DNA from: an uncultured cyanobacterium
Lineage (GTDB): Bacteria > Cyanobacteriota > Cyanobacteriia > PCC-9006 > JAAUQQ01
Assembly (NCBI GenBank): GCA_963718615.1
Contig: OY970368.1
Span: 1,408,001-1,472,000 of the forward strand
Direction: 5' to 3'
Length of the DNA: 64,000 nucleotides
A program made the position numbers and the translations under genes. The stretch's first letter is position 1; every line of letters starts with the position of its first letter. A model generated the notes under the pieces. The model had not been told where the DNA came from. It worked only from the letters and a program-made list of their open reading frames with translations, and did not search any database. This document shows, one piece after another, positions 1 through 64,000 of this stretch.

Positions 1-65
1 TTCAATCCCAGTTCCCCAGCGTGACGGATCTCGATCGCGCGGCCATTGCCAGAAGCACAAGAGTT

Positions 66-3000
66 ATGAACAATTCGACGTTTCTCAGGTTACTCACAGA
101 TTGGAATCGGCTCGCGGCGGGTCTAGCGAGCGCAGACAGCAACAGGGCTCAGGCGACCAACAGCGCCTGGGCAACCTTTGGGCTTGGTCTTGTGGCCGGG
201 TTTGCAGGGGTCATCATGACGACGTTGCCGGTCCTCGCGGTCGAGCCTGCTCCGGCGGAATCCGCTAAAACGGCCCAGGCGACGGGTGGATCTTCCCCAG
301 AGGGAACTTCCGATGATCCACTCTTCATTGAACCGGTCGAGCCCAGCGACCCGCTGCCCCCCCTCGAAGAGTCGTTTCCCCCTGCCAATCCGAGTCCGGA
401 GAGCACCCCCCGCAATCCCACCCCCTCCCCCGTCGATGACAGCGAGCCCGTAGAAATCGACACCAGTTTGGACCAGGGGCCAGAAGCCAGCGAATTGCCT
501 CGGGTGGAGTTTGCGGAGCTCGACAGCATTCAGGCGGATGGTCGGTCGATTCGGTTGGTCGAAGGCCAAGTCCTCAAAGCGGACGGCAGTTTGTTCACCG
601 ATGATGTGGTGGTGACGCTGACCAGCGGCGCAGGCAAGTTTGTCGGCGACGATGCCGATGAAGAGCGGCCTGGTTTCCAAGTGGTTGCGAAGAACGGCAA
701 GTTTGCGGCACGGCTGCGGGCACCGATTCAGGCCCAGCGCACGCGCATTCGGGCGGCGATCGACCCGGTGTGGGATCTAAAAATGCCCCTAGCTGATCTC
801 CAGCGGGAAACCCAGGACCTAGTCCTGCCGACAACGCCCTACCAACCGCTGCGCCAGCCCCTCGTTTCTGAAACCTACACCGATCTAGAATTCACCACCT
901 ATCTGCGGCCTTCGTTGGTTTCGGGTTCGTTGAATGTTCGGCTTGGCAAGGGGACGACGGATTTTTATGGGCCGTTCTCAGAATTTCTCAATCCCAGCGG
1001 CAGCGACGGCTATGAGTTTGATGTGGATGGCGGCCTGTTTGCCACTGGGGCCTTGGGCGAATGGTTATTTACTGGGGCTTTGGCGCTCGATCGCGGCCTC
1101 AACGATGATTGCAACGGCAGCCGCCTTTACCGGGATTACGACAACTGCGACCAGCTCTACCCTGTCTACGGGGACAGTTCAACGGTTGATTACCTCACCC
1201 CGTCCCAGGACAGCATCTACGCCCGTCTGGAGCGCAACTCGCTGATTCCAGGGGCGGACCCCGACTACATCATGTGGGGCGACTGGGGCACGAATGAATT
1301 TGCCCAACCCTCCCAGCTCTTTAGCGCTACGACGCGCAATCTGCACGGGGCCAAGCTCAACTATAACTTCGGCGATTTTCAATTCACCGGGGCCTACGCC
1401 ACTAATATTGACGGTTTCCGCCGAGACACGATTCAGCTCAACGGCACTAGCGGTCTTTACTTCTTCTCCCGCCGTTTGCTGGTTCCTGGTAGTGAAAACC
1501 TCTTTATCGAAACCGAAGAGATTAACCGCCCCGGCTTTGTGGTGGAGCGCAAAGATCTGCGTCGGGGCGCGGACTACGAAATTGATTACGATCGCGGTTC
1601 CATCACCTTCCGCCGCTCGGTTCTGGGTACGGAGTTTGATCCCTTTGGGACGACCCTGGTGCGTCGAGTCGTGGCCACGTACCAGTTTGAAGATGACGGT
1701 GATGCCAATAACGGTCTGTTTGGCGGACGTTTGCAGTACAACCTATCGCGGGAGCTGGGCAAGGAAAGCTGGATCGGTGCGACCTATCTGAATGAAGACC
1801 AGGGCGATCGCGACTTCCAACTGTTTGGCGCAGACTTCCTCGTGCCCCTGGGCACCGCCGGGAGCTTTATCGGGGAATATGCTCGCTCCTCCAACGGTGT
1901 TGATTTCCTCGGCGATGTGGATGGCTCGGCCTATCGACTAGAGGTGGAAGGTAAACCCACGGACTGGGTTCGAGCCCGAGCCTACTACCGCACAGCGGAA
2001 GACGGGTTTGCCAACGATGCCACCTTTAGCTTTGTGCCGGGACAAACCCGTTATGGGGCGCAGGCCACGGCCCAAGCCGGACCCAGCACCCAGGTCCAGG
2101 TCCAGGTGGACCGAGAAAACAATTTTGGTCGTTCGATCAACCTAAGAAATCGGTTTACCGGTGACCTGTTCGATGCCGATAGAAACCTGTTCTTTGACCC
2201 CAATCCGGACTTTGAAGCGGGCGATCGCGTCGACAACACCCTCACCACCGTCCGGGGCGGCATTATCCAAAAGCTAGGGGCGTCGGATTTGAGTTTGGAG
2301 TATGTCTATCGCGATCGCGACGACAATCGAGGCACCTCCCTCAACAGCACCAGCAACCAAATCGTCTCCAAGCTCCTGGTGCCGCTGAATGAAAAGTTTG
2401 CCTTCCGCGCTCAAAACGAACTCAACCTGGGCGACAGTGACGAGCTCTATCCCAACCGCACGACGCTGGGATTGGAGTGGGCCGCTTACCCCGGTGTGAA
2501 ATTGCGACTCGCGCACCAGTTCTTCGATGGTGGCATCCTCAGCAGTAGCGCCATCACTAGCCTCGATACCCTGGCAGATTATGCCCTCTCTGAAAACACC
2601 GACCTCTACAGTCGCTATTCAGTTTTGGGCACCAACAGCGGCATGCGGGGCTACGGCTCCGTCGGCTTAAACCACCGTTGGAAAGTATCACCGGGCTTCC
2701 GGATTAATGTCGGTTACGAGCGTATTTTTGATGATTTGTTCAACCGGACGGGGGCAGGCAACCGCTTTGAGACCGCCTACGCCGTGGGCCAAACCGGCTC
2801 GATTTTAGGCTTGAGCGAAGGCTCTTCCTACAGCGTCGGGTTTGATTACACGGGCTCCGAAACCTTCAAGGGCTCGGGTCGGTTTGAATACCGCGATACC
2901 AGTGATGGGGATCTGTTTCTGACCACCGTGAGCGGTGTGGGCAAGCTGTCGCCTTCGTTCTCGCTCCTGGGTCGTGTGGATGTGGCGGGTGCCTCCAACC

Positions 3001-3734
3001 AAACCCTGGTGGATCGCCTGGGTGATACGCTCAACGCCCGCATTGGTTTGGCCTACCGGAATCCCCTGGACGATCGCTTCAATGGTCTACTCCGCCTAGA
3101 ACACCGACAAAATGGGGACATTACGCCGAACGCCATCGGTACTGGCAGCGAATCCCGCGATACGGTCCTTGCCACCGAGCTGATTTATGCACCGGACTGG
3201 CGCTGGGAATTTTACGGCAAGTACGCCATGCGCTGGGCCGACACCAAGATTGGCGGGGGCTTCAGCAACGACAGCCGCATTTCCCTGGCTCAACTCCGGG
3301 CGCTCTACCGCTTTGATTACCGCTGGGATGTGGCCGCCGAGGCCCGCTGGATTAGTCAACCCACCGCCGACTTCGATGAATTGGGCTGGGCCGCCGAGTT
3401 GGGCTATTACCTCTCTCCCGATCTGCGGGTTTATCTCGGCTATAGCTTCGGCAGCGTCGATGACCGAGACTTCAGCGGCTATCGCTCTGAGGGGGGCATT
3501 TATGGGGGGCTAAACTTCAAGGTCAATCGTTTGTTTAATGACTTTGGGGTGCAGGTACCGGTGCCCAAGGAGCGTGAAGTTCAAGCGGAAGCGGCATTGC
3601 CTGCGGGGGCGATCGCAGAACCCTCTCCCTACGAAGCTCCCGTTGAAGCCGTAGAAGAATCCGAAGCTATGCCCACCCTTGAGGAAGCTGCACCTACCCA
3701 GACCGAGGAAGAAATTCCACGAGCCCTTTTTTAA
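66..3734 (+). CDS. Giant outer-membrane beta-barrel protein of the DUF11-associated type (putative translocon)
   Basis: ORF 21..3734, ATG at 66 preferred. Hydrophobic signal-like segment (FGLGLVAGFAGVIMTTLPVLA), Pro/Glu-rich linker, Ig-like region, YPVYGDSS and LRRGADYEIDYDRGSITF motifs, then about 650 aa of alternating amphipathic beta-strands ending ...GIYGGLNFKV. Adjacent to a DUF11 repeat gene. Confidence 0.75.
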   Translation: MNNSTFLRLLTDWNRLAAGLASADSNRAQATNSAWATFGLGLVAGFAGVIMTTLPVLAVEPAPAESAKTAQATGGSSPEGTSDDPLFIEPVEPSDPLPPLEESFPPANPSPESTPRNPTPSPVDDSEPVEIDTSLDQGPEASELPRVEFAELDSIQADGRSIRLVEGQVLKADGSLFTDDVVVTLTSGAGKFVGDDADEERPGFQVVAKNGKFAARLRAPIQAQRTRIRAAIDPVWDLKMPLADLQRETQDLVLPTTPYQPLRQPLVSETYTDLEFTTYLRPSLVSGSLNVRLGKGTTDFYGPFSEFLNPSGSDGYEFDVDGGLFATGALGEWLFTGALALDRGLNDDCNGSRLYRDYDNCDQLYPVYGDSSTVDYLTPSQDSIYARLERNSLIPGADPDYIMWGDWGTNEFAQPSQLFSATTRNLHGAKLNYNFGDFQFTGAYATNIDGFRRDTIQLNGTSGLYFFSRRLLVPGSENLFIETEEINRPGFVVERKDLRRGADYEIDYDRGSITFRRSVLGTEFDPFGTTLVRRVVATYQFEDDGDANNGLFGGRLQYNLSRELGKESWIGATYLNEDQGDRDFQLFGADFLVPLGTAGSFIGEYARSSNGVDFLGDVDGSAYRLEVEGKPTDWVRARAYYRTAEDGFANDATFSFVPGQTRYGAQATAQAGPSTQVQVQVDRENNFGRSINLRNRFTGDLFDADRNLFFDPNPDFEAGDRVDNTLTTVRGGIIQKLGASDLSLEYVYRDRDDNRGTSLNSTSNQIVSKLLVPLNEKFAFRAQNELNLGDSDELYPNRTTLGLEWAAYPGVKLRLAHQFFDGGILSSSAITSLDTLADYALSENTDLYSRYSVLGTNSGMRGYGSVGLNHRWKVSPGFRINVGYERIFDDLFNRTGAGNRFETAYAVGQTGSILGLSEGSSYSVGFDYTGSETFKGSGRFEYRDTSDGDLFLTTVSGVGKLSPSFSLLGRVDVAGASNQTLVDRLGDTLNARIGLAYRNPLDDRFNGLLRLEHRQNGDITPNAIGTGSESRDTVLATELIYAPDWRWEFYGKYAMRWADTKIGGGFSNDSRISLAQLRALYRFDYRWDVAAEARWISQPTADFDELGWAAELGYYLSPDLRVYLGYSFGSVDDRDFSGYRSEGGIYGGLNFKVNRLFNDFGVQVPVPKEREVQAEAALPAGAIAEPSPYEAPVEAVEESEAMPTLEEAAPTQTEEEIPRALF

Positions 3735-3826
3735 CGTCTCCCGCATCTGCCGGTTTCCTAGGGAGTCCAGCAGATGCATCCTTTTTTGCTGAAACTCTGT
3801 AATCGTGTGTGTCAGGACGTGAACCC

Positions 3827-6800
3827 ATGAGCCGACTGCGACCCCAACTCTTGCTAGATCTTTTCTCCTCCAATTCCAACCGATTGTCTGACTCGGGGCC
3901 ATCCGCTAAACGGAGGCGAAGTCGATGGCTGCAGATGGTTTTGTTGTTTGCGGGGTTGGGGGCGATCGCCCAAGCAAATCCCGCTCAAGCCGCTAGTTTT
4001 ACCTGGAGCAGTACTCCAGGCGCGGGCAACGATTGGGCAGCAGGCACTCTAGACGGTGGCCCCGCAAACAATCCCTTTCAAACGACACCTCAAAGTGGTG
4101 TCACCCTTCAGTTCAACTGGAACACATTTGACGGTGCCAACTTTGTTGCAGGACGTCCTAGCCTGGGTGAAGGCGTCATTGATGGTGGACTAACTTCCGG
4201 CAACTTGCTGGTTATTTTTGCTTCGACGGATGTTCCCAGCCGCGTTGAATTAGACGTTAACTTTACCAACGCAGCCGGGGATGTAGTCCCCGTTCGCAAC
4301 CTGCGATACACCCTAATTGATATTGACCGAGATAACTCCCGAGACTGGCAAGACGTCACTTCCACCTTCGGTCGGTTTGGGGGAACACCTGCCGCTCCAA
4401 ATAGTGGAGGCGCAATTCAACCTACGGTTGTTCCTGGATCCCAGGGGGAAACTGTCGAAGAAGTAACCGGTAATCAAACCGCGATCGGCTATACCGAGCC
4501 TGCTGCCGCCCGGACTTTCCGAGGGATTACAGACCCCTCTCCAGAAAATCTGGGGTTAAACGGTGGTGAAGACGATGAAGGCGTAGAAGCGGATAACTTT
4601 CGAGACGAGGGTAGTGTTACTCTCAATTATCCTGGTACCTTAATCGACTCCTTCCGAATTGTCTACGGCAACGGTGTTTCGAATGGTGCGCTGAACGGTT
4701 TGGGTTTTAATATTCCTTCGCTAGACCGACCTGCTGATGTGAATGATCCAAACCCGCTTTCTCCCACCAATCCGACTCCCCACGGCATCGGCGTTTTAGG
4801 CGATTTCAACTTTGAGCCTGCCATTATTGGTATTGCCAAAACAGCGAGTGATCCTGTTTTCCAACCAGATGGAAGCTTCCGCGTTACCTATACGATGCGG
4901 GTCACCAACACAGGCGAAGTTCCCCTCGACAACGCTGTCATCACAGAAGACGTTGTGCCGGTCTTTGGAGGTGCTGCCAACTTCAACTTTGTCGCTGGGA
5001 GTTTGACCGGAGCCTTAGGGGGAGAGACCTTCAACGGTAGTACAGATACAACCATTGCCCTAGCGGGTGGAACTTTAGCACCCAACGAGTCTAGAGATGT
5101 TTCGTTCCAGGTTGATATTCTGCCCGCTGCCGGACCGGGTCCCTTTGCAAACCAAGCCACAGTGGTCGCGGAACCCCAAGGCTTTCCCGGAATCCAGGTC
5201 ACAGACCGCTCCGCCAACGGCACCAATGTAGACGCGGACGTGGATGATCCCGATGACGGGACTCCGCTTCCTCCAACCTTTACCGCACCCAATGGCAATA
5301 CGGTCACACGGGGCACAACTCCCGACAATGACCCCAGTAACAACGACTCACCAACAGTTGTATCCCTAACTTTCCCGCCCCGAATTGGGGTGACAAAGCA
5401 GGTCACAAACGTTATCAACAATGGCGACGGCACCTTCGACGTCACCTATCGCCAGATTGTCTGTAACCGCAGTGGCGGAACCGTTGGGCTAACCAACGTA
5501 CAGCTCACGGAAAACCTAGACGACACATTCCGTCTGGGTCAGCCCAATGGCGTCACAGCCTATACCGTGCAGAGCGTCACCTCCCCAGCCGCAGTTGCAG
5601 GTGTCCCCAACTATCGACAGATCACCCCGAATGCTGGCTTTAATGGCGGTGCCCAAGGTGATCAGAATCTGCTGGGGGGGACAGATCCCCTGAATACTGA
5701 TGAATGTGGCGTCGTCGATTTTGTGGTTCGGGTAACGCCGGGACCCAATACAGGAGATAACGTTGGTGGTGATCCGCCCTACGAAGGACAAGTGACGGCA
5801 ACGGGCACGGGGCCGGGTCCTGCGAATCTTGTGGTGACGGACCTTTCTGACGATGTGACGTCCTTCCCCAACGCGCCCTTGCCCATTGCGGAACAACTCC
5901 CTCGGGACACTAGCAACCCAGCCAATGGAACAACCACCGATCCTGTCGATGGAAATGGCGTCCCCCAAAGCAACCCGATTCCAGCGAACGATCCCCAGGC
6001 AGCGACCAATGAAAACAACCGTACCCCGATCGCTTTCCTGCCGCCACAGATTGGGGTAACCAAACAGGTTACAAACGTTGCAGACAATGGCAACGGGACC
6101 TTCACCGTCACCTATCGTCATATTGTCTGTAATCTCGGCAATGAAGCCCTAAGCAATGTAACGGTAACGGAGCAGCAGGATCTGGCAACGGTATTCCGTC
6201 AAGGCCAAGCCAATGGTGTGACCAGCGCTCAGTTTGTTCCAGGTAGCTTGGTTGCACCAACAACAGCGCCCGCAGGATTTGAAACCGGATTTACGCCACT
6301 AGCCCCAACCGCTGGGTTTAACGGCACCGCAGGAAGTCTCCAACTGGCGACGGTGGCCAATTTACCCGTAGGTGGCTGCGGAATTGTGGATTATCAAGTG
6401 CTGGTTAATCCCACGGATCCCCTAGATCCTGCCGTCCAAAACCTGGGCGATGGAACATTAGGTAATCCTGCCAATGATGATCCTCCCTATGTGGCTCAGG
6501 TTGAGGCAACGGGAACGGGAGCAACCTCGGCTGTGCCGGTGGCCGACTTGTCTGATGACGTGTCGAATCTGACGGCTCCCCTGCCTCCTGCCCAGCAAAA
6601 GCCCCGAGATACGACCGGAAACTTCACCGCAACGGATGGGGCTAATGGCCCAGGTACCCCAGGTGGCCCTGAAAACGATCCGACGCCGGTCTCTTTGGTG
6701 GCCAATCCTCAAATTGGTTTAACCAAGCAAGTGGTTGACATTGTCAACAATGGGGATGGCAGCTTTGATGTGGTGTTTGAGTATGTGGTTCAGAACGTTG

Positions 6801-7720
6801 GCGGTACACCGCTGAATGGGGTGACGGTTGCTGATAACTATGATGATCAGTTCACGGCCAACAATGTAGGACCACTGGCCAATTACCAGGTCATTAGTGT
6901 CGTTCCTGTGTCCGCAACCGCCCCTGCGCCAATTGTGCCGGATCCGGCGGCAGTGGGGAGAACCCAAGGCAGTGGACTGATTAACCTTGCTACTGGGGGT
7001 GCAACGGTTTATCAACAGCCCCAAGGCGGTCAGCCGGGACAAAACGCAACCTTCCGGGTAACGGTTCGGGTTCTCAATCCCGATCCCAATGCCCTGTATG
7101 ATTCGAGTGCGATCGCCAACGGCAACTCCACGGTCAACGGACAACTGGTCACTGACTTGTCTGACGATATCCCCAGATTTGGTGCAGCGAATCCTGCGAA
7201 CGGAATCGGGGTTCCGGGGCCAGGGGTCACGCCCGGAAACCCCGCCGATCCGGCCAACACCATCACGCCGGTCGTCTTTGCCCAGGCTTCTCCGCTGCAA
7301 CTGTTTAAGCGGATTACCTCATTCACCCAGGCAGGTGTAACGACTCCGCTGACGAATTTGGTCAACAATCCTCCTGTGGCCACCTTTACGGGAGAAGTGG
7401 ACATTCGCCAGCTTGGAGATCTCCTGTCGGGAGATTCGGTGGAATACACGGTCTACTTCCTCAATGGCTCCACTCAAGCGCTAACGAATGTGGAAGTGTG
7501 CGACCCGCTGCCGTCACCCTTGACGATTGTGAATGGTAGTCTGACGGCATCCCAGGGAACGAGTACGTTTATTTCACCGCTCACGCCTCTTTCCTTAGCG
7601 AGCAATCCAGGACGTTCCTGTGGTGCTAGCTCCGGTTCCCAAGGTGCTGCGGTCTTTAATCTGGGTGATATTCCCGCGAACGGCAATGGCTTCGTAAGAT
7701 TTAACACTCAGATTCCTTAG
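3827..7720 (+). CDS. Secreted DUF11 (conserved repeat/Ig-like) multidomain surface protein, probable adhesin
   Basis: ORF 3809..7720, ATG at 3827. Signal peptide ending AQA-ASF. Four repeats beginning IG(I/V/L)xK...DG(S/T)FxVxY/F...N and a C-terminal LFKRIT...GDSVEYTVYFLN...VCDPLP domain. Rich in G/N/T/P/D. Confidence 0.8.
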   Translation: MSRLRPQLLLDLFSSNSNRLSDSGPSAKRRRSRWLQMVLLFAGLGAIAQANPAQAASFTWSSTPGAGNDWAAGTLDGGPANNPFQTTPQSGVTLQFNWNTFDGANFVAGRPSLGEGVIDGGLTSGNLLVIFASTDVPSRVELDVNFTNAAGDVVPVRNLRYTLIDIDRDNSRDWQDVTSTFGRFGGTPAAPNSGGAIQPTVVPGSQGETVEEVTGNQTAIGYTEPAAARTFRGITDPSPENLGLNGGEDDEGVEADNFRDEGSVTLNYPGTLIDSFRIVYGNGVSNGALNGLGFNIPSLDRPADVNDPNPLSPTNPTPHGIGVLGDFNFEPAIIGIAKTASDPVFQPDGSFRVTYTMRVTNTGEVPLDNAVITEDVVPVFGGAANFNFVAGSLTGALGGETFNGSTDTTIALAGGTLAPNESRDVSFQVDILPAAGPGPFANQATVVAEPQGFPGIQVTDRSANGTNVDADVDDPDDGTPLPPTFTAPNGNTVTRGTTPDNDPSNNDSPTVVSLTFPPRIGVTKQVTNVINNGDGTFDVTYRQIVCNRSGGTVGLTNVQLTENLDDTFRLGQPNGVTAYTVQSVTSPAAVAGVPNYRQITPNAGFNGGAQGDQNLLGGTDPLNTDECGVVDFVVRVTPGPNTGDNVGGDPPYEGQVTATGTGPGPANLVVTDLSDDVTSFPNAPLPIAEQLPRDTSNPANGTTTDPVDGNGVPQSNPIPANDPQAATNENNRTPIAFLPPQIGVTKQVTNVADNGNGTFTVTYRHIVCNLGNEALSNVTVTEQQDLATVFRQGQANGVTSAQFVPGSLVAPTTAPAGFETGFTPLAPTAGFNGTAGSLQLATVANLPVGGCGIVDYQVLVNPTDPLDPAVQNLGDGTLGNPANDDPPYVAQVEATGTGATSAVPVADLSDDVSNLTAPLPPAQQKPRDTTGNFTATDGANGPGTPGGPENDPTPVSLVANPQIGLTKQVVDIVNNGDGSFDVVFEYVVQNVGGTPLNGVTVADNYDDQFTANNVGPLANYQVISVVPVSATAPAPIVPDPAAVGRTQGSGLINLATGGATVYQQPQGGQPGQNATFRVTVRVLNPDPNALYDSSAIANGNSTVNGQLVTDLSDDIPRFGAANPANGIGVPGPGVTPGNPADPANTITPVVFAQASPLQLFKRITSFTQAGVTTPLTNLVNNPPVATFTGEVDIRQLGDLLSGDSVEYTVYFLNGSTQALTNVEVCDPLPSPLTIVNGSLTASQGTSTFISPLTPLSLASNPGRSCGASSGSQGAAVFNLGDIPANGNGFVRFNTQIP

Positions 7721-7750
7721 TCACTAGCGCCTCCACTCATTACACCCATG

Positions 7751-7777
7751 ACGTCAAGCCTAGGCTTGACGTTTTTT
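7751..7777 (+). terminator. Intrinsic terminator after the DUF11 gene
   Basis: Perfect 22-bp palindrome ACGTCAAGCCTAGGCTTGACGT (7751-7772) followed by a T run. Confidence 0.75.
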
Positions 7778-7930
7778 ATGGCAACACCATGACTGTCTCA
7801 GGGCTCTGATATAAGATAATTTTTCTGGGAAGAATAAATACGGAGTCTAGGACGAAAAACTAAATACCTGAAAGCCATTCTCTCTACCATGGCTCCCTTT
7901 AGTCCTTGAATGTTCTATAGGCAACTTTGC

Positions 7931-8983
7931 ATGACTAGCGATCGCCCTATTTTTATCGTGGGTATGCCTCGCTCAGGGACGACCCTGCTGCGCGCGATGC
8001 TCTGCGCTCATTCTCGAATCACGATTTCGCCGGAAAGCCATTTTTTGAACTATTGGTTGCGACAGTATCAGCATTTGGACTTGAGGGAGCGCGAAGGGTT
8101 TGACGAATTTTGGTCAGCGTTTAGCTCTAGTCAGCGGTTTTCCTATTTTGGTGTGGAGCCTGAAGGGCTGCGATCGCGTCTTCTAAGCACCTCTGACATT
8201 AGTTTTAAACACATCTTTCAGTCCCTCCTAGAAGCCTATGCCCAGCGGATGGATAAACCCCGTTGGGGCGAGAAAACTCCGATTCACCATGAACATTTGG
8301 ACACATTATTCGACTGGTTTCCCAATGCCCAAGTGATTTGGACTTTGCGGGATCCTAGAGCTACCACCGCCTCGCTCATGCAGGTCGACTGGGCTAGCCG
8401 CTATGCCTTTGTCAATGCAGAATGGTGGCACCGGAGCTTGCAAGGCTTTGAGCAACGCTGGGCGAAGGATCAACGGGTCTTTTTACTCAGATACGAAGCC
8501 TTAGTTCAGCATCCGCAAGCAACATTGCAATCCCTTTGCCATTTCCTGGGTGAAGGCTTTGAGCCGGGAATGGTTCAGGCTCGTCAGGAAAAAGACATGC
8601 CCATTGTCCATACTTCAGGATGGGCGAGAAAGCATTTTCAAGCGGCCCTCTCTCCCCTTCACCAAGAGGCAGTCAAAAAATGGCAAACGGAACTTTCTTC
8701 AACCCAGATTGCCATTGTTGAACATTGTGTTCGCTCCGTGATGATGCGTTATGGGTATCAACCCCAAACCCAGAAATTAGCCCCTTGGCAAACGGGATGG
8801 CTCAAGCTTTCTCGACGACAGTATCACTGGGATTTAAAACTTCAATCCCTGAAACAGGCTTGGGCTCAGACTTCGCTAGAGGAGAAATGGATTGGCACTT
8901 TGCCCAAGCCTTTACGTAAGCTTCAGCCCTATTCCCTTTCATTATCTGCCCAGGTTCCTCTAAAATCAAACCCAATTCACTAA
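7931..8983 (+). CDS. PAPS-dependent sulfotransferase (Sulfotransfer_3-like)
   Basis: 5'-PSB motif IFIVGMPRSGTTLL, WGEKTP, LRDPRAT..S (3'-PB) and LRYEALV. Confidence 0.9.
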   Translation: MTSDRPIFIVGMPRSGTTLLRAMLCAHSRITISPESHFLNYWLRQYQHLDLREREGFDEFWSAFSSSQRFSYFGVEPEGLRSRLLSTSDISFKHIFQSLLEAYAQRMDKPRWGEKTPIHHEHLDTLFDWFPNAQVIWTLRDPRATTASLMQVDWASRYAFVNAEWWHRSLQGFEQRWAKDQRVFLLRYEALVQHPQATLQSLCHFLGEGFEPGMVQARQEKDMPIVHTSGWARKHFQAALSPLHQEAVKKWQTELSSTQIAIVEHCVRSVMMRYGYQPQTQKLAPWQTGWLKLSRRQYHWDLKLQSLKQAWAQTSLEEKWIGTLPKPLRKLQPYSLSLSAQVPLKSNPIH

Positions 8984-9005
8984 GCTTTTTGCACCCCTTC
9001 ATGCC

Positions 9006-10178
9006 ATGACTCTTGATTCAGTCGGAGTACTCATTTGCGGATTTTATGGCTACTCCAATATGGGCGATGAAGCGATGCTGGCGGGGATGATTCGGCTGTT
9101 GCGGCAACACAATCCTGCCTTACCGCTAACGGTGTTGACCTTCAATCCCGAAGATACCCAGCGGCGTCATGGCATTGAAACTGTGGCGACTCATCCGCCT
9201 CGCCGTCGCTTAGAGGCATTCAAACGTTGGTTAAATCCCCTGGATCAGCAGGCGATAAAGGCGAATTCTGGCTTTGTACTAGGGGGCGGCGATTTATTGC
9301 GAGATGGAGCCGATCGCGAAGTGGCAGGATTCTGGCTGGCACCCCTGCAAAAAGCGCTTAAGCTCAAGCGTAAAACCGCGTTACTGGGGGTGAGCGTCGG
9401 TGAAATTTGGAAGCCTGAAACCCAACAATTGATTCCTCAGGTTTTGAATCAAGTGGATCTGATTGCGGTGAGAGATCAGCGCTCCAAAGATCGACTGCAA
9501 GCCCTGTCTGTAAATCAGCCGGTTTATGTGATGCCAGATTTGGCATTGGCAGCAGTTCATGCCTTTTCGCCTGCCCAGCCCAAGGCGAGGGGCGATCGCC
9601 CCCAAATTGGTATTTCAGTTCGCTGGATGAGCAATCGCGGCCAAACCGTCAACTATTCCTATGAGGATTTGCAGCGGGAAATTGCGGCGATCGCCGATTA
9701 CGCCGCCGATCGTTACAACGCCATCGTTCACTTCTTACCGTTCCAAGCCTTTGACAACTACTACAGCAACGACGATGACGACTACATCGCGATTCTAGAG
9801 ATTTTGAAATATAGCGATCGTTCCAGTCAGTTTCAGATCCATCGCTATTTGCCCTCGTTGGAAACGCTCATGGGAATTTTACAAACTCTGGATGTCGTCA
9901 TTGGTATGCGGCTACATTCGCTGATTTTGGCGGCGGGGTTGGGAGTTCCGGTGATTGCGGCGGAATATGACCCGAAGGTCGAAGGCTTTATGACGGAAAT
10001 TAGCCAGCGCGATCGCTCGATTCCGCTGAATGAGTTTCATCGCGATCGCATCATTCCGCTGCTGGATGACATCCTGGCAAAACCAGAAATTACGCGGCGA
10101 TCGCTGGCGGAGGGCTTGGCAAACTACCAGGCTAGGTGGGACACTCTCATGCCCCAATTAGACCGATTATTGGGCTAG
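9006..10178 (+). CDS. Polysaccharide pyruvyl transferase (CsaB/WcaK family)
   Basis: GFYGYSNMGDEAML, LGGGDLLRD, VRDQRS, MPDLA, GMRLHSLILA and YDPKV motifs. Confidence 0.9.
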   Translation: MTLDSVGVLICGFYGYSNMGDEAMLAGMIRLLRQHNPALPLTVLTFNPEDTQRRHGIETVATHPPRRRLEAFKRWLNPLDQQAIKANSGFVLGGGDLLRDGADREVAGFWLAPLQKALKLKRKTALLGVSVGEIWKPETQQLIPQVLNQVDLIAVRDQRSKDRLQALSVNQPVYVMPDLALAAVHAFSPAQPKARGDRPQIGISVRWMSNRGQTVNYSYEDLQREIAAIADYAADRYNAIVHFLPFQAFDNYYSNDDDDYIAILEILKYSDRSSQFQIHRYLPSLETLMGILQTLDVVIGMRLHSLILAAGLGVPVIAAEYDPKVEGFMTEISQRDRSIPLNEFHRDRIIPLLDDILAKPEITRRSLAEGLANYQARWDTLMPQLDRLLG

Positions 10179-10179
10179 A

Positions 10180-11406
10180 TCAACTGTTGGGTTGAGTGAT
10201 TGTGGTGCCAGGTAGCAGTGCCGGTGCGGGTTGAAGTAGTGCTTGATAGGCCTGACGATGAGCCGCTGCAATTCGAGGCAGAGAGAGCTGGCGTTGTAGC
10301 TGCAAAATCTTGGGATCGGGCTGGTCGGTGATGCGCTTGAGGCTGGTTGTAATCCCTGCGGCTAGGGCCTCGGCACTGTAATCCTCGAAGGTTTGAATAG
10401 CATCAGAAACCATAGCATTGAATTCCTGAATTTGGGGCAGATTAAAGGCCAAAATCGGTCGCCCAATGGAAATCCAAGTGGCCAAGGAACCCGAGGCCGA
10501 AGCAATTTGGAATGGACAAACGGCAAGATCGCTAGCGGCCAAGTGCAGTTCTAAATCGGACTCGGAGAGATAGCCGGTGGTGGTGACGCGATCGCCCAAA
10601 TTCAACCGCTCGATTTGCGCGTTTAACTCTCGCTCAAACGCATCCTGTCCCGGTGCCATCCCCCCTGCGAATACAACATCAACAGAAGCGGGCAGGTGAC
10701 TCAGCGCGTCGAGGAGTAGCTGGTGTCCTTTACTCCGAAAGATAAAGCCCTGGAGGGTGACGACTTGGCGATCGCAAGACCATCCCAGTTTTGCCTTAGC
10801 CTCCTTGAGGGATGCAATGGCAGACCGTTTTTCCACGAAGTGGGGGATGATCTGGAGTCGAGAGGCCTGACGAAAATGCTGGAGGCGTTCAGCTTCAATG
10901 CCGTTGGAGACCAAGGGCATCGCCACATTGCCCAACAACCAACGCATAATCGTTTTATCCGCGAGATGGTTTTCCCAAAGCCACCGCATTGTGCTCCAGA
11001 TCGCTAAAGATTTACCGTTGGAATAACCCCGTAGTCGCTTATTTTCGTAGCCCCAAGCCATCCGCACATCGTAGCTGGGATAAATGTAGTCATAAATGTC
11101 ATGCAGCGTTACGCAGAGAGTACCCCGAAATTTGCGCCGAACTTTGCTCAAAAGTCTCAGCTTTTGCCAACCGGGTAGCCCCAAATATTTGCTGTACTGT
11201 ATGTGCAAAATGTCGCAGTCGCTTAAGGTCCGCAGCGCTTGCTGAAGCGGACGTCCCAGACTATGCGGCTCTGTGATCACAACCTCTGCTTCCGCTACGG
11301 TCACACCGGAAAAGGTTGCGATCGCCTGGGAAAGCCGTTTGCCATATCGAGCAACACCACTTTCATGGGCTTGTTGAGCGGTTAGGTGCAAATATCCAAT
11401 CTTCAT
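10180..11406 (-). CDS. Glycosyltransferase family 4
   Basis: SGVARY, HIQY, TLHD, GFIFRSKGH, GYLSE and ASDLAVCPF..ASGSL GT-B motifs. Confidence 0.85.
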   Translation of the reverse strand: MKIGYLHLTAQQAHESGVARYGKRLSQAIATFSGVTVAEAEVVITEPHSLGRPLQQALRTLSDCDILHIQYSKYLGLPGWQKLRLLSKVRRKFRGTLCVTLHDIYDYIYPSYDVRMAWGYENKRLRGYSNGKSLAIWSTMRWLWENHLADKTIMRWLLGNVAMPLVSNGIEAERLQHFRQASRLQIIPHFVEKRSAIASLKEAKAKLGWSCDRQVVTLQGFIFRSKGHQLLLDALSHLPASVDVVFAGGMAPGQDAFERELNAQIERLNLGDRVTTTGYLSESDLELHLAASDLAVCPFQIASASGSLATWISIGRPILAFNLPQIQEFNAMVSDAIQTFEDYSAEALAAGITTSLKRITDQPDPKILQLQRQLSLPRIAAAHRQAYQALLQPAPALLPGTTITQPNS

Positions 11407-11860
11407 GGAGGTCTGAAAAGTTCAGGGAATCTACGGGTATCTAGACAGAGCACAGGGCTCTATGGCAATCCACCGACCTATCAAGCTAGCTGCATAAAGC
11501 AATACATGAACTATTGAAACGCTGATTCATTGCCATGACATCAGCATTTTTCGCACAGCCAAAACTGCTTTCTAGGTCAGGATTGAAGTGAATCACGGCA
11601 TCTGTCTAGGAAGAGGGATACCGGGTAGATGCCGGGTAGATACTAGGTCAGCCCTATGACTCAGGCACTGACGCATTAAGTCCTTGAATTGGTCGTATTA
11701 GTGACAAAGTATATCAAATTACTCTATTAAAGGAGCGTATTAAGTCTTCTCAACTGGCAAGCGCTTCGCAAAGTGCGCGTCAAGGCATTGAAAACGGGGC
11801 CGATCGCTCGACCCCGCTGAGAATTCGTTTAATTTTTTTAATCGAGGCTGTAACAGACCG

Positions 11861-12880
11861 TTACGCCAGGGCCGACGGTTGGGCGATAGGCTGTTCAAGG
11901 GACTCAAGAGGCTCAAGGGGCTCAAGCGGCTGCATCCCGATCGCCGCTAAGAGTTCCCGATCGGCATCATGATCTTGATTCTCTACGGTTAATAACTTTT
12001 CGCCATAGAAAATCGAATTCGCCCCAGCCATAAAGCACAGGACCTGAGCCTCCCGACTCAGGCTTTCCCGACCTGCGCTGAGACGCACCTTGGCCTGGGG
12101 CATAAGAATCCGGGCCGTGGCACAGATCCGCACCAGATCGAAGGGATCAATGGGCACTTGCTCCGCCAGAGGTGTTCCTGCAACTCCGACCAGCGCATTG
12201 ATGGGAACGCTTTCGGGGTGAGGATTCATCGTGGCTAGGATTTCGAGCATCCGGGCGCGATCGCGCAAACTTTCCCCCAGGCCAATAATCCCCCCACAGC
12301 ACAGCGTAATACCCGCGTTGCGCACCCGCTCTAGGGTTTGGAGGCGATCGCCATAGGTCCTTGTACTAATTACCTGGTCGTAATATTCCGGCCCCGTATC
12401 TAAATTGTGGTTGTAGGCGGTCAGACCGGCCTCCGCTAAGCGTTCTGCCTGGGACTGGTTGAGCATTCCTGCCGTCACACAGGCTTCCATCCCCAGTTCG
12501 CGCACCCCCCGCACCATCGCCACCATCTCGTCAAAGGCCTTACCCTCGCGGATCTCTCGCCAAGCCCAGCCCATGCAAAAGCGCGAGGCTCCAGCGGCCT
12601 TGGCCTGTTCGGCCTTCGCAAGCACGGCCTCCACAGGCAAAATCGGCTCGGCTTTAACCGCCGTGTCGTGGTGAGCAGACTGGGCGCAATATCCACAATC
12701 TTCGGCACAGCCGCCCGTTTTGACGCTGAGCAAGGTCGCCAACTGCACGCCGTTGCCCGGATTGTAGGCCCGATGAACCGTCTGAGCCCCATAGACCAAA
12801 TCCAACAGGGGCTGCTGAAGCAAATCGAGAATTTCAGCGGTCGTCCAGTCGTAACGAATCTTGGGGCAAATTTCAGCCAT
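11861..12880 (-). CDS. bioB: Biotin synthase
   Basis: Radical SAM motif CAEDCGYC, plus [30 protein letters not shown] and [13 protein letters not shown]. Confidence 0.97.
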
Positions 12881-13050
12881 GGTTCCTCTTGCTCTTTAAT
12901 AGTACCAGTGTACTATAATGGTCAATAGCGTTACTCATCACACCACCGAACGCGGGTGCCGGAGGCATTGAGCTCTATCGATTTTCTGCTGCTCATCAGC
13001 TTACCGCCTCGCCGACTGCGTTGGCCGACTGCGTTGAAGGAGAAGTTCTG

Positions 13051-13845
13051 ATGGACCCCCACACCCCCGATCCCTGGTATCAGTCTGAGCCTTCCGAGCC
13101 GTCTGAGAGTCCGACGGCCTATCCCCCCATTCCCCCCTATCCGGTGGGGCCACCGACGAATCCTCGGTCCCGGTCCCAGGGCCAGAATTCCCAGGGTCAA
13201 AATTTCCAGGGCCAAAATTCCTATGACCAAAATTCCTATGACCAAAATTCCTATGACCAAAATTCCTATGGCTCGTATTCCCCTGCCAATGATGCCTATC
13301 CCCGGCGATCGCGTCCCTCTCAGCCCCAGCCCCCTCGGTCTCGACCCCATTCCCCCCGACCCCATTCCCCTCAGCCCCCAGCGCCACGCCGTCCTCCAGC
13401 CCACTTCAGCATGGCCTACTGGGACGAGGAAGATGAGTTTGTGCCGGTCTTCCGACCTCGGCCCTACTCGTCGCGCCGGGAGGACTATCGGCTGTGGATT
13501 TTGGGTGGGGTGCTGCTGGTGGGATTGACGGTGTTGATCGAGCCGACGCGGGTGATTTCAAGCATTGTCAAAACCCAGGATTACGACTGTCAGGAAATTG
13601 TCCAACCCCAGTCGGTGCTGTCGCGGGAGCAGTTGACCCAGTTGCTGACGATTCCGGAGCGATCGCCCAAGGAAAAAGTCCGCGCCATCATCCGCGAACC
13701 CTATTGCTTGTTGCCCAGCCTCAAAATCCGGGCTGGGGTCTCAGCGGTGCGCGAAGCCTATCCCCTGGAAGCGGATCCCGATACTTGGATCGTTCTACTT
13801 TATGAAGGAGATGAATATGCCGGTTACCGCTTTAATGCTCGTTAG
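13051..13845 (+). CDS. Conserved cyanobacterial hypothetical membrane protein with a Pro/Gln-rich repetitive N-terminus
   Basis: RBS AAGGAG before ATG 13051. One TM helix (LWILGGVLLVGLTVLI) followed by a globular domain with two Cys (EPYCLLP, REAYPL, LLYEGDEYAGY). Confidence 0.75.
   Translation: MDPHTPDPWYQSEPSEPSESPTAYPPIPPYPVGPPTNPRSRSQGQNSQGQNFQGQNSYDQNSYDQNSYDQNSYGSYSPANDAYPRRSRPSQPQPPRSRPHSPRPHSPQPPAPRRPPAHFSMAYWDEEDEFVPVFRPRPYSSRREDYRLWILGGVLLVGLTVLIEPTRVISSIVKTQDYDCQEIVQPQSVLSREQLTQLLTIPERSPKEKVRAIIREPYCLLPSLKIRAGVSAVREAYPLEADPDTWIVLLYEGDEYAGYRFNAR
13183..13272 (+). repeat. 15-bp tandem repeat (6 units, three exact CAAAATTCCTATGAC) encoding QNSQG/QNSYD
   Basis: Directly visible in sequence and in frame. 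Confidence 0.9.
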
Positions 13846-14296
13846 GGGGGCGGCGGTGCTGGGGGCGATCGCCATCGGACTCACGCTGTACCATTGGTCT
13901 GTTCAACAGAACCTGCCTCCCTCTCGTCAGGTCAAGATTCAGCAAACCTGGGAGTTGGAACCGGGACAGCGCGTGGGAGACTACCGCGTGGTGGGAGGCT
14001 TGGGCGATATTTCCATCGATTTGCAAGGCAACAAGGTCTGGGCTCCCTTTGCGGGCGATGTCTATCCGCTGAATAAAAACTGTGTCCTGTTTTCCAGTCC
14101 TGAAGTTCCGGCCTATCTGCTGCGCCTCTGTGGGGTTCAGCAGGTTAACTTTGGGGCGGTCAGTCAAGGCGGACGCATTGCCAAATCCCAGATTCTTCAC
14201 TTCGCAACCCTGCGCAAACAGCCCGATGGCAGTTGGGCGATCGTCGAGCCCTCCCGCGAGGTTTTGGAACGGGTTTTGAATCCCCAGCGCACTTAA
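13817..14296 (+). CDS. Conserved cyanobacterial hypothetical protein with an N-terminal membrane anchor, overlapping the upstream gene
   Basis: ORF 13802..14296, start at 13817 or 13835. TM segment followed by a beta-rich domain (GGLGDISIDL, SSPEVPAYLLRLCG, LRKQPDGSWAIVEPS). Confidence 0.7.
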   Translation: MPVTALMLVRGAAVLGAIAIGLTLYHWSVQQNLPPSRQVKIQQTWELEPGQRVGDYRVVGGLGDISIDLQGNKVWAPFAGDVYPLNKNCVLFSSPEVPAYLLRLCGVQQVNFGAVSQGGRIAKSQILHFATLRKQPDGSWAIVEPSREVLERVLNPQRT

Positions 14297-14524
14297 CGTT
14301 CGGCTCAAGGCTGCGTGAATCTGGCGTGAATCTGGCGTGAATTTCCATGACGTTCCGCCGGGAAACCATTATGATGAGATCCGTGGCAAGTCACCTGGGT
14401 TACCTACAGTACGTAAAGCCCACGGTTGCGCTCGCTACCCCAAGGAACGCCGAAGCCTCGGTCCATTCCCGTGCTGGGTAAACGTCATGCCAAAAACGCG
14501 AACTTACAAACGGAAAAGGATCAG

Positions 14525-15937
14525 ATGAGTACATCAGTTATTGCACGCGACCCAGCGACCCCCGCCGTGGGTCAGGATTATAAGGTTGCCGATATTACCC
14601 TGGCGGATTGGGGCCGGAAGGAAATTGCGATCGCCGAAAGCGAAATGCCCGCGCTCATGGCGATTCGGGGCAAATATCGTGACAGCAAGCCCCTGGCTGG
14701 GGCCAAGATCATCGGCTGTATCCACATGACGATTCAGACCGCTGTGCTGATCGAAACCCTCCAGGAATTGGGGGCGGAGGTGCGTTGGTCTTCTTGTAAT
14801 ATTTTCTCGACCCAGGACCATGCGGCGGCGGCGATCGCAGCCTCCGGCACGCCGGTCTTTGCCTGGAAAGGCGAAACGGAAGAAGAGTACATCTGGTGTA
14901 TTGAGCAAACCTGCCGCGATGCCAACGGCGAACTTTGGGACGCCAACATGATTCTCGATGATGGTGGCGACCTCACCGGCCACATCCACGAGAAATATCC
15001 CCAGATGCTGGAGCTTATCCATGGGGTGACCGAAGAAACCACCACCGGGGTTCACCGTTTGTTGGAAATGCTCGAAAACGGGGAACTCAAGATTCCCGCC
15101 ATCAACGTTAACGACTCGGTCACCAAGTCCAAGAACGACAACAAATATGGTTGCCGTCACAGCCTCAACGATGCGATCAAGCGTGGCGTAGACCACCTGA
15201 TGGCGGGCAAAAAGGCCCTCGTCATTGGCTATGGCGATGTGGGCAAGGGCTCGGCAGCCTCGCTGCGCCAGGAAGGCATGATCGTCAAGATTGCTGAAGT
15301 GGATCCGATTTGCGCCATGCAGGCTTGTATGGATGGCTACGAAGTTGTTTCTCCCTACATCAACGGCGAGAACACCGGCACCCCCGATTCGATCAACACG
15401 GCTCTGTTGGCGAATACGGATCTGATTGTCACCACCACGGGCAACGTCAATGTTTGCGATAAAAACATGCTGGCTGCGCTGAAGAAAGGCGCGGTTGTTT
15501 GCAACATCGGCCACTTTGACAACGAAATTGACACCCAGTTCATGCGCGACAACTGGCGTTGGGAAGAGGTCAAGCCTCAGGTTCACCAGGTTTATCGCAG
15601 CAATGCAACGGATGACTATTTGCTGTTGCTTTCGGAAGGCCGTTTGGTCAACCTCGGCAACGCTACCGGTCACCCGTCTCGGATTATGGATGGCTCCTTT
15701 GCGAACCAAGTGTTGGCGCAAATCTTCCTCTATGAGCGCAAGTTTGCTGACCTGCCTGCGGATCAAAAGCAAGCGGCCCTCTCGGTACAGGTGTTGCCGA
15801 AGCATCTAGACGAAGAAGTCGCGACCTACATGGTTGCGGGCTTTGGTGGTGTGATCACGAAGCTGACGGAGAAGCAGGCGAAGTACATCAATGTGCCGCT
15901 GAATGGTCCGTTTAAGTCGAACGATTACAAGTACTAA
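14525..15937 (+). CDS. ahcY: Adenosylhomocysteinase (SAH hydrolase)
   Basis: [45 protein letters not shown] and [22 protein letters not shown] before ATG 14525. Confidence 0.97.
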
Positions 15938-16025
15938 GATTTAGGTAGGGTCTAAGGGGCGGGCGATTGCTGCGCAGACTGGTGTGGCGATCGCCCAGCT
16001 CAACGGACTTCAAAATCCTAATACC

Positions 16026-16061
16026 AAAATCCTCAGTAGCTCACAGCGCTGGGGATTTTTT
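16026..16061 (+). terminator. Intrinsic terminator after ahcY
   Basis: AAAATCCTCAG...CTGGGGATTTT stem with a T tail. Confidence 0.65.
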
Positions 16062-16214
16062 GATGGCTCGCTACAATGGGACGAGCAACGTTTCTGGTGC
16101 CCGACGAGTGGGTGAGGGCGGCGGTGGGGGCGTTGAGCACTGACCTATAATCAGGATATCGTGAATTAAAATACCACTGAAGGCTGACGATTTTTATCCT
16201 CAAAACTGTTGATC

Positions 16215-16478
16215 ATGCAATCTCCCTTTCCTGGCATGAATCCGTATCTGGAGCAACCGGCATTTTGGTCGTCGTTTCATAGCCGTTTGATGGTGGCGAT
16301 CGCGCCTCTCCAAGCGGTGTTTGATCAGGTGTTTCGGGAGGGGCGGTATGGGGCGAGGATTGATTATCAACTGCGGATGCCGCCGCCGAGTTTGTCAGAG
16401 GAGGCTCTGGTGTGGGTTGAGAAATTGTTGAGGGGGGAGCAGGCGGTGGCTAAGGTTCAGGATGAACGTTTGAAATAG
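16215..16478 (+). pseudogene. DUF4058-family gene with a large in-frame internal deletion
   Basis: The family N-terminus MQSPFPGMNPYLE...FHSRLMVAIA is joined directly to a C-terminal-type segment LQAVFDQVF...IDY...PPPSLSEE..WV..LL. Only about 87 aa. Confidence 0.7.
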
Positions 16479-16491
16479 GGGAGGGCTGAGG

Positions 16492-18876
16492 ATGGAGCGG
16501 GAGAAGTTGTTGGCGGTGATTGAGGAGGCGAGGCAGAGTGGGGAGACACATCTGAATTTGAACTGGAGAAGGATTGAAGAATTGCCACCAGAAATTGGAC
16601 AATTAATCACTCTCACCTCCCTGTACCTCAGCGGCAATTCACTGACAAGCCTGCCTAAGGAAATTGGGCAATTAACAAATCTCACTTCTCTTCGTCTCTG
16701 GAATAATCAACTGATGACCTTGCCAGAGACGATCGGGCAATTAACAAATCTAACTTCCCTTGATCTCTGGAATAATCAACTGACGAGCTTACCCGAAGAA
16801 GTTGGACGTCTAAGCCAGCTAAAGCACTTAGACTTAACTGAAAATCCATTGAGTAAGCTTCCTCCAGAAATCAGAGGAAAATCTGGACTTGAAATTCGTG
16901 ATTACTATCGGCAACGCTTAGAAGAAAAAACTGATTACATCTATGAAGCTAAACTCTTAGTCATCGGTAAAGGCGGAGCTGGAAAAACCAGTCTTGCTAA
17001 CAAACTGATTGATTCAGGTTACACGCTCAAACTTGAGGGAGGCGAAAATCCCGAAAAATCCACAGAAGGGATTGACGTTCTCCGCCTCGACTTCGAGCAT
17101 CCCAGCAACAACCCCTTTCGCATCAACATCTGGGACTTCGGCGGCCAAGAAATCTACCACGCCACCCACCAATTCTTCCTCACCAAACGCTCCCTCTACC
17201 TCCTCGTCGCCGATACCCGCCAAGAAAACACCGACTTCAACTACTGGCTCGAAATCGTCGAACTCCTCAGCGACGCCAGCCCCACCCTGATCATTAAAAA
17301 CGAAAAACAAGACCGCCCCTGCCAAGTCAACGAAAACCAACTGCGCGGACGCTTCCCCAATCTCGAAAAAATCCTCCCCACCAACCTCCTCACCAATCGC
17401 GGCCTCCCCGAGATCCTCGCCGCCGTCCAACACCACATCAGCCAACTCCCCCACATCGGCCAAGCCCTCCCAAAAACCTGGGTCAACGTCCGCAAAGCCC
17501 TCGAAGAAGACAATCGCAACTACATCCCCCAAACCGAATATCTCAGCCTCTGCGACACCCACGGCTTCAAACGCCACAAAGACAAACTTCAACTCAGCGA
17601 ATACCTCCACGACCTCGGCGTCTGCCTCCACTTCCAAGACGACGACCTCCTCCAACGCTACATCATCCTCAAACCCGAATGGGGCACCACCGCCGTTTAC
17701 AAAGTCCTCGACACCCCCAAAGTTCGCCAAAACCTCGGCTGCTTCACCAGCGAAGATCTCAAACTCATTTGGGCCGATGAACAGTATGCAGACATGCGCC
17801 CAGAGCTGCTGCAACTGATGAAAAACTTCAAACTCTGCTACGAGATCCCCCACCGCCCCAAAACCTACATCGCCCCCCAACTCCTCTCCCGCAACCAACC
17901 CGAATACGCATGGAACGACAGCAATAACCTGATTCTGCGCTACCACTACGAATTCATGCCCAAAGGAATGCTCACCCGCTTCATCGTCGAAATGCATCGA
18001 TTAATTGACCGCGAACTCGTTTGGAAAGATGGCGTAATTCTTGCCGACAACAACGCCCGAGCTGAAGTCATCGAAGCCCGCTACCGCAATGAAATTCGCA
18101 TTCGTATCTCCGGCTTCATAAAGAAACCCTTGCTCGAAGGCATCCGCCACGAATTCAAAAAAATCCACGACTCCTACGGAGAACGATTGCGTTTTCAAGA
18201 GCTTATCCCCTGCAACTGCCCAACCTGCAAAGGTTCTCAAAATCCCCACGCCTACCCATTACAAAAACTCCAAGAACGTCTCCAAAATCAAAACTACGAA
18301 ATTGAATGCGACAAGCCCTCCTACCACAAAGTCAGTGTTCGCAACTTAATCGATGACGCCATTAACCCTAAGCCCAACCGCCCAAATGTTGAACTCCTCA
18401 AAGAAGTCCCACACCCCCAACCTTCGTCGTCTCCCATTATCATCAATAATTACCAAACCCAGGATCAACGTAATACCATGACCGAACAGCCACAAACCAC
18501 CAATACCTTCAACGGCCCCACCTCCGGCATCATCGGCAGCACCTTCAACGACAACGCCCAAGCCAGCCGCAACACCTTCACCCAAACCAATCACCCCACC
18601 CCCGCCGAACTCCTCCAACTCATCGCCAGCCTGCGCCAAACCGCCGCCCAACTCCCCCCAGACATCCAAGAAGAACTGATCATCGACCTCGACGACGTCG
18701 AAGCCGAAATTCAAAAGCCTGAGGGCGATCGCAACCCCACCAAACTCAAAAAACGCCTCCTCGCCCTCGCCACCGCCGCCACCCTCACCGCCACCCCGAT
18801 CGCCGCCATCACCGACTTCGCCAACACCGCCCTCGACCTCGCCAACAAACTCGGCATCGAATTGCCTCTACCCTAA
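16492..18876 (+). CDS. Roco protein: LRR - Roc GTPase - COR - Cys/Zn ribbon - C-terminal helical extension
   Basis: 23-aa LRRs (LTSLPKEIGQLTNLTSL), P-loop GKGGAGKTS, STEGID, IWDFGGQEIYHATHQFFLT, COR region (LHDLGVCLHF, ILKPEW) and CNCPTC...C. Confidence 0.92.
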   Translation: MEREKLLAVIEEARQSGETHLNLNWRRIEELPPEIGQLITLTSLYLSGNSLTSLPKEIGQLTNLTSLRLWNNQLMTLPETIGQLTNLTSLDLWNNQLTSLPEEVGRLSQLKHLDLTENPLSKLPPEIRGKSGLEIRDYYRQRLEEKTDYIYEAKLLVIGKGGAGKTSLANKLIDSGYTLKLEGGENPEKSTEGIDVLRLDFEHPSNNPFRINIWDFGGQEIYHATHQFFLTKRSLYLLVADTRQENTDFNYWLEIVELLSDASPTLIIKNEKQDRPCQVNENQLRGRFPNLEKILPTNLLTNRGLPEILAAVQHHISQLPHIGQALPKTWVNVRKALEEDNRNYIPQTEYLSLCDTHGFKRHKDKLQLSEYLHDLGVCLHFQDDDLLQRYIILKPEWGTTAVYKVLDTPKVRQNLGCFTSEDLKLIWADEQYADMRPELLQLMKNFKLCYEIPHRPKTYIAPQLLSRNQPEYAWNDSNNLILRYHYEFMPKGMLTRFIVEMHRLIDRELVWKDGVILADNNARAEVIEARYRNEIRIRISGFIKKPLLEGIRHEFKKIHDSYGERLRFQELIPCNCPTCKGSQNPHAYPLQKLQERLQNQNYEIECDKPSYHKVSVRNLIDDAINPKPNRPNVELLKEVPHPQPSSSPIIINNYQTQDQRNTMTEQPQTTNTFNGPTSGIIGSTFNDNAQASRNTFTQTNHPTPAELLQLIASLRQTAAQLPPDIQEELIIDLDDVEAEIQKPEGDRNPTKLKKRLLALATAATLTATPIAAITDFANTALDLANKLGIELPLP

Positions 18877-18906
18877 TTTCCCCAACCCTAATTCCCCCGA
18901 CCCTAG

Positions 18907-19206
18907 ATGTATATTGAATGGTTAAAATTTCACGTTCAGCCGGAGTTGCGATCGCAATTCATCCAAAAAGACGCCGAACTCTGGACCCCCTACCTTGCCC
19001 AAAATTCCGCCTTTGTCCGCAAGGAAATTTGGCTAGACCCTAACCATCCCGATGAAGTTGCAACTATCGTTTGGTGGTCCAATCGTGAACAATGGAAAGC
19101 CATCCCCGCAGAAGAGATGGAGGCGATCGCCCAGCAGTTTGAAACGGCCCTGGGCAAAGGAACCTACGAACTCATCGAAGAACGGGAATGGCTTCAGGAA
19201 AGTTGA
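18907..19206 (+). CDS. Cyanobacterial TIGR03792-like ABM-fold protein
   Basis: IEWLKFxV...FIQKDAELWT...F..KEIW...W..REQWKAIP pattern. Confidence 0.8.
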   Translation: MYIEWLKFHVQPELRSQFIQKDAELWTPYLAQNSAFVRKEIWLDPNHPDEVATIVWWSNREQWKAIPAEEMEAIAQQFETALGKGTYELIEEREWLQES

Positions 19207-19214
19207 TGTGCAGC

Positions 19215-19574
19215 CTAGAGCGGTAACCGGAAAATAAACGGATAGCGATGGGCAACCTCTGGGTTCGTCAAACACTTAAACACCGCCCAGCCCGGAAAAA
19301 TTAGGTTGTATAACAAACCAATCGGAATCAAAATTGGCGACAGCAACCAGCCAATCAAGATGAAATATAAAAAGGCAATAACACCGCCCACAACCCAAAG
19401 GTTGAGGTGAAAATTAATCGACTCCTTGGCGTTTTCCTTCACGACCGGATCATCAGAAACTAACAAAACGGCGATCGGCACCCCAATCGTCACCATCGAG
19501 AGACCCAAGAAATTGAGGCCATGGCAAAGGGCAGACAGGAGCTTACGCTTATCGGGGTCATAGGTGGCTTGCAT
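19215..19574 (-). CDS. DUF4870 family membrane protein
   Basis: YDPDKRKLLSALCHG, DPVVKENAKESINFH and C-terminal RYPFIFRL. RBS AAGGAG. Confidence 0.8.
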   Translation of the reverse strand: MQATYDPDKRKLLSALCHGLNFLGLSMVTIGVPIAVLLVSDDPVVKENAKESINFHLNLWVVGGVIAFLYFILIGWLLSPILIPIGLLYNLIFPGWAVFKCLTNPEVAHRYPFIFRLPL

Positions 19575-19695
19575 TCCCAAGTCTCCTTACTGGGCTGAAC
19601 CCCTTTATTATGTCGGCCCCGCTCAGATTTGAATAGGGACGGAAAGCCAGATCGATCGATCGGTCTTGCCCACCCCGTCCCGTCAAAGCTATCGA

Positions 19696-21201
19696 CTAAG
19701 CCAAGGCCGCTTCCTTTTCGAGCATTAGCTTCGATCGCTTGATCACATCCGGTACTTCCACCGGATAATTTCCAGTAAAACAAGCCGTGCAGAAATGTCC
19801 CACCGCTTCATGGGTCGCTTCGAGCATCCCATCCAAGCTGAGATAGGCCAAAGAATCCACACCAATTTGCTCACCGATTTCTTCCACGGATTTGGTTGCA
19901 CCAATTAGCTGGTCTTGGCTATCCGTGTCGATGCCGTAGAAGCAAGGATGGGTGACCGGCGGCGAGGAAATGCGCATGTGGACTTCCTTGGCCCCCGCAT
20001 CCCGTAGGGCCTTGACCAGTTTGCGGCTCGTGGTGCCGCGCACGATCGAGTCATCGACGATGATGATCCGCTTGCCGTTGAGCACATCCTTGAGCGGATT
20101 GAGCTTCATCTTGATTCCGGACTCGCGCATAATCTGCGTGGGCTGGATAAACGTCCGGCCCACATAGCGGTTTTTGATCAACCCTTCCGCGTAGGGAATC
20201 CCTGACGCTTCCGAGAAACCAATGGCTGCAGGAATGCCCGAATCAGGTACCCCAATTACCATATCTGCTTCAACGGTGGATTCAGCCGCTAACTGCCGTC
20301 CAATGCGCTGGCGGTAGCTATAGAGCGTTTCGCCATGAAACAAGCTATCGGGCCGCGCAAAATAAATCATCTCGAAGACGCAGAGCTTCGGGCTGGGCTG
20401 GTTGACCCAATGGAACGAAGCCAAGCCTTCTTCATTCACCCAAACCACTTCGCCCGGTTCCACATCTCGCAGATATTCCGCACCAATAATATCCAGGGCA
20501 CAGGTCTCTGAAGCCAGGACGTAGTAGGGTTTATGGGCTGGGCCTTGGGGACTTTCCAATGTGCCAATCACCAGGGGGCGAATCCCGTTGGGGTCGCGAA
20601 CGCCCATCATGCCTTGGGGAGTGCCGATCACGAGGCTAAATGCGCCCTGGCAGCGACGGAAGGCGGTGATGCCCGCTTCGAGCCAGTCCTTGCCTTGATC
20701 AACCGCTTCGGCGATCGCCAAGGCAATCATCTCCGAGTCCGTCGTCGTCGCCAACACCTGATCCTTCGCTTCAAAGGCCGCCCGCAGCTCGGCAGTATTC
20801 ACCAAGTTGCCATTGTGCGCCAAAGCCAGAGACCCTCGATGGGTCTGCACGACCGCAGGCTGAGCATTCCCCACATGGCTAGAGCCGGTAGTGGAGTAGC
20901 GGGTATGGCCCACAGCCATGTATCCCTGCATGCCGTTGAGGATGTCTTCATTAAACACCTGGGAAACCAACCCCATGTGTTTATGGGTAATTACCTGGTC
21001 GCCGTTAAATACAGAAATCCCAGCGGATTCTTGCCCTCGGTGTTGGAGCGCGTAAAGGCCAAAGTAGGTTAGCTTGGCCACATCCTGGTCCGGTGCATAG
21101 ATGCCAAAGACGCCACAGGCTTCTTCAGGTTTGTCGGGACGGTCAGCTTGCGGTGTGGCAGCAGCGAGATGCAATTCCTGAGCAGAATGGTGGGACATCA
21201 T
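19696..21201 (-). CDS. purF: Amidophosphoribosyltransferase
   Basis: EEACGVFG (N-terminal nucleophile Cys), LQHRGQESAG, GHTRYST, HNGN, VDDSIVRGTT and CTACF. Confidence 0.97.
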   Translation of the reverse strand: MMSHHSAQELHLAAATPQADRPDKPEEACGVFGIYAPDQDVAKLTYFGLYALQHRGQESAGISVFNGDQVITHKHMGLVSQVFNEDILNGMQGYMAVGHTRYSTTGSSHVGNAQPAVVQTHRGSLALAHNGNLVNTAELRAAFEAKDQVLATTTDSEMIALAIAEAVDQGKDWLEAGITAFRRCQGAFSLVIGTPQGMMGVRDPNGIRPLVIGTLESPQGPAHKPYYVLASETCALDIIGAEYLRDVEPGEVVWVNEEGLASFHWVNQPSPKLCVFEMIYFARPDSLFHGETLYSYRQRIGRQLAAESTVEADMVIGVPDSGIPAAIGFSEASGIPYAEGLIKNRYVGRTFIQPTQIMRESGIKMKLNPLKDVLNGKRIIIVDDSIVRGTTSRKLVKALRDAGAKEVHMRISSPPVTHPCFYGIDTDSQDQLIGATKSVEEIGEQIGVDSLAYLSLDGMLEATHEAVGHFCTACFTGNYPVEVPDVIKRSKLMLEKEAALA

Positions 21202-21534
21202 GCGTGCGATCGGCTCCTTCAGTTAGGACAGTGTCAGGACAGAAATTCCCAAGGGAGTGAGTCGAAGTTAAAAATCCGTTTTTAAGGGGCGAAACGGGGA
21301 AAATTACAGGATAGATATACAGGATAGATATACAGGGGTCGAGGCTCACGCCCTCAATCAAGGTAACGCTGAATTGTGGGAATTGGGTTCCCCTCTCAAT
21401 GAGAGCGCTCTACGCCCCAAAATGGGGATGGGTTAAGTAAAACTTAAGAAACATTTAAGCACCTTGCGGGCATTCGCTCACGACTTTTTAAGTTGAGGGC
21501 TTAGCGCGCTTGAGGATTATTGGGGCTGAGCTAT

Positions 21535-23868
21535 TTAGGGCGAGAGTCGTTTTTCGATTGCCTCACTCCAAGTCCGAGCCAAGGTCGCGATATCCGCTGC
21601 GATCAGGGATTGTCCCGCTGCATCGACAATTTTGAGTCCGGCGTCGGCTCCAGCGACCTCTCCCAGGGCTTGCCAGTTGCCTGCAAGCTGAGTGTGTAGA
21701 TAGGTTTCCCAGGGGGCCTGGTGGGCTGGATTAACAGAAACAACGATGCGGGCTCCCCCTTCGCCAAACAGGAGGCGATCGCCCCTCACCCCATCCGCTG
21801 CAAGCGTCACGGTAGCCCCGAGCTGACCGCTAATACAGCTTTCTGCCAGAGCCACTGCTAAGCCTCCTTCGGCGCAGTCGTGGGCGGAGCGAACCCAGCC
21901 CTGGCGAATGCCGTGACGGCAAACGGTTTGCACTTGGCGTTCTAGCTCAAAATCGACGATGGGAGGCATACCCGCCACGGTTTGATGGAGGACAGCGAGG
22001 TATTCGGATCCCCCAAGACTGACGCGATCGCCCGCTTCCGTGGGGCTACAGCCCAGGAGATAGATGCGATCGCCAGCCGCCAGCCACCCCTGACCACAGA
22101 TATAATCCAAATCTTCGACTAAACCGACCATACCCACGACCGGCGTCGGATAAATCGGCTGGGGCTTGCCTTCGCTGTCGAGGGTTTCGTTATAGAGCGA
22201 GACATTGCCCCCCGTGACCGGCGTTTGAAATTCCCGGCAGGCTTCCGCCAGACCCCGACAGGCTTCTGCCAGCTGCCAGTAGCCCACAGGCTTTTCGGGG
22301 CTACCAAAGTTGAGGTTATCGGTGACGGCGATCGGTTCAGCGCCAACGCAGCTCAGGTTCCGGGCGGCTTCCGCTACAGCGGCTTTGGCTCCTTCGTAGG
22401 GGTGGAGATAGACATAGCGGGCGTTGCAGTCTACCGTGGCGGCGCAGCCTCGGTTGTGGTTGGGGGCAGTGCCGTCCAGCACGGGGCGTAGGCGCAAAAT
22501 CGCGGCATCGGCTCCGCCGGGGAGCAGGACGGTGTTGTTTTGGACCTGGTGGTCATATTGGCGATAGACCCAGCGCTTCGAGGCAATGATCGGGCTGTCG
22601 AGCAGGGCGAGCAAAACCTCCGTCCAGGATTTGCCGTTGATGCCATTGGAATGACAGGCAGGCAGTTGGCTCTCGTCCCAAGCCCAGGCGATTTGGGCAT
22701 AGGCGGGCGGTTCAGCCGGTAGCTCCCGTTTGTAGATGGGGGTATTGTCCGCTAGGGCCGTGGCCGGAATTTCCGCAGCAATTTCACCCTGAAACCGAAT
22801 CCGCACAATCGGCTCAGCAATAATTTCTCCCGCGACGACGGCTTGCAGTTCCCATTTGTGGAAAATATCGATGAGCTCCTGCTCTCGCCCCTTCTCCGCC
22901 ACAAACAACATGCGCTCCTGGGACTCTGAGAGCAAATATTCATAGGGCACCATGCCGGTTTCACGCACGGGAATCAGGTCGAGGTCTAAATCAACACCGA
23001 CGCCGCCCTTCGCGGCCATTTCCGCTGTAGAACAGGTAATTCCAGCGGCCCCCATGTCCTGAGCCGCAACCACTGCTCCGGTTTTGAAGGCTTCCAGACA
23101 GGCTTCCACCAGGGATTTTTCTAGGAACGGGTCTCCCACTTGGACAGCGGGGCGATCGTCCATGGACTCGTCACTCAGCTCCGCACTGGCAAAGCTCGCT
23201 CCCCCCATCCCATCTCGCCCCGTCGTTGATCCCACATAAAGCACCGGATTGCCGATCCCCGAGGCCCCGGCTTTGACAATGTCTTCGGTTTCCATCAGAC
23301 CGATGGCCATGGCATTCACCAGGGGATTGCCGCTATAGGCCGGATCAAAGTAAACCTCACCCGCCACCGTTGGTACCCCAATGCAGTTCCCATAGTGAGA
23401 AATGCCGGCGACAACACCCTCAAAAATTCGGCGGGTGCGCGGATTGTCCAGCGTTCCAAATCGTAGGGAATTCAAAATCGCCAAGGGACGGGCTCCCATC
23501 GTAAAGATATCCCGCAAAATTCCCCCTACCCCCGTGGCTGCTCCCTGGAACGGCTCCACTGCTGAAGGATGGTTATGGGACTCAATCTTGAACGCCAGCC
23601 GCAATCCTTCCCCAAAGTCCACGACACCGGCATTCTCTCCCGGCCCCACCAAAATGCGTGGACCTTCCGTAGGGAACTGACTCAGCAGCGATCGGGAGTT
23701 TTTATAGCAACAGTGCTCCGACCACATCACCCCAAACATTCCCAGTTCCGCTTTATTGGGATGGCGACCGAGCCGCTCCACGATGGCTGCGTATTCCTCC
23801 GGTTTAATGCCTTCAGCCGCAATTTCTTCAGGGGAAAACGGAGCAGATGCTAGAACAGACGCAGACAT
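21535..23868 (-). CDS. purL: Phosphoribosylformylglycinamidine synthase subunit PurL
   Basis: [31 protein letters not shown] and GGNVSLYN. Confidence 0.97.
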
Positions 23869-23987
23869 AGGGGCCTCGATCGCGATCGGTCGTAGGGGAC
23901 AGAGCCAATTGTATCGGGCTAGCCCCTGCTTCGGACCCTCGAGTTCATAGTTGCGCAGAAGATTGCCGAGAATATCACTAGGAGCCC

Positions 23988-24338
23988 CTAGCCTTCGCTG
24001 GACTGTTCAAAAGTATCAAAGGCGTCAAAGGCCTTGGTATCGAGCTCAGATTCCCGCTGGTGTAGGGTCGGAATCGGTGGGGCGGGGGAACGACGGCTGC
24101 GGGCTCGCCAGCGGGGCAGCAGTTCGGTTTTGAGCGAGATTGGTAGGACGATGGGCCACAGCAGCGTGGCGGCGATCAGCACCAGCCAGGAGGTTTTGTC
24201 CGTGAGAGTGGTGGTGCGATCGCGCAAAAACAAATACAGATAAAGGCAGCAGGCGATCGCCCCAACCCCAACATAGATTTGGAAGAAAAAAACGGAATTG
24301 AGTCCACCCGTCTGGGCCAAAATGGGCTGCGCCATCAT
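23988..24338 (-). CDS. Small hypothetical membrane protein (2 TM)
   Basis: Two hydrophobic segments around FLRDRTT...[19 protein letters not shown]. Co-oriented with the upstream channel gene. Confidence 0.6.
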
Positions 24339-24348
24339 GCGGTCCTGC

Positions 24349-25293
24349 CTAAAGATTTTTGATGGGTTCGGTAGCATTGAAATAACGATAGTCTAAGTAC
24401 CGATGACCATCGCTAGTGTCATAGAGCATGTCAATAAATCGATGGTTCCAGAGAATATTCTGCACCGCGTAGACATAGCGGGCATGGATCGGTTGCAAAA
24501 TGGTTTCGTCGAGACCGCTTAAAGACACCAAAATCGTACTGCGCATTTGCTGAAGTGAATCGGAAGTTGCCCCGTGGAGAGGACTCTCGGCGTCGATGGT
24601 GTGCATCACGGTCCAGCCTAGGCTAAACCGAGGGGTTTCATTCCGCATGAGTTTGAGACTGTAGAACCGGCGCAGATGCTGGCCTTCCAAGGAAATTTCG
24701 TCACGCAATAGAAAAACCTTGAGCTGGGCTTCCAAAATTTGGTTGTGGCGCTGGTTGGCAATGCGGAAGACCAGCGTGGGTTGACCATTGTAGGGTTCAA
24801 CCACGGCGACAGTGCTAAACATCACCCGAGCCCGAGAGCGCGAGAAGCGAGCAAAGGCCAATCCTGTAATCACCGCGATACTAATAATACTAACCATGGC
24901 TTCGATCGCCACGATCCCATTGGTATAAAGCGTATTGGGATACATCGCGCCATAGCCAATTGATCCTAGAGTCTGAACGCTAAAAAAGAAGGCGTCGGCA
25001 AAGTTTCCGGGCTTGGCATTTTCAATGCCGCCGGGGTCCAGCAAATAGGCCAGGGCAAACAGCGTATTGACCAAACCATAGCCCAAGGTCAACAGCAAAA
25101 AGAACAGCCACCAGGGTAGGGTCGAAAACAGATGATAGGGCTCTCGCCAATGGTTATACCAGCGATCGAGACCGACGATTTCAAACTGACCCTCTTCAAC
25201 GCGCAAATGCACAATGGGAGGGCGGGATAGCTGAGTCTTAAGGCGATGGATAAGGCGCTGGACAGAGTGCCGAACGGCGCGGAACAGCAGCAT
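24349..25293 (-). CDS. Inward-rectifier potassium channel (KirBac family)
   Basis: DAFFFSVQTLGSIGYG pore loop, TGLAFARFSR, FRIANQR and WTVMHTIDAESPL. Confidence 0.9.
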   Translation of the reverse strand: MLLFRAVRHSVQRLIHRLKTQLSRPPIVHLRVEEGQFEIVGLDRWYNHWREPYHLFSTLPWWLFFLLLTLGYGLVNTLFALAYLLDPGGIENAKPGNFADAFFFSVQTLGSIGYGAMYPNTLYTNGIVAIEAMVSIISIAVITGLAFARFSRSRARVMFSTVAVVEPYNGQPTLVFRIANQRHNQILEAQLKVFLLRDEISLEGQHLRRFYSLKLMRNETPRFSLGWTVMHTIDAESPLHGATSDSLQQMRSTILVSLSGLDETILQPIHARYVYAVQNILWNHRFIDMLYDTSDGHRYLDYRYFNATEPIKNL

Positions 25294-25323
25294 AGCGCAA
25301 GGATGGTTCTTGGTTAGGGGGCT

Positions 25324-26598
25324 TTATTTTTGAGCCTTCTTTGCTGCAATTTTATCTTTAAGCACCGTTATCGCTTTGGCATACTGCGGATCCTGGAGCG
25401 TACCAATGAGCGTTCGGTCCTGGCTTAAGGTTTCCTGAGCGGTTTCGCTTAGTTCTAGCACCACATCCGGATCAATGCCATGTTTGTTGATATCTCGTCC
25501 GCTGGGCGTCAAATATTTGGCGATCGTCACCGCCAGCCCAGAACCATCCCCCAAGGGCCGTACCGATTGCACCAAACCCTTCCCAAAGGTCTTCGTCCCA
25601 ATCAACTCGGCGCGATGGTTGTCTTGCAGGGCTCCTGAGAGAATTTCGCTGGCGCTGGCTGATCCCCCATCCACCAACACCACTAGGGGACGATCGGTGA
25701 GGGCACGCCCATTGGCTTCCTCGCGATCGGAAATCCCACGACGATCGACGGTGGAGACAATCGTGCCGTCATTCAGCCACATTCGAGCAATTTCAATACT
25801 GGCGAAGAGGAGACCGCCGGGGTTGGAGCGCAAATCCAAGACATAGCCGTCAACGTTCTTGGTTTCCAGGGTCCGAATGGCCGTCCGCATCTCTTCCGCC
25901 GCATTGGCGTTGAACTGATTCAGTCGGATGTAGCCGGTTTTGAAGCCTTCGTCGTTACGCTCGCTATACCGAACCGGGTGGATTTCAATGCGATCGCGCC
26001 GGATCGCAAACTCCAGTTCCTTCTTTTCGTCCCGACGCACCGTTAGCGTCACGGTTTCCCCCACGGGACCTCGGATCAGCTTGACCGCATCATCCACATT
26101 CATTCCTTCGGTGCTCTTGCCATTAATCTTGATGATTACGTCCCGAGACTGCACCCCAGCCGTAAAGGCTGGTGTATCTTCAATCGGGGCAACGACGACC
26201 AGTTCTTTAGTCTTCTCGTCTTGACTAAGCTGAATCCCAACCCCGGTCAGTTCCCCCGAGGTATCGATTTTCATGTTCTTAAACTCGTCTGGGTCCATGA
26301 AGCGTGTATAAGCATCGCCCAGGGGCTCCAGCATTTTGCGAATGGCTTCGTAGGCGTCGTCCTTGCTGGAATAGTTTTGATTGAGATATGCAAGACGCAC
26401 TTTGCGCCAATCCGTCTGATTAAACGTCCCGTCAACGTAGTCCTTGTCGATGATGTGCCAGACTTCGTCGATCAGTTCCTTCGGACTATCTTGGAAAAAT
26501 GCCTGTACCTTTGACCACTGATTGACTCCCACCAAAGTGACGGTTGCTACTACAGCCGCTGTCGCACCGATTACAAGCTTCGTTTTGGGGAACGCCAT
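25324..26598 (-). CDS. ctpC: Carboxyl-terminal processing protease (S41A), CtpC-like
   Basis: PKELIDEVW, PDZ GVGI, DLRSNPGG, catalytic ASASEI and TFGKGLVQ. Lies downstream of ispG. Confidence 0.85.
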   Translation of the reverse strand: MAFPKTKLVIGATAAVVATVTLVGVNQWSKVQAFFQDSPKELIDEVWHIIDKDYVDGTFNQTDWRKVRLAYLNQNYSSKDDAYEAIRKMLEPLGDAYTRFMDPDEFKNMKIDTSGELTGVGIQLSQDEKTKELVVVAPIEDTPAFTAGVQSRDVIIKINGKSTEGMNVDDAVKLIRGPVGETVTLTVRRDEKKELEFAIRRDRIEIHPVRYSERNDEGFKTGYIRLNQFNANAAEEMRTAIRTLETKNVDGYVLDLRSNPGGLLFASIEIARMWLNDGTIVSTVDRRGISDREEANGRALTDRPLVVLVDGGSASASEILSGALQDNHRAELIGTKTFGKGLVQSVRPLGDGSGLAVTIAKYLTPSGRDINKHGIDPDVVLELSETAQETLSQDRTLIGTLQDPQYAKAITVLKDKIAAKKAQK

Positions 26599-26918
26599 AG
26601 TGCCGAAGGAATTTGGATATATGGAAGATACGCTTCACTAGTATAAGGAGTGAGCGAGAATCTGGCAGCCTGCCGAGCGTATTCACAGCGGGAGCTGCAA
26701 GGCCCCTGGTCGAGTCAAAAAAAATACAAGGACAAGCGATAGGGCGATCGCCTTTTCATCATATTACGGATTTTTTCAAGGCAATGGGAAGAGGATCCGG
26801 AGAACATCAAGATTGTCCTCCAAGATTATGCTCCAGGATTCCTTCCCCCAATTGTCCCTATTCAGCGAAACTAAAAGATCGTGAATTTAATAACCTACAA
26901 AATGAAGCCGAACGGCCC

Positions 26919-28166
26919 CTAGTCAGGGTCCACCCAACGGTCATCGGCCTTAATCAAGTTAATCAGCTCGGTCACACCATCGGCTTCCGGGACCCGTTTG
27001 ATTTCATCTCGGCCTCGGTAAAGCGAGATATAGCCAGGGGTTTTGCCCACATAGCCGTAGTCCGCATCCGCCATCTCACCCGGACCATTGACAATGCAGC
27101 CCATCACCGCGATGTCGAGGCCCACCAGATGCTTCGTTGCCTCCCGAACCTTGTGCAGCACCTCTTCCAGATTAAACAGAGTGCGACCGCAGGAGGGACA
27201 AGCTACATACTCCACCATGGTTTTGCGAAGACCGAGGGCCTGCAAAATTTCGTAGCACACCGGAATCTCTTTTTCCGGGGCTTCCGTGAGTGACACTCGG
27301 ATCGTATCGCCAATGCCTTGGGCCAGCAGGGGTGCGATCCCCGCCGTGGATTTGATACGGCCATAGTCACCGTCTCCCGCTTCTGTAACGCCGAGGTGCA
27401 GCGGATAGTCCATATTTTCCGCATCCATGCGCTGGACCATGAGCTGATAGGCCGCAATCATCACTGGCACCCGCGAAGCTTTCATGGAAATCACCAGATT
27501 GCGATAATCTAGCAACTCACAAATGCGGATAAACTCCAAGGCCGACTCCACCATGCCTTCGGGGGTATCGCCGTAGGTAAACAGCATCCGCTCTGACAAA
27601 GAGCCATGGTTAACCCCAATACGCATGGCTTTACCTTGATCCCGCAGGGAAACGACTAGAGGTTCAAGGGTTTCGCGAATTTTGTCGCGAATTTCGTTAA
27701 ATTCGCTGGTGGTGTATTCGGTGCGATCGCTCTTCGGTTTCTCAAAGACATACAGCCCCGGATTGATCCGCACCTTATCCACATGCTGTGCCACCTCTAG
27801 GGCAATTTTCATGCCGTTGTGGTGTACATCGGCCACCAAAGGAACCACTTGATAGGTATCGTGCAGCTTCTGCTTAATGTCCTTTAGGGCTTTGGCATGG
27901 GCCAAGCTGGGCACGGTGACGCGAACAATTTCGCAGCCGATTTCATGGAGCCGACGAATGGCCGCAGTGGCACCCTCAATATCTAAGGTGTCCTCATTAA
28001 TCATCGACTGGACCACGACCGGAGCACCGCCCCCAATCGTAATATTGCCGACCTGGACAGGACGCGTTTTGCGGCGGCGGATCATCGTGTCAATGCCCGT
28101 CGGGGGCTGAGAAGCCGCCTCTGACGAAATCGACGTTTGAGAAATCTCTGGTGACAGCGTTTGCAT
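26919..28166 (-). CDS. ispG: (E)-4-hydroxy-3-methylbut-2-enyl diphosphate synthase
   Basis: [37 protein letters not shown] and [10 protein letters not shown]. Confidence 0.97.
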
Positions 28167-28491
28167 ACCCAATTGGTCGCTTGTGGACAGGCGTAGGTTA
28201 GATCAAAATGCTCAAGCCTTGGGGATCAGGGTCTTAATTCGCTGACCTCAGGCATTCTCAGGTTGCCATACAAAGGCTCTTTTGAGGACCCTTTTGGGTA
28301 ATTTCAGCGAGGAGATTGCAGAAGAAATTTTGCAGAAGCTGAAAAGACTGCGAAACATCCGTGTATATGCCAGCAATTGTTACCAAAATAAATCACTTTG
28401 ACTCGTAAATTTTCCGTACATCTGAGCAGATGCGTCGCAGACATCAAGTGGGCAGACTAAGCACAGACGCTCGACGAAAGTGTGGACGCAT

Positions 28492-29691
28492 ATGATGACG
28501 GTCGGTGAACAAGCGTTAGCTCCTGTCGCAATCAGCGAATTTGACATGGACAAGCAGGTGCGCTTGTTCAAATCGCTGAAGCAGCTCCAGTTAACCGGTC
28601 AGTTGCTCCTCAATGATCATAAGGACCAATCCTGGACGCTCTATCTCTATATGGGGCGGATTGTCTATGCCACGGGCGGCCATCATCCGGTGCGACGGTG
28701 GAAGCGGGGATTAATGATCCATTGTCCTCGGTTGGTGTCGGTTCCCATTGTGTTGCAAGAGCCCCCCGAGGGCCAAGCGGGCAATGAGCTGACCCTCTGC
28801 TGGGAGTACCAACTGCTGTACCAGTGGGTGAGCCAGGGCAAACTCTCGCGGGAAGAGGCCAGCAAAATTATTCGCACGATTACGGTTGAGGTACTGTGCG
28901 ATGTCGCCCAAGCTCAGGAGGTCACCTACCAAGTCAAGTCCGACAACACTTTGCCGACTAAGCTGACGCTGATTGATGCGGAGCAGGCGGTGATGGAGGC
29001 CCATAAGGTCTGGGAAGCCTGGAAAACGGCTCGCATTGCCGATCGCTCGCCCAATTCTGTGCCGGTGATTCGTCAGCCCCAGCAGCTTCAGGAAAAAACC
29101 TCCCAGTCAATTTATCAAGTGCTGAGCCGCTTGCTGGATGGCCAGCAGAGTCTGCGGGATCTATCGGTCAAGATGAAGCGGGATGTTTCGGAGGTAACGC
29201 GATCGCTCCTTCCCTACATTCAGCTCGGGCTGATCGAGTTGGTAGATGTCCCCGATCTGCCTGCGCCCAGCTTTCCCAAAACACCGGTTCCTACTGCTGC
29301 CGCTGCACCAGCGCTGCGTCCTTTGATTGCCTGTATCGACGATAGTCCGTTTATTTGTCAGAGTATGGCGAAGGTATTGACCCAGGCCAACTATCGGTTT
29401 GTGGCCATTAATGATCCCCTGCGGGCGATCGCCGTCCTTCTGGCCCGTAAACCCAATTTGATCTTTTTAGACTTGGTCATGCCCAATGCCAACGGTTATG
29501 AAATCTGCGGCCAATTGCGCAAGCTCTCCTTCTTTAAGGAAACGCCCATTGTCATCTTAACGGGACATGATGGCATCGTTGACCGAGTGCGGGCCAAGCT
29601 TGTAGGGGCCTCTGAGTTTTTATCGAAGCCTGCGGATGCGGATGCAGTATTAGCTGTAATTCGCAAGCATCTCCATGAGCTTGCAGAATAA
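28492..29691 (+). CDS. PatA-family response regulator (PATAN + REC; PixG/PilG-like)
   Basis: GRIVYATGG.HPVRRW PATAN motif and C-terminal REC (CIDDS, FLDLVMP, FLSKP). Confidence 0.9.
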   Translation: MMTVGEQALAPVAISEFDMDKQVRLFKSLKQLQLTGQLLLNDHKDQSWTLYLYMGRIVYATGGHHPVRRWKRGLMIHCPRLVSVPIVLQEPPEGQAGNELTLCWEYQLLYQWVSQGKLSREEASKIIRTITVEVLCDVAQAQEVTYQVKSDNTLPTKLTLIDAEQAVMEAHKVWEAWKTARIADRSPNSVPVIRQPQQLQEKTSQSIYQVLSRLLDGQQSLRDLSVKMKRDVSEVTRSLLPYIQLGLIELVDVPDLPAPSFPKTPVPTAAAAPALRPLIACIDDSPFICQSMAKVLTQANYRFVAINDPLRAIAVLLARKPNLIFLDLVMPNANGYEICGQLRKLSFFKETPIVILTGHDGIVDRVRAKLVGASEFLSKPADADAVLAVIRKHLHELAE

Positions 29692-29803
29692 AAATGGGGA
29701 ATCCTTACAGTAGCGCCATCGAAGCGATGTAACACCTGAGTCGCCCATTCCCATCCAAACTTTTTCTTCTGTCTTTGAGCTTTAGAATCCCGAGGTCAAT
29801 CCT

Positions 29804-30169
29804 ATGAACACCGCACTCATTGTTGAGGACTCTTTAACCGAGGCTGAAATCATTTCTAGCTGCCTAAAACAGGGCGGGATTAATGTTTTAACCGCTAAAA
29901 GTGGCGAAGAGGCGCTTGAGACCCTCGGCTCCACTTCTCCTGACATTATCATCCTGGATGTTGTTTTGCCTGGATGTAGTGGTTTTGAACTCTGCCGAAC
30001 CCTGAAATCTGAAAGCAAAACGAGCAGCATTCCCGTGCTCATGTGCTCCACTAAAGGCAGCGATATGGATAAGTTTTGGGGCATGAAGCAGGGTGCTGAT
30101 GCTTATCTTTCTAAGCCAATTGATCAGGATGAGTTTATTCGCACTGTTCGCGAGCTTTTGGGACGGTAA
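29804..30169 (+). CDS. CheY-like response regulator (PixH/PilH-like)
   Basis: Single REC domain: IVEDS, ILDVVLP, DKFWGMKQGADAYLSKP. Confidence 0.92.
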   Translation: MNTALIVEDSLTEAEIISSCLKQGGINVLTAKSGEEALETLGSTSPDIIILDVVLPGCSGFELCRTLKSESKTSSIPVLMCSTKGSDMDKFWGMKQGADAYLSKPIDQDEFIRTVRELLGR

Positions 30170-30351
30170 TCTTATCGCCAGATAGCGCTTTATTTTCATC
30201 GGATTTTCTGGGATTACGAAGCAAATCAATTTTGGTTTTAATCACATCCTTTGGGATTATAAGAGTCGTTGTTCTGTGGAGCAATGGCTCTTTTTTGTGT
30301 TGTTCAGTTTAATTTTGAGGGAATCCTAGGGCTAGGCGCTATTTAGGAGAC

Positions 30352-30909
30352 ATGGCTGTGGTCCTGAACCCTGTCGCTGAGTCTGAATCTCTTTCCCAGT
30401 GGATTGATACAAACGCGTCCCGAGGGGGGGAGCGTTATCTTGGCTGTCATTTGGTCCCCAATTTAACTGTGGTCATGCCCGTTCATAAAATAACGGAGGT
30501 CTTGACCATTCCTACCCCTCAAGTGACTCCCATTCCGCATTTATCCTCATGGGTGATGGGTGTTTATAACTGGCGAGGAGATGTGCTGTGGATGGTAGAC
30601 CTTGGGCATTTGTTAGGTCTAACCCCTTGGTATCAGCAAACTGCTAACCGCTCCGTTCATAGTGCGTTGGTTGTGCGGACCCAGGATAGAAGCTCCACCA
30701 CTCCCAATGCTGGACAGAAAATGTTGGGGTTAGTGGTAAGCCAAATTCGCGACATTGAAACCTTAGAGGCCAACGCGCTGCATTCGCCTTCTTCTGCGAT
30801 CGCCTCTCCCGAGCTAGCTCCTTTTTTACAAGGACATTGGCTCAGACAGGATGGTGAATTGCTAGCCTTTTTAGATATTGATGCCATCTTTTCTATGATT
30901 GCAAAATAA
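30352..30909 (+). CDS. CheW adaptor (PixI/PilI-like)
   Basis: VMGVYNWRGDVLWMVDLGHLLG motif. Confidence 0.9.
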   Translation: MAVVLNPVAESESLSQWIDTNASRGGERYLGCHLVPNLTVVMPVHKITEVLTIPTPQVTPIPHLSSWVMGVYNWRGDVLWMVDLGHLLGLTPWYQQTANRSVHSALVVRTQDRSSTTPNAGQKMLGLVVSQIRDIETLEANALHSPSSAIASPELAPFLQGHWLRQDGELLAFLDIDAIFSMIAK

Positions 30910-31006
30910 GTCGCTATTCCTAAATGAAAGTCGCCAAGCCTTTAGCTTTTTAATCCGTTTTTCAGTGCTGTATTGACCCCTCGCTTTGAATCTAAGGACT
31001 GTTCCC

Positions 31007-33994
31007 ATGACCCAATTGCCTTCCCCTTCCGCCAACTCGGAATCTCAAAACCTGGATAAGTCAAATTCCATGCCGGAGATCTCCTCCCTGCCCGATCCCG
31101 ACCCTAGTCAGTTGTGGGAACAGTTGCCCCAAACCTCCATGAGCGAGTCTTTAAAAACCTCAACAGCTCGGTTGGGCTCTCCCCAGATGCCTCAACTGGA
31201 ACCTGGAGAAATGATTGAGGAGCCCAAACTTGTGTATGGACCGCTGTTTAAGCAAGTAGAGGTGAGCTCATCTTCGAGTTGGCGGCAAGGGCGGCTGAAA
31301 AGCATGAGCCTGAAGCGGAAGACTATTTTGCTTTCGTTGCTGCTTAGCTTTTTACCCGCTGCCACGATCGGCGCTGGAACCTATGTAGTGGCGAGTAATG
31401 CACTGCTCAACCGGACCCAGGAATCCGCTCAAGCCGCAGTGGAGACGGTTGTGGAACAGTTTGCTCTGTTTATGCGAGAGCGCTATGGGGATATCCAGGT
31501 CATGGCCGCCCTGGACATCCTTACCCATTCCGACACTCGACTCTCGACGCCCTTAGAATCAAAGCAGCGAGTCTTAAATGGGTTCCTCAAGGCTTATCCC
31601 GTTTATGACAGCATTGCAGCCTTTGATCTGAAGGGGAATGTGACGCTGCAATCCACGGGTAAGGCCCTGGATAATCATAGCGATCGCCCCTACTTTCAAG
31701 AAGTTTTAAAGACACAAAAGCCCATTGTCTATTCCCAGGTCATCACCTCCAAATCCTCAGGGATTCCCAGTGTTTACGTGGCATCACCCATTCGAGAACA
31801 GGCCACAGGACAAATGATCGGCGTCATTCGGGCCAGAATTCCGGTGGCATCCTTACAAGGACTGATTCAAGAGTTTACGGCCACCAAATTTGAAAACGGC
31901 ACGAATAACGTCACCGCGAATGCCCCTGCGGTGGAATATTACTTCTACGATTCCCAAAATCACCTCATCGTGGATTCAATGGATGCCGGTGGCGCTGAAG
32001 TGGATCACCATGGCATTGAGGAATCATTGGCTCAGTTCACCCAGCAACCTGGAGCCCAAACTCGCCTTGCCAAGGACGAATTGCTGGCCTATGCCCCCTT
32101 CCGTGATTTTGAAGATACCTTCTTGAAAGAATTGCCGCCGCTGGATTGGAAGGCGGTGGTGGCCATCGACCGAGATGTGGCCTTTTCGGTGCAGCGCAAT
32201 CTTTTGTTGAGTGTGATGGTGGGTAGTGCGGGGACGGCGTTGTTGCTGGCGGCGATCGCCAGTGTCGTTGCCAATCGTCTCACCAAGCCGTTGCTGGAAG
32301 CGGTCCAAGCGGTGAAGGCCATGGGACAAGGACAGCTGGACGTGCGGTTACAGGTTCAGGGCGACGATGAGATCTCAACGCTTTCGAGCAATCTCAATCA
32401 GATGGCCACGCAGCTCCAAGGGTTTACAAAGGAGCAGGCGGATGTGGCTCGGCGGGCCGCTTGGCTGAGCAACTTGGCCGCAGGGGCCGAAACCATGGGC
32501 AAATCTGAGCTGGACCAAACCTTTGAGCGGGTTGTGGCAGAGGCTCGGCATTTACTGGCGGTGGACCGGGTGATGATCTATCGTTTTGGCCCAGAAGGAC
32601 AGTTGACGGTGGCTCAGGAGGCGATCGAAACGGGCTGGCCCGAAGCCAAAGCCATGAATTTGGAGAGCCTGGAAATTCCCCTGGCCTTTGTCAATGCCTT
32701 CCAGCAGGGCGAACCGGTGGCCGTTGCCAACTTTGCAACGCTGGAACTGCCGGAGTCCTATCAAAATCTGCTGATGGAGTTGCAGGTCCAATCAGAGTTG
32801 ATTATTCCGATGATCAACGACGCGCAGCTCAGCGGCCTGCTGGTGGCTCAAATGGGGCGCACGCTACGGGATTGGCAGGAGTCAGACATCACGTTTATGC
32901 AACAGTTGTCGGCTCAAATGGGAATTGCCCAGCTCTTGCAGGAAGTACAGACCGCTCGCAGTTTGGCCGAGAAAACCGCTCAAGAAGAGAAGGATCGTAC
33001 CGAAGAACTCCAGCGACGGGTGTTGCAGTTGCTGATGGAGGTCGATCCCGTCAGCCAAGGGGACCTGACGATTCGAGCGCGGGTGACCGAGGATGAAATT
33101 GGCACGGTGGCGGATTCTTACAATGCCACGATTGAAAGTCTGCGTCGGATTGTGAGTCAGGTCAAAGACGCGGTTCAGCAGGTATCCACCACGGCCATTA
33201 GTAGTGAAACGGCGGTACAAGAGCTGTCGGACGGTGCGAGCAAGCAGACCCAGGAAATTTCCGAGGCGCTCACCCAGATTCAGCACATGGCGGATTCGAT
33301 TCGGTCGGTAGCCAACAATGCCGCCCAAGCGGAGATCGCGGTACGGCAGGCAACGGAAATTGTGCAGACCGGCGACGCGGCCATGGACAAAACGGTGGCG
33401 GGGATCTTCACGATTCGCGAAACCGTGGGCGAGGCGGTGAAAAAGGTGAAGCGCTTGGGTGAGTCTTCCCAGAAGATTTCCAAGGTGGTCAACCTGATTA
33501 GCTCCTTCGCGGAGCAAACCAACCTGCTGGCGCTGAATGCCTCGATTGAGGCGGCCCACGCCGGAGAAGAGGGACGGGGGTTTGCGGTGGTTGCGGATGA
33601 AGTGCGATCGCTCGCCCGTCAGTCCGCAGCAGCAACGGCGGAAATCGAAGCACTGGTGGCCGAGATTCAGGCGGAGACCAACCAGGTTTCGGCAGCCATG
33701 GAATCAGGAACCGAGCAGGTGGTTGCCGGTACGCAATTGGTGGAAGCCGCTCGACAGCACCTGACCCAAATTGCCCAGGTGAGTTTGCAGATTAATGGTT
33801 TGGTGGCGGCGATCGCCCAGTCCACGGGTCAACAAACCGAGGCCTCTGCGCTGGTGTCCAAAGTGATGACCGAAGTTGCAGACATTGCCCAGCAAACCTC
33901 TAGTTCTGCAACGGCGGTGTCGGATTCCTTCCAAAACCTGGTGAACGTTGCCCAATCGCTCCAGCAGAGTGTGGGTCGATTCAAGGTGAGTTAA
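31007..33994 (+). CDS. Methyl-accepting chemotaxis protein: TM-Cache-TM-HAMP-GAF (Cys-less)-MA
   Basis: Cache (SDRPYF, VYVASPI), HAMP ([15 protein letters not shown]), GAF ([18 protein letters not shown]) and MA ([24 protein letters not shown]). Confidence 0.92.
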
Positions 33995-34066
33995 GGGGGT
34001 TAAGCCCAACCTTGACCTGGACGAATTTTCCCGTTTTCTATTGTTGACATCGCGTGAGCGGTTCCC

Positions 34067-37000
34067 ATGACCCAGACCCCTGCCAAATTTCAACATCCGG
34101 CTGATGGCGATGCCGCAGGTCGTGTGCCTAGCGATCGCCCCACCCTCGACATGACCGAGTTTACTTATTACGCCAGCCCATCGGCATCGCAGTTGCGGGG
34201 CCAAATGCAAACTTCTGCGGCACTGACCCTGGCCCATCAAGGTCCCCCCCGGCGCTCCAGTTCCCTCGGCCAGCGCTGGGCGAATCTGACCATGCGCAGC
34301 AAGCTGGTGATTCTGCTGTTTGTCAGCGCGGCAATCCCAACGTTGACCGTAACCCAGGGTCTGATTGCCTTGAATAAACACCGGGCGATTGAAGATGCCA
34401 AGGCCTTTGCGGCTCAGCAAGCAGGAGCCTTTCGCGATGAGTACGTGCTCTGGGCAGAAACCGATGCGATGGCTCGGGCCTCAAACCTAGCCCGACTGGT
34501 GGAGGCCACGGAGATCGATATCAATGACCCCAACGCCCTTGCCGCCAATGCCAGCACGCTGAAAAACTTTTTGACCCTCGACCCCGTGACCGATCCGGAG
34601 ACAGCCCAGAGTTTTCAGATGGTGGTCAATGCCCAGGGCAAAACCGTCGCCCAGGATATTCGGCTTTTGGCCACCTCGGGCAAAGTTCCAGTAACCCTAG
34701 AGGAATCATTGGCCGATCATCAAACGGTATCGGTCACTGCACCCCTGGGCCTAGATTTGCAACAGCAATTGCCCTTAGTTAAGTCCGTCCTCACGCAAGG
34801 ACAGCCCCAATCCGGGGTCGAAAGTTTGAGTTCGGACCTGGTCAAACAGTTGAAATTGACGGGACAACTGCAATTTGAGGACGAGCTGGTGGCTCGGGAG
34901 GGGAGAGCGTTGACGGCGATCGCCGTCAACCCCATTACCGATGGCAATGGCAAAACCATTGGTGCGGTCATCGTCGGGTCGTTGTTTAACAATAATTACC
35001 TGTTGATGGATACCTTCCGACTGCGTTATGCCGCCTCAGCGGTGGCCGTGTTTGATCGGGAGGTTCAAGTGGCAACCAGCGAACCCGGTGAACAGGGCAA
35101 GCTCCGGCAAACCCAGGTTGACCTCCCCATGACGGTGGAGCAACAGGTGCTTGACCAAGGCCAAGATATGCTACGCATCGACCAGCAAGGGGGGCATGGG
35201 TATTTGCACTATTACTCGCCCCTCTATGACGCCACTCAAGCGATCGATGAAACGGCTAAACCCGTCGGCATGACCTACGTGGGCCAGTCCTTGGCGGAGG
35301 TGGAAGCGCGCTTTATGCGGCAACAACTGTTTGCCTACGCCCTAGGGGGCGGCATGCTTTTGCTGTCGACCCTGCTTGCCTTACCGGCTGCGGGTTCGGT
35401 TGCACGCCCCTTGCAAAAACTCTCGGGCTTTATGCAGCGTGTAGGTCGAGGCGATCGCCGTCTTCGTCTGATGGAAGGGGATCGTCAAGATGAAGTCGGC
35501 TCATTAATGCGGTCCTTGAACCAAATGGTTTCGAGCTTGGAGCAGAACGAACATCAGCTCCAGCAGGAAGTGAATCGCAACCGAATTTTGTCCAAGATTG
35601 CCAATTTGCGCTCTCTCGATAGCCATGATTTGGCCGAGGGGTTGCAGGATGCCTTGGAAGAAGTGCGGACCTTTATCGATTGCGATCGCCTCGTCATCTA
35701 CCGCTGTGGCTCCACTGCCGAAACCGGACGGGTGGTCTACGAAGCCGGACTCGCGAACTGGCCCTCGGCAGTGGCGCTGAAGATTAGCGATCGCTGTATT
35801 CCCGAATCGGTTTTGCAAGCGTACCGGGCTGGTCAGGTTAAGGCCAATGCCGATGTGCTTAAGGCGGGATTTGGTCCTGAGCACCTCCGGCTCCTGGAAC
35901 AGCTCAAAATTAAAGCGAGTTTAATCGTTCCGATCCATAGCAACCAGGAACTCTACGGTCTCTTGATTGCCCATAGTTGTTCAAAAATTCGCAATTGGAC
36001 GCCGATAGAAACGGCGGTGATGCAGGCGGTCTCGGACCAAATTGCGGTCACCCTGGGCTACATTACGTTGCTCGAACAGCAGCGGTCGGCCCAGGAGACA
36101 ATCCAGCGGGATAAGGAAACCCTGCAACGCCGCGCCCTCGAATTGCTCCAGGAAGTAGACCCGGTTTCCCAGGGCGACCTGACTGTGCGCGCGCGGGTGA
36201 CAGAAGACGAAATTGGCACGGTGGCGGATTCCTACAACTCCACGGTCGAAAGTTTGCGCAAAATTGTCCGTCAGGTGCAGGGGGTTTCTGCCCAGGTGAG
36301 CGGTACGGCGATCGCCAACGACGTCGCGGTGCAAAATCTGGCCCAAGAGGCCCTGCGTCAGGCCGAGCAAATTACTAGCTCCCTGAGCCATATCCAATCG
36401 ATGACCGAAACCGTTCAGGCGCTGACCCAACAGGCCATGGCGGCCCAGACGGCAGTGGCCACAACCACCGCGACCGTGGAAGTGAGCGATCGCACCATGA
36501 CCCTCGCGGTGGAAGGGATGACCACCATTCGCGAAACCGTGGCGGAAACCACCCGCAAAATGGAAGGTCTCGAAGAAGCCTCCCAGCGGATTTCCCAGGT
36601 GATTCGTCTGATTAGTACGTTTGCGGCTCAGACCCACATGCTAGCGATGAAAGCCTCGATCGAAGCGGCCCGTGCCGGAGAACGGGGAGAGGGCTTTGCG
36701 GTGATTGCCGATGAAGTCCGCAGCTTGGCGGCCCGTTCGGCTCAGGCGACCGCCGATATTGAAGCAATCATCAACAGTATCCAGTTGGCCACCCAGGATG
36801 TGCTAGCAGCGATGGAGGTGGAGAACAAGCAGGTGGCGAAGGAAATGCAGCTCGTCGACGATACCCGCGTCAGTCTGACACAAATTACCGCCGCCAATGC
36901 CCAGGTGACTCAGTTGGTGACGGCGATCGCCCAAACCACCGAAACCCAAACCCAAGCCTCCGACGCCACCGCACGCACCATCGTTGAGGTCGCGGATCTC

Positions 37001-37108
37001 GTCCGCCAGACCTCGGCGGAAGCGAGCAAAGTGTCCGAATCCTTCAAGGGTTTGCTCCAGGCCGCGCAACTGCTGCAAGCGGAAGTGGCGCGTTTCAAAG
37101 TCGATTAA
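34067..37108 (+). CDS. Methyl-accepting protein with a DXCIP-type cyanobacteriochrome GAF (PixJ-like photoreceptor)
   Basis: TM-periplasmic-TM-HAMP, then a GAF with DRLVIYR, SDRCIP, GPEH and LIAHSC, then an MA domain with GFAVIADEVR. Confidence 0.88.
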   Translation: MTQTPAKFQHPADGDAAGRVPSDRPTLDMTEFTYYASPSASQLRGQMQTSAALTLAHQGPPRRSSSLGQRWANLTMRSKLVILLFVSAAIPTLTVTQGLIALNKHRAIEDAKAFAAQQAGAFRDEYVLWAETDAMARASNLARLVEATEIDINDPNALAANASTLKNFLTLDPVTDPETAQSFQMVVNAQGKTVAQDIRLLATSGKVPVTLEESLADHQTVSVTAPLGLDLQQQLPLVKSVLTQGQPQSGVESLSSDLVKQLKLTGQLQFEDELVAREGRALTAIAVNPITDGNGKTIGAVIVGSLFNNNYLLMDTFRLRYAASAVAVFDREVQVATSEPGEQGKLRQTQVDLPMTVEQQVLDQGQDMLRIDQQGGHGYLHYYSPLYDATQAIDETAKPVGMTYVGQSLAEVEARFMRQQLFAYALGGGMLLLSTLLALPAAGSVARPLQKLSGFMQRVGRGDRRLRLMEGDRQDEVGSLMRSLNQMVSSLEQNEHQLQQEVNRNRILSKIANLRSLDSHDLAEGLQDALEEVRTFIDCDRLVIYRCGSTAETGRVVYEAGLANWPSAVALKISDRCIPESVLQAYRAGQVKANADVLKAGFGPEHLRLLEQLKIKASLIVPIHSNQELYGLLIAHSCSKIRNWTPIETAVMQAVSDQIAVTLGYITLLEQQRSAQETIQRDKETLQRRALELLQEVDPVSQGDLTVRARVTEDEIGTVADSYNSTVESLRKIVRQVQGVSAQVSGTAIANDVAVQNLAQEALRQAEQITSSLSHIQSMTETVQALTQQAMAAQTAVATTTATVEVSDRTMTLAVEGMTTIRETVAETTRKMEGLEEASQRISQVIRLISTFAAQTHMLAMKASIEAARAGERGEGFAVIADEVRSLAARSAQATADIEAIINSIQLATQDVLAAMEVENKQVAKEMQLVDDTRVSLTQITAANAQVTQLVTAIAQTTETQTQASDATARTIVEVADLVRQTSAEASKVSESFKGLLQAAQLLQAEVARFKVD

Positions 37109-37184
37109 ATCTCTGCATGCCTCTTGATAGAGCCCTGCGGTTCCCCTGTTTTCTCATCATTGATTTTCAAAGGCTTCGCATACT

Positions 37185-40100
37185 ATGGCAGTTAATCCTG
37201 ATATCCACGATAGGGCCTATCAGTTCTTCATCGAAGAAGTCCCGGAACTGTTACAGGCGATCGAGAGAGGCATTTTAGAGCTGCGCCAGGACCGTAGCGC
37301 CAATATTGTCCATGAGGTCATGCGGGCAGCTCACTCGATTAAGGGCGGGGCCGCTAGCGTCGAGTTAGAGGCGATCAAGTGCATTGCTCACCGGCTGGAA
37401 ACGGCTTTTCGTGCCCTCTATGATGCCACGGTAGAAATTGACGTCGAGCTGGAGAGTCTGCTGCTCCAAGGCTATGACTGTTTGCAACAACCCCTCCAGG
37501 AGCAGATGGACACGGGGCGACATGATGCGGAGCAGGCCCTGGCGATCGCCACCCCCGTTCTAGAGGCGATCGAAGCCAAGCTGGGAGCAGAGGCCCTCAG
37601 CCACGCCGATAGCTATATTCCCAGTTCTTCGGATCTGGGCGTCGACATGGTGGTTTCCATCTTTGAAATCGATGTGGAGGAGGGCATTGCCCGCTTAGAA
37701 GAAGTGGCTGCCAACCCAACGGCGTTCCCGGTGGCGGGGGAATTGCAAACCCAGGCGGAAGTGTTTGCGGGATTTGGGGAACTGTTGGAGTTGCCTGGTT
37801 TTGGGGCGATCGCCCAGGCCGTCATGGATGCCCTCGACCACCATCCGACCCAAGCCACGGAAATTTTGCACTTGGCGCTAGTGGACTTGAAGGCGGCTCG
37901 GGATTTGGTCATGGGGGGCGATCGCGACCAGGGTGGTGCACCTTCGGCAGCATTGTTGGCCTTGGCCCAGGGTGCTGGCGCAGGGCGTGATGGACAGGAT
38001 AGGACGATGGAGTTGGAGGCCATGATGTCGGTCTCCAACAGTTTGGCAGATACAGGCGAGGCGATTGATGACGCAGATGACTTTTCCTTCTCGGATGCCG
38101 ATTTTGGCGAACCGCTCGATGGCGACGGGTTTAGCTTTGAGATGGACGATTCAGCCTTTGGGGAGTTGCTGAACTCGGCCAATGCTCTTCAATCGGTGCT
38201 TTCGGGCGAGCGAGGCATAGAGGAAGAACCCTCCGCCGATCCGTTCAGTCAAGGATTGGGCGAAGGATTGGGCGGAGGACTCAGTGAGGCGTTTGATGAA
38301 GAGTTCGCCGCTGAGGACGAATCTCAAAAGGTTGAGGATGTCTGGGAAGATGATCCTTGGGCTCCTCCCAGCACGGTGGCGGAGGAAACCACGGAAGGGG
38401 GGATTGATTTTGATGCTATTTTTGGCCGTATCGCCGAGGAAGAAGACTTTGGCGAATCAGGGGTTGAATCAGGAGCCGAGCCTATCCCTCAAGTTACAGC
38501 GGAGCCCATCAGCGAAGCGGTTGAATTAACGCCTGACGCCATTCTTGAACCGATTTCCGAACCCATTATTGAAGCGTCTACAACTGCATCCCCAATTGCA
38601 TCCCAGGACTTGAGTGATACGACTCCAACCGCAGATCTTAACAATCTTTTGGATGCGTTTGATTTCTCGGCAGTCGATGGCACTCACGACCCATCTGAGG
38701 AATTAGTCTCTGAGCCAACTGTTGAGCCTAAAATATTTGAGCAGACCTGGATTCAACAAATTGATGAGGGCACCTTTATCCAATCGGAGCGGTTTGATTC
38801 TGTTCCCATTGATGCCTTAGATAATGACTTGAATGAAGCTGAGGTGCATGCAACTGAGTTGCAGACAGCTGAGTCAGAGGCAGCTGGGTCAGAGGCGATC
38901 GCCCCCTCCCCCAAATCTCAAGATCATTTGCTCGCCCTTGGGGATTTAGCAGCATTTATCCCCCCCGCTGAAATCAATTCCGATGAAATTAATCCCTATG
39001 AAACGGCCCAGGTATTGTCCTGGCTTTCCGAGGATTCTAGTGAAAGTGATTTTGGCGAAAGTGATTTTGGCGAAAGTGATTTTGGCGAGAGTGATCCCAA
39101 TGCTCCCGTAGAGGCAGATTCAGCCTCCTCGGCCACTTCCCCATTCATACCCCCATTCGCAGAAGAGCCCGACCTCAAAGCCGCTGAAGCCGCACTGTTT
39201 GGCATTCCCTCCCCAACTCCCAGCAACTCACTCACCGATGCCGCAGTTCAGGTCGCCTTGGCCGAATTGCATGCCCAACAACCGGAGGGGTTCGACCCCT
39301 CGACGGAGGGCACTAATGTTGTAGGGTCTCCAACCCCGAGCGCTGTCGATCCAGCCCTGGAATCGATCATGGAATTGGTCGCAGAATCGGCCCTGGAATC
39401 GGCCACAGAGTCAGGAACAGAATCAACTACGGCATCAACGCTAGAATCGGTCATGGAATCGGCCATGAAGTCCGTGGAGGAGATGTTTGATCAACTTCCG
39501 GCGATCGCAGAACTCCCCGAGACTATGCTTGCCCCCCAAGCCGCAGCTGCCGCCTCTGCGGACCCAGCCGAGAGTTCAGCCGAGTCCGACAAGCCCGACG
39601 CCAAATCCAAGAGCCAACGCTCAGGCGCACCCCTCTCGGGCATCTCGGTGCGGGTAGACCTCGGTGTGCTGGAGCGGATGAATAATCTGGTGGGTGAGCT
39701 GATTCTCAGCCGCAACAGCGCGTCACTCCAGCATGAGCAACTGCAAACCGTCGTGGGACAACTGGCAAAACGGTTTAAGACGTTTGAAAGCCTAATTGAT
39801 GGGTTGCGGTCTGTTGCTGACCAAATGCTGGTGAAACCAGGATCTGTGAATTCAGCGCCGACAGCAGCGACACCGGCTGCTTCATTGGCCTCTCTGTTAA
39901 ATAACGGATTAAACAATGGTGACGAGGCCGCAGAAGGAACCTTCCTAGACGGTTTTGATGCCCTAGAAATGGATCGCTACAGCGATTTGCACGGTCAACT
40001 CCAATCGGTGTTTGAGGAACTCATGCAGTTGCAAGAAGGGGTAGACGATATTGATGTTCTGCTCGAACAATCAACCCAAAACTTAACGCAGCAGCGCCAA

Positions 40101-41687
40101 CGCCTGAGCCGTCTGCAAAATGAGCTGATGTGGGCAAGAATGCTACCCTTAGATGACATTTTGAGCCGGTTTCCTCGGGTTCTGCGGGATTTGTCGGCCA
40201 AGCATGGCAAAGCGGTGGATTTGAAGCTAGAGGGAACCCATGTGCTCGTGGACAAAGGGGTTCTAGAAAAGCTCAATGACCCGATGCTGCATCTCCTGCG
40301 CAATGCCTTTGACCACGGCATCGAAACCCCCGAATCTCGGAAAACCCAAGGCAAAGCCGAACGGGGGACGATCGCCATTCGCGCCTACTATCAAGGCAAC
40401 CAAACCGTCATCGAAATCAACGATGATGGCCGGGGTTTAAACCTCGACAAAATTGCCCGTCGTGCCCTAGAACTCGGCTGGCTGTCCCGCGAGGAACTCA
40501 AAACCATTCCCCAGCAGGTGGTTGCAGATTTAATTTTTGAACCAGGCTTTTCCACGGCGGATCAGGTCAGCGATCTCTCGGGTCGAGGCGTCGGTCTGGA
40601 TGTGGTGCGGGATCAGCTCAAGTCGCTCAAAGGCAGTGTCAGCGTCTCGTCCAAACCGGGCCAAGGCACTACCTTTAAGCTTAGCTTGCCGGTAACGTTG
40701 AGTGTGGCGAAGCTGATGGTTTGTCAGGTGGGACCGTTGGCGATCGCCCTCCCCTCCGATGCCATCGAAGATCTGCTCGTGCCAGAACCCCGCAAAATCA
40801 AAATGGTGGCCAATCAGCGTTTCCTCCACTGGCGAGATGACCTGATTTCCATTCACGCCCTCAGCGAAATGCTGGAGTACAACTGTCCTTTACCCGACGC
40901 CACCTCGCTCAAGAGTCTGACAGACTCAACGATTCCGGTGCCCCAAGACTGGGCCATGCCGTTGCTGATCTTTAGCCGCAACAACCAATGTTTTGCCCTG
41001 GAAGTCAATCGGCTGCTGATGGAGCAGGAACTGGTGGTCAAACCCTTTGGTCCGGCGGTGAGCCCCCCTCCCTACGCCTACGGCTGTACGATCCTCGGTG
41101 ATGGCCGCATGATTCCGGTGTTAGACAGCGTGGCCCTGTACAACGCCATCCAGGGTAACCCCCAGGAAACCCTCAGTGGGGTTGGGATCGAGTTGGGCGG
41201 CGATGCCGTAGAAGCGAAGGCAGCCCCAACAGCTATCCCCATGGCCCCCGTGGCGATCGCCCCTCCCCCCATGAGCACCGTCTCGACGATGCAAATGGCG
41301 AAGACGATCCTAGTGGTGGATGACTCCACCGCCATGCGCCGAACTTTAGCGCTGAGCCTCGAAAAAGCGGGCTATCGCGTGGTTCAAGCCGGGGACGGCC
41401 AAGAAGCCCTAGAGCAACTGCGCCAGAGCAATGCCATTCAACTGGTCATCTGCGATGTTGAGATGCCCAACATGAATGGGTTTGAGTTCCTCAGCCAACG
41501 TCGTCGCGAACCCCAACTGCTGGGTACCCCTGTGGTGATGCTGACCTCCCGTAGTAGCGACAAACACCGTCGCCTCGCACTTCAGCTCAATGCCGATGGC
41601 TACTTCAGCAAACCCTATGTGGAACAGGAATTTCTCAAGGCTATTCAAGGCATTTTGGAAACTACTCCCACGGCAATCACCCTATGA
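37185..41687 (+). CDS. Hybrid CheA histidine kinase (Hpt, long acidic linker, HATPase, CheW, REC; PixL-like)
   Basis: RAAHSIKGGA Hpt, HLLRNAFDHG, DDGRG, GFST..SGRGVGLDVV and C-terminal REC CDVEMP. Confidence 0.93.
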   Translation: MAVNPDIHDRAYQFFIEEVPELLQAIERGILELRQDRSANIVHEVMRAAHSIKGGAASVELEAIKCIAHRLETAFRALYDATVEIDVELESLLLQGYDCLQQPLQEQMDTGRHDAEQALAIATPVLEAIEAKLGAEALSHADSYIPSSSDLGVDMVVSIFEIDVEEGIARLEEVAANPTAFPVAGELQTQAEVFAGFGELLELPGFGAIAQAVMDALDHHPTQATEILHLALVDLKAARDLVMGGDRDQGGAPSAALLALAQGAGAGRDGQDRTMELEAMMSVSNSLADTGEAIDDADDFSFSDADFGEPLDGDGFSFEMDDSAFGELLNSANALQSVLSGERGIEEEPSADPFSQGLGEGLGGGLSEAFDEEFAAEDESQKVEDVWEDDPWAPPSTVAEETTEGGIDFDAIFGRIAEEEDFGESGVESGAEPIPQVTAEPISEAVELTPDAILEPISEPIIEASTTASPIASQDLSDTTPTADLNNLLDAFDFSAVDGTHDPSEELVSEPTVEPKIFEQTWIQQIDEGTFIQSERFDSVPIDALDNDLNEAEVHATELQTAESEAAGSEAIAPSPKSQDHLLALGDLAAFIPPAEINSDEINPYETAQVLSWLSEDSSESDFGESDFGESDFGESDPNAPVEADSASSATSPFIPPFAEEPDLKAAEAALFGIPSPTPSNSLTDAAVQVALAELHAQQPEGFDPSTEGTNVVGSPTPSAVDPALESIMELVAESALESATESGTESTTASTLESVMESAMKSVEEMFDQLPAIAELPETMLAPQAAAAASADPAESSAESDKPDAKSKSQRSGAPLSGISVRVDLGVLERMNNLVGELILSRNSASLQHEQLQTVVGQLAKRFKTFESLIDGLRSVADQMLVKPGSVNSAPTAATPAASLASLLNNGLNNGDEAAEGTFLDGFDALEMDRYSDLHGQLQSVFEELMQLQEGVDDIDVLLEQSTQNLTQQRQRLSRLQNELMWARMLPLDDILSRFPRVLRDLSAKHGKAVDLKLEGTHVLVDKGVLEKLNDPMLHLLRNAFDHGIETPESRKTQGKAERGTIAIRAYYQGNQTVIEINDDGRGLNLDKIARRALELGWLSREELKTIPQQVVADLIFEPGFSTADQVSDLSGRGVGLDVVRDQLKSLKGSVSVSSKPGQGTTFKLSLPVTLSVAKLMVCQVGPLAIALPSDAIEDLLVPEPRKIKMVANQRFLHWRDDLISIHALSEMLEYNCPLPDATSLKSLTDSTIPVPQDWAMPLLIFSRNNQCFALEVNRLLMEQELVVKPFGPAVSPPPYAYGCTILGDGRMIPVLDSVALYNAIQGNPQETLSGVGIELGGDAVEAKAAPTAIPMAPVAIAPPPMSTVSTMQMAKTILVVDDSTAMRRTLALSLEKAGYRVVQAGDGQEALEQLRQSNAIQLVICDVEMPNMNGFEFLSQRRREPQLLGTPVVMLTSRSSDKHRRLALQLNADGYFSKPYVEQEFLKAIQGILETTPTAITL
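39042..39095 (+). repeat. 15-bp tandem repeat GAAAGTGATTTTGGC x3 plus a partial unit (ESDFG) in the CheA linker
   Basis: Directly visible. Confidence 0.9.
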
Positions 41688-42208
41688 CAAGCCTTCTCTC
41701 CAGAATCCAACCCTCTTCGGGCTCGGCCAATCCAGCCAGCGAAACCGGAGAACTGATCAAATTTGTGGTCTTCGCGTTAGGCTCACTCAGTCTGGCACTG
41801 CCGATGAAAGCCATCAGCCGCGTGGTCAACATGCCCCAGGTGCATAGCAGTGGCCTGCGGGCCGTGGGGGTCACGACGGTAGGCCAGATGGAGCTGACGA
41901 TTGTCGACTTGCACCGACAACTGTTTCAGACCTCGGCACCGACCTCGGATGAAAAACCGGGCTATCTCGTGATCTTGCCCACCCCTAGCGGGGAGCCGGT
42001 TGGCATTCCCATCGCCGAGACCCCCCTGTTGATGGATGTGCCCACCTCGGCAATTCGGGTGCTGCCTGCGGCCTATCGTCAGGCGGATACGCTTTCGATC
42101 GCCAGCCACATTGCTCGGATTCCGACGGAAACGGGAGAACTCCAGTCGATTTTTCTACTGGATGTGCAAGCAGTCATGGCGCTGCTGTCTATGGATCACC
42201 GCGCCTAG
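41684..42208 (+). CDS. Second CheW-like protein
   Basis: FVVF..G.L.LALP...ISRVV, IVDLHRQLF and VGIPI. ATGA overlap with the cheA stop. Confidence 0.8.
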   Translation: MTSLLSRIQPSSGSANPASETGELIKFVVFALGSLSLALPMKAISRVVNMPQVHSSGLRAVGVTTVGQMELTIVDLHRQLFQTSAPTSDEKPGYLVILPTPSGEPVGIPIAETPLLMDVPTSAIRVLPAAYRQADTLSIASHIARIPTETGELQSIFLLDVQAVMALLSMDHRA

Positions 42209-43977
42209 AGCTGGGGACCCGCCCGGCTGACGGCTTTACAGACTCGGCCTTCAAACCGTTCAAAGAAGGCCCGAAACTGCCTTGCAAGCTGCATCGCACC
42301 CAGGGCAGCACCTGGAGCCTGGACTTCGGAGGCTGCCAATAGTGGGGTTAGTGGGGTTGGGACGAGGAACTGAAAAACAGGATGGAGCGTTTCTCCCCCG
42401 CCCGCCCCTGCCAGGAGGGCTTGAAGCTCCTGAAGCCCCTCTTGTTGCCGGGATTGGGGCTCACCGGAGGCCGAGATGGAGTGTGAATGAAGCTGGAGTT
42501 TGCTGGTATTGACTAACCAACAGTCAGGCCCTGGATTATAGCGACGTAGGCGATCGCCCAAAATCGCAGTCCGAACAATGGCATCCTCCACCGAGAGCGA
42601 GGGATCAAAACAGGGTACAAACCGCAGGGGATGACGGATACTGCTGGCCGATTGCCGTCGCTCCCCGCAGCCATAGCCGCAGAGAAAATAAAACAGTAGT
42701 TGTTCCGGCGTCAGCCGCGCGATGGGCGGCAATACCCCCAAAACATCCTGGACCAAGAGGAGAATCACCTGGGGAATGGTGCATGATGCTCGGGGATGAT
42801 CAATCCCGCTCGGACTCAGCCCATAGGCAGCACGGGGCAACTTGGCCCAGCGGCGATCGCCATAGTGGGGCAAACCGGAGCGCGGGTCTAACACCACATT
42901 TTCTAATAAGGCCCCAAAGCGGATCGCGGTCGTCCAGGGCGGAACAAGCGAGGCGAGGGGACTGGAAGGGGGCGCGGGGGCCAGCGGGGCGATCGCCCGA
43001 TAGCTGCCGCTAAGGGCTGGCATCAGTCCCAGGGGAGACCAACTATGGCCACTGGCTCCACTGGTGGGATAGCCCAGGGCATCTGCGAGGAGATCCCGTT
43101 GGGGTTCATCTCCCAGGAAAAGGACGGGTCTGGGCGGGGGTGGGGCAATGGGCGGATGGGAGGAGCCATGGACAAACGCCAGGGTACTGGGGAGGAGGAG
43201 CATGCGCTGGTGGGCGAGGCAATGACCCAGCAGTCGCAGCAGGGCCTCGACGATTTCTCCGCCATGGCGAGAGCCGCCAATCAGCGCCAGGTTGCGCTGG
43301 GGATGCAGGGCCACAAAGACTTCGCTCCGCAGTTCGGGATTGAGACTGGGCTCCCCCTTAAAACCGGGCAAAACGATCAGGGTAATTTGGGGGACAAAGC
43401 CCTCTGGAGAGGCGATCGCTAGCTCCGTCGGAATAGCATTGGCCCGTTCATCTGGCTCCAGCAAATGCCGTGCGAGGAGACTATGGGAGGCCAGCTCGGT
43501 AACCATGCGCACAGGAATACGCACTGATCCCCCGGCATAGCCATCCGTAAAGTAAAGCCCTTGACCTTGAACATAGGTCTGCACCTCTTGAAATAAGTGT
43601 TCAAAGGTCTGTTCCGAGAGGATCTGGGTCGTGGGACTCGCAGACTGGGTGGAACTGGGCGTTACCACAAAAAAATCCTGGGGCGATCGCTCCGTATGGG
43701 GCACCGTTTTCACACAAAACGCCCCCTGAGCCGAGAGTCCTCCTTCTCCCTGCATCAAGCCATGCTCAATCAGCTCAGGGACCGAAAGGTTGTAATAAAT
43801 CTGAGTCAGATCCCGCAGACCCAACGCCGCTCGAATGGGGTCGAGGGGAATGGGCGTACCTTGATGGGCCGCACGGGCTTGGGCCAGGCGACGGGAAAGG
43901 GCCTCGTAGTCTGCTGCCGACAATTCGGCATCGGAACCCGAACCATCATCGGAGGGTTGTCCTGCTTGAAATCCCAT
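42205..43977 (-). CDS. ATP-dependent PEP carboxykinase homolog with degenerate catalytic motifs (probable pseudoenzyme)
   Basis: Retains YNLSVPELIE, RSPQD, AIRFGALLENV, RAAY, DVLGVLPPIARLT and WLVNT, but lacks GLSGTGKT and IGDDEH. Confidence 0.75.
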   Translation of the reverse strand: MGFQAGQPSDDGSGSDAELSAADYEALSRRLAQARAAHQGTPIPLDPIRAALGLRDLTQIYYNLSVPELIEHGLMQGEGGLSAQGAFCVKTVPHTERSPQDFFVVTPSSTQSASPTTQILSEQTFEHLFQEVQTYVQGQGLYFTDGYAGGSVRIPVRMVTELASHSLLARHLLEPDERANAIPTELAIASPEGFVPQITLIVLPGFKGEPSLNPELRSEVFVALHPQRNLALIGGSRHGGEIVEALLRLLGHCLAHQRMLLLPSTLAFVHGSSHPPIAPPPPRPVLFLGDEPQRDLLADALGYPTSGASGHSWSPLGLMPALSGSYRAIAPLAPAPPSSPLASLVPPWTTAIRFGALLENVVLDPRSGLPHYGDRRWAKLPRAAYGLSPSGIDHPRASCTIPQVILLLVQDVLGVLPPIARLTPEQLLFYFLCGYGCGERRQSASSIRHPLRFVPCFDPSLSVEDAIVRTAILGDRLRRYNPGPDCWLVNTSKLQLHSHSISASGEPQSRQQEGLQELQALLAGAGGGETLHPVFQFLVPTPLTPLLAASEVQAPGAALGAMQLARQFRAFFERFEGRVCKAVSRAGPQL

Positions 43978-44215
43978 GGCGAACCTAATGAAGATGAAGC
44001 TCACTCCGGGTAAGGGGGCGGAACGATAACTTCGGAATAGGGACTGTAAAGAAACCAGAAAATTCCTTTGGCCTAGCCTAGCTCTGGATGTCGCTGCTGC
44101 GGGCTTGCTTGAAGATTAACAACTAAAAATGCAGCAAAACTGTACAAATCGTCAGAAAGCAATCGTTCCTGGTATCCTCTGCTGTTTGAGGCTGATCTTT
44201 CCTCCAACGCTGCTT

Positions 44216-46303
44216 ATGGTTGCTCACAACGGTTTGTCTGATGGGGTGACTCCGCCCCTCGCCCCCCGGTTCCCTCAGGTTTTGGAAATCCATGGCGATC
44301 GCCGGGTGGATGATTATTATGGGTTGCGCGATCGCGAAAACCCTGCGGTCATCGACTATCTTCAGGCCGAGAATGCCTATACCGAAGCCCAAATGGCGGT
44401 CACGGCAGAGCTCCAGCAGCAACTCTATGACGAAATGCTGGGTCGGATCCAGGAGACAGACCTCTCGGTCCCCTACCGTCATGGCGACTATTTTTACTAT
44501 GGGCGCACGGAGGCGGGAAAAGCCTACGGCATTCTCTGCCGCAAGCGAGGCAGCCTAGAGGCAGCCGAAGAAATTTTGCTGGACGAAAACCAGTTGGCGG
44601 AAGGTGAGGAATTTTTCGACCTGGGCAACTATGTGGTGAGTCCCAACCACCAGCTCCTGGCCTATTCCACAGATACCGATGGTTCAGAGCATTACAGGCT
44701 GGTCTTCAAGGATTTACAAGCCGGAACCCTATTTCCGGAGCAGATTGCCGATGTGGATAGCGTGGTCTGGGCCCAGGATAACCAAACCCTGTTCTATACC
44801 CGTCTGGATGCCGCCAATCGACCGTTTCAGCTTTGGCGGCATGACCTTGGGACGGATCCCGCCGAGGATGTTCTGGTTTATGAAGAGGCCGACGAGGCGT
44901 TTTATTTGTCGGTGGATGTGACCCGCAGCGATGCCTACATTGTGCTCAGTGCGGAAAGCAAAATTACTACAGAAGTCCGATGTCTAGAGGCCCATCAGCC
45001 CACGGGGGAATTTCAAATTCTCTGTCCCCGCGAACGGGGCATTGAATACAGCGTGGTCCATCATCCCGGTGACCCCGCTGAGGCCAGTAGTAATCGGTTT
45101 TACATCATCACGAACGAGCAGGCGATCAACTTCAAGCTGATGGTGACGCCCGTTCATGCCTTTGAAAAAGCCCATTGGCAGACGGTTATTCCCCATCGGC
45201 CAGATGTGATGCTCAGCGGGGTCTCGGCCTTTGCCAACCACCTGGTGATCTATGAACGGCAGGCAGGACTGCCAACGATTCGGGTACAAACGCTCTCGAC
45301 GGGGACAGACCACAAAATTGACTTTCCCGAACCCACCTATGAGGTCTATGCCGGTTTTATGCCGGAGTTCCAGACCTCAACCCTGCGGTTTACCTACAGC
45401 TCGTTGATTACGCCTGCATCGGTATTTGATTACGACATGGAAACCCAGACGCGGGAGTTGAAAAAAGAAACACCGGTTCTGGGGGGTTACGATCGCACCC
45501 AATACCACAGCGAACGCCTGACCGCCCAAGCCCCTGACGGCACAGCGGTTCCCATTTCCTTGGTCTACCGCAAGGGCCTCGAAAAGAATGGGCAAAATCC
45601 GCTGTTTTTAGTGGGCTATGGTTCCTACGGTTATCCCTATCCGGCGACCTTTTCCTCCAATCGGTTGGCGTTGCTGGATCGGGGGGTGGTTTGTGCGATC
45701 GCCCACATTCGCGGTGGTGGCGAGCTGGGTCGCCAGTGGTATGAGGACGGCAAATTTCTTCACAAGAAAAATACGTTTACGGACTTTATCGCCTGTGCCG
45801 AGTCGCTCATCGCCCAGGGTTGGACCGATCAACGGCATCTGGTTATTTCTGGCGGCAGTGCCGGAGGGCTGTTGATGGGAGCCGTGTTGAATTTGCGGCC
45901 TGATTTGTTTCAGGGGGCGATCGCCGCCGTTCCCTTTGTGGATGTGGTGACCACGATTCTTGACCCGGATCTACCCCTTTCGGTGATGGAATGGGATGAG
46001 TGGGGCAACCCCCATGAACCGGACTACTACGACTATATGAAGTCCTATTCGCCCTACGACAATGTAACAGCCCAGGACTATCCCCATTTGCTGGTCACCG
46101 CCGGACTCAATGATCCCAGAGTCTCCTACTGGGAACCGGCCAAATGGACCGCCAAGCTCCGTACGCTCAAAACGGATCACCATCTACTCCTGCTCAAAAC
46201 CAACATGGATGCAGGTCATGGCGGAGCATCGGGTCGCTACGAACGCCTCAAGGAGCTAGCGTTTGAATATGCTTTTTTGTTGCATTGCCTCAGCCTTGAT
46301 TAG
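44216..46303 (+). CDS. ptrB: Oligopeptidase B (S9A)
   Basis: HGDRRVDDY, GYGSYG, HIRGGGE, GGSAGG nucleophile, DPRV and AGHGGASGRY. Start uncertain (44129 or 44216). Confidence 0.9.
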   Translation: MVAHNGLSDGVTPPLAPRFPQVLEIHGDRRVDDYYGLRDRENPAVIDYLQAENAYTEAQMAVTAELQQQLYDEMLGRIQETDLSVPYRHGDYFYYGRTEAGKAYGILCRKRGSLEAAEEILLDENQLAEGEEFFDLGNYVVSPNHQLLAYSTDTDGSEHYRLVFKDLQAGTLFPEQIADVDSVVWAQDNQTLFYTRLDAANRPFQLWRHDLGTDPAEDVLVYEEADEAFYLSVDVTRSDAYIVLSAESKITTEVRCLEAHQPTGEFQILCPRERGIEYSVVHHPGDPAEASSNRFYIITNEQAINFKLMVTPVHAFEKAHWQTVIPHRPDVMLSGVSAFANHLVIYERQAGLPTIRVQTLSTGTDHKIDFPEPTYEVYAGFMPEFQTSTLRFTYSSLITPASVFDYDMETQTRELKKETPVLGGYDRTQYHSERLTAQAPDGTAVPISLVYRKGLEKNGQNPLFLVGYGSYGYPYPATFSSNRLALLDRGVVCAIAHIRGGGELGRQWYEDGKFLHKKNTFTDFIACAESLIAQGWTDQRHLVISGGSAGGLLMGAVLNLRPDLFQGAIAAVPFVDVVTTILDPDLPLSVMEWDEWGNPHEPDYYDYMKSYSPYDNVTAQDYPHLLVTAGLNDPRVSYWEPAKWTAKLRTLKTDHHLLLLKTNMDAGHGGASGRYERLKELAFEYAFLLHCLSLD

Positions 46304-46537
46304 CTAAGTTTCGGTGGAGGCTGGTGGAGAAGAGGATTTCCTGGGATGCTCAGCGCTCTTGCCCCGAACCGGCGGAAGCCCTTCCACCAGCCCCATGGCA
46401 AATGCCGTATCGGGCAGATCACCCGCCAAATATCTCCCTGGCTCAAAAACCTTACCCGGCGTAAAACAGTGCTGCTTGAGCTGTACCCATTGCTCCGCTG
46501 CAAACATGCTGCGGTCCATTCGCCGTTCAATGCCCAT
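46304..46537 (-). CDS. Small hypothetical protein (77 aa)
   Basis: ATG with an AAAGGT RBS. The stop abuts the ptrB stop and the ORF fills the gap without overlap. Confidence 0.5.
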   Translation of the reverse strand: MGIERRMDRSMFAAEQWVQLKQHCFTPGKVFEPGRYLAGDLPDTAFAMGLVEGLPPVRGKSAEHPRKSSSPPASTET

Positions 46538-46660
46538 GGTGGTTACCTTTCAAAGCCATTTCCCTATAGGAACTATTCTAGATCTGCTTGCAAGGTTTGC
46601 GCTGAAACCACAACCGCTTCTTCCATAACTGCTCTTTCCATTCACTTTATTTTTTGTGGC

Positions 46661-46804
46661 TTATTTTGCGGCAAAACTACTCACGGTCGGTGAGTCCTGG
46701 GCGCTCGGATCCTCGCCAAATAAAACCCCAGAAATTAAAGACGCCATCAATAAACTGGCTAAGAAAAACATCCAGCCGGATTGTCTATTTTGTGATTGAC
46801 CCAT
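46661..46804 (-). CDS. Unannotated small membrane or secreted protein (47 aa)
   Basis: Manual translation MGQSQNRQSGWMFFLASLLMASLISGVLFGEDPSAQDSPTVSSFAAK*. One hydrophobic helix, AAGGGA upstream. Below the ORF-track length cutoff. Confidence 0.5.
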   Translation of the reverse strand: MGQSQNRQSGWMFFLASLLMASLISGVLFGEDPSAQDSPTVSSFAAK

Positions 46805-47273
46805 GATGCAATACGATTCCCTTCGTTGACAAAATCGAAGCTAACTGCTTAAGCATGGCAGTCTTAAGTTCAACACCTATAGCTTCACTTTGTACCCATT
46901 CAAGACCGGAAAAATACGATTATTTTATCAAGGGTTTTTCATTCAATTTTCAATGGAATAGCCGCCCAGATTTAGAGCAATGAGAATTAAATCTCTGAAT
47001 CAATAACGATTAAGCAACGGTTCAATAAATTACCTTGGAATCGTCAGAACACTACTAAAGACAAGTAAAGACAAGGCAATAAACAAGTATGACTTATCCG
47101 GAAAAGCTCTGAGCTCACGAAGCTCAGGGCTCAACAGGAACACGTAGTGGACAACCGAGTACATTGCACAAAAATACTCGTCGCGGGTGATAATTTATTC
47201 GTAATTTTACGAATCTTCGGCACTCCTAAAATCAGAGAGCGAGAGCTATAAAAAGTTAATCAAGAAGGATCAT

Positions 47274-47299
47274 AAAAAAGATGGGGATATCCCCATCTT
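47274..47299 (-). terminator. Intrinsic terminator after desB
   Basis: Perfect palindrome AAGATGGGGATATCCCCATCTT (47278-47299) with a T run on the minus strand. Confidence 0.75.
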
Positions 47300-47336
47300 G
47301 TGAATCTTTTTTCTGATTTAGCGAAAGAGAACTGAA

Positions 47337-48437
47337 TTATGGACGGAGATTTTGAACCGGTTGATAATAAACCTTAGCCCCATCATTGGCGACAAAGTGG
47401 CAAGTTTTATAGGACTGCCAAAAATCCTGCCAAATTGACGTATTGGATTTTCGGTAAAACTCCCCAAGGACTGGCTTAATCGCTTCCGTTGCTTCCAGGA
47501 GATGATAGTGCGGGATACTGAGGAAAATATGGTGCGCGACGTGGGTGCCGATGTGGTGATGAATCGGGTTAAACCAACCGTAGTCACGATCGATCGTCGA
47601 AAGCGCCCCTTTGAGAAAATACCAGTCTTCCGAGCGATACCAGGGAATATCCTGCTCGGTGTGGTGCAGATAGGTCACCAGGTCCAGCCAAACCACAAAG
47701 ATGACATAGGGGACCAGGTAATACTTGAGCAAAAACAGGAAGCCAAACTTCACCGTCGCGACGGTCAGCAAGGCCACCATCGCCGACCACCAGATCGTGC
47801 TGGTGATTACGTCTTGCTTTTCAGAGGGCTTAAACAGAGGGCTGCTCGGTAAGAAGTGAGAGCCTTGACGACCGGGCGATCGCTTAAATAAATAAATCGG
47901 ATAGGCAAACAGCAACAACGTAAACCGCACCATCTTCTCAGGCCACCCCATGGCGCGATACTGAGCCTCAGAGACGGGATACCAGCTTTCGTCGGTGTCA
48001 ATATTGCCGGTGTTGGCGTGGTGGGTCCGGTGGCTAATCCGCCAGCCGTGGTACGGCACCAAAATAAATGAATGGGTTAAATGACCCACTAAATCATTCA
48101 GCCAGCGGTGCTTGGAGAATGAACCATGGCCGCAGTCGTGGCCAATCACAAACAAAGCCCAGAACATCGTGCCTTGGAGAAACCAGAAAATGGGGAAGAA
48201 CCACCAGGAATCCAGGGTTGCGGCGAGCCCATACAACCCCACCACAATCCCCACATCGAGAACAGCGTAAGCCAGGGAACGAGCCGTGGAAGGCTCAAAA
48301 CAGCGGGCCGGAATCGCTGAGCGTACATCTTGAAGCGTAAACGGGACTTGCTCAGGACGACGACAGGCGCTCTCTGTCATGGGCTCGGTCAGCGGTCCAT
48401 TGAGCGGTTCCGGCGCGGATATCGATTGTGTTTGCAC
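47337..48437 (-). CDS. desB: Omega-3 (delta-15) fatty acid desaturase
   Basis: His boxes HDCGH, HRTHH and HVAHH, plus GTMFWALFV and DESWYP. GTG start 48437 preferred. Confidence 0.92.
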   Translation of the reverse strand: MQTQSISAPEPLNGPLTEPMTESACRRPEQVPFTLQDVRSAIPARCFEPSTARSLAYAVLDVGIVVGLYGLAATLDSWWFFPIFWFLQGTMFWALFVIGHDCGHGSFSKHRWLNDLVGHLTHSFILVPYHGWRISHRTHHANTGNIDTDESWYPVSEAQYRAMGWPEKMVRFTLLLFAYPIYLFKRSPGRQGSHFLPSSPLFKPSEKQDVITSTIWWSAMVALLTVATVKFGFLFLLKYYLVPYVIFVVWLDLVTYLHHTEQDIPWYRSEDWYFLKGALSTIDRDYGWFNPIHHHIGTHVAHHIFLSIPHYHLLEATEAIKPVLGEFYRKSNTSIWQDFWQSYKTCHFVANDGAKVYYQPVQNLRP

Positions 48438-48582
48438 GAAAACTTCCAAAACGAAATTTCAAATGTAAACAAATTTTAAGATAGTCCGTCTCATCTGGAG
48501 CATCTCTAGCAACAACAAAAACTCCGCCACAATCCGTCGCAAAAGTAAGCGGTCGTGCTACCCTGGAAAAGTTGTCAAAAAA

Positions 48583-48690
48583 CCACACACCTGGGATTTC
48601 GGGTGGTTTGAGTGCGTTTCGGGGCTCACTTTTTTGGGTTTCGCGCACCAAGCAGACTGCCTGGGTGGAGGATTAACCCGAAAGGAGACT
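48583..48690 (+). promoter_or_regulatory. rpsB 5' leader (S2 autoregulatory RNA) downstream of an extended -10 promoter
   Basis: CACACAC...GGGT...TGGAGG...AACCC elements typical of rpsB leaders. TGcTACCCT about 20 nt upstream. Confidence 0.6.
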
Positions 48691-48697
48691 AAATTCA

Positions 48698-49498
48698 ATG
48701 CCAGTCGTTTCTCTTGCCCAAATGATGGAGGCGGGGGTGCATTTTGGGCACCAAACCCGTCGATGGAACCCCAAGATGGGGAAATACATCTACACCTCCC
48801 GCAACGGCGTTCATATCATTGACCTGGTTCAAACCGCCAAGCTGATCGATAACGCCTACGGCTATATTCGGAACTCTTCCGAACAGGGCAAGCGTTTTCT
48901 GTTTGTCGGCACCAAGCGTCAGGCCGCAGGAATTATTGCCCAAGAAGCCTCTCGCTGTGGCGCTTACTTCGTCAATCAGCGGTGGTTGGGTGGCATGCTC
49001 ACCAACTGGGCGACGATCAAAAGTCGGGTGGATCGCCTTAAGGACCTAGAGCGGATGGAAGAGAGTGGCGCGATCGCCCTCCGTCCCAAGAAAGAAGCGG
49101 CTGTCCTGCGTCGCGAACTAGAGCGTCTGCGCAAATATCTGGGTGGCATCAAAAACATGCGCCGTCTCCCCGATGCGGTCGTCATCATTGACCAAAAGCG
49201 CGAATACAACGCCATTTTGGAATGTCAAAAGCTAGGAATTCCCATCATCTCGCTGTTGGATACCAACTGTGATCCTGATTTGGCTGATATTCCTATCCCC
49301 GCCAACGACGATGCGATTCGTTCGATCAAATTGATCATTGGTAAACTGGCCGACGCGATCTATGAAGGTCGTCATGGTGAACTGGATAGCGATGACTTTG
49401 TCGATGACTATGCCGGTGCCGAAGAAGATTACGACTACGACGTGGATCCAGAGGAAGAAGTCGCTGTTGAGGGTGACGGCGAAGAGTCTGCCGAATAG
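48698..49498 (+). CDS. rpsB: 30S ribosomal protein S2
   Basis: [30 protein letters not shown] and PANDDAIRS. Confidence 0.98.
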
Positions 49499-49586
49499 GT
49501 CAGATTAGAGCCGTTGAGGTGATCTGCAAACCCGCTTGTATCGATCGCAAAAATCGCAAAATTAATCCAAGGGAGGATCAAAAACC

Positions 49587-50243
49587 ATGGCAGAAATTAG
49601 CGCAAAGCTTGTCAAGGAACTGCGCGATAAGTCCGGTGCAGGCATGATGGATTGCAAAAAGGCGCTGAAAGAAAGCAATGGCGAAGTGGAAAAGGCCATG
49701 GAATGGCTGCGCCAGAAAGGCATTGCCTCTGCCGATAAAAAGAGTGGTCGGACGGCGGCGGAAGGTCTGGTCGGAAGTTATATCCACACAGGCGGTCGCG
49801 TCGGCGTCTTGGTTGAAGTGAACTGCGAGACCGATTTCGTTGCCCGTGGCGACAAGTTCCAGGAACTCGTGCGCAACATCGCCATGCAAGTGGCAGCTTG
49901 CCCCAACGTGGAATTCGTCAGCACGGCGGATGTTCCCAGCGACCTGATCGAGAAGGAAAAAGAAATCGAGATGGGTCGTGAGGATCTGGCTAGCAAGCCT
50001 GAAAAAATGCGCGAGAAAATCGTCATGGGACGGATTGAAAAGCGCCGGAAGGAGTTGAGCCTGATGGATCAGCCCTATATCCGCGACCAAAGCATTACCG
50101 TTGAGGAACTGGTCAAGCAAAGCATTGCGGAATTGGGTGAAAACATCCAGATTCGGCGCTTTGTCCGGTTTGTCCTCGGTGAGGGCATCGAGAAGGAGGA
50201 AAGTGACTTCGCGGCAGAAGTGGCCGCTGCTGCTGGCAATTAA
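49587..50243 (+). CDS. tsf: Elongation factor Ts (short cyanobacterial form)
   Basis: [19 protein letters not shown] and EVNCETDFV. Confidence 0.98.
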
Positions 50244-50299
50244 GTCCTGTTCAAACAGCCTTCGAAATTCAGGTTGATTTCGATCAACTGTCAGGCTGG

Positions 50300-50335
50300 G
50301 CATTCTCAGGGATTTCCTGGGAATGCTTTATTTTT
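50300..50335 (+). terminator. Intrinsic terminator after tsf
   Basis: GCATTCTCAGG-gattt-CCTGGGAATGC followed by a T-rich tail. Confidence 0.7.
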
Positions 50336-50399
50336 AGAGAGAAAGCTGCACTCATTCAGGGTTGGCAAGCAGGATAGTCTGAAATGGTGAATAAGCATT

Positions 50400-51620
50400 A
50401 TGGCGCGATCTGTTGGGCAAATTAATCAAGATTTGGCTCGTCTGGAGGAGCAATCCCAGGTGCTGGGTCAGCAGTTAACGCAGCTCTATGATCGCTATCT
50501 GGAAGAACTCAGTCAGGTCGCCTATCAGCAGCTCATTTCTGTGTGCTATCACCTCTGCACCCAAAGCTATCCGGATGCGTTTCTGCGATTGTCCTATCGT
50601 CAGCGCGAACAACTGCAGCGTCACATTCGAGAGGCGGCCCAGCAGCTGCAACATCGTCTGCACCGGTCTCGATTGCTAGAGACGCAACCCTCCCAGGATG
50701 ATGCCTTGCAGATGCTCGAAGCTACGCTGTTAGGAGAGTTGTCAAGCGGTCTTAGAACTACGGAACCGCCAGAACCTTCAGAACCTTCAGAACCTTCAGA
50801 ACCTTCAGAATTAGATCCAGCGGATCCAGCCTCCGAAGCCGACCTTTTGACCGAACCTGCAACCGGGTCTGCAACTCAACCTACAACCGAGTCTGCAACC
50901 TATTTTTCTTCCCCGGCAGCGACCGATGAGACACTGCCTCAATCCCCGTTTGCTGATTTTGGGGCTGAGCTGGGGAGTCCTGTGGATTTGCGATCGCCCG
51001 GAGTCCTAGCCAGCGCCCTGGCAGCGGAAATCGGCGGGATAAACCATGGAAGCCCTCGCTCCTCCCACAGCGATCCTGGAGAAGCATCGTCGCCGGACAG
51101 CCCCGAGCCAGAATCGGATACGCCGGAAAGTTTGTTGGCGTGGCAGCAGCGGCTAGAGCGTTGTATTTCCCAATCCCTGCGCCAAAGTTCTCAGGCTATG
51201 ACGCGGTTGCTGGAGAAAGCTTCGGTGCTCAATAATCAACTCCCCGAAGGTTTGCTTGCAGCCTCTCCCCACCAAGACTTAGAAGACGATGAAGAGGAGG
51301 ATACAGAGGAGTCGGAGGCACGGCATCCCCCCCAGCGTCCGCAACCGTCTGGTCAAAATTCCCCCCATATTCTGAGTTTGATGCTTGAACCAGCAGGGGG
51401 CGATCGCCGCGATAAGAGTACTCAAATTCAAATTGTGGCGATCTATCTACGGCTCTCGGAAATTGAGTTTTCAACCCCGGTGGTGATGGGCTGGCGCAAC
51501 CAGATTCGCGCGCAGCTTCAGCAGGTGCGGGAACTCAATCAGCGCTACCAGCTAAAACTCCGAGAGCGGGCGATCGCGGAAGCGGAAGCGGCTTGGCGCA
51601 GCAGTTGGTTTAATGGCTAA
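50400..51620 (+). CDS. Conserved cyanobacterial hypothetical coiled-coil protein between tsf and recG
   Basis: YHLCTQSYPDAFL.LS, LRLSEIEF and AEAEAAWRSSW motifs with low-complexity linkers. Confidence 0.8.
   Translation: MARSVGQINQDLARLEEQSQVLGQQLTQLYDRYLEELSQVAYQQLISVCYHLCTQSYPDAFLRLSYRQREQLQRHIREAAQQLQHRLHRSRLLETQPSQDDALQMLEATLLGELSSGLRTTEPPEPSEPSEPSEPSELDPADPASEADLLTEPATGSATQPTTESATYFSSPAATDETLPQSPFADFGAELGSPVDLRSPGVLASALAAEIGGINHGSPRSSHSDPGEASSPDSPEPESDTPESLLAWQQRLERCISQSLRQSSQAMTRLLEKASVLNNQLPEGLLAASPHQDLEDDEEEDTEESEARHPPQRPQPSGQNSPHILSLMLEPAGGDRRDKSTQIQIVAIYLRLSEIEFSTPVVMGWRNQIRAQLQQVRELNQRYQLKLRERAIAEAEAAWRSSWFNG
50772..50807 (+). repeat. 9-bp tandem repeat GAACCTTCA x4 (EPS)
   Basis: Directly visible and in frame. 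Confidence 0.9.
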
Positions 51621-51695
51621 CGGGGTCGGTTTCATCTCTACAATGGGAATTGGCACTAGAGCGTTGGTGCTGGTTTTCGTGCGATCGCCCTGCCC

Positions 51696-54245
51696 ATGAC
51701 CCCTCCCAGCCCCCTCCCCAACTGGAAGCAACTTCACCAGGCTTTGGCCGTTGAAGCCGAGCGGGGATTTAACAATCTCAAGGGCAATCGTTATTGGTTT
51801 AATGAGTTTTTGGCGCTCAGTTTTCAGCAACTGCCGGAGCAGTTTTCGGCGGCGGATCAGGCCCGCTGGGGGGAGATGGGCGATCGCTTCGCGGCCTACC
51901 CCGAGCTTACCTTTGCCCAGCGGCAGCATTTAATTGCGGAGACTCGCCGCACGCTTTACCAGTTGCGCAAGATCTACGAGCTGGGGACTGGGACTGGGGA
52001 TTCTAGGGTAGCTGATGGTTCTGGGATTCCCTTGGCGGGACGGGCGATCGCCTCCGAGAACAAAGCCAAAAAAACTCAAAAAACGAAAAAGCCCAAGACA
52101 ACGCCTTTGGTTAGCCCCAATCAAAATTTGGGCGGTCCGGCCATCGACCTGGAAATTCCCCTCACCCAGCTCAACGGTATCGGTCCTAAGAACGGCGAAA
52201 AACTAGCTCGGCTAGGGTTATGGACCGTGCGAGATTTGCTGTTTTACTATCCCCGCGACCATCTGGACTATGCCAAGCAGGTCAATATTCGTGAACTTGA
52301 ACCGGGAGAAATGGCGACGCTGATTGCGACGGTGAAGCGCTGCAACTGTTTTACTAGCCCTCGGAATCATAAATTGACGATTTTTGATCTGGTGGTGCGG
52401 GACCATTCGGGACAAATTAAGCTGAGTCGGTTTTATGCAGGCCATCGATTTTCCAGTCGCGGCTGGCAAGAGCAGCAAAAGCGCATGTATCCGCCGGGGG
52501 CGACGATCGCGGCTTCGGGGATGGTCAAGCAGGGCAAGTATGGCGTGACGTTGGAGGATCCGGAGATCGAAGTCTTGGACCACAGCGGCGGTCGGATCGA
52601 ATCCCTCAAAATTGGCCGAGTCGTGCCGGTCTATTCACTGACAGAAGGAATTGGGGCGGACTTGGTACGGCGGGCAGTGATTGCGGCATTGCCCTCGGCC
52701 CAGTCTCTCAAGGACGCTTTACCCAAAGGGTTGCGGGAGAAATATGGATTGGTGGGGTTGGCGGAGGCGATCGCCCAAATCCACTATCCCGACGATGCCG
52801 ACCATCTCCAAGCCGCCCGCCGCCGCTTGGTGTTTGACGAATTCTTCTATTTACAACTGGGCCTGCTTAAACGCCGCGCCCGCAATCGTCAGGAACAAAC
52901 CAGCATTGTCCTGGTGCCGACGGGAAAATTAATCGAGCAGTTCTATGAGCTGTTGCCCTTTGAGTTTACCGGGGCACAGCGGCGGGTGGTCAATGCCATT
53001 TTGACGGATTTGCAACAGCCCGTGCCGATGAACCGACTGGTCCAGGGGGACGTGGGTTCAGGTAAAACCGTGGTGGCGGTGGTGGCACTGCTGGCGGCGA
53101 TCCAGACGGGATACCAAGGGGCCTTTATGGCTCCCACGGAAGTTTTGGCTGAGCAGCACTATCGCAAACTGGTGGAATGGTTTAACCCGCTGAATCTGCC
53201 GGTGGAGTTGCTCACGGGCTCGACCAAAACCGCTAAACGGCGGGAAATCCATCGTCAGCTCGAAACTGGCGAACTGCCCTTACTTGTGGGCACCCATGCT
53301 CTAATCCAGGATCCGGTCCAGTTTAATCGCCTAGGTCTCGCGGTGATCGACGAACAGCATCGCTTCGGCGTCGCCCAACGGGCCAAGCTCCAACAAAAGG
53401 GCGACAATCCCCACGTCCTGACGATGACTGCTACGCCCATTCCCCGAACCCTGGCCCTGACACTCCATGGGGATCTCGATGTAAGTCAAATTGATGAATT
53501 GCCCCCCGGTCGCCAAGCCATTCAAACGACGGTGCTGAGCAGTAGCGATCGCCAGCAAGCCTACGATCTGATGCGTCGGCAAATTGCCCAGGGCCGCCAA
53601 GTCTATGTGGTCTTACCGCTGGTGGAAGAATCAGAAAAGCTGGATTTGAAATCGGCGATCGAAGAACATCAAATTCTTCAAGACAGTGTTTTTCCTGAAT
53701 TCAAAGTGGGGTTGCTCCATGGACGCATGAGCTCGGTGGAAAAAGATGAAGCGATTCAAGCCTTTCGCGATCGCCACACCCACCTCCTGGTCTCCACCAC
53801 CGTCGTCGAGGTCGGCGTCGATATTCCCAATGCCACGGTGATGCTGATCGAACATGCGGAGCGGTTTGGTCTTTCTCAACTGCACCAGTTGCGGGGGCGC
53901 GTCGGGCGAGGAGCCTCCCAGTCCTACTGTTTATTAATGAGTGCCTCCAAAAACGAAACTGCCCAGCAACGGCTCAAGGTCATGGAGCAATCCCAGGACG
54001 GCTTTTTTATCTCGGAAATGGATATGCGCTTTCGCGGACCCGGCCAAGTGCTAGGCACTCGCCAATCGGGCCTCCCAGACTTTGCTCTCGCCAGCCTGGT
54101 GGACGACCAGGAAGTTCTAGAAATGGCGCGGATGGCGGCGGAGAAGGCGATCGAAAAGGACGAAACCCTAGCCCGCTGGCCGTTAATGCAGGCGGAACTG
54201 ACCTATCGCTATAAGCGACTCATGGGTGGCGCGATTTTGACCTAG
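51696..54245 (+). CDS. recG: ATP-dependent DNA helicase RecG
   Basis: QGDVGSGKT, DEQHRFG, TATPIPRT and QLRGRVGR, with a cyanobacterial N-terminal extension. Confidence 0.97.
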   Translation: MTPPSPLPNWKQLHQALAVEAERGFNNLKGNRYWFNEFLALSFQQLPEQFSAADQARWGEMGDRFAAYPELTFAQRQHLIAETRRTLYQLRKIYELGTGTGDSRVADGSGIPLAGRAIASENKAKKTQKTKKPKTTPLVSPNQNLGGPAIDLEIPLTQLNGIGPKNGEKLARLGLWTVRDLLFYYPRDHLDYAKQVNIRELEPGEMATLIATVKRCNCFTSPRNHKLTIFDLVVRDHSGQIKLSRFYAGHRFSSRGWQEQQKRMYPPGATIAASGMVKQGKYGVTLEDPEIEVLDHSGGRIESLKIGRVVPVYSLTEGIGADLVRRAVIAALPSAQSLKDALPKGLREKYGLVGLAEAIAQIHYPDDADHLQAARRRLVFDEFFYLQLGLLKRRARNRQEQTSIVLVPTGKLIEQFYELLPFEFTGAQRRVVNAILTDLQQPVPMNRLVQGDVGSGKTVVAVVALLAAIQTGYQGAFMAPTEVLAEQHYRKLVEWFNPLNLPVELLTGSTKTAKRREIHRQLETGELPLLVGTHALIQDPVQFNRLGLAVIDEQHRFGVAQRAKLQQKGDNPHVLTMTATPIPRTLALTLHGDLDVSQIDELPPGRQAIQTTVLSSSDRQQAYDLMRRQIAQGRQVYVVLPLVEESEKLDLKSAIEEHQILQDSVFPEFKVGLLHGRMSSVEKDEAIQAFRDRHTHLLVSTTVVEVGVDIPNATVMLIEHAERFGLSQLHQLRGRVGRGASQSYCLLMSASKNETAQQRLKVMEQSQDGFFISEMDMRFRGPGQVLGTRQSGLPDFALASLVDDQEVLEMARMAAEKAIEKDETLARWPLMQAELTYRYKRLMGGAILT

Positions 54246-54795
54246 GGGCAGAAGCAACGTCAAAACCATAAAAAACCTTATTTTCTGTTTAAGCTTACGC
54301 ATAGTGACGAATGCAACAATTCGTCGTTATCTAAGTAGTAAAAAAAGTTTTGTGCTCTTAACTACAAGAGGTTTTTTGGCTTGATATTCCGAGATCTAGA
54401 GTTCTGTCTTTTTTCAGTAAGGTTCGTTTTTGTACCGCGAAACCCTCATGTTATTCGGATGTCAAAAACGAATAAATACTCGTGTTTTAAGCATCTGTTT
54501 CAATGCGTCGAAATTTAAGATAAAGCTTCGATAAAATCTCCTGCTATCCCCTCTCGATTTAGGGAGAATTAAACAGCGAAAAGAGTTTCTCGATGCGCTT
54601 ACTCAATGCGCTTGTTTAATTCGTCTCTCCGCTTGAATTACGTTTTAATCATGCTCCGTACTGTGCTACCCTTCCTGCTCAAATTTTGAACTCAGCTCAT
54701 CTTGAATCCACTCTGTTCAATATTGAGTTCAACATTCATTTGAAGTTTGCTCTGAACTCCGGTCTGTGCTTTTTGTGCCCAAAAAACCTTTACCT

Positions 54796-55020
54796 ATGCC
54801 TGAATTAATCTCTGTTATTCAAGCTCCTGTCACTCGACCTGCTGTCATTCAAGTTGCTTTCACTCAAGCTGAGCGATCGCCCCCTAAGCCATCCCCGACA
54901 GGCCATACATTCTTTGAAACAACCCAAATCCCTAATCCTCACCCTCCAACTGCTGATGAAGTAAAACACAGCGTAACCGATCAAGAGACAACCCCAGTGG
55001 CCAAATTGGCTATAAGTTAG
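54796..55020 (+). CDS. Possible small Pro/Thr-rich protein upstream of hlyD
   Basis: ORF 54766..55020 with ATG at 54796 and one HIP1 site. No recognisable domain. Confidence 0.25.
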   Translation: MPELISVIQAPVTRPAVIQVAFTQAERSPPKPSPTGHTFFETTQIPNPHPPTADEVKHSVTDQETTPVAKLAIS

Positions 55021-55078
55021 AAAAACTGCAATCCGCAATCTATGTGCCTATAAGGCTTTGTGCTTGGAGATTATCCTA

Positions 55079-56524
55079 ATGCCAGCCCGGACTCGAAATC
55101 GGTTTACATTAAACCGTTCTAATCCTTTTCTACCCACCTCTTCCTCGGTCCCATCGCGATCGCGACACCCTCGGGCACAAAATCCATCGGTGAGGGACCA
55201 TCGTGCATCGACCCCAACCGCCCCACCCACCCAGACGGCTCCCGAGGGAGAGAATGATCCCTGGTCGCCTTCCTTGGAGGCGGTGCTGGAGCAACCCCCC
55301 TCTCAACTGCCACTCTTTTTAACCCTTGGCGGATTGCTCTTTATCAGCGCCTTTGGAGCCTGGAGCTGGTTGGGTCAGTTTGATGAAATTGGCCACGCTC
55401 AGGGACGTTTGGTCCCCCAAGGAGAACTGTATAAAATTCACTCCTCAGAGGCAGGAAAAATCGTTTCTTTAGCCGTGAAGGAGGGCGATACCGTCAAAGA
55501 GGGAGACCTCATCGCCGTTCTGGATAACGATCTAGCCAAAGTTGAGTTGGAACGGCTCCGGCAGGCTAGCCAAAGCCTAGAACTTCAGCTTTTACAACAA
55601 AAGGATTTGATGGGAAAACTGCAACTGGAGCTGCAAAGTCGGCAGTTTATCAACGATGCAGATGTACAGGCCCAGCGGGTTGCCATCGCCCAAGCGGCGC
55701 TCAAGGTCGAGACCTCTTTGGGTCTCTTCCAACAATCCCAAGTGGATTTGGACAGCTATCGTGAGCGCATCAATCGCATTGAGCCCTTGGTCGCAGAAGG
55801 GGCGATCGCCCGAGAGCGCCTGTTCGATATCGAACAACAAATGCGCGATCGCCAAAGTAATGTGATTCAAAACCAAGGCGGTGTCGCCCAGGCGCAAACT
55901 GAGGTTCAGCAGCTCAAGGCGTTGCTGGATCAGCGAATGGCGGAGGGGCAACGCAGCGTTTTTGAAGGGCAGCAGCAGTTGCAAAGCCTGATTCTGCAAA
56001 TCACGCAGCTTCAGGGTAAGCTACAGGAGAATGAAACCCTACTGCGCAGTGCCCAGACTCGGTTTCAGCAATATTTTTTGCATGCGCCGGTCAGCGGCAT
56101 TGTTTCGTCCCTCGCCATCAAAAATCCCGGTGAGGTGATTCAGCCGGGACAAACCCTGCTTGAAATGCGTTCCAGCGATGATCCTTTGGTTCTCGAAGCC
56201 GCACTCAACAGTCGAGAAGCGGGGTTTGTGAAAGTGGGAATGCCAGTCAAGATCAAGTTTGATGCCTATCCCTATCAAAAGTTTGGGGTCATTTCTGGCA
56301 AGGTTGTCTTCACCTCACCCGACAGTGAAATTGATCCCCAGCTTGGGGCAATTTATCGCATCAAGGTCCAGCTCGAACGCAACTATATTTTGTCTGAAGA
56401 ACAGAAGGTTGAGTTTAAAGCAGGCCAAACGGCGATCGCGGATATTGTCATTCGTCGCCGCCGAATCATCGATATTCTGCTGGAACCGATTCAGCAGTTG
56501 CGTCAAAATAGTGGAGCATCTTAG
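55079..56524 (+). CDS. HlyD-family membrane fusion protein (type I / peptide export)
   Basis: TM anchor, VKEGDTVKEGDLIA lipoyl half, long coiled coil, APVSGIV, KFDAYPYQKFG and GQTAIADI. Confidence 0.93.
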   Translation: MPARTRNRFTLNRSNPFLPTSSSVPSRSRHPRAQNPSVRDHRASTPTAPPTQTAPEGENDPWSPSLEAVLEQPPSQLPLFLTLGGLLFISAFGAWSWLGQFDEIGHAQGRLVPQGELYKIHSSEAGKIVSLAVKEGDTVKEGDLIAVLDNDLAKVELERLRQASQSLELQLLQQKDLMGKLQLELQSRQFINDADVQAQRVAIAQAALKVETSLGLFQQSQVDLDSYRERINRIEPLVAEGAIARERLFDIEQQMRDRQSNVIQNQGGVAQAQTEVQQLKALLDQRMAEGQRSVFEGQQQLQSLILQITQLQGKLQENETLLRSAQTRFQQYFLHAPVSGIVSSLAIKNPGEVIQPGQTLLEMRSSDDPLVLEAALNSREAGFVKVGMPVKIKFDAYPYQKFGVISGKVVFTSPDSEIDPQLGAIYRIKVQLERNYILSEEQKVEFKAGQTAIADIVIRRRRIIDILLEPIQQLRQNSGAS

Positions 56525-56591
56525 ATAGCTTTGTTTTGCCCAGACTTTAACGGTTTTGATATTGAAGTATCACTCAGGTTGTACTCAGAAC

Positions 56592-57068
56592 ATGACGAAC
56601 TCTACATACTCCCGCTCTTCCTATTCCCAGACTTCCTACAGTCATGGATCAAAGGAGGATAAGGCATTTAACGAACAGGCGTTTTCAGATATTGTCGCGG
56701 CGATTTCTGAGGGGAAATATTCCTGGGCCTGTGTGCTGATTCTGCGGTTTGCAGGCTATAATCCCCTCCATTACATTCCCTATCGTACCTATAACCGGAT
56801 TTTGAAGGCCAATATGAACTTTCGCAGCAAACCCATGCGAAATGAAATTCGGGGTGAAATTCGAGGGACGCAAGCAGCAAATCAAATGGCTTCCCATGGG
56901 TCTGTACATTCGGATATTCAGCCCATAAATCAGCCCCTATCTCAATCTGTGAATCCACCGATGAGCGCCTGTCATATCTCAGACTTATCCCATCTTGATG
57001 TGCCTTCTGAGGAGGAAAAGCAAACGGTTCAAGGGGGACAAGGATTGCGTTGGTGGTTTCCGTTTTAG
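56592..57068 (+). CDS. HetP-family protein with a C-terminal double-glycine motif
   Basis: [29 protein letters not shown] is the HetP signature. Ends ISDLSHLD...[14 protein letters not shown]. Confidence 0.9.
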
Positions 57069-57155
57069 TAGTTTCTGTTCTAGTGGTTTCTGTTCTAATC
57101 CTCGTTTGATTTAACTTCTGCCATTGTTTTGTCCATCCCTAGGGGAAGCAAAAAT

Positions 57156-60100
57156 ATGATCCAAGGCCTGAATTTGCTCAATTTTCAGAAGCCTTCCAGC
57201 CCTGCCCATCGCCAAATTTGTGAGCAAGCGATCGCCCAGTGGTTAGCCCAAACGAGCTGTGATTTACAGTTGGCCGCTAAGCTGAACCAAACGGTTGAAT
57301 GGGCTGCTGTAGAGTTGGGGACGGTGATTTTAGAAGGACAAACCCAGCCGCAGTTTGCCTCGCCGGAGGAGGCGGCGGTTTATTGGGTGGTGCAGGGCCG
57401 AGTGCGGATTTTGTGTCCCAGTGGTTCACGGCGAGAGGTGTCCGCTCAGGTGCTCGAAACGGGGGCGACGCTAAGTCAGGCAGCCCTGTGGATGGAATCC
57501 CCCCTTGCCTATCGGGCCGTAGCGGCAGGCAGCGGCTGGGTGGCGCGCATAGCCGCAAAAGAACTCAAGCCCTGGCTAGAGCAGTGGCCAGAGCTGGCAA
57601 CGTTGCTGCGCCAAGAGGCCCAAACCCGAGACAATCTGATCTTTTTTAAGAGCCAGGTGTTTACAGAGGGGCGATCGCCCACCAGCTATCAGTTGCAAAA
57701 GCTACTGGAAAATCTGGAAACCCAGGGAATAGGGCCGGGTCAATCCCTGCAAGCCTTGGAGGCAACGGATTATTACTGGTTGCGTCGAGGGTCTATCGGG
57801 CTGCGCAATCCTGACGCCCCTGACCATCCCACCCCACCCCAGCCGGGGCAGGGCTGGGGCTATCCAGCATCGGGAGCAGCCCATTGGGTCGCCCAAGAAC
57901 CGCTGGTGATCTATCGGCTACCGCGCGATCGCTGGGCCGATATCCACAGTGTGGCCCCCGATATTTTGCCCTTTTGGCAACCGGTGGAAGGGGCGGAAGG
58001 CACAACTTCGACCTCAGAAGACGACTATCCCTCCGAGCAAACCCTCCATCGTCGACTGACGCGGCGACGCAATCAACGCCCCCACCAAACCCCACCGGCC
58101 ATCGCGAGTCTTGCGGGGATCAGAGCTTCGAAGGCAGGAGCGGCCTCGACCCCCAACCCAACCCCAGCGGGGAGCGATCGCCGCCGCAGCGAACCCAATG
58201 TCGAATTTCCTACGCCCCGTCACCGTCCCCTAGGACATCGGCTCTGGCGTCGCTATCCGTTTATTGCTCAGCAAAGCGCGGCGGATTGCGGTCCCACCTG
58301 TTTGGCCATGATTGCTCAGTATTGGGGACATCGGCTCAATCTCAATGTTCTGCGGGAAATGGCCTATGTGGGACGTTCGGGGGCAACCATCAAAAACCTA
58401 GCGGGGGCCGCAGAAAAGGCCGGATTTGCCGCTCGACCCGTGCGGGCGAGTTTGAGCGTGTTGGCAGAACAACGGCTGCCTTGGGTGGCTCACTGGCAAG
58501 GGGATCACTACGTCGTGGTCTATCGGGTGCAGGGCGATCGCCTTTGGCTCGCCGATCCAGCGCGGGGTAAGCGCCAAATTTCCCGGCAGTTATTTCAGCG
58601 CAACTGGAGTGGCTATGCGCTGCTGTTGGAACCCACCGATCGGCTCAAACAATCGGAAGCGGCACAGAAAGCCTCCTTGGGACGATTTTGGAAGGTCCTT
58701 TGGCCCTATCGATCGATTCTGGGCCAGATCATTTTGATCTCGCTGTTGATGCAGGTCTTTGGTCTGGTCAGTCCGATTTTTACCCAGGTTATTTTGGACC
58801 AGGTAGTGGTGCAAAAGAGTATTGATACCCTCAATATTTTTGCCTTGGGCGCGCTTCTATTTGGCGTATGGCGGATTGGGTTAGGTTCAGTTCGACAATA
58901 TTTATTAGATTACTTCTCCAATCGACTGAATCTGACGCTGGTGAGTGCATTTGTCAATCATGCCTTGCGTCTACCCATGTCGTTTTTTGAGAATCGACAG
59001 GTCGGGGATATCATTACCCGAATTCAAGAAAATCGCAAAATTCAAGCTTTTTTAGTTCGGCAGGCGGTTTCTACTTGGTTAGATGCCACCATGGCCCTTG
59101 TTTACATGGGCCTCATGTTTTACTACAACGCCCAATTGGCCTGGTTAGTCTTAGCCTTGTTGCCGCCGATTATCCTGTTGACATTGGCTGCAACCCCTTT
59201 CTTAAAACAGCTCTCCCGTGAGGTATTTAACAAAGCGGCGGAACAGAATTCGTTGTTAGTGGAGATGCTGTCGGGCATTGCGACGGTCAAAGCCGCCGCA
59301 GCGGAGCAGGAAGTACGGTGGCGCTGGGAAGACCGTCTGACCCAATTGCTGAATATTCAATTTCAGGCTCAAAAGCTCACGAATTCCCTGCAAGTGGTGG
59401 GTGGAATTATCAATGCCGTCGGTGGTCTTGCCTTGCTGTGGTATGGTGCCAAACTGGTGATTCAAGACGAGCTCACCATTGGTCAATTGATGGCATTTAA
59501 TATGCTGATCGGCAATGTCATCGGTCCTGTATTAGCCTTGGTGGGGTTATGGGATGAATTTCAAGAGGTTTTGATTGCGGTCGAACGATTGAATGATGTC
59601 TTAGAGACATCGCCTGAAGATTTTTCGGGGCAGCCAATGTTAATCTTGCCCCAAATCAAAGGAGAAGTGCGCTTTGAAGATGTAACGTTTCGCTATGATG
59701 CGGCAGCGGATCGCAATATTTTGCAGAATGTTTCGTTCACGATTCAGTCCGGTGAAACGGTGGCGTTGGTTGGTCGAAGTGGGTCTGGAAAAACGACACT
59801 CATTAAGTTGTTGCAAGGCATGTACCATCCCACCAATGGACGCATTTTGATCGACGGTCATGATATTGCACGGGTGTCACCCAATTCTTTGCGATCGCAA
59901 ATGGGAGTGGTCCCCCAGGAATCCTTCTTATTCTCGGGCACCATTCTAGAAAATATTCAGCTTTATCGGGATGACTACAGTCTGGCGGAAGCGGTCGAAG
60001 TGGCTAAACTAGCTGAGGCCCATAGCTTTATCCAGGAGTTACCCATGGGCTATTCCACTAAAGTCGGTGAACGTGGGGCAAATCTTTCAGGGGGACAACG

Positions 60101-60392
60101 TCAGCGGGTGGCGATCGCCCGTGCCCTACTGGGAGATCCGGCCATTTTGCTGCTGGATGAAGCCACCAGTGCGCTTGACACGGAGTCCGAACGTCGTTTT
60201 CAGCAAAATCTGGCCCATATTAGTCAAGGCAGAACCACATTTATTATTGCCCACCGTCTTTCAACGGTTCGGAACGCCGATCGGATCTTGGTCCTCGACA
60301 AGGGAATCGTCGTCGAACAGGGGAATCATGAGTCCCTAGTTGCCCAGCGAGGGCTTTACTATCACCTGGCCCAACAGCAGCTTGAACTGTAG
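57156..60392 (+). CDS. Peptidase-containing ABC transporter (cNMP-like domains + C39 peptidase + ABC TM + NBD; HetC/PteB-like)
   Basis: C39 QQSAADCGPTC, HW..DHYVV and LADP. Walker A GRSGSGKT, LSGGQRQR, LDEATSALD and IAHRLST. Confidence 0.93.
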   Translation: MIQGLNLLNFQKPSSPAHRQICEQAIAQWLAQTSCDLQLAAKLNQTVEWAAVELGTVILEGQTQPQFASPEEAAVYWVVQGRVRILCPSGSRREVSAQVLETGATLSQAALWMESPLAYRAVAAGSGWVARIAAKELKPWLEQWPELATLLRQEAQTRDNLIFFKSQVFTEGRSPTSYQLQKLLENLETQGIGPGQSLQALEATDYYWLRRGSIGLRNPDAPDHPTPPQPGQGWGYPASGAAHWVAQEPLVIYRLPRDRWADIHSVAPDILPFWQPVEGAEGTTSTSEDDYPSEQTLHRRLTRRRNQRPHQTPPAIASLAGIRASKAGAASTPNPTPAGSDRRRSEPNVEFPTPRHRPLGHRLWRRYPFIAQQSAADCGPTCLAMIAQYWGHRLNLNVLREMAYVGRSGATIKNLAGAAEKAGFAARPVRASLSVLAEQRLPWVAHWQGDHYVVVYRVQGDRLWLADPARGKRQISRQLFQRNWSGYALLLEPTDRLKQSEAAQKASLGRFWKVLWPYRSILGQIILISLLMQVFGLVSPIFTQVILDQVVVQKSIDTLNIFALGALLFGVWRIGLGSVRQYLLDYFSNRLNLTLVSAFVNHALRLPMSFFENRQVGDIITRIQENRKIQAFLVRQAVSTWLDATMALVYMGLMFYYNAQLAWLVLALLPPIILLTLAATPFLKQLSREVFNKAAEQNSLLVEMLSGIATVKAAAAEQEVRWRWEDRLTQLLNIQFQAQKLTNSLQVVGGIINAVGGLALLWYGAKLVIQDELTIGQLMAFNMLIGNVIGPVLALVGLWDEFQEVLIAVERLNDVLETSPEDFSGQPMLILPQIKGEVRFEDVTFRYDAAADRNILQNVSFTIQSGETVALVGRSGSGKTTLIKLLQGMYHPTNGRILIDGHDIARVSPNSLRSQMGVVPQESFLFSGTILENIQLYRDDYSLAEAVEVAKLAEAHSFIQELPMGYSTKVGERGANLSGGQRQRVAIARALLGDPAILLLDEATSALDTESERRFQQNLAHISQGRTTFIIAHRLSTVRNADRILVLDKGIVVEQGNHESLVAQRGLYYHLAQQQLEL

Positions 60393-60565
60393 CCAGCCTC
60401 CGGGTCTCGAGGGCCGCTAGAACTTCTTGAGATTCTTGGGTCTTGGAGTATCAACTTCTGCTCCATATCACTGGACGCTAAAAATTTAAGCCAAATTGGC
60501 AACATCTATCTTCCTTTCTTCGATTCAATGGGATCTGAGGGAATAGCCTCGTAGGAGGAAAACCG

Positions 60566-61666
60566 ATGTTACGCCAGATTACTAATATCAGTCTATTGGG
60601 AAACCAATCGGGAACCCAAGGGGAAAACCAAGGGGAGGTTGGGGCGATCGCCAGGGGTCTTGAGATGACCCTCGAAGACGGGCAAGACTGGAATGGAGAT
60701 GGTTGGAACGATATTCAGGTAACACTCAATCTCACCCCTGGAAATAGCGCTGAGTTGGGGACCCAAGATGGTACCCAGGAGTATCCCTTTCAAGAAATCA
60801 CAAGCATTGCCTTTAGACTCGCTAACGGGAAGTTGGCAGGTCTCCAAATCATCGAACCATCCCCCCTAGCGGAGTCAAATCTAAATGAACCGTGGCTCCC
60901 CCCGCAGGATTACGAGGTTTGGATTCCCCTTAGCCAACCCGGAGTTGAAGATGGCGGAGTCCAAGCATTTAGCATGGTCTTCAGTCTGCCGAGTGATGGA
61001 GAGCAAATGGGGCAAGATTTGGATGCCCTGACACTGCTTCAGGATAGTCGCTGGCTCGTTCAAACCTATGGAACCCAGTCAGAATGGATCGCGGTGGAGA
61101 CCCATTCTTTTCAATTAGATCTACTCGATTCGTCTGAATCTGAAAACTCCCTTGATGCTGACAGGATAGATTTAGATCCTGAGACGGAACCTACTGATTC
61201 TGTCTTGAATCCCGAACCCAATCTTGAATCCATGCTTGATCCGGTTACAAATTTTTCTGACCCTAATAGTAACCTCAATAGCAACATTGCAGAGAATGAG
61301 ACCTTAGTCGGTGGATCTGCTTTAACATTGGGTCCAGAGGATCAGGTTGAGATTACCATTACACCCAATCTGGACGGAACGATTCCCTTTCCCCAACCGA
61401 CCCTCTCCTTTACCGAGCTACCGGGTTGGCAAATCTTTCAAAATATTTGGACAACTGTTGCATCGAGCCAGCCTGAGATTAATCAATTTACCATTATTGA
61501 CCATATCGATGGCGGCATCCGAAGTGTTGGATATTACGGCATTTCCAATCGTTCAGGTGAAGTCTTCATTGGTGGGAATACCCTCAGAGGCGTTTTTACA
61601 GAGACTTCACAGGATGATAGCGGCTCTTTTTCCTATTCACTTTCCGTTTCTTCAACCTTTCGATAA
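60566..61666 (+). CDS. Acidic hypothetical protein with an internal GG-leader-like motif (candidate export substrate)
   Basis: Strong RBS AGGAGG, no Sec signal, DWNGDGWND Ca-loop-like motif, ENETLVGG, and an S/F-alternating C-terminus. Confidence 0.65.
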   Translation: MLRQITNISLLGNQSGTQGENQGEVGAIARGLEMTLEDGQDWNGDGWNDIQVTLNLTPGNSAELGTQDGTQEYPFQEITSIAFRLANGKLAGLQIIEPSPLAESNLNEPWLPPQDYEVWIPLSQPGVEDGGVQAFSMVFSLPSDGEQMGQDLDALTLLQDSRWLVQTYGTQSEWIAVETHSFQLDLLDSSESENSLDADRIDLDPETEPTDSVLNPEPNLESMLDPVTNFSDPNSNLNSNIAENETLVGGSALTLGPEDQVEITITPNLDGTIPFPQPTLSFTELPGWQIFQNIWTTVASSQPEINQFTIIDHIDGGIRSVGYYGISNRSGEVFIGGNTLRGVFTETSQDDSGSFSYSLSVSSTFR

Positions 61667-61912
61667 AGGAGTTTGGCAAAGTAATTTAATAAGGGCATTA
61701 AGTAAAGAAATCACGTTAAACCAACAAAGTATTATCGTTTAATTGCTCGGCTTGATTAGAACTTGATTGGCATTTTGGCATCCTTTTTGTTAACGAGGCA
61801 ACTATCGTGGGTCTATGTAATTTGGCCCATTCTCTGGATTCTGTCCTTTTGTTATACCTGCAAAAAACTGCAGCAGACAATCCAGAGCCATCGTTTTTAG
61901 GAGCAATGATCT

Positions 61913-63091
61913 ATGGCGACTTCATTTTTTAATAGCGGAATTGGTAATGGTTCAATTTCGCTGAGTAATCCTTTTAGTTCAGGTCTTTTTTCTGGCGGCA
62001 TTGGGAGCATACCCGGCAGCAGTTCAAGTAGCGGAACTATTCAAGGGGATAACGGAGATAACTTTTTGTCCGGTAGTTCTGCTGGCAATGATGTAATTTT
62101 TGGGAGAGGTGGTAACGATCGCCTCTTCGGTTACGGCGGTAATGACACCCTCAACGGAGATGATGGGAATGATTTCATTGACGGGGGACAAGGCAACGAT
62201 ATCTTGAACGGTGGCAACGGAGACGACACCATTCAAGGCGGATCGGGTGACGATATCATTGATGGCGGTGCAGGCAACGATCGCCTCTTCGGGGTCAGCG
62301 GCAACAATCAAATCAATGGAGGGGCCGGAAACGACTTTATTCAAGGGGCAAGTGGTAGCACTTTTACCGGAGGTGGCGTTGATATTTTGCGCGGTGGCGA
62401 TGGCAACGACCAAATTTTTGGCCTTAGTGGCAACGATCAAATCTATGGAGATAATGGTAACGATATTTTAGTGGGAGATGGAGGGGATGACCGGATTGAA
62501 GGCGGTAACGGCAATGATGAGCTCCGTGGAGAAACCGGCAACGATCTCCTCTTTGGTGACTCGGGGGTAGACAAAATTCAAGGGGGTCAGGGTAATGACG
62601 TCCTCGAAGGTGGTGGCGGCAATGACACCTTAATAGGCGGAATCGGCAATGATGTATTAATCGGAGTAGGGCGTGGCAGCACTGCCATTGGAGCCTCATT
62701 CCTCGGGCGAGGCGAGCAGGATTTATTGGTTGGGGGAGCAGGAGGTGATTTATTTGTTCTAGGCGGTCAAGGCAAGGCTTATTATTTTGGCGGTTCGCTG
62801 GATGGCACAGCATTGACTGGAGCTGATGATTTCGCTGTCATTGGGGTTGAACTGCTCGGGGCAGATGGCTCGGTTACCGGGTATGGTCGTGATTTTACAG
62901 TTGACCCTGATCCTGCGATCGGAGACCGGATTCAACTTGCTAATGGCATTAACTATCAGTTAGTATCTGGAGCTTTTGCTTCAGATAGCGATGCGTTGAT
63001 TATTGCGGATGTCGGTGCTGGAGCTGAAATTGTCGCGGTCATTGTTGGCGCAACGTTAGCAGAGGTTCAGTCGACGCTCGTGTTTGCCTAA
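61913..63091 (+). CDS. RTX (hemolysin-type Ca-binding repeat) protein
   Basis: About 20 GGxGxDxL/I nonapeptides and a C-terminal T1SS-type tail (DFTV..DRIQL...IVAVIVG). RBS AGGAG. Confidence 0.9.
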   Translation: MATSFFNSGIGNGSISLSNPFSSGLFSGGIGSIPGSSSSSGTIQGDNGDNFLSGSSAGNDVIFGRGGNDRLFGYGGNDTLNGDDGNDFIDGGQGNDILNGGNGDDTIQGGSGDDIIDGGAGNDRLFGVSGNNQINGGAGNDFIQGASGSTFTGGGVDILRGGDGNDQIFGLSGNDQIYGDNGNDILVGDGGDDRIEGGNGNDELRGETGNDLLFGDSGVDKIQGGQGNDVLEGGGGNDTLIGGIGNDVLIGVGRGSTAIGASFLGRGEQDLLVGGAGGDLFVLGGQGKAYYFGGSLDGTALTGADDFAVIGVELLGADGSVTGYGRDFTVDPDPAIGDRIQLANGINYQLVSGAFASDSDALIIADVGAGAEIVAVIVGATLAEVQSTLVFA

Positions 63092-63140
63092 AGCTTGTAA
63101 ATACCGACTTGGGAACAGCTATCAAAAGGCTGACTCAACG

Positions 63141-63166
63141 AAAAGAGCCCGTAAATGGGCTCTTTT
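63141..63166. terminator. Bidirectional-type intrinsic terminator after the RTX gene
   Basis: AAAAGAGCCC-gtaaat-GGGCTCTTTT. Confidence 0.8.
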
Positions 63167-63813
63167 AGAAAGACTGGGCAGTCAATGCCGTCAGAACTAG
63201 CTCGGTATGCATGTGGTCTGCCATGGACCAACCCACTACTCAACGAGAAAATAGGTCGATAATGACTGCCAAGTACGGTAGTCCTATTTAGGTAAGGATA
63301 GCCACAACCCCTTTCACGCAGAGCTTTCAGCGCTTAGAGTGAACTTTATAGACCTGAAATATCCTGGATTTTCTCACGGTTTTACAGCCACAAAGCCAAG
63401 ATATTCACGAAATAGTAGGTACTCTGGGCCATCTCATCGGCAGATACTTACCCTCTTCTACAAGGTAAGAAATTGTTGAAATTGATGCTGGTAGAGAGTT
63501 TCAGCCATCCTTACCTTTGGAGCACTACCCGCTTATATCTTATTTCCTACGGGGCAATGAGCATTCCGGAAGAGTAAGAGAGGTTCAGTATTCTGGCTGA
63601 ATGGGAGTGTTCACAAAATCGGGTATGCCCCGCCTGTAACCCTTATGTTTTCGTTAATTTTAGGAATGTACACAAAATTCTGATAACTCCCAGTTCAGGT
63701 ATAAGCCAGACCTAGGCAATCCTTAAAAATATCCAATGGCTTGGGCGATCGCGATAGAACAAGCCAATGTTACATTTTATGTATTGACTCTCATGTCAAT
63801 ATCAAGGCCGGTC

Positions 63814-63829
63814 ATAGACAAAGATCTAT
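63814..63829 (+). promoter_or_regulatory. NdhR/CcmR-type LysR operator ATAG-N8-CTAT
   Basis: ATAG acaaagat CTAT directly upstream of ndhF3. An adjacent inverted repeat TATTGAC-N6-GTCAATA lies at 63782-63801. Confidence 0.65.
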
Positions 63830-63838
63830 ATCATACCC

Positions 63839-64000
63839 ATGCTCAATGCCGACTTCTTCGCCCAGACCAGCTGGCTCATCCCCTGCTACCCAATGATTGG
63901 GGCGCTGCTGTCGATTTTTTGGTCCCCAGCGCTCATTCGCCGCACAGGGCCACGTCCAGTAGGCTATCTCAATCTGCTCACCACGGTTTTTGCTCTGGCT
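63839..64000 (+). CDS. ndhF3: NAD(P)H dehydrogenase subunit F, CO2-uptake type (N-terminal fragment, runs off the window)
   Basis: Manual translation MLNADFFAQTSWLIPCYPMIGALLSIFWSPALIRRTGPRPVGYLNLLTTVFALA. The WSP..IRRTGPRPxGY pattern and the upstream NdhR-like site favour NdhF3 over NdhF4. Confidence 0.8.
   Translation, partial: MLNADFFAQTSWLIPCYPMIGALLSIFWSPALIRRTGPRPVGYLNLLTTVFALA

Follow-up and report, generated by a model that had tools for sequence, protein, structure and literature searches.

A giant barrel-type protein and a DUF11-type adhesin as candidate members of a conserved cyanobacterial envelope module

Two neighbouring genes at the 5' end of the window, that is, the whole 64,000-nucleotide stretch of cyanobacterial DNA analysed here, encode a giant outer-membrane barrel-type protein and a secreted repeat protein of the DUF11 type. 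We judge the evidence to be evenly poised on the proposal that both belong to a conserved and uncharacterised adhesin-display module of the cyanobacterial envelope, in which the first would be the outer-membrane subunit and the second a client. If they do, a widespread and unstudied cyanobacterial gene set may place big adhesins on the cell surface. All features described below lie on the + strand.

The barrel-type protein

The barrel-type gene is complete at 66..3734, with an ATG at 66 and a stop at 3734, and its translation has 1222 aa. Because the MKNLTFL.. start of close relatives aligns with MNNSTFL.. here, the start is correct and the gene lies whole in the window. The N-terminus resembles a signal peptide of an extended kind (66..239), in which a kept extension of about 35 aa is followed by an h-region (..FGLGLVAGFAGVIMTTLPVLA, then VEP) and a VLA/VE site; this was read by eye, and relatives have AxA-type sites in the same place. 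Past the signal peptide the protein continues as a low-complexity, Pro/Glu-rich linker (240..572), whose length varies among relatives, and then as an Ig-like domain of the Big_1/Invasin_D3 type N-terminal to the barrel (573..860). The window's own Ig-like domain has no Pfam match at E<=5, and the assignment comes from alignment to relatives, which match PF09134/PF02369 at the equivalent position.

The amphipathic beta-segment region (870..3536, about 890 aa) was delimited by periodicity alone and not by fold prediction. In barrel residues 269-1157, scanning a family profile of 349 rows for periodicity picked out 36 amphipathic segments, several of which clearly correspond to two strands, and by this measure the protein would have roughly 30-40 amphipathic strands. 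The protein is a candidate outer-membrane barrel, considered as such on these amphipathic segments, the signal peptide seen by eye and a last strand, ..GLNFKVNRLF, that ends in an aromatic residue. We infer the pore size, a large open lumen and export through the barrel as putative properties. The C-terminal tail (3537..3731) is acidic and Pro-rich and ends in ..IPRALF, an ending that recurs in relatives of the same clade and in their upstream g1 proteins (see below).

The best-conserved block of the superfamily, YPxYGDxS ... GSExV ... DYxIDYxxGxxxF (1158..1622), was recognised from column conservation, invariant columns and its value as a retrieval pattern, with columns scored in the 349-row profile, which includes fused relatives from other phyla. 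The motif LVPGSE...DYEIDYDRGSITF at about 1479-1610 is a family signature, of which D, Y, D, Y, R, G and F are invariant in 50 sequences, and DY[ED]IDYDR was one of two patterns used for the retrieval of at least 584 relatives. This conserved block of about 150 aa (DYxIDYxxG) is a candidate plug or substrate-contact domain.

The family is large, with 1169 relatives at E<=1e-3, 1860 representatives at 50% identity and at least 584 confirmed places in species-representative genomes. No Pfam or NCBIfam model matched the barrel at E<=0.1 except DUF2490, at 22.3 bits against a cut-off of 29.8, and no family scored above its cut-off; among PDB sequences, the designed transmembrane barrel 6x1k was matched weakly (E 0.045). 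As judged by these searches, the family is recognised by no Pfam or NCBIfam model and is uncharacterised.

The adhesin-like protein and transcription of the pair

The second gene (3809..7720), called the cargo gene below, encodes a secreted protein resembling fibrillar adhesins of the CLIPPER/DUF11 type. It starts either at a GTG at 3809, giving 1303 aa, or at an ATG at 3827, giving 1297 aa and lying 92 nt past the barrel-gene stop; its own stop is at 7720. A sequence-only reading of this region had described a strand-rich, barrel-type protein of about 1220 aa and a secreted repeat protein of about 1300 aa, some 90 nt apart, and the gene models agree with it.

A signal peptide read by eye (3809..3991; KRRRSRW-LQMVLLFAGLGAIAQANPAQA, then AS) precedes an N-terminal head domain of about 275 aa (3992..4813), which is common to loci L001, L002 and L059 and has no Pfam match at E<=5 and no PDB sequence match at E<=10. 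The stalk (4814..7297) consists of four repeats of about 200 aa of the DUF11/DUF7507 type, two of which contain a Cys pair. Matches to DUF7507 (50.4 bits, cut-off 27), DUF11 (31.9, cut-off 24.6) and TIGR01451 (49.2, cut-off 24) were obtained. With tandem DUF11/DUF7507 domains above curated cut-offs and a leader seen by eye, the cargo is by its sequence a fibrillar adhesin of the DUF11/CLIPPER type.

A consensus scan found an intrinsic-terminator-like hairpin and T run 3' of the cargo gene (7750..7783), with a 10-bp stem in the hairpin at 7750-7773. The suggestion that the pair is closed by one terminator holds for this site, but a second hairpin with a U run, terminator- or attenuator-like, lies between the genes (3743..3789; dG -20.3 kcal/mol, z -2.19, 7 of 200 shuffles folding as well). 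The scan accepts loops of 3-8 nt and so missed this hairpin, which has a longer loop. Given the intergenic hairpin and its U run, the barrel and cargo genes may be transcribed partly apart.

Gene order at related loci

We surveyed the neighbourhoods of the best-scoring 80 of at least 584 loci. These cover seven cyanobacterial orders; 79 of them were placed in a tree, 48 in the Nostocales, so that the loci are not independent of one another. Directly upstream of the barrel gene and on the same strand, 74 of the 76 loci with at least 1 kb of upstream sequence have a small gene, g1, with DUF11 and SdrD_B domains, and in 59 of those 74 its end and the start of the barrel gene share 4 or 1 nt, mostly 4 nt. 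In the present case g1 would sit just beyond the window's 5' edge, upstream of base 1. Directly downstream of the barrel gene, 36 of 70 loci have a beta-helix/OmpA-type ORF, g3, which carries OmpA; in the window's clade the OmpA gene is missing from the locus. Of the 61 loci with 6 kb or more of downstream sequence, 52 have at least one ORF of more than 400 aa downstream that ends in the C-terminal domain described below, and no ORF with this domain was seen in the other 9. All 181 ORFs that match a DUF11/C-terminal-domain profile built by iteration share the strand of the barrel gene, compared with 581 of 813 ORFs overall.

The link between barrel and DUF11 genes is real but broader than two genes. 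Gene order at 74 of 76 loci, together with fusions in other phyla, bears out the co-occurrence that had been set as a check on the sequence-only reading; its minimal two-gene unit has to be abandoned, since the most constant partner is g1 upstream and many loci add the beta-helix/OmpA gene.

Past the cargo gene, at 7910-11406, the window contains sulfotransferase, pyruvyl transferase and GT1 genes, which are found in L002 as well. Such polysaccharide genes accompany the barrel in the window's clade only.

A terminal domain common to dissimilar proteins

The cargo ends in a family-specific C-terminal domain (7298..7717; GDSVEYTVYFL..VCDPLP..SCG..GAAVFNLGDIP..GFVRFNTQIP-end), assigned by HMM and by its terminal position in relatives. 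The HMM, made from 67 terminal domains and the window's own, matches the last ~115 residues of the cargo alone at E 1.6e-25, against E 41 for an internal repeat, and the domain is thus distinct from the internal repeats, as had been claimed. Its consensus, GDxVEYTIYFL..CD..C..NPNGAVVVNLG..GFVRFRVKVD, includes two invariant Cys.

In 57 of the 80 loci, 67 ORFs carry this domain, which ends no more than 2 residues from the stop. The bodies of these proteins are dissimilar and comprise SdrD_B (five times), GEVED, DUF6923 or DUF7507, and 48 of the 67 pass a crude hydrophobic-window test for a leader. This domain's family has 1049 matches, and all the named ones among the 120 listed are cyanobacterial. 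Kept in a strictly terminal position across unrelated neighbouring proteins, the domain resembles a sorting or docking domain and may bind a partner as such. The TIGR01451/DUF11 match covers only the first half of the domain, a DUF11-type repeat of the ordinary kind, so that a common fold accounts for some of the cross-matching. To judge by their Sec-type leaders and conserved Cys pairs, the clients are probably already folded when they cross the outer membrane.

Fused relatives in other phyla

The g1 module and the barrel occur in a single chain in 151 of the 378 collected proteins, and in P0142 they are directly adjacent within the chain; chains of other phyla can take in OmpA as well. Named fused forms come from Desulfobacterales, Syntrophales, Nitrospirota, Omnitrophica, Gammaproteobacteria, Glaciimonas and Sphingomonas. 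The full C-terminal domain was not found in the fused relatives, which give partial matches at HMM positions ~28-76. Among 20 distant relatives scanned, DUF11 lies N-terminal to the barrel in 11, and OmpA follows the barrel in 5, in the position of the acidic/Pro-rich tail; in 2 of the 20 fused relatives scanned, SLH domains separate the g1 module from the barrel. This flanking by SLH or OmpA indicates that the Ig arm adjoins the barrel in the periplasm, which fits a periplasmic adaptor and equally a structural tether.

In such a tether, g1 and the barrel would act with the OmpA protein to bridge the outer membrane to the peptidoglycan through periplasmic Ig-like arms; the barrel would be a porin-like anchor and no conduit, and the adhesin-like neighbours would either get to the surface in some other way or remain periplasmic, and would only dock on the scaffold. 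The OmpA and SLH domains just described, the OmpA of g3, the Pro-rich linkers and tails that flank the barrel and the SlpA_C match of a single fused relative, sub-threshold at 19.8 bits (cut-off 35), all agree with such a role. We nevertheless think it unlikely, since it leaves unexplained why 67 proteins with unrelated bodies keep one C-terminal domain beside the barrel gene, and why conservation in the barrel protein is highest in a block outside the membrane; moreover, the window's clade is without an OmpA gene at the locus.

A proposed display module

The envelope module put forward at the outset would have four parts. The first would be g1, exported by Sec, with one DUF11/CLIPPER and one SdrD_B domain, both Ig-like, and translationally coupled to the barrel gene, and the second the barrel protein of 1200-1400 aa, with its signal peptide, Pro-rich linker, Big_1-like Ig domain and DYxIDYxxG block. 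The third, in many lineages though not the window's, would be a beta-helix/Big_6/OmpA protein binding peptidoglycan, and the fourth would be one to three long adhesin-like clients with varied heads and stalks and the common C-terminal domain. Clients would pass the inner membrane via Sec. In the periplasm they would take up their fold and acquire disulfide, and possibly also isopeptide, bonds. Their C-terminal domain may then be recognised by g1 and/or the barrel's periplasmic Ig arm, and the barrel protein would pass them across the outer membrane, or hold them there, with head and stalk projecting outward. The linkage of the genes, the fusions and the domain's place at the C-terminus are observed here, and both this binding and client export are predicted. 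Of the earlier idea of a dedicated export pore, the novelty of the family, the DUF11 link and the terminal domain survive, and the likeness to SprA and the two-gene minimality do not.

A wider reading is offered tentatively, and we regard it as doubtful: the barrel family, the g1 adaptor and the C-terminal sorting domain may constitute an unrecognised outer-membrane secretion or anchoring pathway for folded giant adhesins, represented in other phyla by single-chain, self-exporting adhesins (DUF11 repeats, giant barrel, OmpA), and analogous to T9SS or ushers with unrelated parts.

Fibre assembly of the usher type strikes us as quite improbable. Here g1 and the proteins with the C-terminal domain would be joined by the barrel into a pilus-like polymer, through DUF11-type strand exchange or cross-linking, with g1 as chaperone or base subunit. 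The gene order does mirror the fim and pap operons, eight loci have two or three client genes, many clients are named 'isopeptide-forming domain-containing fimbrial protein' by NCBI and JGI, and the C-terminal domain and g1 have a DUF11-type half in common (hhalign probability 78%, E 1.9e-5, 52 columns). However, the Usher, PapC and PapD models are unmatched, and the 349-row barrel profile, which was used in all hhalign tests of the barrel, gave a probability of 0.1% against E. coli FimD, a weak test in that the template was a single sequence. The clients, at 550-1600 aa, are multidomain and have seemingly complete Ig-type domains, and the 4-nt overlap and the fusions suggest a 1:1 ratio of g1 to barrel, unlike a cycling chaperone.

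It is very improbable that the barrel is a TonB-dependent-receptor- or porin-like importer, or an exporter of sulfated or pyruvylated polysaccharide, with the DUF11 gene merely adjacent: the polysaccharide genes at 7910-11406 and in L002 would suit an exporter, and sources name five of the 120 listed of 1169 relatives 'TonB-dependent receptor' and one 'OprO/OprP porin', but Plug and TonB_dep_Rec gave no match at E<=0.1, hhalign against FhuA is poor (see below) and those genes are clade-limited, whereas 74 of 76 loci have DUF11 partners, which other phyla fuse to the barrel.

Comparison with known systems

In Pfam the barrel matches no Plug, TonB_dep_Rec, POTRA, Autotransporter or Usher model at E<=0.1, in keeping with the earlier description of a barrel with no recognisable plug, POTRA or autotransporter layout. 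A TonB-dependent receptor was rejected because Plug and TonB_dep_Rec, which we take to be PF07715 and PF00593, the latter a 22-strand barrel, are absent at E<=0.1 from Pfam and NCBIfam matches alike, and hhalign against E. coli FhuA gave 0.3%. An autotransporter or Omp85 protein (hhalign BamA 0.1%, YeeJ residues 1-900 1.1%) and LptD (no OstA/LptD Pfam match; hhalign probability 0.3% against the E. coli protein) were rejected as well, as was a fimbrial usher.

Chaperone-usher systems (FimC/FimD, PapD/PapC) are similar in gene order, with a small periplasmic two-Ig-domain protein, a large barrel and adhesin genes, and in that the barrel protein has accessory domains of the Ig-like type and, possibly, a conserved domain inserted in it. 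They differ in that the barrel region here has about 890 aa, that the clients here are giant and multidomain rather than single incomplete Ig subunits, and that other phyla have g1 and the barrel fused. No PapD-like chaperone or usher gene was found among the neighbours scanned in the window, L002, L009, L025 and L054.

The signature motif had been likened to SprA, a 36-strand barrel with a lateral opening that is represented in Pfam, NCBIfam and PDB. This likeness found no support, as neither Pfam nor NCBIfam gave a match and the PDB sequence matches at E<=10 for the protein, the family profile or the motif region included no SprA chain, and a sequence relation to SprA/Sov was rejected. The logic of T9SS is nonetheless similar, with Sec-exported, folded, often Ig-repeat surface proteins that have a conserved C-terminal beta-sandwich domain, and with an outer-membrane barrel of very large size and an OmpA-type partner (PorE in T9SS) that binds peptidoglycan. 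The C-terminal domain here differs in being of the DUF11 type with two invariant Cys, a comparison of sequence and not of fold; the final 150 aa of the cargo and of four related clients match DUF11-type models only, with no Por_Secre_tail and no type A or B CTD, and no other T9SS-type gene was found among the neighbours scanned.

In type V systems, the passenger and translocator recall the long N-terminal run of Ig-like repeats and C-terminal barrel of the fused relatives, and intimin recalls the Big_1/Invasin_D3 domain that abuts the barrel in relatives. Unlike these, some relatives have SLH or OmpA flanking the barrel, the cyanobacterial 'passenger' is a separate gene product and the barrel region is several times longer than the 12-strand autotransporter translocator; the sequence tests tied the barrel to intimin no more than to BamA. 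Proteins of the Deinococcus SlpA type resemble relatives that unite a very large barrel with peptidoglycan-binding domains; the window protein differs in having no SLH or OmpA domain in Pfam, and the SlpA_C match is the single sub-threshold one given above.

The cargo is built like the CLIPPER (DUF11) and CLIPPER_2 (DUF7507) adhesins, with a signal peptide, a head, a tandem stalk and a terminal anchoring module. The main text of PMC12617251 describes DUF11 and DUF7507 as stalk domains of surface fibrillar adhesins, some DUF11 domains being without the Lys-Asp-Asn isopeptide triad, and reports OmpA-like, Por_secre_tail, CHU_C or LPXTG anchors; 'barrel' and 'cyanobacteri' do not occur in that main text. 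Our C-terminal-domain profile weakly matched 9ifr_A (E 0.037), and PDB 9IFR is Acinetobacter silvestris B9T28_05395, a CLIPPER fibrillar adhesin (PMC12617251). The terminal module of the present proteins differs from those of the CLIPPER adhesins in that it is a distinct cyanobacterial domain, encoded beside a barrel gene.

Methods

For the neighborhood survey, open reading frames (ORFs) were mapped in the best 80 (L001-L080) of at least 584 loci and matched to Pfam-annotated representatives. The C-terminal domain of the cargo, the secreted DUF11/DUF7507 protein encoded next to the barrel, was searched for iteratively in all ORFs of these 80 loci, with the last 143 aa of the cargo as seed. Strand pairing and barrel closure were analyzed by mean-field DCA of 331 sequences (Neff 200) recoded in a reduced alphabet.

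Results

By ORF call and translation, the gene for the giant outer-membrane barrel-type protein (the barrel) runs on the plus strand from an ATG at 66 to a stop at 3734 and encodes 1222 aa. Its reading frame is open up to the window edge, and we consider the gene complete with its start at 66 because close relatives begin MKNLTFL.. in register with its MNNSTFL... Inspected by eye, the protein starts with a conserved extension of about 35 aa, followed by a signal-peptide h-region with a VLA/VE cleavage site and a Pro/Glu-rich linker of about 110 aa. A segment of about 90 aa, which scores as Invasin_D3/Big_1 in relatives, a region of about 890 residues in which periodicity reveals many amphipathic beta-segments, and a 65-aa acidic tail with the last residues IPRALF make up the remainder; the amphipathic patterns suggest, as a guess, some 30-40 strands. 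Searched against Pfam, the barrel matched DUF2490 alone, at 22.3 bits and under the cut-off of 29.8, and against NCBIfam it had no match.

Within the clade of the window the extension ahead of the h-region (MKNLTFL..W.R..; signal peptide at 66-239) is conserved, and it resembles the long signal peptides found in large type V proteins. In the same clade, the barrel and the product of g1, a small DUF11+SdrD_B gene upstream of it, have the same last residues in Pro/Glu-rich tails (..IPRALF, ..PVPALF; window 3537-3731, L002:8057-9157, L059:8123-9211), and this common tail end may be a docking or quality-control motif at the C-terminus. Because the two proteins have this conserved tail in common, an S41 C-terminal processing protease with a PDZ domain at 25324-26598 on the minus strand is worth mentioning.

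The cargo gene, also on the plus strand, starts by ORF call at 3809 (GTG) or 3827 (ATG, with AGGA before it) and ends at 7720. The protein has a Sec-type leader (..AQANPAQA/AS), a head of about 275 aa with no Pfam match and no meaningful PDB sequence match, a stalk of four DUF11/DUF7507 repeats of about 200 aa each, and a distinct C-terminal domain of about 140 aa that closes the chain. Alignment reveals the repeats; BLAST of the cargo against itself listed no off-diagonal pairs. The sequence-only reading of the window had described the two long ORFs accurately, and its claim that the last domain of the cargo differs from the internal repeats is borne out by an HMM of the terminal domain, which matches the end of the cargo alone (E 1.6e-25, versus 41 for an internal repeat). 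The interval between the two genes contains a stable hairpin trailed by a U run at 3743-3789 (dG -20.3 kcal/mol, z -2.2), a possible attenuator setting the ratio of barrel to cargo product, and a strong terminator-like hairpin is found 3' of the cargo gene at 7750-7773. Rfam gave no match anywhere in the window, and Tandem Repeats Finder found nothing relevant in positions 1-8000.

After the cargo gene come genes for a sulfotransferase (7910-8983), a polysaccharide pyruvyl transferase (9006-10178) and, on the minus strand, a GT1 glycosyltransferase (10180-11406); the first two also come after the cargo gene in locus L002. The products of 7910-11406 could modify surface glycans or the adhesin. 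Elsewhere the window holds a gene for an LRR-Roc-COR (ROCO) GTPase (16492-18876) and a chemotaxis-like cluster (28480-42208) with a DUF4388+REC regulator, a REC protein, CheW, two HAMP-GAF-MCP receptors, a hybrid Hpt-HATPase-CheW-REC kinase and a further CheW, presumably of the kind with which cyanobacteria control phototaxis or type IV pilus motility. Genes for type I secretion lie at 55058-63091 and encode an HlyD-family protein, an ABC exporter carrying cNMP-binding and C39 peptidase domains, and an RTX-repeat protein (61913-63091).

A word-indexed search recovered 1169 relatives of the barrel at E<=1e-3. Among the 120 matches listed, identity was at least 50% over 98-100% of the query, all organisms named were cyanobacteria, and the source labels were 'hypothetical', 'TonB-dependent receptor' (5), 'Ig-like domain-containing' (2) and 'OprO/OprP porin' (1). 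An exhaustive HMMER pass matched 1860 representatives at 50% identity at E<=1e-3 and 221 at E<=1e-30, and a genome scan confirmed at least 584 barrel places in species-representative genomes. The feature neighbors of one homologue (P0025) in Atlas were unlabelled clusters or carried 'TonB-dependent receptor' or 'OmpA family' labels. Across 349 sequences, distant fused forms among them, conservation peaks at residues ~365-519 (YPxYGDxS ... GSExV ... DYxIDYxxGxxxF) and is lower in the putative membrane strands. The DYEIDYDRG motif singled out in the sequence-only reading is the signature of the barrel family; the likeness to SprA, the translocon of type IX secretion (T9SS), that had been proposed along with it found no sequence support in Pfam, NCBIfam or PDB sequence searches.

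Models for Plug, TonB_dep_Rec, POTRA, Autotransporter, Usher, LptD and SprA from Pfam and NCBIfam did not match the barrel at E<=0.1. Queried with the barrel, with its profile or with the conserved block, PDB sequences gave only noise, the top match being a designed transmembrane barrel (E 0.045). With hhalign, the 349-row barrel profile reached probabilities of 0.1-1.1% against E. coli FimD, LptD, FhuA, BamA and YeeJ(1-900), a weak test with one-sequence templates. DCA yielded gap-driven and short-range signal alone: the ladder score was 1.0 for the first versus the last strand and 2.5 for an alternative closure, both within the null (90th percentile 3.1), and it found no closing strand pair because sequence depth was too low at this Neff.

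Among the best 80 of at least 584 loci, g1 lies immediately upstream of the barrel gene on the same strand in 74 of the 76 with at least 1 kb of upstream sequence, and in 59 of those 74 the end of g1 and the start of the barrel gene overlap by 4 nt or 1 nt. The exceptions are L023, with an ORF fragment between the two genes, and L049, with a short barrel ORF (901 aa). The g1 product is a Sec-exported DUF11+SdrD_B protein of about 310 aa, or about 510 aa in the Nostocales paralogue type. Directly downstream of the barrel, 36 of 70 loci encode a Beta_helix/NosD + Big_6 protein with or without OmpA, and further downstream at least one large ORF ending in the cargo's C-terminal domain is present in 52 of the 61 loci with at least 6 kb; it is absent from the other nine (L012, L049, L053, L063, L068, L073, L074, L078 and L080). 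Eight loci hold two or three such ORFs. Every ORF that matched the iterated DUF11/C-terminal-domain profile (181/181) is on the strand of the barrel, compared with 581 of 813 ORFs overall.

The loci span seven cyanobacterial orders, with 48 of the 79 in the tree belonging to Nostocales, and the barrel of the window clusters with the Pseudanabaenaceae MAG loci L001, L002 and L059 (local SH-like support 100). These three have the gene order fraC, DUF5357, ABC-2, g1, barrel, cargo, pyruvyl transferase, sulfotransferase, and lack the beta-helix/OmpA gene. In them 84-85 nt separate the end of g1 from the barrel start, more than the 65 nt that the window offers ahead of this start, which leaves the window's own g1 out of view. 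The FraC, DUF5357 and ABC2_membrane_2 genes directly upstream of the module (L002:4470-7149, likewise L001 and L059) correspond to a region beyond the window; with DUF5357 taken as FraD and the ABC-2 protein taken as FraE, they resemble the fraC-fraD-fraE filament-integrity genes. A second module type, the Nostocales paralogue type (L038-L080, e.g. L054:3958-9002), has the longer g1 and, as upstream extras, genes for a DUF7925 protein of about 850 aa and a DUF11 protein of about 190 aa; some genomes have both types, e.g. Tolypothrix FACHB-123 (L021 and L055).

Within 2 residues of the stop, the C-terminal domain was found in 67 ORFs longer than 400 aa, distributed over 57 of the 80 loci. Its consensus is GDxVEYTIYFL..CD.IP...C..NPNGAVVVNLG..P...GFVRFRVKV[DKN]-end, and two Cys together with D, Y, T, Y, D, G, G and F are invariant in 30 domains. 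The bodies of these adhesin-like proteins (the clients) vary, with five SdrD_B repeats, GEVED, DUF6923 or DUF7507; precomputed Pfam lists of proteins with the domain include lectin-type and DUF6923 heads. Most clients have Sec-type leaders: a crude test accepts 48 of the 67, and inspection by eye reveals others. A Pfam/NCBIfam-type scan of the cargo and related clients found no dedicated model for the domain, and the generic DUF11-type TIGR01451 matches its first half only. The profile had 1049 database matches; among the 120 listed, all organisms named were cyanobacterial and frequent source labels were 'isopeptide-forming domain-containing fimbrial protein' and 'DUF11 domain-containing protein'.

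Distant relatives of the barrel are 1600-2900 aa long, with about 25-33% identity over the barrel, which lies at or near the C-terminus. When 20 of them were scanned, DUF11 was N-terminal to the barrel in 11, Invasin_D3/Big_1 just ahead of it in six, OmpA after it in five and SLH domains ahead of it in two. Local HMMs found the full g1 module and the barrel in a single chain in 151 of 378 collected proteins, with g1 E-values of 1e-14 to 1e-70 among the 45 matches listed; in P0142, a collected relative, g1 (171-423) abuts the barrel (437-1297). By source name the fused forms come from Desulfobacterales, Syntrophales, 'Deltaproteobacteria', Nitrospirota, Omnitrophica, Gammaproteobacteria, Glaciimonas and Sphingomonas. 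As Rosetta-stone fusions they are strong evidence that g1, barrel and OmpA module work together. In diderm bacteria, SLH and OmpA domains are peptidoglycan binders, and their position in the fused relatives suggests that the Ig arm adjoining the barrel is periplasmic. On the idea that the C-terminal domain marks the place where fused proteins were split, the fused relatives match its generic DUF11 half only, and local HMMs did not find the complete domain in fused relatives among the 378 collected proteins.

Discussion

The barrel is an uncharacterised giant barrel-type protein whose Ig-domain partner, g1, is translationally coupled to it and elsewhere fused; it has a frequent peptidoglycan-binding partner, and the neighboring adhesin-like proteins bear one strictly terminal domain. 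Together these facts are consistent with an envelope module dedicated to the display of CLIPPER-type fibrillar adhesins. The CLIPPER survey (PMC12617251) describes DUF11 (CLIPPER) and DUF7507 (CLIPPER_2) as domains that form the stalks of surface adhesins. The terminal domain would be a common handle, putatively recognized by g1 and/or the Ig arm of the barrel, and the barrel would pass clients across the outer membrane or hold them there. Since Cys pairs are conserved in both stalk and tail, the clients probably fold in the periplasm, for which a wide conduit or a lateral route would be needed.

Display by the barrel has as its main rival a structural tether between membrane and wall to which the adhesins would only dock, and usher-like fibre assembly would be a variant of the display reading itself. 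That the barrel serves transport and has its neighbors by chance is unlikely, since both the fusions and the gene order speak against it.

Cyanobacterial genomes encode many large Sec-dependent adhesin-like proteins. No T9SS is known from cyanobacteria, and classical type II or type V systems are known in few of them. The module is a concrete, testable candidate for surface delivery of such proteins, with a barrel family of more than 1000 sequence clusters, a tail domain common to more than 1000 adhesin-like proteins and an invariant Ig-domain partner. For filamentous cyanobacteria it could matter in adhesion, in the formation of biofilms and mats, in aggregation and possibly in gliding, and for biotechnology strains it supplies a surface-display handle. 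The occurrence of fused forms in Desulfobacterales, Syntrophales, Nitrospirota and other groups suggests that giant-barrel adhesins are a far wider class, as yet unstudied.

In the openly available full-text literature we found no paper describing the barrel family or its link to DUF11 genes. Neither 'barrel' nor 'cyanobacteri' occurs in the main text of the CLIPPER survey (PMC12617251), whose supplementary domain co-occurrence tables might list such architectures. The parts of the barrel module differ from the components of T9SS, usher and type V systems in having no detectable relation to them. Barrel-based display of tail-tagged surface proteins is a known kind of system, and what appears to be new here, as judged from sequence, is that it would be built from unrelated parts.
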